From Candidatus Electrothrix yaqonensis (GTDB lineage: Bacteria; Desulfobacterota; Desulfobulbia; Desulfobulbales; Desulfobulbaceae): a stretch of 32,000 nucleotides of DNA. Where the stretch lies: the NCBI GenBank assembly GCA_047651235.1, contig CP178758.1:1710001-1742000 (forward strand), read 5' to 3'. Below, one piece after another: positions 1-32,000 of this stretch (position 1 is the first letter of the stretch; each line of letters opens with the position of its first letter). Made by a program: the position numbers and the translations under genes. The notes below the pieces were generated by a model. The model ran no database searches. It saw nothing but the letters and a program-made list of their open reading frames with translations, and had not been told where the DNA came from.

Positions 1-1181
1 CCCTCTGCCAGTCTGCCGTGGACCCCGGAAACAATATGCATAACATGGCTGTACTGCTCAACCACCAACAGATCACCAGTAGCTACTGAGCCGCCTGCCG
101 CCACCCGGCCCACATCATTACGCCCCAAGTCCACCAACATCAGATGCTCGGCCCGTTCTTTGGGATCCGCCAGTAGCTCCTCTTCCAGCTCCTTGTCCTC
201 CTGCGGGGTTGCGCCCCGCTTCCGGGTTCCGGCAATGGGCCGCAGCTCTATCTCGCCGTCTTCCAGACGCACCAGAATTTCCGGCGAGGAACCGATCAAA
301 ATGATATCGTCCAGACGCAGGTAGAACAGATAGGGACTGGGATTGATATGGCGCAGGGATCGGTAGAGGAGAAAGGGATCCAGCTCGGTTTTGGTCTGAA
401 AGCGTTGAGACAACACCACCTGAATGATATCACCGGCCAGAATGTATTCCTTGGCCCGCTCCACCATAGCGGAAAAGGTCGGCTCATCCATATTGGAGGT
501 GAAGGTGTGCGCCGGGCAGCCGCCCGCGTGTGCTGCCAACGAAGCAGGTAACGGCCCTCTGATCTGCTCGATAATTTTATTGATACGCCTGCAGCCGTCC
601 TCATAGAGCGCGGTGCTGTCCGCCCTGCCCTCTTCTTTGTCAGGCACAACATTACAAACCACGGTCAGGGTTTGATTGACCGAATCGTGGATCAGTACCA
701 GCCGGGGGACAATAAAGGAGGAATCCGGCATATCAAGGGGCGGATGCTGATCCGGCATTTTCTCGATAAAACGGATCATATCATAGCCGAGGAATCCGAC
801 AGCGCCGCCGTAGAAACGGGGCAGGCCCGGTGCGGTGCTGGCGTTGAAGGAGGTCAGCAGATCCCGCAGTGCCTGAAACGGATTCACGCCCTCCCGGACA
901 TCCTCAGTCTCAGCCTCAATCTTGGAACTGGCTCTTCGCAGAGTGACCGTGCTTCCGGCAGAAGAAAAAGACAGCAGCGGGTCCAGTCCGATAAAAGAAT
1001 ACCGACCCCACTTTTCCCCGCCTTCCATGGATTCAAACAGGAAGGCGTGCTCTTCCTTTTCTGCGACCTTGGCAAAAATGGTCAGCGGGGTGTCGAGGTC
1101 CGCGACAATCGTCCGATGCAGCGGAACAAGCCCGGCCTGCTCCAGCATCGCGGCAAATGCTTCCTGATCAGGAGAATACAT
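1..1181 (-). CDS. trpE: Anthranilate synthase component I (TrpE), first ~393 codons; 3' end lies beyond the left edge
   Basis: Hand translation of the minus strand from ATG 1181-1179 (GAGAGG upstream) stays open to position 1. It is therefore absent from the ORF track, which needs a stop in the window. Product: MYSPDQEAF...LVPLHRTIVADLDTPLTIFAKV...FLFESMEGGEKWGRYSFIGLDP...GGAVGFLGYD...ILAGDIIQVVLSQRF...NPSPYLFYLRL...LRPIAGTRKRG...ADPKERAEHLMLVDLGRNDVGRV. These are chorismate-binding/TrpE signature blocks. Confidence 0.9.
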   Translation of the reverse strand, partial: MYSPDQEAFAAMLEQAGLVPLHRTIVADLDTPLTIFAKVAEKEEHAFLFESMEGGEKWGRYSFIGLDPLLSFSSAGSTVTLRRASSKIEAETEDVREGVNPFQALRDLLTSFNASTAPGLPRFYGGAVGFLGYDMIRFIEKMPDQHPPLDMPDSSFIVPRLVLIHDSVNQTLTVVCNVVPDKEEGRADSTALYEDGCRRINKIIEQIRGPLPASLAAHAGGCPAHTFTSNMDEPTFSAMVERAKEYILAGDIIQVVLSQRFQTKTELDPFLLYRSLRHINPSPYLFYLRLDDIILIGSSPEILVRLEDGEIELRPIAGTRKRGATPQEDKELEEELLADPKERAEHLMLVDLGRNDVGRVAAGGSVATGDLLVVEQYSHVMHIVSGVHGRLAE

Positions 1182-1275
1182 GTTTATCCTCTCACAACAG
1201 TACAATCAAAGTATAACCAAAAGAACCCGCCTCACGTTCACGGCAATGCACATGGCAATGAACATGGACAGGAAA

Positions 1276-1309
1276 CAAAAAAAGCCACGGAAGACCAGCT
1301 TCCATGGCT
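1276..1309 (-). terminator. Rho-independent terminator downstream of rpsT
   Basis: On the minus strand GCCATGGAAG (1308-1299) pairs with CTTCCGTGGC (1293-1284). An 8-nt T-run follows (A-run 1276-1283 on plus), 56 nt after the rpsT stop. Confidence 0.7.
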
Positions 1310-1364
1310 CATAACTCTGCTTCGGCAGCCGGAGAATTCCCTGCGAATTCTCTGCGCAGACCGG

Positions 1365-1637
1365 TCAGCTGAGAGGCATCATGCGGTTAACCCGTAAAGT
1401 CAGCCTGGAGATTTTGCGGGACGCAGTCTTTTTGTGAATAGTCCCCTTACCTGCTGTCTTCTGGATAACGGGAATTGCTGCCTGCAATGCCTCCTGCGCC
1501 GCATCTTCGGCACCGGCCACCAATGCCTCTTCAACCCGGCGGACCGCAGTATGCATTCTTGATTTATTCATCCGATTCCGCATACGACGCACTTGAGACT
1601 GTCTGTGCCTCTTTAACGCTGATTTGTGATTAGCCAT
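1365..1637 (-). CDS. rpsT: 30S ribosomal protein S20
   Basis: 90-aa basic protein MANHKSALKRHRQSQVRRMRNRMNKSRMHTAVRRVEEAL...KGTIHKKTASRKISRL, the canonical S20 N-terminus and length. Confidence 0.95.
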   Translation of the reverse strand: MANHKSALKRHRQSQVRRMRNRMNKSRMHTAVRRVEEALVAGAEDAAQEALQAAIPVIQKTAGKGTIHKKTASRKISRLTLRVNRMMPLS

Positions 1638-1866
1638 ACAAACTCCTTGAACTGTCCTTAACTCATTAATCCTGATATATTATTCTGAACTGTTTCCCTG
1701 AGGACAGGTTATGTGCGGCAAAGTATGAAATAACTCTGCACAGCCTGATTACAACCTGATTATTTTGCATATACCGTATAGCGAAATAACGTGCTCCTGT
1801 CAACTGTATTTCCGGGAATATGCATTCTGCCCTGCCTTTTCTTTTCAATTTAATCCAGGCTGATTC

Positions 1867-3204
1867 TCAGCGAACAGCTTTTTTGAGATTCACCCCGATT
1901 GCTCCTGTAAAATCTGCCGAATCAACCAGCGCCCCGTCCAATCGCGCCTCGGTAAGGTCTGCTCCGGTAAAATCGGCAAGATATAAATCAGCCTTGCGCA
2001 AATCAGCCTTTTTCAGATTGGCCCCGGTCCATTTGGTCCCTTTCAGATTCGCTTGCCGTAAATCCGCCTCTTCCAGATCCGCCCCTTGGAGATCGGCCCG
2101 TTCCAGATCCGCTTTTTTCAGCTTTGCGCCCCGCAGGTCCGCTCCGGCCAAGTCGCAGGCCACACAGCGCTGTTCATCAAGCAGCTTATCAACCAGCGCC
2201 TGCTGTTTTTCCCTGCTCTGCTCCAGCGTTTCCGCAGTATAGGTGACGTTTCCCTCCACCTTCCCCTGCCTGCCCGCAGGTTCCTGAACTGCCTCTTTTT
2301 CTGATTCCGCAGCCTTGGGGATCTTCGGCCTCTCTGACCCGGTGCCGACCGATTTTTCCTCCAACTGGCCCTGCTGCGGCGCTGCGGTAAGTTCAGATTC
2401 ATCAGGTTCAGCCGCAGCCGGAATTACCGCCTCCTGAATGGCAGCAAGGTCTTTCGGGGCAACAGTGGTCGATTTCTTGTGCAGCAGTTCGTGAACAACT
2501 ATCGGCTGTTCCGATTTTTTTTCCTGTTGCCGGTCCGCCTCCGGGGAGGGCCGCATTGTCCGACCTGTCCGGACAGGTTTTTCGGAATCTGTGGAGCCTT
2601 CGGAACGTACCGTAGGGGCCGGAAAAAAAACCGGTTGAGCCTCAGTCGCATCTTTTACGGCTTTTTTCTGCACTCTCCGATCATCTGCCGGAGCTGCCGC
2701 ATGTGTCTGCCGTGAGGCTTGTGCCGGATGGTTTTTCCCGGTCGTTCCGCCGGATGTCTTATCTGACGGAACGACCGGTTCAGGTGCAGATTCAGGTATG
2801 TAGGGCTGCTCCTTGGGGATTTCGCTATCCAGCACAGCCTCCTGCAGATAGGCCCCTGCCAGCTGTGCCCCGGTCAGGTCCGCACCTCTGAGGTCGGCGC
2901 TGGCAAAATCCGCCCCGCCCAGTGCTGCTCCGCGCAGATTGGTATTCCGCAAATCCGCCCCGGAGCAGTCTGCCAGATGCAGCTTGGCTCCGGAAAGATC
3001 AGCTCCCTGCAGATCAGCGCCGCTCAAATCCATTCTGACCAGCACGGCACCGTGCAGATCACACAGAGGACATGCGTTCTCCCGGATCAGCCTGTTGACA
3101 TTCTTCTGAACCTTGGCTGCTGAAGAGCCGGAAGATTCCGCAGCAACGGCAGTGCAGCAGCACAGCAGGGCTCCGCAGACAAAGATGTTCGTCAGTTGTT
3201 TCAT
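1867..3204 (-). CDS. Secreted pentapeptide-repeat protein (two repeat blocks flanking a low-complexity P/E/K/A-rich centre)
   Basis: ORF 1867..3258. The preferred start is ATG 3204-3202 (AGGAAG RBS), giving signal peptide MKQLTNIFVCGALLCCCTAVAAE. A(D/N)LxG pentapeptide runs occur at both ends (ADLQGADLSGAKLHLADCSGADLRNTNLRGAALGGADF... and ...ADLRGAKLKKADLERADLQGADLEEADLRQANLKG...). Confidence 0.8.
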   Translation of the reverse strand: MKQLTNIFVCGALLCCCTAVAAESSGSSAAKVQKNVNRLIRENACPLCDLHGAVLVRMDLSGADLQGADLSGAKLHLADCSGADLRNTNLRGAALGGADFASADLRGADLTGAQLAGAYLQEAVLDSEIPKEQPYIPESAPEPVVPSDKTSGGTTGKNHPAQASRQTHAAAPADDRRVQKKAVKDATEAQPVFFPAPTVRSEGSTDSEKPVRTGRTMRPSPEADRQQEKKSEQPIVVHELLHKKSTTVAPKDLAAIQEAVIPAAAEPDESELTAAPQQGQLEEKSVGTGSERPKIPKAAESEKEAVQEPAGRQGKVEGNVTYTAETLEQSREKQQALVDKLLDEQRCVACDLAGADLRGAKLKKADLERADLQGADLEEADLRQANLKGTKWTGANLKKADLRKADLYLADFTGADLTEARLDGALVDSADFTGAIGVNLKKAVR

Positions 3205-3232
3205 GCTGTTCTTCCTGTGCCATTGCTCCTGA

Positions 3233-3712
3233 TCAACCGGCATCCTGCGGCCAGACAAGTTTCCGGTAAATCCAGCCGGTCAGTTCAGGGTGCTGAATCT
3301 TCAACCAGTCCCCTTCCCTATCCTGGATCTTCAAAATAACGTCGCGTACCGCCTTGCCCACTTTGTCGTAGTTTGTCCCGGGACCTGACCTGATATTACA
3401 CTCATCAACCGTGACAATGACATAAGGGGCTTTTGAAACAAGGCCTGCATAAATCCACCCCTTATCGCGTTCATAATCAGCAACCTTCAGCCACTTTTCT
3501 CTGCGTTTCAGAACCTTGAGCGGATATCCGGAAGGCAGCTCAAAAAGGACCTCATACTTGGTTCCCGGACCTGAACGGAGCCGCACACCATTCTTTTTCA
3601 CCGAGACAAAATCAGCCGCAGCAGCGGCTCCTGCATTAATATAGATCAGCGACAGCAATGCCCCTGAAAGAACGCAGAATCTCAGTAACTTCTTGAGAAC
3701 TCGGTATTGCAT
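3233..3712 (-). CDS. Secreted protein with two bacterial SH3 (SH3b/SH3_3) domains
   Basis: ORF 3233..3775. The likely start is ATG 3712-3710 (GAGGAG RBS), giving MQYRVLKKLLRFCVLSGALLSLIYINAGAAAAA as signal. Two blocks of the type V(R/N)(L/I)RSGPGT(K/N)Y...W(L)K(V/I)...GWIY are present. Confidence 0.75.
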   Translation of the reverse strand: MQYRVLKKLLRFCVLSGALLSLIYINAGAAAAADFVSVKKNGVRLRSGPGTKYEVLFELPSGYPLKVLKRREKWLKVADYERDKGWIYAGLVSKAPYVIVTVDECNIRSGPGTNYDKVGKAVRDVILKIQDREGDWLKIQHPELTGWIYRKLVWPQDAG

Positions 3713-3790
3713 AGCATTCTCCTCGGTCAAAATTCTCTTCTTATATTTCCTGAATATTCTCTGCATCATGATCATACAATGCAGTTCACG

Positions 3791-4546
3791 TCACGTTGTC
3801 ACGTTAAAGTCAGACGTTGAAGTCAGATACAGTAAAAATTCCTGATTGCCCCCGGCCCCGCAGACTGGCGAAGGGATTTCCCCTGTGCAGATCAATCCGA
3901 GTTCGCGGGCAGCCTGTCTGATCACGCTGACCGCCTCTTCATGCAGATGCCGCTCCCGGACAATACCTCCTGCACCGACTTTGTCTCCGGCAAGCTCAAA
4001 CTGCGGTTTCACCAAAGCCAGGATCCGGACCGCAGGCCCGAACAGAGGGACAAGCGGGGCAAGCAGCCGGCGCAGCGAGATAAAGGAGGCGTCCATCACG
4101 GCAAAATCCAGCGGTTCAGGAATATGCTGCGCTGTCAGATAGCGGGCATTGGTCCGTTCAAGCAGGACAACCCGCTCATCCTGCCGCAGTTTCCAGGCCA
4201 GCAGACCATACCCGACATCCACGCTGTAGACCCGCGCCGCTCCCCGCTGCAGCAGGCAGTCGGTGAAGCCGCCGGTTGAGCAGCCGATATCGGCACAGAC
4301 CCAGCCGCCCGGATTAATAGTCAGCCCGTCCAGCCCGCCTGCGAGTTTTTCTCCGCCGCGACTGACGTAGGGGGATTTCTGTTTTACCCTGATGTCGCTG
4401 TCCTGAGCAACAAGACTGCCTGCCTTGTAATCAGACCGGGTGTTGACAAGCACCTGACCGGCCCCGATCAGGGCCCGCGCTTTGACAAGATCCTCCGCAA
4501 AATTCCGTTCTGTCAGCAGCTGATCCAGACGTTTCTTCAACAGCAC
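3791..4546 (-). CDS. tlyA: TlyA-family rRNA 2'-O-methyltransferase (S4 domain + FtsJ-like MTase)
   Basis: 251 aa with a GTG start preceded by AGGAA. RLDQLLTERNFAEDLVKARALIGAGQVLVN is S4-like. YVSRGGEKLAGGLD...DIGCSTGGFTDCLLQRGAARVYSVDVGYGLLAWKLRQDERV is the SAM-binding MTase core. Confidence 0.85.
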   Translation of the reverse strand: MLLKKRLDQLLTERNFAEDLVKARALIGAGQVLVNTRSDYKAGSLVAQDSDIRVKQKSPYVSRGGEKLAGGLDGLTINPGGWVCADIGCSTGGFTDCLLQRGAARVYSVDVGYGLLAWKLRQDERVVLLERTNARYLTAQHIPEPLDFAVMDASFISLRRLLAPLVPLFGPAVRILALVKPQFELAGDKVGAGGIVRERHLHEEAVSVIRQAARELGLICTGEIPSPVCGAGGNQEFLLYLTSTSDFNVTT

Positions 4547-4579
4547 CCCATCATTCCTGAGGACTCTGAGAATCTTCCT

Positions 4580-5818
4580 TTAAAGATTTTCCATGCGCTG
4601 GCGGGCGACCCCGGCCTCCCGGCTGTTCGGGTAATCGGCAACCAGTTTTGCATAGATAATCTTGGCCGTCTCATGATCCGTCAGTTTTTCAAACGACATG
4701 CCCTGACGCAGCAGGGCTGCGGAACTGTGCGGATTGCTGCTGTAGTTGGAAATCACCTTCTGGTAGTCAAGGATCGCCAGATCATACTCGCCCATATTGA
4801 ACAGGCACTCGCCCATAAAGTACAACGTCTTGGCCGACTGATCATCACCGGGATGCCCGGCAATGACCTGCTCAAACGTTTTGTAGGCAGCCTTATAGTC
4901 TTTTGCCTTGAACTGTGACATCCCATGCGTAAACAGCCCTGCATCCGCATCAGCCGTCATGGATTCAGATTCCTGCTGATGAACAGGAGGAGATTGAGGA
5001 GGTTCAGGAACCGGCCTCTGCATCTCCTGCTGCTCTGCGGCATTGACAACAGCAGGCCGTTTCTCCTGCTGAGGCACCGGCTGTTTATGATGCTGCGGAC
5101 GGACCGCATTGATAACAGGCTGATTAATTCTGACCTGGGTCTGCGGCGGTTCGGAGCTGATGACTTCTCCGTAATTTTTCCGCACCTTTCTGTTTGACGG
5201 GAGCAATGTTGTATTGCTTGGCGGAGCGCTCGGAGCAGGAGCCTGAGCCTGAGAACTGGCGGCAAGAGCGGCCTTTCTTCTGGCCTGTTCAGCCCGCCGC
5301 GCCGCTTCCCGAGCTTTTTGCTCCGCTGCCTGCACCTTAACCCGACTCAGACGGTGCATATTGCCGGATAACCGATCGAGCTTTGCCTCCAGAGAGCGGA
5401 TGAGTCGCTCATTCTCTCTGCGGAGCTGATCGCTTTTCTGGCGAAGCTCGCTGCTTTCCGAACGAATCTGCTGACTTTCCAGACGGATCTGCTGGTTTTC
5501 CTGGCGCAGATGCTGCAGCGTTGTCTCCAGCTCCTGGATCTTGCCGGCATCCTCCTCCCTCATCCGGTTGATTGCTTCCAGGTTTTCCTGAGTGATATTC
5601 CGTAGCTCACGGGTTTCCTCGGCCACGGAATCCAACTGATTGGAGGACTCGGCTGTCCGTTTCAGTACTTGGTTGTTTGTATTGGACTCAACCTCCTTCA
5701 CCTTCTGGTTCATTGAACGAAGCTGATAGTTAAGCCGCCGGACATCCTGCACCGTGGCGCATTGACAGAGCAGGAGAACCGAGCAGCCTGCAAGCGCGAT
5801 ATTTTTTATATATTTCAT
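4580..5818 (-). CDS. cpoB: Tol-Pal system protein CpoB/YbgF-like, with lipoprotein signal, long coiled coil, Q/P-rich linker and C-terminal TPR
   Basis: The N-terminus MKYIKNIALAGC carries a LAGC lipobox. A heptad-rich region follows (QIRLESQQIRSESSELRQKSDQLRRENERL). The C-terminus FKAKDYKAAYKTFEQVIAGHPGDDQSAKTLYFMGECLFNMGEYDLAILDYQKVISNYSSNPHSSAALLRQGMSFEKL...YAKLVADYPNS matches the YbgF TPR module. It lies immediately downstream of tolB. Confidence 0.75.
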   Translation of the reverse strand: MKYIKNIALAGCSVLLLCQCATVQDVRRLNYQLRSMNQKVKEVESNTNNQVLKRTAESSNQLDSVAEETRELRNITQENLEAINRMREEDAGKIQELETTLQHLRQENQQIRLESQQIRSESSELRQKSDQLRRENERLIRSLEAKLDRLSGNMHRLSRVKVQAAEQKAREAARRAEQARRKAALAASSQAQAPAPSAPPSNTTLLPSNRKVRKNYGEVISSEPPQTQVRINQPVINAVRPQHHKQPVPQQEKRPAVVNAAEQQEMQRPVPEPPQSPPVHQQESESMTADADAGLFTHGMSQFKAKDYKAAYKTFEQVIAGHPGDDQSAKTLYFMGECLFNMGEYDLAILDYQKVISNYSSNPHSSAALLRQGMSFEKLTDHETAKIIYAKLVADYPNSREAGVARQRMENL

Positions 5819-5940
5819 CTGGATTCCTTTACTTCGTTACATCTGAGGCTGCATGAAAACGTTGTTCCGTCCCTGTTCCTTTACGTTTCTTTATATTTTC
5901 ATATTACAAACTTCTTGTCTTCTGCGGTCCCGCCTTGCCT

Positions 5941-7257
5941 TTAGCGGAAGCGCGGCGACCAGCGCGGATATGACTGATTCCCATCAAGCGTAAACAGCGA
6001 GCGCATTCCCTCCCCGTTGGCAAAGGCAGCACAGAGCTTCATCCTGCCGTTTTTTTTCAGGACAAAGGCAATCTGTTTACCGTCCGGAGACCATGTCGGC
6101 GACTCATAACTGCCGGGACCGGACGTTATCCGGGTAGCTGAACCGCCTCTTACCGGCACTGTAAAAATATGATACTCTCCATTGCCGACAAGACGGGTAT
6201 AGGCGATTTTGTCCCCTCTGGGCGACCATGATGGTTCAACATTTTCCTTGCCCTGTAAAGTCAGGCGCTGTACCTGCAGCGTATCTATCCGCATAATATA
6301 GACCTGCGGACTGCCGCTGCGGTCGGAAACAAAGCAGATGGCCCTGCCGTCCGGGGAAAAAGACGGGGACACGTTAATTCCTGCCTTTCTGGTCAGCTGC
6401 TTGAGGATCTTTCCTTCCATATCGATCAGATACAGGTCAGGATTGCCGCCCCTGCTGAGGGTGACAACAGCAGCACGACTGTCCGGTGTAAAAGCCGGGG
6501 CAAGATTCATCCCCCTGCGTCTGGACATGGTACGGGTCCTACTGTTCTGGTCAAGCTCCGTAATGTACAGATCCTGATTTCCCCGATGATAGGAGGAATA
6601 GGCAAGCTGCAGCCCGTCCGGCGTGAAACGCGGCGAGACACAGAGATGCCGATGACGGGTGATCTGGCGGACATGACGGCCGAGCACATCTGCCAGATAT
6701 ATTTCCTTGCGTCCGGTCGCATCAGACACAAAGGCGATCGCACTTCTGGAAACGCCCGGTTCGCCGGTAAATTCTTCAATCATGGCGTCAGTCAGACGCA
6801 GGGTCATATCTTCCTGTCCGGCAGACATTCCCTTGTAATTTTTTGTTGCCAGCACAGTACCGGCCATGACATCAAACAGGCTCCCGGCAACGGCCATCCG
6901 GTCACCGTTGGCCAGAAAACTTCCCTGAACCACGTAATCCGCACCGAGCGCGCGCCAGTCAGGCTTCGGCTGTCCTGCGTAACGGAGAGGATCGAGAATT
7001 TGCACAAAACCGTGAAAGCGCAGACCGTCGGTCATCAGCTGGGCAAGTTTCTGGCCGGTCTCCGTATTCCGGTTCCCTGAACCGTCGGCAAAAGGAGGCA
7101 CTGCAACCACAAGTTTGCGGCTGCCAGAGTCAAGGATATCAAGATAAATCCGTTCAGCCGCCTGTTCAGCCGCCGTCCGGGAGGGGAACAGCAGCAGACA
7201 CACTGCAGCGCAGCACAGAAACGTCTGATAGCGGAGCACACGTTGAAAAAAAATCAT
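5941..7257 (-). CDS. tolB: Tol-Pal system beta-propeller protein TolB
   Basis: 438 aa with a signal peptide and an N-terminal TolB domain. Repeated propeller blades are visible (PRFTPDGLQLAYSS, PAFTPDSRAAVVTLS..GNPDLYLIDM, PSFSPDGRAICFVSDRSGSPQVYIM, PSWSPRGDKIAYT, PTWSPDGKQIAFV). It sits between tolA and cpoB. Confidence 0.9.
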   Translation of the reverse strand: MIFFQRVLRYQTFLCCAAVCLLLFPSRTAAEQAAERIYLDILDSGSRKLVVAVPPFADGSGNRNTETGQKLAQLMTDGLRFHGFVQILDPLRYAGQPKPDWRALGADYVVQGSFLANGDRMAVAGSLFDVMAGTVLATKNYKGMSAGQEDMTLRLTDAMIEEFTGEPGVSRSAIAFVSDATGRKEIYLADVLGRHVRQITRHRHLCVSPRFTPDGLQLAYSSYHRGNQDLYITELDQNSRTRTMSRRRGMNLAPAFTPDSRAAVVTLSRGGNPDLYLIDMEGKILKQLTRKAGINVSPSFSPDGRAICFVSDRSGSPQVYIMRIDTLQVQRLTLQGKENVEPSWSPRGDKIAYTRLVGNGEYHIFTVPVRGGSATRITSGPGSYESPTWSPDGKQIAFVLKKNGRMKLCAAFANGEGMRSLFTLDGNQSYPRWSPRFR

Positions 7258-7377
7258 TGCATCTCACAAAAAAAAAGTTGGCAGCAGACAACCGGACAAC
7301 AGCTCCTGTCTGACAAGGCATCCGGAAATATTCCGGTACCCAAGATGAAGCAGCTTGGAGTGGATCAGATCACCCCA

Positions 7378-8787
7378 TCAGTTCACTCCCCTTGGGGTGA
7401 AATTCAGCACAAATTCCAAGGTAGCCCTGTTGATAAGCGCAGGAAAACTCGGCATCGGCGCTGAGTTTCGCAGAGCTTTTATCACGGACTGATCAAAAAA
7501 GCTGTCCCCGGATTTTCGCTCAATCCGCATGTTTTCTATGGAACCGTCCCGACGGACAGTCAGTGCAATAATTGTACTGAGATTCGGTCTTGTTTTAACG
7601 ATTTCAGGCAGCTGCCAGTGACTGCTTATTCTTTCGCGCAAAAATATACCGTACTGTCTGAGTGCTGCAGGGTTGGTTCCTCCGCCGGAGCTGCCTGCAC
7701 CTCCATAGCCGCGGGAATATCCTGTGCCGGAACCGCCACTGCCTCCGCCGCCCGGCCCGAAGCCGGAACCGCCGGTGGACAGCGGAGCGTTGATATCTGC
7801 AACAGCCTCCGAGACCAAGGCAAGCTCCCGTCTGGCCCGTTCAGCCTCAAGCCTAGCCTGTTCAGCCTGCTGTTCCAGACGCCTAGCCTCGGCAATTCTC
7901 TGCTTTTTCAGCTGCTCGGCCCGTCTTCTTTCTTCCGCCAGCTTTTGTTGCCGTTCCTGTTCGTTCCGCTTTCTCTCAGCTTCGGCCAATTCTTTCCGCC
8001 GCTCCTGCGCTTCCCGCCTTCTCTCGGCTTCAGCCAGTTTCTGCCGCCGTTCCTGTTCTTCCCGCTTTTTCTCGGCCTCGGCCAGTGTTCTCTGCCGTTC
8101 CTGTTTTTCCCGTCTTTTCTCGGCTTCAGTCAATTCTTGCCGCTGTTTCTGTTCAGCCAGCTCCTTTTTACGCAGTACTTCTGCTTCGGCCTGTTTTTCC
8201 TGCTCTTTCACTTCAGCCAGCCGGGTGTCTTCGGCCAGCTTCTTCTTCCGGTATACAGGCCGGAGTGAAATCGGGCGCGCCTCTACAGCGGGTGCCTCTG
8301 TGACAGATTCAACAACCGGTTCAGCCGATGCGGAAGAAACAATCGGTTCCGCTTCCGGCGGCACAGCAGGCAAAGGCTCTGCTTCCGGTACTGCCTCTGC
8401 GTTCATCTCCAACACCGGCTCCGGTCCGCTTTCAGCGGCAACAGGTTCCGGTTCTGCCGCCTGTACAGCAGCCTGTTCCGGAAGCTCCTGCATCTCCATT
8501 TTCTGCACCTGCACCTGTTCATCGCTGTTTTGAGCAGGTCGTTCCAGCGACCCTTCCGGCCCTCCCACAGCTGCCATCCCCAGATCTGATGACGGCAGGG
8601 CAAGCAGATCCACAGTAATTACCTCGTCCGGACTGATCCTGTCCCTGACATCCGGCAGGAACACAGCACTGACAACAACGACACAGTGCAGGATAAGGGC
8701 CAAGTTCAACGGTATTATCCAATTCGGCATTTTTTCCCGCTGTTCCAGGAAAGTCTGCCACGTATCGCTGCAGTACGCCCTATTCAT
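7378..8787 (-). CDS. tolA: TolA (TonB_C-type C-terminal domain, single N-terminal TM, long K/E/R/A/Q helical region, Gly-rich linker)
   Basis: The TM segment is WIIPLNLALILHCVVVVSAVFL. The central region has LAEAE(K/R)(K/R)RE.QER repeats. The C-terminus ...IALTVRRDGSIENMRIERKSGDSFFDQSVIKALRNSAPMPSFP is TonB/TolA-III-like. It lies between tolR and tolB. The start is ambiguous: 8787 or ATG 8730. Confidence 0.75.
   Translation of the reverse strand: MNRAYCSDTWQTFLEQREKMPNWIIPLNLALILHCVVVVSAVFLPDVRDRISPDEVITVDLLALPSSDLGMAAVGGPEGSLERPAQNSDEQVQVQKMEMQELPEQAAVQAAEPEPVAAESGPEPVLEMNAEAVPEAEPLPAVPPEAEPIVSSASAEPVVESVTEAPAVEARPISLRPVYRKKKLAEDTRLAEVKEQEKQAEAEVLRKKELAEQKQRQELTEAEKRREKQERQRTLAEAEKKREEQERRQKLAEAERRREAQERRKELAEAERKRNEQERQQKLAEERRRAEQLKKQRIAEARRLEQQAEQARLEAERARRELALVSEAVADINAPLSTGGSGFGPGGGGSGGSGTGYSRGYGGAGSSGGGTNPAALRQYGIFLRERISSHWQLPEIVKTRPNLSTIIALTVRRDGSIENMRIERKSGDSFFDQSVIKALRNSAPMPSFPALINRATLEFVLNFTPRGVN
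7927..8166 (-). repeat. About 5 tandem 48-bp units inside tolA, encoding 16-aa K/E/R/A/Q repeats
   Basis: CTCGGC/CTCAGC-initiated units start at 7975, 8023, 8071 and 8119, exactly 48 nt apart. A more diverged unit occupies 7927-7974. Confidence 0.8.
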
Positions 8788-8817
8788 TTTTTCCGCACCG
8801 CCTGTTGAGGACCAGAC

Positions 8818-9243
8818 CTACTCTTTCTCCCTGTCCTCCGGCAAAGTTACCATGCCTAATTTTTCAAAACCGGCCTGTTTTATCGCTGCCATCACCCGGG
8901 CTACCACGCCATACGGCACATTCTTATCCGCCTGCAGATAGACCGGTTCCTGTTTTTTCTCCGGCGGCAGTTTTTCCAGCTCCTGCCGCATCATCAGCAG
9001 AGGTACTGTAACGTCACCAAGGTGTACCTCACCTGCTGCATCAACCTGCACAACCAGCGGCTTCTCCTGCTGGCGCAGGGCCCTGGACGTGGTTTTCGGC
9101 AGGTCAACATCTATCCCCTGAGTCATCATGGGAGCAGTGACCATAAAAATAATCAGCAGCACCAGCATGACATCCACAAGCGGTGTTACATTGATTTCCG
9201 CCACCATTCCCCTGCGGCCTTTTTTTCCTGCTGAAGCACCCAT
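8818..9243 (-). CDS. tolR: TolR (ExbD/TolR family biopolymer transport protein)
   Basis: 141 aa. MVAEINVTPLVDVMLVLLIIFMVTAPMMTQGIDVDLP is the ExbD/TolR TM signature. It lies between tolQ and tolA. Confidence 0.9.
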   Translation of the reverse strand: MGASAGKKGRRGMVAEINVTPLVDVMLVLLIIFMVTAPMMTQGIDVDLPKTTSRALRQQEKPLVVQVDAAGEVHLGDVTVPLLMMRQELEKLPPEKKQEPVYLQADKNVPYGVVARVMAAIKQAGFEKLGMVTLPEDREKE

Positions 9244-9299
9244 TTACTCTGTTGTCCGATTGTCCCCGGTCAGCTCAAAAAAAACTTCTCTGTCCCGCA

Positions 9300-9992
9300 C
9301 TATCCTCTTGACAGCATATCACGTTCAACCAGATTAAGAAAATCAAAAGAGTAGTTCTCAACTTCCGACTCAAACACAGCGACTTTATTGGAGTAATAAT
9401 TAAAAAATACAACAGCTGGGATTGCCACGGCCAGACCGGCTGCTGTCGCGACCAAGGCTTCGGCAATCCCCGGAGCAACAACAGCAAGAGAAGCTGAGCC
9501 GTGCGCCCCGATCTCCTGAAAGGAGGTCAGTATCCCCCAGACCGTACCGAACAGGCCGATAAACGGGGTGGCGCTTCCTGTTGTCGCCAGAAAAGCCAGA
9601 GACCGTTCAAACCGGTCCCGCTCCACCAGCTGGGCCTTGCGGACAGCCCGGTTCAGATTCTCCATAGAGGCAAGTCTGCTTTCCAGCGTATCTGATTTTG
9701 CCCGCTCCGCCCGCGCCGTGCTGAGCTTGCGCAGTTCGTTGAATCCGGAGACAAAGACAGATGCCTCCGGGCTGAGGGTGTATGTCTTGGCCACCTCATA
9801 TGCGTTGTTCAGGGTCTTGGATTCCCAGAACTCGGCCAGAAAATCTTCAGAAGCGCTGCGGGCCCGGATGAAAAGAATATATTTGGCAATAATAATCCAC
9901 CAGGAGACCACGGAAAAAATGCACAGAATGAGCATCACCAGCTTTACGATCAGGCCGGCATGAGCCATCATACTGAACACGGAAAGGTTCAC
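9300..9992 (-). CDS. tolQ: TolQ (MotA/TolQ/ExbB proton channel)
   Basis: 230 aa with three TM segments. ...LATTGSATPFIGLFGTVWGILTSFQEIG...ASLAVVAPGIAEALVATAAGLAVAIPAVVFFNY is the conserved TolQ/ExbB core. Confidence 0.9.
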   Translation of the reverse strand: MNLSVFSMMAHAGLIVKLVMLILCIFSVVSWWIIIAKYILFIRARSASEDFLAEFWESKTLNNAYEVAKTYTLSPEASVFVSGFNELRKLSTARAERAKSDTLESRLASMENLNRAVRKAQLVERDRFERSLAFLATTGSATPFIGLFGTVWGILTSFQEIGAHGSASLAVVAPGIAEALVATAAGLAVAIPAVVFFNYYSNKVAVFESEVENYSFDFLNLVERDMLSRG

Positions 9993-10301
9993 AGATTCAC
10001 CCCTGTTGCAATAACCTTGCTGGAAAGATGTTTTGAGGAAAAAATCGGCTGCACTGCACGGTCAGCACCTGCATTTTTAAAGTTAACCTTATGAAACTGA
10101 TACATTTTACACACTTTCTTTCCGTAAAAATGCTCGCGGGAAAGTATAACGGGTTCCGATAATTATGTCGACCCTGAACTGAATATAGTGTACATAACGC
10201 TGAAAAAATCAAGTGAATTATTTCTGTTTTTTCTTTCACCGGTCTGATCCCTGCCGGTACAGAATAGAGCAAACTGTCCAGAATGACAAGAGGAGGACTT
10301 C

Positions 10302-11213
10302 ATGTCAGATTCGATCTATGATGTGGTAATTATCGGTGCTGGTCCGGCCGGTATCCAGGCTGCCATCCATGCAACCAGAAAAAAAACTGCTGTCCTGCTG
10401 CTGGGCCGGATTGAAAACAGCGCGATCTATCCGGCGCATGTGGAGAACTATGCCTGCGTCAGCGGAGTAACCGACGGCAAAGCCCTGCTGGAGGCCGGGA
10501 TGGAACAGCTTGAGCGTTTCGGCACAGAGACGCGGCCAGATGATGTACTGAAAATCGCCCAGGGAGAAGAGGAGTTATTCACGCTGGAGCTGGAAGGCGG
10601 CACCTCCGTGACCAGCCGTACCCTGATTTTCGCTATGGGCGTGTCCAAAAATAAAATCGGGGTTCCCGGCGAAAAAGAACTGGCAGGCTGCGGAGTCAGT
10701 TACTGCGTTGATTGTGACGCCAACTTTTATCGCGGCGATACCGTGATGGTGGTCGGCAACCAGAGCGCAGCCATTGACGGTGCTCTGACCCTGCTTGATT
10801 ATGCGGCCAAGGTGTATCTGGTGGCAGAAGAACTGCAGGGCACCGACGTGATGCTGAACAGGCTACGCAACAGTGCGGTTGAGCTGCGTACCGGTGACTG
10901 GGTAAAAGAAATTACAGGAAACGGCAAGGTTGAGGCGGCCCTGCTGAAAAGCGGCGACCGGATCAATGTGGACGGCGTTTTTATCGAGCTGGGCTCCAAA
11001 GGCGCCCTGGAGCTGGCAACCCAAGTCGGTGTCCGGCTGGACATGGAACAGTTCAAGTATATCGACGTCAACCGGAAGCAGGAAACCAATATTCCCGGTA
11101 TTTATGCGGCAGGCGACATTGTCGGCCCTCCGTACCAGATGGCCAAGGCCGTGGGCGAAGGATGTGTTGCCGGCATGGAAGCGGCGATGTTCGCCAGAAA
11201 AAAAAGGAAGTAA
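10302..11213 (+). CDS. Thioredoxin-reductase-like FAD flavoprotein (CxxC present, NADPH motifs degenerate)
   Basis: AGGAGG RBS. YDVVIIGAGPAGIQAAIHA is the FAD GxGxxG motif. GVSYCVDCDANFY corresponds to TrxB CATCDG. The C-terminal GIYAAGDIVG is FAD-binding. VMVVGNQSAAIDGA replaces GGGxxA, and VYLVAEELQG replaces the HRRDxFR motif. Confidence 0.85.
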   Translation: MSDSIYDVVIIGAGPAGIQAAIHATRKKTAVLLLGRIENSAIYPAHVENYACVSGVTDGKALLEAGMEQLERFGTETRPDDVLKIAQGEEELFTLELEGGTSVTSRTLIFAMGVSKNKIGVPGEKELAGCGVSYCVDCDANFYRGDTVMVVGNQSAAIDGALTLLDYAAKVYLVAEELQGTDVMLNRLRNSAVELRTGDWVKEITGNGKVEAALLKSGDRINVDGVFIELGSKGALELATQVGVRLDMEQFKYIDVNRKQETNIPGIYAAGDIVGPPYQMAKAVGEGCVAGMEAAMFARKKRK

Positions 11214-11318
11214 ACGGCGCACATCAGCACATTAAGCGGCGCATATCCGTCCGGGCAGGCTGCCCGCCTGCCCTTCAGCATTGCAGCATTGCAGCATAAA
11301 CTGTTCCGCATCACTGCA

Positions 11319-11522
11319 TCATTCGGATTGATTGGGCTGATCGGACGGCGCAAGCTCTTCAGTAAAAATCTGTCCGTCAGCACGGCATTGTCTGGGATGG
11401 GACTCCATAACCGGATAGCCTGCAGCCTCGCATTCCTCGAAACTGGTTATCCCGTACGGTCGTATTTCGACACAGCCTGAGATAAATAAACCTGCGGCAA
11501 AGAGCAGAAGGATTGTTTTCAT
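11319..11522 (-). CDS. Small lipoprotein (67 aa), hypothetical
   Basis: Internal ATG 11522-11520 of ORF 11319..11684 has a GGAGGA RBS. It gives MKTILLLFAAGLFISGC, a signal peptide plus lipobox. The upstream part of the long ORF has no coding character. Confidence 0.55.
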   Translation of the reverse strand: MKTILLLFAAGLFISGCVEIRPYGITSFEECEAAGYPVMESHPRQCRADGQIFTEELAPSDQPNQSE

Positions 11523-11637
11523 CGTAAATTTTTCCTCCAGTTGAGATTGTAGTTTCTTCGAGTAAACCTGAACCGTCGGGTGCCCAGCCGAGCTGCGGAA
11601 TCCCGGCTTCCTGCAGACAGGCCGTTGCCCCGACCGG

Positions 11638-12066
11638 TTACTCTTCTTCTGTCTGCAAGATATGCGCAAATTCCGGCAGGACATACGGGCGTCCTTTGGG
11701 ATTCAGGGCGATCCAGATGACCTTTGCCCGGAGGATCGGCTTGTTGTCGGGGATACGAAAAATATCCTGCAGAAAGGCGAACTTGATTTTTGATTCCCTG
11801 ACCAGGTTCAGCTGCACGACAAAGCGGTCTCCGCTGGTCAGCGGATGTTTGTAGTCCAGTTCCATTCTGGCCACAACCAAGTTGATGCCCTTGTCCGCAC
11901 AGGACTTGAAATCAATACCGATGGTCCTCAGGTATTCATGCCGGGCATGTTCAAGATAATTCTGGTACACGGCATTATTCACAATGCCCTGCAGGTCACA
12001 TTCATAGTCCCTTACCGACATTTCCAGGGTAAAATCGAACTGGTCCACAATCACCTCCTGTTTCAC
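11638..12066 (-). CDS. Acyl-CoA thioesterase, YbgC/FadM (4HBT hot-dog) family
   Basis: 142 aa. FTLEMSVRDYECDLQGIVNNAVYQNYLEHARHEYLRTIGIDF...GINLVVARMELDYKHPLTSGDRFVV matches the 4HBT/YbgC pattern, including the catalytic Asp in the YECD context. Confidence 0.85.
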   Translation of the reverse strand: MKQEVIVDQFDFTLEMSVRDYECDLQGIVNNAVYQNYLEHARHEYLRTIGIDFKSCADKGINLVVARMELDYKHPLTSGDRFVVQLNLVRESKIKFAFLQDIFRIPDNKPILRAKVIWIALNPKGRPYVLPEFAHILQTEEE

Positions 12067-12332
12067 CGGGAAACGCTGTATCTTTTGCTGGCAGGTGACA
12101 AGTTATAACGGATTTTGTTGTGTTGCACAAGAGGCGTAGCATCTGTCGGGACGCGACAACTACGATTATCTTGACTCCATTGAATTCTGTACGGGCTGCT
12201 TGCTGAAAAATCCGGCCCGACCGCCGTATAACCGGTAAGAAGGAGGAGAACCGGTACGAAGAGATGATGGCGGCAGGGCCGGAAACTGTAGCGAAAAAAC
12301 GTCTTGTACTCTTTTGTACAGCAGAAGAAAGA

Positions 12333-12839
12333 TTACTGTCTGCCAGCGAACAGCTTTTCCAGAAGACGGACCTGGGCGCGGAAGTCGTCGCCGACCAATT
12401 CACTGATGCTCTGCTGATCAGAGCTGACAGCAACTCCAGCACCGGTCAGTCGTTCACGCAGCTGTTCCGGGCTGATTCTGGCGACCTGAGCCAGGGTTGT
12501 CAGCGGTGCCTGGGCCAATGCCTTTATCGGCGGCACAAAAGGCCGTTTATGTTCTTCATGATGATGCCCGCCGCCGACCGGGGCAAAACTGAGTGCCAGG
12601 AGCAGGACAAAGACGCCTAACAGCACCTGTCCCCTGCGCTGGGTAAGGTATTTTTTAAATGCTGTAAAATTGAGGGCAAGATGCAGCACTGCACCGGCCA
12701 GAAAGATCCAGCTCAGCCATTCGTGAACCGGCTTGTTCAGGCCGGTGGCTGCATGAAAAAAGAGGAGAATGCCGGTCACTGCGGTAAGCAGGAACGCTCC
12801 TGTGGTTATCGGGGTGATCCATTCGCGTGTCATCTTCAT
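12333..12839 (-). CDS. DUF4405-like integral membrane protein with His-rich loop
   Basis: 168 aa with 3-4 TM helices (ITTGAFLLTAVTGILLFFH, WLSWIFLAGAVLHLALNF, VLLGVFVLLLALSF), a GGGHHHEEHK loop and a soluble C-terminal tail. The family call is from memory of DUF4405 topology. Confidence 0.6.
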   Translation of the reverse strand: MKMTREWITPITTGAFLLTAVTGILLFFHAATGLNKPVHEWLSWIFLAGAVLHLALNFTAFKKYLTQRRGQVLLGVFVLLLALSFAPVGGGHHHEEHKRPFVPPIKALAQAPLTTLAQVARISPEQLRERLTGAGVAVSSDQQSISELVGDDFRAQVRLLEKLFAGRQ

Positions 12840-12895
12840 CGGTAAAGCAGCCTTCGTAATGTAGATTAATTAAGAGCATAGAAATCATCTGTTCT

Positions 12896-12930
12896 CACAA
12901 AAGAACGGTGCCCTGATATACAGAGCACCG
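12896..12930 (-). terminator. Probable rho-independent terminator after the CpxP/Spy-like gene
   Basis: On the minus strand CGGTGC (12930-12925) pairs with GCACCG (12911-12906) across a 13-nt loop. TTCTTTTGTG follows. It lies 26 nt after the stop at 12956. Confidence 0.5.
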
Positions 12931-12955
12931 GACGTTGCCGGAAACGGGGCAAGGC

Positions 12956-13588
12956 CTACATATTTCCCCGACCGTTTTTCATGCCTTTTCCCTGGCCGTT
13001 ACCTCTGCCGTTTCCGCCCTGACCGTTCATCGGACAGTTCTGCTTCATACCGTTTCCCCGGCCCATACCTTGCCCCATGCCCTGACCTGCACTGCGCCGG
13101 TTCTGCCGCAGGGTGCTCAGCTTGTCGATCTGTTCCGGGGTCAGCAGATTCCGCAGGGCCAGCCGGGTCTCGGTCCGCTGGACAACCATCCTGCCTTTAA
13201 CGGCTGCCATTTTTTCAGAGAGCTGACGGACTGCATCTTCATCCACCGTGTCAGCGGAAAAGGCATGGTCCAACTTCAGCCGCAGACTGTCCATTTCCGC
13301 CCACAGGGCCTGCTGTTTTTCCCGGGCCGTGAAATCAGCCTCTTTGAGCTTGCTCACCTGCTCCTCGCTCAGACCGAGATTCTGGATCATCTGCGTATTC
13401 CGCCAGATCCCCATGCCTGCCCCTCTGCCTTGGTTCCAGTTCTGGCCGCCCTTCATGGCGCAGCCGCCCTTCCCTTGTCCTTGGCCGCCGCGTCCGCGAC
13501 AGGCATTCGCGGTCATGGGAACAAAAGATACTGCGATCAGACCGGCCAGTACTGCTGTAGCGATTTTCTTGTTGATACGTGCCTTCAT
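12956..13588 (-). CDS. Periplasmic CpxP/Spy/ZraP-family (LTxxQ) protein with Gly/Met/Asn/Gln-rich tails
   Basis: Start ATG 13588-13586 (AGGAGA RBS) gives signal MKARINKKIATAVLAGLIAVSFVPMTANA. LTxxQ-type motifs are LSEEQVSKLKE and LTPEQIDKLSTL, separated by helical segments. The tails are RGRGGQGQGKGG... and ...GQGMGQGMGRGNGMKQNCPMNGQGGNGRGNGQGKGMKNGRGNM. Confidence 0.75.
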   Translation of the reverse strand: MKARINKKIATAVLAGLIAVSFVPMTANACRGRGGQGQGKGGCAMKGGQNWNQGRGAGMGIWRNTQMIQNLGLSEEQVSKLKEADFTAREKQQALWAEMDSLRLKLDHAFSADTVDEDAVRQLSEKMAAVKGRMVVQRTETRLALRNLLTPEQIDKLSTLRQNRRSAGQGMGQGMGRGNGMKQNCPMNGQGGNGRGNGQGKGMKNGRGNM

Positions 13589-13694
13589 GTTGTTCTCCTT
13601 TGGTTTATTCTTGTTCACTTTATCCTTTTATCGTACATCGGTAAAGCGTACAGAAATAATACATGCAGCCTGTGCGCCTTACCGCCACTTCCTG

Positions 13695-13982
13695 TCAGAA
13701 TCCCGGACAGAATTCAGCCTGGGTCAGTTTGCCGTTTCCATCGGCATCTTTTGCTTTAAACATAGCCTCGGCCTGATCCTCACCTCTCGGATGCGAAACC
13801 GCCATAAACTCTGCAAACGAGACTACATTGTCACCGTTGGTATCCAGAGCCGCAAAACGCTCTATACATCCCATGCCTCTGCCCATTCCCCGACCAGGTC
13901 CATTGCCGCGTTGAGCAAAACTGTACCCTGCACAAACTGCGATGCTCAGAACAACCGCTGCTGTCACTTTCCAGCCTTTCAT
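13695..13982 (-). CDS. Secreted EF-hand calcium-binding protein (two EF loops)
   Basis: 95 aa with a signal peptide MKGWKVTAAVVLSIAVCAGYSFA. The EF loops are DTNGDNVVSFAEF and DADGNGKLTQAEF. It is apparently co-transcribed with the CpxP-like gene. Confidence 0.8.
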   Translation of the reverse strand: MKGWKVTAAVVLSIAVCAGYSFAQRGNGPGRGMGRGMGCIERFAALDTNGDNVVSFAEFMAVSHPRGEDQAEAMFKAKDADGNGKLTQAEFCPGF

Positions 13983-14094
13983 TTTCCCGTCCTCCTTTAA
14001 TGTTGATGAAGGGGTGGTACAACAGCAGTGCTGCTGTACCGAATGCGAAACAGGATGTTTCCTCCTGCTTTCGACTGTACTATAAACAATGAAT

Positions 14095-14142
14095 GTAAAG
14101 AAAATTTGTCGATCTCAGGGTAAATTGTAAAGGTTTTGTAAA
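14095..14142. promoter_or_regulatory. Cluster of four GTAAA pentamers (CpxR-box-like direct repeats) in the divergent promoter region
   Basis: GTAAA occurs at 14095, 14120, 14127 and 14138, all in the same orientation. The last pair is 11 bp start-to-start. The cluster lies between the EF-hand/CpxP-like operon (minus) and the RR/HK operon (plus). Confidence 0.4.
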
Positions 14143-14195
14143 ACCGGTTGCCGGAGCAGGTTCCGGCAGCATACAAAGAATACAGGAAGGTGACG

Positions 14196-14918
14196 ATGAA
14201 GATTATCATGGTGGATGACGATCATAAACTGTGCCGTCTGGTGGCAGATTACCTCGGGCCGATGGGGTATGAAGTGGATGCCGTCTATAATGGTGCCGAC
14301 GGGTTGGAAAAAATCCGGCAGGGCGAGTATCAGGCCGCTATTCTGGATGTGATGATGCCGCAGATGGACGGCCTGGACCTGCTCAAGCAGGTGCGCCGGG
14401 AATCTGATATCCCGGTGCTGATGCTCACCGCCCGGGGCGATGAGACCGATCGGATCGTGGGGCTGGAAATGGGGGCGGATGATTATCTGCCCAAGACCTT
14501 TTCTTCCCGTGAACTGCTGGCCCGGCTGCGGGCAGTGACCCGCCGGTATCAGGCAGCGGAAAACCGCAGCAGCAGCGAAGATGCCGAAGCAGAGGTTCTC
14601 CGTTTTGCTGAGCTGGAGATTGAGCAGGACTCAAGAACCGTGCGCCTGAATACAGAGATCCTCACCCTTACCCCGCTGGAATACGATCTTCTGATCACCT
14701 TGGCCAAAGCTGCCGGACGGGTGCTGACCCGGGATCAGCTACTTGAGGCAATTGCCGGACGGGACTATGAGGTCTTTGACCGGTCCGTGGATGTGCATAT
14801 CTCTTCGCTGCGCCGCAAACTAGGGGACAATCCCCGCCAGCCCCGCTTTATTCAGACGGTCCGCACGGCCGGATATATGTTCCGGGTGCCGGAAAAGCAG
14901 CAGCCCCGGCAGACATGA
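14196..14918 (+). CDS. OmpR/PhoB-family response regulator (CpxR-like by context)
   Basis: Start ATG 14196 (AGGAAGG RBS). The receiver is MKIIMVDDDHKLCRLV...AAILDVMMPQMDGLDLL...MLTARGD. The winged helix is LTPLEYDLLITLAKAAGRVLTRDQLL...VDVHISSLRRKLGDN...IQTVRTAGYMF. Confidence 0.9.
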   Translation: MKIIMVDDDHKLCRLVADYLGPMGYEVDAVYNGADGLEKIRQGEYQAAILDVMMPQMDGLDLLKQVRRESDIPVLMLTARGDETDRIVGLEMGADDYLPKTFSSRELLARLRAVTRRYQAAENRSSSEDAEAEVLRFAELEIEQDSRTVRLNTEILTLTPLEYDLLITLAKAAGRVLTRDQLLEAIAGRDYEVFDRSVDVHISSLRRKLGDNPRQPRFIQTVRTAGYMFRVPEKQQPRQT

Positions 14919-16432
14919 AATCCCTGTTCACTAAAATCCTGTTCTGGTTCTTTCTCAATCTGCTCTTGCTGGCTGCCGTGCTGGCGGTCTTTTTCGCGCT
15001 CCAGCCCCAGGTGAATCTGCACGAGCTTTTCGGGCAGCAGGGCTCAGACCGGCTGCGGGTAGCGGGTATGCTGATTGCCCATGACCTGGAACAGATGCCG
15101 GAGGAACTCTGGCCGGATATCCTTGCCCGTCATGCCGGAATCCACGGGGTGGAGTTTCTCCTTATTCTGCAGAACGGTTCTGTTTTTTCTTTAACAAAAG
15201 AAAAGGTGCCCGGTCCGGTCATGCACCGGGCCAAAGAACTCCTGCAGCGCAGAGGCCGCCTGAAACCGGAGCATGGGTTTATGCGCGGGAAACAGGGCAG
15301 ACCGCAGCAGAACCTGCAGGAACCGCCGCCCTGTGAACCTGAATGCCCCCTGCCCGATTCGCTCACGGACAGAAGACAGCGGTCGCATCATGAGAGGTTC
15401 GGTCGGAAGCCGCACCTGATTATGCGGACAGCGAACCCGACCCGCTACTGGTTCGGGATGCGGATTCCGGTTATCCGGTCGCCGATTGAGCGGGAGCCGG
15501 GTATGCTTCTGGCTGTTTCCGATTCCATGACCGGCAACGGGTTCTTCTTTGATCCCCTGCCCTGGATGGTGGTTGCCGGGGCCGTGGTCCTGATCTCCGT
15601 GCTGCTTTGGATTCCCCTGATCCGCAGTATTACCAGGCCGCTTGTCCGCCTGACCAGGGCGGCCGAAGAAATCGCCAGAGGAAATTTCGAGGTTGCCATC
15701 CATGAACCAAGGGCTGATGAAATCGGCCAGCTGGCCCGGACCATCAGCCATATGACAGCGCGACTGTCCGCCTTTGTCAGCGGTCAAAAACGCTTTCTCG
15801 GCGACGTTTCGCATGAGCTCGGTTCTCCTGTTGCCCGGATTCAGTTCGGTCTCGGTATTCTGGAACAGCGCCTTACGGGTGAAGACCAGGATCGGGTCAT
15901 GGATGTGCTGGAAGATGTGGAGCATATGTCCAGCCTGATCGGCGAACTGCTGGCTTTTTCGCGGGCCGAGATGAATGCGGAGGCGGTGCAGCTGCACCGG
16001 ATTGACCTGCTGCCTGTCGTGCAGACAGCGGTAAAACGGGAGGGGAGCGAGTCGGCCGAAATCAAGGTTCAGGTGGAACCGGACATTCGTGTCCTTGCCT
16101 CGGCAGAGCTGCTCACTAGGGCAATGGCCAATCTGCTCCGTAATGCGGTCAAATACGCCGGGAAGGCCGGGCCGATCAGTGTCGCTGCCGAGGAGCGGAA
16201 CGGGCAGGTCGAAATATCAGTCAAAGATTGCGGCCCCGGGGTTGCGGAAGAATACCTAGACCGGCTCTTTGATCCCTTTTTCCGACCGGAACCTTCCCGC
16301 GACCGCAGCTCCGGCGGGGTCGGGTTGGGGCTGGCCATTGTCAAAACCTGCGTGGAGACCTGCCGGGGCACCGTGTCGGCCAGGAACCGGCAGGAAGGCG
16401 GATTTGCGGTGAGTTTTTTTTTAGAATGCTGA
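14915..16432 (+). CDS. Sensor histidine kinase (2 TM + periplasmic domain, HAMP, HisKA, HATPase_c; CpxA-like by context)
   Basis: ATGA overlap with the RR gene. The TMs are ILFWFFLNLLLLAAVLAVFFAL and WMVVAGAVVLISVLLWIPLI. The H-box is FLGDVSHELGSPVARI. The N/G boxes are LLRNAVKYA, DCGPGV and GGVGLGLAIVK. Confidence 0.9.
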   Translation: MKSLFTKILFWFFLNLLLLAAVLAVFFALQPQVNLHELFGQQGSDRLRVAGMLIAHDLEQMPEELWPDILARHAGIHGVEFLLILQNGSVFSLTKEKVPGPVMHRAKELLQRRGRLKPEHGFMRGKQGRPQQNLQEPPPCEPECPLPDSLTDRRQRSHHERFGRKPHLIMRTANPTRYWFGMRIPVIRSPIEREPGMLLAVSDSMTGNGFFFDPLPWMVVAGAVVLISVLLWIPLIRSITRPLVRLTRAAEEIARGNFEVAIHEPRADEIGQLARTISHMTARLSAFVSGQKRFLGDVSHELGSPVARIQFGLGILEQRLTGEDQDRVMDVLEDVEHMSSLIGELLAFSRAEMNAEAVQLHRIDLLPVVQTAVKREGSESAEIKVQVEPDIRVLASAELLTRAMANLLRNAVKYAGKAGPISVAAEERNGQVEISVKDCGPGVAEEYLDRLFDPFFRPEPSRDRSSGGVGLGLAIVKTCVETCRGTVSARNRQEGGFAVSFFLEC

Positions 16433-16456
16433 TTTTTTTCGGTTGTTTTGCCCTGT

Positions 16457-16789
16457 TCAACGATCTTTTTCTGCACGCCACGGATTCAGCAGGTTCCACC
16501 CCTGTCGGGGCAAAATCAGCTGCATTGCGCTACTGCTGCGTCGATATCAAGAGTACGTGCAGAACGCCGGTATGACGTGATCGTTGAGCCAGGAACGAAG
16601 CACGGCTCCCTGCCCGGTGTCCCGTCGTTCAACCAGCAGTACTCCCAGTTCCAGCTCCAGCAGGGTAATAACCGACAGGTACAAACTGGAGACGGAAATG
16701 TGGCCTGCCCATTCCTGGACATGTAGGTCAATTTTGCCGGTTCCGGCTTTGCGCAATTCTGAAACGACATTGGTATCAAGCAGGTACAT
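16457..16789 (-). pseudogene. vapC: Decayed VapC-type PIN toxin gene (two frameshifts plus an internal deletion)
   Basis: Frame 1 gives MYLLDTNVVSELRK...LYLSVITLLELELGVLLVERRDTGQGAVLRSWLNDHVIPAF, then stops. A second frame continues ARTLDIDAAVAQC. A third gives AADFAPTGVE. A further 1-nt shift gives LLNPWRAEKDR* (stop 16459-16457). The ~40 codons that normally carry the D..IAATA...LVTRN block are missing. Confidence 0.75.
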
Positions 16790-17054
16790 TACGAGATATC
16801 CGGAATGTCCGCCGGTTCAACGACGTTATCCTGCAGACGCGGAGGAGCGAATTCAATATCCTCTGCGCCGGGCATGGCAAGCAGATCAAGTATACTTTTT
16901 TTGTACCGGTAACCTTTCGGTATTGCACTATATTCATCAAGACATAGGCTGGATGTCCGCGATCTGTGATGATGACCGGCCCTGCTTCGGCAGCCTTTTT
17001 TGCTTTGCCGATATCCCTGTTAAATGTTCTGCTGGACATTGTGGTAATAGACAT
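16789..17054 (-). pseudogene. Phd/YefM-type antitoxin (VapB partner) interrupted by a -1 frameshift in an A7 run
   Basis: The N-terminus MSITTMSSRTFNRDIGKAKKAAEAGPVIITDRGHPAYVLMNIVQYRKVTG is canonical. After the A7 run (T-run 16896-16902 on plus) the annotated frame gives nonsense (VYLICLPCPAQ...). The -1 frame gives SILDLLAMPGAEDIEFAPPRLQDNVVEPADIPDIS*, the canonical C-terminus, ending TAATG overlapped with the vapC ATG (16791-16787). Confidence 0.75.
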
Positions 17055-17096
17055 AGATGCACCTCTTTGCTGTTTCTATGCAGTAATCTCAATTCG

Positions 17097-17369
17097 TCAG
17101 GAAAACTTTTGAATAATATCCCATTCCGGTACTTTTTTGTTTTTTGGAACCGCGTCGAGTATTTTGGTAACTTCCGCTTGTAGAACGGAGATGTCCTTTT
17201 TGGCTATTCTTGATTCCACGACAGACAATGCCTCCAGCTGGCTCAACTGCGTTGTCAGAAAATAGTTGGCAAGATTATTCAATGAAACACCTTGCGATTT
17301 CGCCTCATGTGCCAAACGGTTTTTCAGCTCGGCAGGAACTCTTAACGTAATAACTTGTGTGTCAGGCAT
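17097..17369 (-). CDS. Ribbon-helix-helix (Arc/CopG/HicB-like) putative antitoxin
   Basis: ATG 17369-17367 lies 7 nt after GGAGG. The track start at 17375 is a GTG too close to the RBS. MPDTQVITLRVPAELKNRLAHEAKSQGVSLNNLANYFLTTQL is a beta-strand plus two-helix RHH pattern. It overlaps the PIN gene stop by 8 nt. Confidence 0.65.
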   Translation of the reverse strand: MPDTQVITLRVPAELKNRLAHEAKSQGVSLNNLANYFLTTQLSQLEALSVVESRIAKKDISVLQAEVTKILDAVPKNKKVPEWDIIQKFS

Positions 17370-17835
17370 GATCACGCCTCCAAAGGTAATAGAAGTTTCC
17401 AGGAGTCAGCACCTTGAACGGATGACTTTTCAGTCTGCCAAAGTGAAAATCCCTGGTGTTTGAAGTTATTAAATACCGGCTGTTGCTCGCAAAGGCGCAT
17501 TCAACGAATATATTGTCGTTTTCATCAAGCAGATTAGGACGTAAGCGATAATATATAGAACGCTTGTCCGCAAGCAGCACCAATAAGTCCAGCAAATCTT
17601 CCACCTGACCAGGTGAGAGGCTCATTTTATCAAGAAGCTCCTTTCTCTTTAATACCGCCTCGTATTCAAAAAGAACAGGAGTGGATACTGCCAATCGCAA
17701 CTCTTCTTCAATGATAAGCCGTAAAATGCGGTGAGATGATCCGGCCTGACTGAGCAGAGCAGCCAGCAGTGTATTCGTATCCAATGTAATGACTGACCAT
17801 ATAATTATGATAGCGTATGCGAATACAGAGAGCAA
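17362..17835 (-). CDS. PIN-domain putative toxin (TIGR00305-like); start codon uncertain
   Basis: ITLDTNTLLAALLSQAGSSHRILRLIIEEELRLAVSTPVLFEYEAVLKRK...DENDNIFVECAFASNSRYLITSNTRDF carries the acidic PIN residues (D in LDTN, E, D in DEND, SN.RDF). The only in-frame start is the TTG at 17835. It has no RBS and precedes an implausible hydrophobic leader. Confidence 0.7.
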   Translation of the reverse strand: MLSVFAYAIIIIWSVITLDTNTLLAALLSQAGSSHRILRLIIEEELRLAVSTPVLFEYEAVLKRKELLDKMSLSPGQVEDLLDLLVLLADKRSIYYRLRPNLLDENDNIFVECAFASNSRYLITSNTRDFHFGRLKSHPFKVLTPGNFYYLWRRDHA

Positions 17836-17910
17836 TCTTTGCTTGTTGAAGGAAGGATTGGCGGGTTCGGCGGTGGCAGGATGCTGACGTTCCGGTTTAA
17901 AGGGATCAAC

Positions 17911-17941
17911 AAAAAAAAGCGGGACCGACCTTCGATCCCGC
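17911..17941 (-). terminator. Rho-independent terminator after the 983-aa gene
   Basis: On the minus strand GCGGGA (17941-17936) pairs with TCCCGC (17924-17919) across an 11-nt loop. T8 follows (A-run 17911-17918 on plus). It lies 34 nt after the stop at 17975. Confidence 0.8.
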
Positions 17942-17974
17942 TTTCTTGCTGCTGGCTATTCAGCCGATTATACT

Positions 17975-20926
17975 TTAATAGTGCGCATCATAGTCTTCGG
18001 CTTTAATAAAACCTTGGTAATAGTTGGCTGTTTTCAGGATAGGTCGCACAGTTACACCTTTAGAAGTACTGGTGACTCCGATTTCCTGTCCGTCTCCTGT
18101 TGCTATGGCTATATGTCCATAACCCCAGTTTGAACTGTCAGGAAGGTAACAGATTGCATCACCGCGTTCTGGAGTCCCGGATGTCCTCATATATCCTTTA
18201 GTTTTATAATCATCGCATACTTGATAAGCATGTCCTTTACCTGTTTGCTTGTCGAACATTACCCGCACAAATACTGCGCAATACGTTATCAGCTTGCCGT
18301 CTGACCATCCTACCCATTCGTTGTTTCCATCTGTAGATATTGTGCGCCCAATCTCAAGCTCTGCCCGGTCAGCAACTTCATCGCCAAGGGTTGATGTGAC
18401 CACTTTGCCGAACTCAATAGCATCAATGGTGCCTGTTTTTTCTGCTGCACGATAGGCCAAGACAACCAGTTCGGAACGATTGAGCGGCATATCCGGGCTT
18501 GATCCATTGGTGATGCCTTCATCAACCAAGAACTGCACCGGGTCGGCTACTGTCTGTCCGTAGAATATCTTGACGATGTAGTCCATCACTTCACTTCTGA
18601 GGACTTCATCACCCGCCATACTCTCTGTTACCTCAATACCCATTTTTTGAGCTTCAGCGATATAGTAGCTGTACCACGGCTCAATATCCTTCGGTCGATT
18701 ATCAGTGGTAACATAATCGTATGCATAGATAAGCACTTTCAGAGTTTCTGCCAGATTGGTTGCCTTGGTGGGCATAAACAGATTTTCTCCATTGACGGAT
18801 TGGCCGATAACGATTCCTGCGCTACAGAAAGCGTTAACTTCATCGGCATAGAAAGCTGTCTGATCAACATCCGGGAATGTGCATCTGATATCTTTACACT
18901 TATCATTTACACCGGGAGACATGACTTTACAGCCATAGGCACATTGCTCCTCAATCGAATATACTCCATCTGTACAGCGATAGAGAGTAGTCTCGTTCTG
19001 CCCTAACCCACTGTCACCGCAATACAAACCGTTGCCATACGGACAGAATGTCGGCCCATTGCCATCGGAGACAACCACAGGCAATGTTCCGGTTAACTGG
19101 ATATTGCTTGGACTATGGTAGTAGCTACATTTTACCTTCACTGTCTGCCCAGCAGATCCTGAGTTGGCCTGCACAAGCCCGTCGCCAAGAGAGGTCACAT
19201 ACATAGTGGGTGTTGCCAACCAAGAACACTCATCCGTAACATCTATGGTTTCAACAACGTCTCCGGGTTCAGGAAGAGAACCTGTCGTTATATTCTCGGC
19301 AAGATCGGCCACAGCCGTATATGTTGCCGTTTCGCCAGCGTAAAGGGTTCCGTTCGCTGTAACCCTTACTTCTTTCAAGACCAGATCGTCATCAGACGGA
19401 GCATCAACAGGCGGAATTTCCGTTCCATGCCATTGATGTTTACTCTCGTCACTACTGAAATCGTACTCTGAGCCAAAGACGGTGCCGAACGGAACAGTTA
19501 CTCCAGTACAGTTAGAGGTAGCGTAGGCAGCCATATGAAGATGAGCATAGGGGCCAGAACTGTCACAACCTGTCGGGCCGCACAGTTTACCGATAGGTGT
19601 CTTCTGTGCAATTACAAGTTTTGGATTAGCACTCTTCCTGTCACTGTTGCTTTTCATATGCCCGAACTTAACAGAACCGATCTGCACTCCATGCCCGTTT
19701 GATACAGGAACTTTTAACTGAAAACAGGTAATATCTTTATCGGTAGTACCATTCCAAAGAATCATGCCCTTTGCCGGTGCAACAACTGTTTTGTCTTCCG
19801 AACCACCAGAATTTCCCCAACAGCCTGTATTCCCAAGATTACCTGAACCATATGCAAAATCAAAAGAATGGATCAGAGTACCTTCGTGCGAGATATCTGT
19901 ATTATATCCCTGACAAATCTGCCACATTTTATCTCTTTCATCAAATGGAAAAACAAAATTACCAGTAGACTGTGAATCACTGACAGTCGCATTCGTAAAA
20001 TGCCAAACATCCGCTGTGGCAGTTTTGGACATTGTATTTATATCCGTGGGGATCCTTTCTTCATCAAGATAAACCGCCAGATCATATTCCGATACATCCG
20101 AGGGCAGTGTTTCCGGTGAGTAGGGAAGAGTTATCACCAGAGGTACAGTAAATTCCGCCCCATCAGGACTTAATTCATAGTTCGATGACAGAGCAGGCTT
20201 CTCGACCACCGCACCGGTTTCCTCATCCATAACCTCGACCGTATACTTTGTCTCCTTGACCGAAATCACCATAGGTTCGGAAACCGCTCCGGCGGGAATC
20301 ACCAAAGAAAATGTATCGCCAAGAACTATCTCGTTCTCTTCATCCGGCAACGCCACAACAGCCGCCATATCTTCTGTCAACGGAGTAACCTCCGCTGTCT
20401 GCACCCGGATATTCTGTCGCAGCTTATAGAAAGACATAAAAGTAATCTGCCTGTTTTTCCCTTTGCCGCTGGAGCCGATTTTCTTTTTCCGCAGAGCGAG
20501 CTGCCTGCGCAGGTTAAGATTCAGGGTCAGTGACGAAAGAAATCCGCCCTCCTGACCGAATATTTTCTGCCCCTTCAGCTTGATCAGATCGTGCGGCGTG
20601 ATCAGAGGGAAAGGTTCATCATCCACCGTAATGGTGTTATTTTCCCCCAGCACCAGCCGCAGTTCCTTGGTTTTTTCCGGCAGCAGGACCTTGCCGGTCA
20701 AATCCACTTTGCCGTCAGCCAGATCAAGCAGGTTCAGCTGCATCGGTCCGCTGGCGGTGACACAGCCTTTTCTGGCGGCGCAGGCTTCAATCCGCAGCAC
20801 ATCCAGAGAAATTTCCGATACCGCATCGACATCGAATTTCGGTTGCTTTGCCCACGCATTATTCCCCAGGGGAACAGCAAGTGACAACAGCACCAGCCAA
20901 CACATCATGCTTTTCAGCCGTAACAT
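17975..20926 (-). CDS. 983-aa secreted multidomain protein: DUF4382-like N-domain, ZU5-like segment, M23/LytM-like peptidase, Cys-rich module, SLH-like segment, C-terminal CHAP/NlpC-like domain
   Basis: ATG with GAGGTG RBS and signal MLRLKSMMCWLVLLSLAVPLGNNAWA. The M23-like block is LIHSFDFAYGS...VVAPAKGMILW...GSVKFGHMKS...IGKLCGPTGCDSSGPYAHLHMAAY (HLH motif). The SLH-like block is FPDVDQTAFYADEVNAFCSAGIVIG...LNRSELVVLAYRAA. The CHAP-like block is LITYCAVFVRVMF...RGDAICYLPDSSNWGYGHIAIATGDGQEIG (Cys...His). Domain calls are from motif memory only. Confidence 0.8.
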   Translation of the reverse strand: MLRLKSMMCWLVLLSLAVPLGNNAWAKQPKFDVDAVSEISLDVLRIEACAARKGCVTASGPMQLNLLDLADGKVDLTGKVLLPEKTKELRLVLGENNTITVDDEPFPLITPHDLIKLKGQKIFGQEGGFLSSLTLNLNLRRQLALRKKKIGSSGKGKNRQITFMSFYKLRQNIRVQTAEVTPLTEDMAAVVALPDEENEIVLGDTFSLVIPAGAVSEPMVISVKETKYTVEVMDEETGAVVEKPALSSNYELSPDGAEFTVPLVITLPYSPETLPSDVSEYDLAVYLDEERIPTDINTMSKTATADVWHFTNATVSDSQSTGNFVFPFDERDKMWQICQGYNTDISHEGTLIHSFDFAYGSGNLGNTGCWGNSGGSEDKTVVAPAKGMILWNGTTDKDITCFQLKVPVSNGHGVQIGSVKFGHMKSNSDRKSANPKLVIAQKTPIGKLCGPTGCDSSGPYAHLHMAAYATSNCTGVTVPFGTVFGSEYDFSSDESKHQWHGTEIPPVDAPSDDDLVLKEVRVTANGTLYAGETATYTAVADLAENITTGSLPEPGDVVETIDVTDECSWLATPTMYVTSLGDGLVQANSGSAGQTVKVKCSYYHSPSNIQLTGTLPVVVSDGNGPTFCPYGNGLYCGDSGLGQNETTLYRCTDGVYSIEEQCAYGCKVMSPGVNDKCKDIRCTFPDVDQTAFYADEVNAFCSAGIVIGQSVNGENLFMPTKATNLAETLKVLIYAYDYVTTDNRPKDIEPWYSYYIAEAQKMGIEVTESMAGDEVLRSEVMDYIVKIFYGQTVADPVQFLVDEGITNGSSPDMPLNRSELVVLAYRAAEKTGTIDAIEFGKVVTSTLGDEVADRAELEIGRTISTDGNNEWVGWSDGKLITYCAVFVRVMFDKQTGKGHAYQVCDDYKTKGYMRTSGTPERGDAICYLPDSSNWGYGHIAIATGDGQEIGVTSTSKGVTVRPILKTANYYQGFIKAEDYDAHY

Positions 20927-20949
20927 AAGTACACCTCACATATTGGAGT

Positions 20950-21402
20950 TTATGCGGACAGCACGACGCCGTACCGCTTGTTGCTTTTTTGTGCGTTCGG
21001 AAACGCTCTATACTTTGTGGGAATATTATCGATCTGCACTGCAACCCATACTGCAGATACGGAGAATTTTTTTTCTGCGGCCTGAACAACGCAGGGAAAA
21101 TGATCGGGAATATCGGAGATTACCGGAAAAACGGCGGGCAGAGCAGCCGTGTCGGTATTGGAGTGAGCGAAAGGATTGTTCGGAAGAGATTGAACAGTAT
21201 CGGCAGGGCAGAGCTTCGTGTCCGCCGGAAAAACGCAGATCACCTGTCCGGCCGGGTAAATCCTGGCGTTATTATTTGAAGAGCTTGTGCAAAAAGAGAG
21301 AATCAGCAGGAGGACAAGCAGAGAGAAGAAAGTGGAAAAAACACGCTTGTCCGTACGGTTGGAGGCTGTATCCGGGCGGGATACATTTTCCGGAGATGTC
21401 AC
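20950..21402 (-). CDS. Hypothetical exported/membrane-anchored protein (151 aa), upstream partner of the 983-aa gene
   Basis: Within ORF 20950..21477, an internal GTG at 21402 is preceded by AGGGAG. It gives (M)TSPENVSRPDTASNRTDKRVFSTFFSLLVLLLILSFCTSSS, one hydrophobic helix followed by Cys. There is a 23-nt gap to the next gene. No family recognised. Confidence 0.5.
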   Translation of the reverse strand: MTSPENVSRPDTASNRTDKRVFSTFFSLLVLLLILSFCTSSSNNNARIYPAGQVICVFPADTKLCPADTVQSLPNNPFAHSNTDTAALPAVFPVISDIPDHFPCVVQAAEKKFSVSAVWVAVQIDNIPTKYRAFPNAQKSNKRYGVVLSA

Positions 21403-21783
21403 AACACACTCCCTGGTTGGCAGTAAAAGCAGGCAGCCCGACCGTCTCCCTGCAGGAGACCCGTGGCTTTCCGACACCGCCTCACGGCGGCTGTGGCTTT
21501 ATCAACTTTCCGGTTCCGACCAGAAAGTGAGATGCGTACTCAATTAACTACGCAGTACGACAATGATTATATTTGTATAATATCAATTTCGTTGTCTGTC
21601 AAGTATTTTTTCGTAACATGATGATTTCAAATCTTCATTCTTTGTCAGTCGGGCTCAGCACCGCTGGATAAGATAGGGAAAGACGGGGAATCTGAGCATG
21701 CCGATCAGACTTCTCAGGTCATCTTCAATCAGCTGGACAACGTCTTCTTCAGTGATCTCAAGCGGATTACTCATCCAACGATT

Positions 21784-23247
21784 CTACTCCTCCCACTCCC
21801 GCCCGTCGCGGGCCAGCAGGGCCACCGAGGCCACCGGTCCCCAGGTTCCGGCAGGATACTGTCTGGGCGGTTCACTGGATTCGGCCCAGGCCTCCTGAAT
21901 GGAATCGATCCACGCCCAGGAGCGCTCCACCTCATCCCGACGGATAAACAGGGCCTGATTCCCCTGCATGACCTCCAGGAGCAGCCGTTCATAGGCTCCG
22001 GCGATCCGTTCTTTTTTAAAGGCCTCGCAGAAGCTCAGATCCAGCAGAGTGCGCTGAAGATGGATGCCGTCGCCGATTCCCGGCACCTTGTTCAGCATCT
22101 CAATCTCCACTCCCTCGTCCGGCTGCAGGCGGATCACCATTTTATTGGCAGGCAGGCAGCGGTAGGAATCTGTAAAAATATTGTGGGGCAGCTGTTTATA
22201 GCTGATCACCACTTCCGTGCGCTTGGTGGCCATAGCCTTGCCGGTGCGCAGGTAAAACGGCACCCCGGCCCAGCGCCAGTTGTCAATATCCACCCGGATG
22301 GCAACAAAGGTCTCAGTGCTTGAGTTCGGGTCGCCACCCGCCTCCTCCAGATAACCGGGCACCGGTTTTCCCCGGATAAAGCCCGGCCCGTACTGACCCC
22401 GCACAACCCGGCGATCTATGTTCCGGTCGGTGATCGGACGCAATGCTTTAATGACCTTGAGTTTTTCATTGCGCAGGCTGTCGGCGTGCAAATTGACCGG
22501 CGGCTCCATGGCAACCAGGGTCAGAATCTGCATCAGATGATTCTGCACCATATCACGCAGCTGACCGGACTGGTCAAAGTAACCCCAGCGCCCCTCAATG
22601 CCGACCTGCTCGGCCACGGTGATCTGCACATGATCGATGGTGTTATGATCCCAGTTGGCCGTAAAAATAGAATTGGCAAAACGCAGGGCCAGCAGGTTCA
22701 TGACGGTTTCCTTGCCCAGATAGTGGTCAATCCGGTATACCTGATCCTCATGAAAAAATGAGGCCACCAGATCGTTGATCTTGCGGGAGGTTTCCAGGTT
22801 ACGGCCGATAGGTTTTTCCAGCACCACCCTGGTCTCCGGGGTGATCAGACCGGCCTGATCCAGGCCTGTGCAGATGTCGCCGAACAGAAACGGGGCAACG
22901 GAAAAATAATTCACCATCACCCGCTGTTTCTGGTTGGTTACTGCACAGAGCTGTTTATACTGCTCAGGGCGGTCGAGATTGACCAGCACATAATGCATCC
23001 GGGCAAGCAGTTGTTCTACAGCCTCCGGATCAAGCGGCTCGTCAATGAACTGCTTCAGCCTGTGCCGCATTTCAGCGAGAAAAGCATCCTGATCAAGATC
23101 GTGACGCGCAACTCCGATAATTCTGGTGTCGTAGTTGAGCATCCCCGACTTTTCAAGGAGATAGAGGGAGGGCAGGAGTTTGCGCCGGGCCAGATCGCCC
23201 ATAACACCAAAGATAATAAAATCGCAGGATCGTCGTTCTTTTGCCAT
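21784..23247 (-). CDS. zwf: Glucose-6-phosphate 1-dehydrogenase
   Basis: Start ATG 23247 gives MAKERRSCDFIIFGVMGDLARRKLLPSLY, the NADP-binding GxxGDLA motif. The active-site block is YRIDHYLGKETVMNLLALRFAN. The C-terminal domain is full-length. The 30-codon upstream extension in the track ORF is Cys-rich nonsense. Confidence 0.93.
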   Translation of the reverse strand: MAKERRSCDFIIFGVMGDLARRKLLPSLYLLEKSGMLNYDTRIIGVARHDLDQDAFLAEMRHRLKQFIDEPLDPEAVEQLLARMHYVLVNLDRPEQYKQLCAVTNQKQRVMVNYFSVAPFLFGDICTGLDQAGLITPETRVVLEKPIGRNLETSRKINDLVASFFHEDQVYRIDHYLGKETVMNLLALRFANSIFTANWDHNTIDHVQITVAEQVGIEGRWGYFDQSGQLRDMVQNHLMQILTLVAMEPPVNLHADSLRNEKLKVIKALRPITDRNIDRRVVRGQYGPGFIRGKPVPGYLEEAGGDPNSSTETFVAIRVDIDNWRWAGVPFYLRTGKAMATKRTEVVISYKQLPHNIFTDSYRCLPANKMVIRLQPDEGVEIEMLNKVPGIGDGIHLQRTLLDLSFCEAFKKERIAGAYERLLLEVMQGNQALFIRRDEVERSWAWIDSIQEAWAESSEPPRQYPAGTWGPVASVALLARDGREWEE

Positions 23248-23571
23248 GTTGAAAACCAATTTGGGCGTCAGCTGAGGCCCGGCTCGCAAGCAGCAAAAGC
23301 AACGAAAGCAGGCCGGGCAGTTCAAGAAATATTGCAATAGATGCAGAGTACCTCATTATCTGAATACATTGCAATGAATTCGTTCGGCAATTCCTGTTAT
23401 CAGTAGAAGTTACGCAGTTGAAAACAGGAAGCACTGTTGTTACAATAGGTTGACCTGCTAAAGATACAAACTGCCAGTTGAATAAAATCAACTGGTTATA
23501 AAGATTGTAAATCCAACAGCGTAACTCCTATCGGAGATAAAAAATAACCGAAACAGACGGGGAAAAGGGAC

Positions 23572-24054
23572 ATGAGAAAAAAAAAGCACGATAAGAATAA
23601 AGAAATAAAAACAAGCGGATATACGACCAGAAGACGGGTCTTGAAAACCTTGGCGGCTGGTGCGGGCGCGGCGGTCTGGCATAGTTCTCTGCCGCAGACA
23701 TGGGTAAAACCGATCATTGAATCAGTGGTCCTCCCGGTCCATGCTCAGACCAGTGCCCCTTTGATACCGGACGACTGTACGATCGTTCTGATGTTTAACG
23801 ATACAACCGAGGCCACGATGACAGCTTTGCCTGCAGGCGACAACCTGCCCGCTGGCCCTCTTGCAGTTCCCGAAGGGATGACCGGTATACGGGTCAATAA
23901 TATCACGACCGGAAGGATAGAAGTACGACGGACGAGCACCGGCGGTGGCGGGATCAATGAAATTCTGGAGATTGGGGCAGGAGAGCATAGAGATTATATC
24001 ATTGGCGTTGGTGTGCATTGTGATGAAACTCTGTCCGTATCCCGTTGTGGTTGA
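23572..24054 (+). CDS. Hypothetical Tat-signal secreted protein (160 aa)
   Basis: The twin-arginine motif TRRRVLKTLAAGAGAAVW is followed by AHA. No recognisable domain. Confidence 0.6.
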   Translation: MRKKKHDKNKEIKTSGYTTRRRVLKTLAAGAGAAVWHSSLPQTWVKPIIESVVLPVHAQTSAPLIPDDCTIVLMFNDTTEATMTALPAGDNLPAGPLAVPEGMTGIRVNNITTGRIEVRRTSTGGGGINEILEIGAGEHRDYIIGVGVHCDETLSVSRCG

Positions 24055-24195
24055 GTGTAGGAGGCCATAGGGCCTGCATCATCGGTGATGATGCCATACA
24101 ATCAATTACAACGCGGTAAAACTCTGTCTGTATCCCGCCGTGAATCTTTAGCAAGGCGGGTGCAGCGCGCCTCCGGAACCTGGTTTTATTTCGTA

Positions 24196-24850
24196 GTAGA
24201 AAACCACCCCCTCTGGGGGTGGTCAGAGTTCAACGGCTTTGCCGGTTGAACCTCAAAAGCTCATAATAAGCTCCATGACGTGTTGTCCCCACAACAATAT
24301 CAGGAGCAAATTATGAGTCGATTTAAAAAACTATCACATACAATTTGGCATTGCCAGTACCATATCGTCTGGGTTCCCAAGTATCGATTAAGAATACTTG
24401 AGGGTGAAGTCGGACAGGAGGTGTTCAATTGTACCTGCGCATTCAGCGAGCAGAAAAAGTGTGAAGTGATTGAGCTGAATGTTCAAAAAGATCATGTTCA
24501 TATTATCGTGATGATTCCTCCGAAACTGTCGATTTCGGATTATATGGGCATCATTAAAGGCAGAACCGCGATTCGTGTATTCAACAAGTTTCGCAAATTG
24601 AAGAAAAAACCGTACTGGGGTAATCGTTTTTGGGCACGCGGCTATTGTGTCGATACTGTAGGTTTAGGCGCTGAGAAAATACGTCGCTACGTAAAGTATC
24701 AGGAAGAAAAAGAACGCCAAGCCGAACGTAACCAACTACGGTTATTCTAATTAAATCGGGGACAACACCTCGCCCCCTCTGGGGGCAAGAGGCATCCTTA
24801 TCCCCTTTTAGGGGTAAACCCAATACCACCCCCTTTGGGGGTGGATTATT
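24196..24850 (+). mobile_element. IS200/IS605-family insertion sequence (tnpA only); ends approximate
   Basis: A single Y1-transposase gene is flanked by subterminal palindromes: CCACCCCCTCTGGGGGTGG (24204-24222) on the left and CCACCCCCTTTGGGGGTGG (24827-24845) on the right. Extra hairpins lie at 24227-24250 and 24768-24792. The ~0.65 kb size fits IS200. Confidence 0.75.
24313..24750 (+). CDS. tnpA: IS200/IS605 family transposase TnpA (Y1 HUH)
   Basis: ATG 24313 (CAGGAG RBS). MSRFKKLSHTIWHCQYHIVWVPKYRLRIL...VQKDHVHIIVMIPPKLSISDYMGIIKGRTA...WARGYCVDTVG...IRRYVKYQEE carries the HUH (HVH) motif and the catalytic Tyr region. Confidence 0.9.
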   Translation: MSRFKKLSHTIWHCQYHIVWVPKYRLRILEGEVGQEVFNCTCAFSEQKKCEVIELNVQKDHVHIIVMIPPKLSISDYMGIIKGRTAIRVFNKFRKLKKKPYWGNRFWARGYCVDTVGLGAEKIRRYVKYQEEKERQAERNQLRLF

Positions 24851-24860
24851 TATCAAGAAG

Positions 24861-26438
24861 TCAGTAGAACCTGATTTCCACGCCGCTGGTGCGCAGAAAT
24901 TCTTTCACCTGACCGACAGGAACTTCTTTGCGGTGGAAGATCCCGGCTGCCAAAGCGGCCTCGGCATCTGTTTCTGTGAACACTTCGAGAAAATGCGCAG
25001 CGCTGCCGGCGCCGCTGGAGGCGATAACCGGGATGGTCACTGCCTCCTTGACCGCATTGATCAGTTCAAGATCAAAGCCGGAATTGGTGCCGTCCTTATC
25101 AATGCAGTTGAGCAGGATTTCACCTGCTCCCAACTGTTCACAGACCCTGGCCAGAGTAACCGCATCAAGGTCACGTCCTTCACGCCCGCCCCTGACCGTA
25201 CACTGATACCAGCAGTACTGTTCGCCGTCCGGGCCGGGAAAGGCTGTTTTCATAACCGGATGCGGCGTATCCTTTGGCGAATGCACGTATACTCGCCGGG
25301 GATCCACGGAAATTACCACGGCTTGATTACCGTAGACCCGGGCAATCTGCTCAATAGAACTCAGCCCGGTGGATTGCCCGCTCCGGAGCACCTCCTCCAC
25401 GATCAGGACCGCGTCCGAGCCGATGGATACCTTGTCTGCGCCGGAACGGAAGTATTCCGAAGCCACCTCAAGGGCGGAATAAAACCGACCGTTGCAGTCA
25501 GTAAAATCGCGGATACCGCCGCCGATGGTGAGCGGGACAAAGACATTTTCCGAGGTCTTCTGCAGCACCTCAAGCATGGGCATATCCTCAAGCGGAAAAT
25601 CGCGGAAGGCAGTGATATTGAGAAAGGTGATCTCGTCTGCGCCCTGTTCATAGTAATCCCGCGCAAGCTCCACCGGTTTGCCCAGATTGCGCACGTCGCC
25701 GTCTTCCCGCACATCATACTGATCCCCCTTGGTCACCACCAGGTCGCCCTGATCATTGGACCGGACATCAAGGCAGGCAATAATGCGTTCAGCCAGTTCA
25801 GTCTTTGCCGGACATGCCTGCGGAACTACGGCCTCCCGACTCGAATCCAGAAAATTCTCCAGTAGCTGCAGACCGGCCTTGCCGCTTTTTTCCGGATGAA
25901 ACTGGGTGGCAATAATATTCCCCCGCTGCACAGAACTGACAAATTGGCCGCCGTAATCCGTCATGGTCAGCACATCATCGGCATGTTCTGTTTCCACATA
26001 ATAGGAATGGACAAAATAGACTTTTTCACTGCCGGTGAAGCCGTTGAACAGACGGGAGGGCTGCTGCACCCGGATACCGTTCCAGCCGATATGAGGAACC
26101 GCCAGCTCTGTGTTGAACCGCCGGACCCGGCCTGGAATGAACCCTAATCCCGGTTCATCCGGTGCCTCTTCGCTGGACTCGAACAGGGCCTGCAGAGCAA
26201 CACAGATTCCGAAGAATGGCCGGTCATCATGCAGGTAGCGCAGCAGCGGTTCGACAAGCCCCTGTTCCCGCAGGGTCCGCATCATGGCTCCGTAATTGCC
26301 CACCCCGGGAAAAACCAGACGTTCCGCCCGGTCAATATCAGCGGCTGAACTGACTCTGACCACTGTTTCACCGAGACGCTCAAGGGCATTGACAACCGAA
26401 CGGACATTGCCAGCACCGTAATCAAGCAGGGTAATCAT
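24861..26438 (-). CDS. hisHF: Fused imidazole glycerol phosphate synthase (HisH glutaminase + HisF cyclase in one 525-aa polypeptide)
   Basis: The N-terminal HisH part is MITLLDYGAGNVRSV...PFFGICVALQ...PHIGWN...QFHPEKSG. The linker and HisF barrel are RIIACLDVRSNDQGDLVVTKGDQYDVRE...VRNLGKPVELARDYYEQGADEITFLNI...PLTIGGGIR...GADKVSIGSDAV...AVVISVDP...CTVRGGREGRDLD...GAGEILLNCIDKDGTNSG...PVIASSGAG. Confidence 0.9.
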   Translation of the reverse strand: MITLLDYGAGNVRSVVNALERLGETVVRVSSAADIDRAERLVFPGVGNYGAMMRTLREQGLVEPLLRYLHDDRPFFGICVALQALFESSEEAPDEPGLGFIPGRVRRFNTELAVPHIGWNGIRVQQPSRLFNGFTGSEKVYFVHSYYVETEHADDVLTMTDYGGQFVSSVQRGNIIATQFHPEKSGKAGLQLLENFLDSSREAVVPQACPAKTELAERIIACLDVRSNDQGDLVVTKGDQYDVREDGDVRNLGKPVELARDYYEQGADEITFLNITAFRDFPLEDMPMLEVLQKTSENVFVPLTIGGGIRDFTDCNGRFYSALEVASEYFRSGADKVSIGSDAVLIVEEVLRSGQSTGLSSIEQIARVYGNQAVVISVDPRRVYVHSPKDTPHPVMKTAFPGPDGEQYCWYQCTVRGGREGRDLDAVTLARVCEQLGAGEILLNCIDKDGTNSGFDLELINAVKEAVTIPVIASSGAGSAAHFLEVFTETDAEAALAAGIFHRKEVPVGQVKEFLRTSGVEIRFY

Positions 26439-26700
26439 GGGATATATTCTCCCTTCGTGCAGAACGGGTATTGATTGATGAATTCAGGTTACGTGCCTGT
26501 ACAGCACTGGATACTTAGAAAGGATTATGGAACAAGTCAAGGGCTATCTTTCGGAAAATTGTAGCCGTTACCTTCCGGATGTGTATATGTCAAGCCCCGA
26601 CTGATTGTATAGCATTTTCAACTTGAGTTTATATCGTTTTCTTTGTAAATAATCTGGTACTGTCCGGTATCTCCGATCAATCTTTTTATGGAAGAATTTT

Positions 26701-26826
26701 ATGCCTGCTCCGTATTCACCGGATTTCAGAAAAAAAGTGCTCGATTCCTATCTGAAAAACGGCTCATTAAGGAATGAAAATTTAATAACAACGGAACTTG
26801 CTGACAGGTCATTGACAATTTCATAG
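26701..26826 (+). pseudogene. N-terminal fragment of an IS630-family transposase
   Basis: The short ORF MPAPYSPDFRKKVLDSYLKNGSLR... matches the (A/P)YSxDLRxKV...G.S.R HTH opening of IS630/Tc1-type transposases. It then degenerates and stops after 41 codons. Confidence 0.5.
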
Positions 26827-26848
26827 TTGCGTTTATTCTCATCCGGTT

Positions 26849-27358
26849 ATGAAGATAAAAACATATTCTCCTGAGATAGAAACGCGAATGCGTAATTTTT
26901 ACGGCAGCCTGTCTGAAAAAGACCGCCGTCGATACGTCGCAGTTGAAGCGGAAAAGTTCGGATACGGCGGCATAACGTATATATGCGACGTGTTGCGGTG
27001 TGATTCTGACCGGGTCCGTCGCGGGATTGAGGAGCTGAAACAGCCTCTGCCTGAAAAAGAAGAACGAATTCGCAAACCGGGCGGGGGACGTAAATCCGTC
27101 CTCTCGACCGCCGTCGGCCTTGACGACGCATTTTTCGCGGTGCTGAAAAATCACACGGCGGGATTAGGGACAAACGGTGACACCTCCGAGTTCGGGTGCG
27201 CCTGTATTCGGAACTGGTGGACGACACATGGAAAATCTGAATTCCTCTTCGAGACAGGCCGCAAAACGGCTGACGGTTTTAAAGAAAATATGAAAATTCA
27301 ATTCGACGAGTTTCTGCCGAAGTGGAATTATGCCGCTGTTCCGTCAGGACGGCTTTGA
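26849..27358 (+). pseudogene. Internally deleted ISAzo13-family transposase
   Basis: The N-terminus LSEKDRRRYVAVEAEKFGYGGITYICDVLRCDSDRVRRGIEEL...RIRKPGGGRKSVL...FFAVLKNHTAG matches the ISAzo13 N-domain. The last residues FDEFLPKWNYAAVP match the family C-terminus (...WNYxIxP). The DDE core (~300 aa) is absent from this 169-aa ORF. Confidence 0.65.
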
Positions 27359-27663
27359 ATCCCGTAGTTATTTAATTCCTGTTCCTTGTCGTCTGACAAC
27401 ACTCTTCTATTGATAACAAATAGATTCCTTTTGTTCGTCAGAAGCACCTTGTTGATAGCTGACGATATCTTCTTGTTCATCAGGAACTTTTTTTCAAGAG
27501 TAAACAGACAGTTGTTGATGAACAGGATATCCCGACCAGATCCGTTTAGGCGATCTGGCTTTGCATCTCTTTGGAGCAGATGCCGGAGTTGAACTGCAAC
27601 TGCCGCAGCACACACCGCATGAGCTGCTGGAGTCAGCCCGACATTTTGTTTGATATGTGTTCC

Positions 27664-27731
27664 TGTTGTGCGTATAATATGTGTTGTGCGTATAATATGA
27701 TATGTATACAGTCTGATATGTATACAGTCAA
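27664..27731 (+). promoter_or_regulatory. Two back-to-back tandem duplications: 2 x 18 bp carrying TATAAT, then 2 x 16 bp carrying TGTATACA. Probable promoter/operator of the RHH-RelE operon
   Basis: TGTTGTGCGTATAATATG at 27664-27681 is repeated perfectly at 27682-27699. ATATGTATACAGTCTG at 27700-27715 is repeated as ATATGTATACAGTCAA at 27716-27731. The antitoxin ATG is at 27751. Confidence 0.6.
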
Positions 27732-27750
27732 TTTCAACAAAGGAGCACAC

Positions 27751-28008
27751 ATGTCCAAGACACGATTGAATATAAGCATCGACTACGATCTTGCCGATTT
27801 TATCAAAATTTATGCTCAGGAAAACCGTACAACCGCTTCCGAGGTCATCACACAGTTTATTCTTGGACTGAAACGGAGGAAGTGCCGGGAGCAGACAGAT
27901 ACAGTTCTTGCCGACCCGGAATTTTCTCAAACTCTGACAGAAGTGCATACAAGAATACAGGATGGTTCTGCGCAATGGCATACCTTTGACGAAGTTTTCG
28001 GTGAATAA
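27751..28008 (+). CDS. Ribbon-helix-helix antitoxin (85 aa)
   Basis: ATG 27751 with AAGGAG RBS (internal to track ORF 27571..28008). MSKTRLNISIDYDLADFIKIYAQENRTTASEVITQFILGLKR is an RHH pattern. The stop overlaps the toxin ATG (TAATG). Confidence 0.75.
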   Translation: MSKTRLNISIDYDLADFIKIYAQENRTTASEVITQFILGLKRRKCREQTDTVLADPEFSQTLTEVHTRIQDGSAQWHTFDEVFGE

Positions 28009-28322
28009 TGGAGGTTCGATTTGAAAAGGCGTTTCTGAAGGCCGTCAAAAAACATTCGGCAATCAAAAAGCAGATTGAGCGGAAGGTGCTTCAGATAGTT
28101 GAGCATCCTGTCGAACTGGGCGAGCCGTTAAAAGGTAATTTTCGCGGTTTTTATTCCTGTCCGGTAAAACAGAACTTCATTATCATATATCTGTACTGCC
28201 GGGTTTGCAGGAAAAAGGGCGATGAAAAATATGTTGCCTGTGCGGACTGTTCCGAAACAGCGGATGAAACCGTCAAATTCATCATCGTCGGCCCTCATGA
28301 TGCGGCGTATGGAAAAAAGTAG
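28008..28322 (+). CDS. RelE/ParE-superfamily toxin with an inserted CxxC...CxxC segment
   Basis: MEVRFEKAFLKAVKK...IERKVLQIVEHPVELGEPLKGNFRGFYSCPVKQNFIIIY...VKFIIVGPHDAAY fits the RelE/ParE fold pattern (L.G.l.g.y...v...yRiiY....v.i..vgpH...Y). A ~25-aa insert YCRVCRKKGDEKYVACADCSETADE lies between the last strands. Confidence 0.7.
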   Translation: MEVRFEKAFLKAVKKHSAIKKQIERKVLQIVEHPVELGEPLKGNFRGFYSCPVKQNFIIIYLYCRVCRKKGDEKYVACADCSETADETVKFIIVGPHDAAYGKK

Positions 28323-28327
28323 TATCC

Positions 28328-28561
28328 TTATACCCTCTCTCCCCCCTTCATCACCTCCATCAGCTCATACAGCACCTCCTGCGCCTGCCTCGGGGTCAGC
28401 TCATCCGGATTAATCTCTTTTAACCGGTTTCGCAAAGGATCTTCCTTGGGCGGGAAAAGACTCATCTGGCAGGGATGCTGCTGTGGTCGTTTTTTCGGGG
28501 AGACCGCAATGGTCGGTTCGCCGGTAGCTGTGAGCTTGCCCCGCCCCTGCCGACAGACCTG
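28328..28561 (-). pseudogene. mutS: 3'-terminal remnant of mutS (last ~45-75 codons only)
   Basis: The minus-strand frame, open from 28561, reads ...SPKKRPQQHPCQMSLFPPKEDPLRNRLKEINPDELTPRQAQEVLYELMEVMKGGERV*. This matches the MutS C-terminal tail (Q.SLF......l..ld.D.LTPR.AlE.LYeL). An in-frame stop at 28564-28562 and a plus-strand gene lie immediately upstream. Confidence 0.6.
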
Positions 28562-28583
28562 TTACTTGCTGTTCATCATCTCC

Positions 28584-28598
28584 TATGATACTATCATA
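28584..28598. promoter_or_regulatory. Perfect 15-bp palindrome TATGATACTATCATA upstream of the Trypco1-like gene (candidate operator overlapping a -10-like element)
   Basis: 7-bp arms TATGATA/TATCATA flank a central C, 35 nt upstream of ATG 28633. A T8 run and an AAGGAGA RBS follow. Confidence 0.4.
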
Positions 28599-28632
28599 TA
28601 GTTAGGCTTTTTTTTCTCAAGGAGAATCACTC

Positions 28633-29007
28633 ATGACCAAACTGCAACCCATACAACTTGATGACGACACGGTCATCTATATTGAGGCCGATGATAATGC
28701 GCAGGCACCTCTGTCTTCGCCTGCTTCCTCCGGCGAGCAGCAACCGATGGCCAAGGGCGGCAACAGCAGAAGCGGCGCAATGTCTGCTGCGTTGACTCAA
28801 TTTCAATCCATGCAAAACACCATTCGGGGCTACACCACCCAGTCTCTTAACGCATTCCGCAATCTGGCCGGGGCAAATGTGGATAAGGTCACGCTGGAAT
28901 TCGGCATCAGAGTCGGCGGTGAGGCAGGCATTCCTTATGTGACCAAAGGAAGTGCTGACAGTAACATCAAAATCACGGTTGAGTGTTCTTTTCCTAAAGA
29001 AGAGTAG
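28633..29007 (+). CDS. Trypco1-like (CU044_2847-family-like) small protein, 124 aa
   Basis: AAGGAGA RBS. The N-terminus is KLQPIQLDDDTVIYIEADD and the centre is low-complexity. The C-terminus KVTLEFGIRVGGEAGIPYVTKGSADSNIKITVECSF matches the ..vEFG.k.s.eaG...ak....an.kvt... pattern recalled for this family. It lies 21 nt upstream of the caspase-STAND ORF. Confidence 0.7.
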   Translation: MTKLQPIQLDDDTVIYIEADDNAQAPLSSPASSGEQQPMAKGGNSRSGAMSAALTQFQSMQNTIRGYTTQSLNAFRNLAGANVDKVTLEFGIRVGGEAGIPYVTKGSADSNIKITVECSFPKEE

Positions 29008-29028
29008 TCTGAAAAATGGAGAGCTGCC

Positions 29029-32000
29029 ATGAGCCGTGATGCCTTGATTGTCGGAATCAACAGCTATCACCACCTGTCGCAGTTAGCAGCACCAGCCAGT
29101 GATGCGGAAGCGGTTTACCGTCTGCTGTTTCAATACGGCGGCTTTGACAATATCAAACCCCTACCGCTGATTTATGATAATGGCGGAGAAGGCTTTGCTG
29201 TAGGCAAAACTACGTCGCTCAGTCATGAGGATCTGGAAGAAGCCTTAATTGAGCTGTTCAACCCGAAAGGCAGGGCTGCGGAAACGGCCCTGTTTTACTT
29301 TTCCGGGCATGGTCAGCGCAGGGTTCGGGGCGGCATCAGTGAGGGATATCTGGCGACCAGCGACAGCCAGACCAGCGGCGGCAACATGGGCATATCCCTG
29401 GACTGGCTGCGCAAACTGCTGACCGCAAGTCCGGTGCGCAGGCAGATAATTTTGTTTGACTGCTGCTACAGCGGCGAACTGCTCAATCTTGATAAGGCGG
29501 ACCCAAATGACCGGGGCCAAGGCCATGACCGCTGCTTCATTGCCGCCTCCCGAGAGTATCAACTGGCCTATGAACAGAGCAGCGGCAAGCATGGTATCCT
29601 CACCGCAGCTCTGCTCAAGGCCCTTGATCCCAAGGAATATCCCTCCGGTCTGGTGGACAATCATGCGCTGGTGGCGCATTTACAGAAGCACTGGCAGAGT
29701 ACGCTGCAAAGCCCGCTCTGTACCAATTCTGGGGCGCAGATCATCATCACCCGTGATAGAAGCAAAGAGCAGCAAATCGAAATTCCCTATGACTCCAATT
29801 GCCCATATAAAGGACTGAGTTATTTCGACTGCAACGATCACGATGCCGGATATTTTTTCGGGCGCGAATTATTAATCGATCAATTGATTGAGCGAGTGCG
29901 CTCCGGGAACATGCTCGCGGTGCTGGGTCCGTCCGGTTCAGGTAAGTCTTCAGTAGTTCGGGCCGGGTTGCTCTACCATCTGAAACAGGGGGGACGGATA
30001 ACCGGCAGTAAGAATTGGCCGACCTGCATTTTCTCGCCCGGAGAAAAACCGCTGCATAATTTAGCTTGGGCTGTTATCAGCGACAAGACTCCGGACGAAT
30101 TGGAACGCGCCCGAGTTCTGCTGGAGAAGCAGGGCGGTATAGGGTTGGAGCAGTTGCTCCGCGATGAGGAGGGAAGCAGTAACCGGGTGGTGCTGGCAGT
30201 TGATCAGTTTGAGGAGATCTTTACGCTTTGCACAGATAAAGGACATCGGCAGCAGTTTCTGGCCTGTCTGCTTGATGCTGTCAGGATGCCTGACAGCCGG
30301 ATATGTCTGGTGCTCACCATGCGGGCGGATTTCCTGGGCCGCTGCGCTGAACAGGAATATTCCGGTCTGAGCTGCATGATCCAGGAGCATCTGGCAACCA
30401 TCACGCCGATGAACGAAGAGGAACTTCGCGAGGCCATTGTCAGGCCAGCAGAATGCACCGGTCTTGGGGTGGAACCGGAATTGGTCAAGAAGCTTGTTGA
30501 GGAGGTGAAGGATTTGCCCGGCAGTCTGCCTTTGGTTCAGGATATACTGACCGAGCTGTGGCATCGCAATCACGGACAGAAAACAGCCTTGACTCTGAGC
30601 GGATATATTCATCTTGGCGGTATCAGTAAGTTTTTGGGCAGGAGGGCGGACAAGGTGTATGAAGCACTCAAGCCGGAAGAGCAGGTTATAGCCCGGAGGC
30701 TGTTTATTGCGCTGACCCAATTAGGCGAAGGAGCAGAGGATACACGCCGTCAGGTGAGCAAGGAAAAACTGCTGAACAGGCAGGATGTACAAGAAGCAAA
30801 GTCGGTTGATGAAGTTCTTGATAAAATGACCAATGCCCGGCTGATAGTCACTGATGAAGTGCGGGCCAAAGGGGAAGATGCGGGTAGGGCGGTCATTGAT
30901 GTGGCGCATGAAACCTTGATCCGACACTGGAGGAAGCTGCGCACTTGGCTGGATGAAAATCGGGACAATATTCGTTTTCAACGGAGGCTGGAGACAGCAG
31001 CGACGTATTGGAAGGACAGTAACCGACCAAAAGGGCTGCTTTGGCGTTCACCTGATTTGGATCAACTCAAAAAATTTGCTGCAACTGATAGGGAAGAAAT
31101 GGATGCAGTACAGCAGGATTTTTTTGCTGCCAGCCTAAGATCACAACGTAGAGAAAAACTATTTCGTGTTGGTGCGGTGGTGTTCATGATTATGGCTCTC
31201 GCAATCGCTGTTCTCTTTTTTCAGCGAGATGCTGCCCGGCAGAGAAAATTCTTTGAGCAAGAAAAAAAATTTGCTGACGAGCAAACAATATTGATGAAGA
31301 GAGCTGAGAAAAATGAGCAGAAAGCACTTGTTAATCTGACTCGAGCATATGAGGAAAAAGCAAGAAGTTCCTTGCAGGACTCATTTAACGGTGAAAATTC
31401 ATTAGTGAATTTTCAGAAAGCTTGGTTGTATACAATAGAATCTCTAAATCAGAAAATCTCGATTGAAAAGAGTCCGTATAACTCCCTGAACCGGCTAGTT
31501 ACATACAATTTTATCCCGACCCCGAAAGATTATCTCCAAACCAACCCAAGCAGCAAGCAGCTAACCTTGGCCTCTCATCCAGATGCCAAGAATATGGGAT
31601 GGTTTGATCTGCTCAATATCTATCTGAAAGAAGGCCGTGAAAGCCAGCTGTTTAGGGAACTGTATGCGCTTTCCTGGATGGCCTTACCCTATACAAAGGA
31701 AAAAGAAGGCATTGTCCTGAAAATCGACAGAGATGACGACCCGGAATTATGGTCGGAGGGCTATCCCATGTCCGATCCTGCAGAATGGATTGAACAGAGC
31801 TTGGCCAAGGCGTACAATGAAGGCCGGATAGACTTGGAGATTCTCAGGCAAGATAACAAGATAACCGAAAGCAAGTCGGCTGAAATTAAAATCCGAAGTC
31901 TGCTTCTTAAAAGTGAAAAACAAGCCCGTCAGGGAGATTATGCTGAGGCCAGAAAGCTGTTTGAGCAGGCCTTGGCCATAGACGGAGATGGAATGCAGAA
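29029..32000 (+). CDS. Caspase (peptidase C14)-STAND P-loop NTPase (nSTAND1-like) fusion protein with a hydrophobic helix and helical/TPR-like C-terminal region; 3' end beyond the right edge
   Basis: Hand translation from ATG 29029 (GGAGAG RBS) is stop-free through 32000 (990 codons), so it is not in the ORF track. The caspase dyad is FYFSGHG (His94) and ILFDCCYSG (Cys146). CPYKGLSYFDCNDHDAGYFFGRE is followed by Walker A GPSGSGKSS (aa 300-308) and Walker B VVLAVDQFEE. HETLIRHWRKLRTWLDENR follows. The hydrophobic helix is VGAVVFMIMALAIAVLFF (aa 714-731). A TPR-like EKQARQGDYAEARKLFEQALAID sits at the window edge. Minus-strand track ORFs 29245..29679 and 30061..30720 are shadows. Confidence 0.85.
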   Translation, partial: MSRDALIVGINSYHHLSQLAAPASDAEAVYRLLFQYGGFDNIKPLPLIYDNGGEGFAVGKTTSLSHEDLEEALIELFNPKGRAAETALFYFSGHGQRRVRGGISEGYLATSDSQTSGGNMGISLDWLRKLLTASPVRRQIILFDCCYSGELLNLDKADPNDRGQGHDRCFIAASREYQLAYEQSSGKHGILTAALLKALDPKEYPSGLVDNHALVAHLQKHWQSTLQSPLCTNSGAQIIITRDRSKEQQIEIPYDSNCPYKGLSYFDCNDHDAGYFFGRELLIDQLIERVRSGNMLAVLGPSGSGKSSVVRAGLLYHLKQGGRITGSKNWPTCIFSPGEKPLHNLAWAVISDKTPDELERARVLLEKQGGIGLEQLLRDEEGSSNRVVLAVDQFEEIFTLCTDKGHRQQFLACLLDAVRMPDSRICLVLTMRADFLGRCAEQEYSGLSCMIQEHLATITPMNEEELREAIVRPAECTGLGVEPELVKKLVEEVKDLPGSLPLVQDILTELWHRNHGQKTALTLSGYIHLGGISKFLGRRADKVYEALKPEEQVIARRLFIALTQLGEGAEDTRRQVSKEKLLNRQDVQEAKSVDEVLDKMTNARLIVTDEVRAKGEDAGRAVIDVAHETLIRHWRKLRTWLDENRDNIRFQRRLETAATYWKDSNRPKGLLWRSPDLDQLKKFAATDREEMDAVQQDFFAASLRSQRREKLFRVGAVVFMIMALAIAVLFFQRDAARQRKFFEQEKKFADEQTILMKRAEKNEQKALVNLTRAYEEKARSSLQDSFNGENSLVNFQKAWLYTIESLNQKISIEKSPYNSLNRLVTYNFIPTPKDYLQTNPSSKQLTLASHPDAKNMGWFDLLNIYLKEGRESQLFRELYALSWMALPYTKEKEGIVLKIDRDDDPELWSEGYPMSDPAEWIEQSLAKAYNEGRIDLEILRQDNKITESKSAEIKIRSLLLKSEKQARQGDYAEARKLFEQALAIDGDGMQ

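Follow-up and report, generated by a model that had tools for sequence, protein, structure and literature searches.

Described relatives of the cassette

Bacterial gasdermins act with caspase-like proteases, and the pore-forming protein released by the protease kills the cell. The bacterial gasdermin system was listed as characterised by Evans et al. (2025; bioRxiv 10.1101/2025.11.14.688446, preprint), who showed 'Pepco' (Trypco1 together with Trypco2) to be a latent β-barrel pore toxin freed by cleavage. Pepco combined with a protease-Avs4 was toxic only if the protease was active, cleaved Pepco formed nonameric or decameric β-barrels, mutations in the amphipathic helix removed toxicity, and SsPepco of Streptomyces subrutilus was a pre-formed β-barrel activated by cleavage (bioRxiv 10.1101/2025.11.14.688446). 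The cassette analyzed here lies in a 32-kb window (the whole stretch of DNA that was analyzed) from a cable bacterium. Like SsPepco-SsAvs4, it encodes a protein of about 120 aa beside a protease-STAND NTPase fusion, and in both cases the small protein carries an amphipathic helix and amphipathic β-strands. However, SsPepco is a Trypco2 without significant sequence similarity to the present Trypco1, SsAvs4 carries a trypsin-like serine protease in place of the caspase, and sensing relies on binding of phage portal protein by a cytoplasmic Avs4, whereas the present sensor is a predicted extracytoplasmic FGE domain. Evans et al. (2025) placed Trypco1 in the same 'Pepco' class, with partners including cysteine proteases, FGE domains, and 'transmembrane STAND ATPases'. 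The original prediction had described the architecture as lacking experimental characterization; this no longer holds for the class but stands for the pairing of Trypco1 with a caspase-nSTAND1 protein, which the class-level result does not cover because it was obtained with SsPepco, a Trypco2 whose partner is a trypsin-Avs4. The EACC1-caspase modules (caspase_w_EACC1; Evans et al. 2025) share a related caspase subtype that releases a pore-forming partner, although the present caspase scores below the family cut-off and its partner is Trypco1, not EACC1. Compared with a bacterial gasdermin, Trypco1 is about one third the size, and a Pfam scan detected no gasdermin-like protein here.

The same domain order has been catalogued computationally. 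The effector-STAND NTPase-FGS systems (Kaur, Iyer, Burroughs, Aravind 2021, PMC8195603), which are enriched in multicellular bacteria, combine an N-terminal effector (caspase listed) with nSTAND1 and a C-terminal FGS/FGE lectin-fold domain, so that an architecture originally presented as an uncharacterized candidate was already on record, including its nSTAND1 and caspase versions. That study proposed intracellular sensing, whereas NTPase and sensor are set apart by a transmembrane helix in the present protein and in 92 of 120 homologues; the term Trypco was not found in its text, whereas the present system has a Trypco1 partner; and the DGR linkage that it reports as frequent does not occur in the available sequence of this locus. 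The Trypco1/Trypco2 members of vWA-MoxR (VMAP) ternary systems (Kaur et al. 2020, PMC7159879) include the present family, whose definition rests on its occurrence alongside a peptidase gene. In those systems, however, Trypco pairs with trypsin and caspases are reported always to pair with an α/β-hydrolase, whereas the present Trypco1 pairs with a caspase in a cassette without vWA, MoxR, or hydrolase genes. Finally, the DGR-diversified nSTAND1/NACHT-CLec 'antigen sensors' of multicellular bacteria (bioRxiv 10.1101/2023.09.22.558884) likewise join nSTAND1 to a C-terminal CLec/FGE domain with peptidase or Trypco neighbors, and L089, which encodes a relative of the present protein, carries bAvd, an RT, and a VR/TR pair; in contrast, no RT, Avd, or template repeat was found in the 32-kb window or the 218 nt 3′ of the large gene. 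We read the present cassette as a two-gene, protease-gated cell-suicide module of the abortive-infection type in a multicellular cable bacterium, with a probability of roughly 0.55.

Caspase, NTPase, and sensor of the large protein

Judging from sequence, the cassette consists of two adjacent genes for a small Trypco1 protein and a membrane-anchored caspase–ATPase–lectin-like sensor. The large ORF starts at an ATG at 29029, 21 nt after the Trypco1 gene, and remains open to the window end (29029..32000, + strand; 990 codons), with the remaining 282 codons and the stop located beyond it. A public contig (L001; 3631 nt overlap with the window, 0 mismatches) completes the caspase-nSTAND1-TM-FGE protein at 1272 aa, with 100% identity to a protein of Candidatus Electrothrix sp. 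YB6 (P0001).

The N-terminal Peptidase_C14 (metacaspase-like) domain (aa 5-203; 29041..29637, + strand; Pfam E=3.3e-16) carries the dyad residues His94 (29308-29310, FSGHG) and Cys146 (29464-29466, DCC), which are invariant among 15-28 homologues and align to the catalytic dyad of yeast and Candida metacaspases. The best PDB match in a profile search was metacaspase-1 (7qp0, E=4e-4), and metacaspases were also the top Foldseek matches of the AF2 model (pLDDT 66, pTM 0.75; E=5e-6). Asp25 and Asp144 fall opposite the metacaspase motifs CIND and DSC, at positions that we take to be the acidic S1 pocket residues in the TbMCA2 and Yca1 structures. The NCBIfam model caspase_w_EACC1 (NF047832) matched aa 4-221 with E=5e-25, its 88 bits being below the family cut-off of 140. 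The nSTAND1 NTPase that follows (aa 259-668; 29803..31032, + strand; Pfam E=3.5e-122) spans 378 of 379 profile positions, and the Lys306 (codon 29944-29946) of its Walker A motif GPSGSGKS (29926-29949, + strand) and the Asp392 (VDQFEE) of its Walker B motif VVLAVDQFEE (30187-30216, + strand) are conserved in the homologue alignment.

A single transmembrane helix, LFRVGAVVFMIMALAIAVLFF, is predicted at aa 711-731 (31159..31221, + strand; Kyte-Doolittle 19-residue mean, 2.57), and 92 of the 120 homologues have one in the equivalent place, about 89 aa past the HExL motif. The large protein is thus predicted to be a single-pass membrane protein with the caspase and nSTAND1 modules N-terminal of the helix, on what is presumably the cytoplasmic side. 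The original prediction of the long ORF, the caspase fold with its dyad, the P-loop STAND module, and the hydrophobic helix was borne out in each of these respects. The helical C-terminal region that it described is also present, as a lineage-specific stretch, gapped in most homologues, at the start of the predicted extracytoplasmic region (31222..32000, + strand), and it resembles TPRs weakly, below Pfam cut-offs, near aa 956-987; it is not the protein end, however. The contig extension that had been proposed as a check revealed a C-terminal FGE-sulfatase (C-type-lectin-fold) domain (aa 1013-1266), outside the window, matching PvdO (5hha, E=6e-29) and human FGE (E=1e-20). The likely sensor behind the transmembrane helix was therefore not visible in the window from which the prediction was made. 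When aligned to human FGE, this domain lacks equivalents of both catalytic cysteines of FGE, which marks it as non-catalytic, a binder and not an enzyme.

Conservation and genomic setting

To assess whether the pair is co-conserved, as had been anticipated, Trypco1 neighbors were counted at 77 assessable genome loci with related caspase genes. Trypco1 was encoded on the opposite strand at most 600 bp from the caspase start at 65 loci (L004 checked by hand) and was absent from 12. Tandem pairs with gaps of 21-55 nt occurred in the window and at L083, L085/86, and L087/88; the two genes diverge in cyanobacteria, whereas those of Desulfobacterota run in tandem. The adjacency of Trypco1 and caspase is therefore kept across phyla, in two orientations.

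Members of the family occur chiefly in lineages that are filamentous and multicellular (Nostocales, Scytonema, Parabeggiatoa, Desulfobacteraceae, and the cable bacterium). This distribution, together with the predicted location of the sensor outside the cytoplasm and the PADLOC result (only generic 'caspase' matches and no other defence-system model), could suggest that the same biochemistry serves programmed cell death, filament fragmentation, kin/non-self recognition, or envelope-damage surveillance, with the lectin-like domain reading self or neighbor glycans in the periplasm. We give this non-anti-phage role a modest chance; the FGE domain of L089 is diversified by an adjacent DGR, with all 12 substitutions at template adenines, as would be expected if a changing foreign ligand were being tracked. 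Moreover, closely related proteins have exchanged their sensor domains (FGE, WD40, or pentapeptide repeats), as is typical of arms-race systems, and phage proteins elicit a response from the Pepco and EACC1 modules that were tested (Evans et al. 2025).

Upstream of the cassette lies a mutS remnant (28328..28465, - strand), read from its translation as about 45 codons of the MutS C-terminus. An exact 30-nt copy of nt 28347-28376 occurs at 4667-4696 of L001, outside the window and 218 nt past the large-gene stop, so that the mutS 3′ end is duplicated with copies on both sides of the cassette. The surroundings contain TA modules and IS200 and ISAzo13-type fragments, in keeping with the originally proposed defence island, but these are interleaved with zwf, an ordinary Tol-Pal region, and a long ORF (24861-26438) that we read as a putative fused hisH-hisF. 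A perfect 15-bp palindrome, TATGATACTATCATA (28584..28598, no strand), in the putative promoter region may be an operator; it was not found upstream of the tandem relative L083, and a sigma-70 scan found no + strand promoter at this region. A Shine-Dalgarno-like AAGGAG (28620..28625, + strand) is located 7 nt 5′ of the Trypco1 ATG. The flanking mutS duplication, the nearby IS fragments and TA modules, and a close Trypco1 relative with no caspase beside it (L084) would suit a cassette that is merely carried along, without current function, in a mobile region undergoing decay. We nevertheless consider such a loss of function very improbable, given that both ORFs are intact (the larger with 1272 uninterrupted codons), every catalytic and nucleotide-binding residue is kept, and the translation signals, including the 21-nt gap, are tight.

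The Trypco1 protein and its predicted activation

The gene at 28633..29007 (+ strand; 124 aa) was identified as Trypco1/CU044_2847, as originally assigned, by Pfam (PF19493; E=1.9e-22, 80 bits, cut-off 24.6) and NCBIfam (E=8.4e-26), and its product, a predicted latent membrane-active effector, is identical to an NCBI 'CU044_2847 family protein [Candidatus Electrothrix sp. YB6]'. It comprises, in order, an N-terminal mini-hairpin, an acidic linker (aa 23-48; pLDDT <50 in the AF2 model, i.e., disordered), an amphipathic helix (aa 47-78; hydrophobic moment z=2.5), and a long amphipathic β-hairpin (aa 85-120; 28885..28992, + strand; β hydrophobic moment z=2.6 and 3.5), the helix and hairpin being assigned from AF2 secondary structure. 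The hairpin exposes VLFIV/ASIIVCF on one face and KTEGRG/DNKTES on the other, and it contains residues that are invariant in the homologue alignment, including the terminal VECSF motif. Trypco1 thus appears to have the same kind of parts as the pore-forming Pepco, an amphipathic helix and a hairpin, although hhalign found no significant similarity to SsPepco (probability 0.07% for the single sequence, 4% profile-profile) and only a 15-column motif common to Trypco1 and Trypco2. The model of the monomer is of low quality (pLDDT 55.7), and a structural search with it found no neighbor.

SsPepco is cut after Ile97 in a 20-aa C-terminal tail, whereas only 4 residues, without such a motif, follow the hairpin here (2-16 in the clade). 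With the gating tail of Trypco2 nearly absent, the activation step must therefore differ. Among 120 homologues, 96% have K/R at position 41 and 96% have G at position 42, the rest of the linker being variable. This conservation points to Lys41-Gly42 (28753..28758, + strand), in the linker and not at the C-terminus, as the predicted caspase cleavage site and alternative activation site.

NTP-dependent oligomerization is typical of STAND proteins. In the proposed mechanism, which is modeled on the Trypco2 SsPepco, a ligand, probably an envelope- or phage-derived periplasmic molecule, would bind the lectin-like domain and free NTP-dependent oligomerization of the large protein, which would gather and thereby activate the caspase domains. 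The caspase, with predicted specificity after Lys or Arg, would cut Trypco1 at Lys41-Gly42 and strip its N-terminal pro-segment, and the processed helix-plus-hairpin oligomer would permeabilize the inner membrane, causing cell death and protecting the rest of the filament. Counting against this model, outside-in signaling through one transmembrane helix is, to our knowledge, not established for any STAND protein, and 12 of the 77 related caspases lack Trypco1.

Those 12 loci, the missing C-terminal gating tail, the lack of detectable homology to the tested pore-former, and the broadly acting 'PCaspase' among characterized modules (Evans et al. 2025) would also be compatible with Trypco1 being a regulator, inhibitor, or adaptor (e.g., a bait or pseudosubstrate restraining the protease), with caspase cleavage of cellular proteins leading to death or signaling. 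Such a role seems unlikely to us, since a membrane-inserting oligomer would explain better than an inhibitor why hairpin and helix are so strongly amphipathic and why residues of the hairpin are invariant, and deletion of the small protein ended toxicity in the tested Pepco system. The originally suggested logic, in which a STAND switch activates the caspase and the small protein is its substrate, thus remains the reading that we infer to be best. Collectively, the cassette is a member of a class of bacterial cell-suicide immune systems that had been catalogued before, and it is not new in kind; that its sister class works by protease-activated pore formation is a recent experimental result (Evans et al. 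2025).

Domain architecture of the two-gene cassette

Profile searches and translation bore out the layout put forward in the original prediction, in which a small Trypco1 / CU044_2847 gene is followed by an ORF of at least 990 codons that fuses a caspase to a P-loop STAND NTPase. The small gene (28633-29007, plus strand; 124 codons) matched Pfam Trypco1 with 80.1 bits (cut-off, 24.6; E=1.9e-22) and NCBIfam CU044_2847 with 90.5 bits (cut-off, 23; E=8.4e-26). After a gap of 21 nt, the large ORF begins on the same strand with an ATG at 29029 and remains open to 32000 (990 codons). L001, a public Logan contig of 4696 nt that is identical to the window at all 3631 overlapping bases, completed the large gene to 1272 aa and thereby recovered the full C-terminal region, which ends in an FGE-sulfatase domain. 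Both proteins have identical NCBI entries under Candidatus Electrothrix sp. YB6, a cable bacterium (PMC12093952), whose genome paper makes no mention of caspase, defence, phage or toxin.

The large protein starts with a Peptidase_C14 domain (aa 5-203; Pfam 60.1 bits; cut-off, 21.4; E=3.3e-16). Profile alignment placed His94 (SGHG) and Cys146 (DCC) in register with the HYSGHG and DSCHSG motifs of the metacaspase-1 chains 7qp0 and 4f6o, and both residues were invariant across the homologues aligned. The best solved relative of the domain, found by searching the PDB with a profile of 15 homologous domains, was the fungal metacaspase-1 7qp0 (E=4e-4); a PDB search with the whole large protein as a single sequence returned the FGE domain only, and recovery of the caspase required the profile. 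The AF2 model of the domain (pTM, 0.75; pLDDT, 66) was compared with the PDB in Foldseek, and the top 20 matches comprised metacaspases, MALT1, caspase-9, and bacterial GSU0716 (best E=5e-6; TM, 0.54). As modelled, the Peptidase_C14 domain has the caspase-hemoglobinase fold anticipated from the sequence. Asp25 and Asp144 line up with the aspartates of CIND and DSC, two metacaspase motifs, at positions that we take, from the TbMCA2 and Yca1 structures, to form the acidic S1 pocket for Arg/Lys specificity; the caspase is therefore predicted to prefer a basic residue at P1.

The caspase is followed by an nSTAND1 domain (aa 259-668; Pfam 409 bits; E=3.5e-122) covering profile positions 1-378 of 379, with Walker A GPSGSGKS (Lys306) and Walker B VVLAVDQFEE (Asp392) kept in 28 homologues. 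These two residues, together with His94 and Cys146, lie at the codons originally assigned to them and are invariant or nearly so. A single, strongly hydrophobic helix (aa 711-731) comes after the NTPase, followed by a lineage-specific helical stretch of ~280 aa with a weak TPR-like match and then by a domain of the FGE-sulfatase / C-type-lectin fold (aa 1013-1266). This last domain matches PvdO (E=6e-29), human FGE (E=1e-20), and TvpA, a DGR target; because the two catalytic cysteines of human FGE have no equivalent in the aligned domain, its sequence reads as that of a putative binding module. The sensor region is variable, being FGE-sulfatase here and WD40 or pentapeptide repeats in homologues; among the matches listed, pentapeptide repeats were the commonest sensor in the cyanobacterial caspase-nSTAND1 homologues. 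The hydrophobic helix occurs at an equal offset past the NTPase in 92 of 120 homologues, which fits the "transmembrane STAND ATPases" named as partners of Pepco, the group into which Trypco1 and Trypco2 were merged (Evans et al. 2025, bioRxiv 10.1101/2025.11.14.688446). Since there is only one such helix, the protease and NTPase should lie on the opposite side of the membrane from the lectin-like domain, and the requirement for NTP would make the protease side the cytoplasm. We therefore infer a topology with cytoplasmic protease and NTPase modules and a lectin-like domain across the membrane. PADLOC returned no match to an Avs model, its sole output being a generic "caspase" call and weak mad3 and mad8 P-loop matches, and assignment to Avs or to any other system named in PADLOC was rejected.

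Conservation of the gene pair and its relation to DGR-linked families

Co-conservation of the two genes, a further element of the original prediction, was examined in a genome scan limited to one genome per species, in which caspase-domain alignment identified 383 relatives. The best 80 of these 383 loci, a set that did not include the YB6 genome, were kept and the Trypco1 HMM was run over every ORF in them, 77 having enough upstream sequence. Trypco1 was found at most 600 bp from the start of the caspase gene in 65 of these 77 loci; all 65 are cyanobacterial, and in each of them it is encoded on the strand opposite the caspase, as verified by hand for one locus (L004). Trypco1 also adjoins the caspase in the further relatives' loci L083 and L085-L089. 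The Desulfobacterota-type loci (the window, L083, L085/86, and L087/88) are arranged in tandem with gaps of 21-55 nt, and L085/86 has the same caspase-nSTAND1-FGE layout as the window. That Trypco1 and the caspase stay neighbours although their order is inverted between phyla speaks for a functional link between the two and against operon hitch-hiking.

The pairing has exceptions on both sides. The remaining 12 of the 77 related caspases, again among the best 80 of 383 relatives, have other neighbours in place of Trypco1, and next to one close relative of Trypco1 there is no caspase gene. Conserved small neighbours of the Trypco1-less caspases were seen at L044 (8617-9953), L046 (410-1743), L076 (1071-1538), and L080 (9490-9948), either as a tandem pair of 132-aa and 311-aa proteins or as a divergently encoded protein of ~152-155 aa. 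The small neighbours at these four loci had no Pfam match, and they may be alternative protease substrates.

The cassette belongs to a known, very large family, the large protein having more than 7,000 relatives among the matches listed. Trypco1 and Trypco2 were named as partners of trypsin-like peptidases, and the caspases in those systems go with an α/β-hydrolase (Kaur et al. 2020, PMC7159879). nSTAND1 was defined together with effector-STAND-FGS proteins, which include caspase among their N-terminal effectors and are frequently, not obligatorily, linked to DGRs (Kaur et al. 2021, PMC8195603). Trypco1, Trypco2, and trypsin- and caspase-like peptidases were likewise described around nSTAND1/CLec targets in a DGR study of Thiohalocapsa and its relatives (bioRxiv 10.1101/2023.09.22.558884). 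The large protein resembles the effector-STAND-FGS proteins in combining an N-terminal effector, a STAND NTPase, and a C-terminal FGS/FGE domain in one chain. No linked DGR, the frequent companion of such proteins, was found in the window or L001.

One relative with the same domain layout is a DGR target. At L089, a divergent Trypco1 gene accompanies a caspase-nSTAND1-FGE gene followed by bAvd (7265-7609) and RT (7719-8789). The VR (7023-7141) and TR (8801-8918) have 119 nt in common, with 12 of 12 substitutions at adenines of the template. The VR also has a 1-nt indel, which seems to put the final codons in another frame. The same role was considered for the large gene of the window and rejected on the window and L001: neither the 32-kb window nor L001 has a copy of the FGE 3' region that could serve as a template repeat, and homologues of RT and Avd were likewise absent from the window and the 218 nt past the large gene. 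The window locus is a DGR-less member of the family, unless a DGR acts on it from elsewhere in the genome. A Desulfobacter relative with the same layout likewise had no linked DGR.

Chromosomal setting of the cassette

Ordinary chromosomal genes occupy the left half of the window, among them a Tol-Pal cluster, an FtsJ-type methyltransferase, a thioredoxin-reductase-like gene, and a two-component regulatory pair; it also encodes a 463-aa pentapeptide-repeat protein (1867-3258, minus strand; E=2e-50). From ~16.5 kb rightwards the window is a mosaic of a PIN toxin gene, a CHAP-domain gene, zwf, transposase genes, and an antitoxin/toxin pair. The CHAP domain (E=1e-5) lies at the C-terminus of a 983-aa ORF (17975-20926, minus strand) that also has a weak ZU5-like match, and a c-di-GMP-I riboswitch (21429-21507, minus strand; RF01051, 54.9 bits; E=3e-8) is located ~500 nt upstream of this ORF, which looks like a putative c-di-GMP-controlled giant protein of the peptidoglycan-hydrolase type. 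A long minus-strand ORF (24861-26438), read from its sequence as a putative fused hisH-hisF gene, lies between an intact IS200-type Y1 transposase (24280-24750, plus strand; E=6e-38) and a short piece of an ISAzo13-type DDE transposase (26849-27358, plus strand). A DUF6364-like antitoxin candidate and a ParE/YafQ-like toxin (27571-28322, plus strand), both under Pfam cut-offs, overlap by 1 nt, and the C-terminal half of the toxin is unusual and Cys-rich.

A scrap of ~45 codons from the mutS 3' end (28328-28465, minus strand; peptide VLYELMEVMK) precedes the cassette. An exact match of 30 nt links positions 28347-28376 of the window to 4667-4696 of L001, and, as L001 stops inside the repeat, 30 nt is a minimum. 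The breaks in both Logan contigs, at 28370 and 28392, are what the edge of a repeat would produce. The cassette is flanked by two copies of the mutS 3' end, which suggests that it was inserted there; no tRNA or tmRNA that might serve as an integration site was found in the window. The original prediction described this neighbourhood as a defence island. TA modules and IS fragments do occur, but zwf, the putative hisH-hisF gene, and an ordinary Tol-Pal region are mixed in with them, and the label is only partly apt.

A perfect 15-bp palindrome, TATGATACTATCATA (28584-28598), lies 35 nt ahead of the Trypco1 ATG and may be an operator; it is absent upstream of the tandem relative L083. Our inverted-repeat scan did not report it because the minimum arm length set exceeded that of its arms.

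Trypco1 as a candidate protease-activated pore-former

Although the AF2 model of the Trypco1 monomer is of poor confidence (pLDDT, 55.7), its secondary-structure elements can be told apart clearly. The chain runs from two short strands (aa 3-8 and 14-19) through a disordered linker (aa 23-48) into a long helix (aa 47-78), and a long β-hairpin (aa 85-100 and 104-119) follows in the same low-confidence model. Both strands of this hairpin strictly alternate between hydrophobic (VLFIV, ASIIVCF) and polar (KTEGRG, DNKTES) faces, with hydrophobic-moment z values of 2.6 and 3.5; for the helix, likewise amphipathic, the value is 2.5. The hairpin, the GGEAG turn, and the C-terminal VECSF motif are invariant across 38-120 homologues. 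A protomer built as modelled would have what an oligomeric membrane β-barrel needs. Foldseek returned no significant structural neighbour for this monomer model (best E=1.3).

Such barrels have been described for SsPepco, the small protein of a Streptomyces subrutilus pair, which forms SDS-resistant 9-10-mer β-barrels; SsAvs4 cuts it past Ile97 with its trypsin domain, and loss of the 2-kDa C-terminal tail makes SsPepco lethal to E. coli (Evans et al., bioRxiv 10.1101/2025.11.14.688446). The original prediction called the present architecture uncharacterised, which at the level of the class is outdated, since Kaur et al. 2020 and 2021, the DGR study, and the Pepco barrels of Evans et al. 2025 precede it. 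SsPepco is a Trypco2 protein by Pfam (E=5e-18) and is termed a Trypco2 barrel in the supplement of Evans et al. In hhalign, the Trypco1 profile had no significant similarity to the single SsPepco sequence (probability, 0.07%) or to a profile of 26 Trypco2 sequences (4%), and no direct homology of Trypco1 to SsPepco was found. Their common ground is a 15-column motif only, KV.LE..G.K.GGEAG.

As modelled, Trypco1 resembles SsPepco in having an amphipathic helix and amphipathic β-strands; however, it lacks the charged, Pro-rich C-terminal tail that SsPepco loses past a conserved Ile. The alignment of 26 Trypco2 sequences has a conserved A-R/K-I-R-R (e.g., ARIRR) followed by a tail of 20-60 aa, whereas the Trypco1 tail past VECSF measures 4 aa here and 2-16 aa in the clade and has no conserved Ile-Arg motif. 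Gating by a C-terminal tail in the manner of SsPepco is therefore unlikely in Trypco1, its tail being too short and without the motif.

A candidate for a different site of processing lies nearer the N-terminus. Within the acidic linker, Lys/Arg41 and Gly42 are each conserved in 96% of 120 homologues while the rest is variable, making this pair the only conserved feature of the disordered region. Because it lies in a disordered linker and the protease is predicted to cut past basic residues, we propose Lys41-Gly42 as a candidate caspase cleavage site. A cut there would remove aa 1-41 and would leave a helix followed by the hairpin, the order of elements seen in Trypco2. Trypco1 could then represent a second family of miniature pore-formers gated by proteases, unrelated in sequence to the first and activated when a metacaspase-like domain, under the control of a STAND NTPase with an extracytoplasmic lectin-like sensor, removes an N-terminal pro-segment at Lys/Arg-Gly, a form of outside-in signalling from the periplasm of the cable filament; we give this tentative reading roughly one chance in four.

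The cassette adds a cable bacterium, from a multicellular and electrically conductive lineage of Desulfobulbaceae, to the carriers of caspase-STAND-lectin immune-like modules, and it offers a clean and compact example of the caspase and Trypco1 combination, with two genes in 4.3 kb and no DGR. If processing at Lys41-Gly42 and the extracytoplasmic sensor prove false, it is simply another representative of a very large family. If both prove true, pore toxins gated by proteases would have more than one mode of licensing, and the signals read by some bacterial NLR-like proteins would come from outside the cytoplasm.
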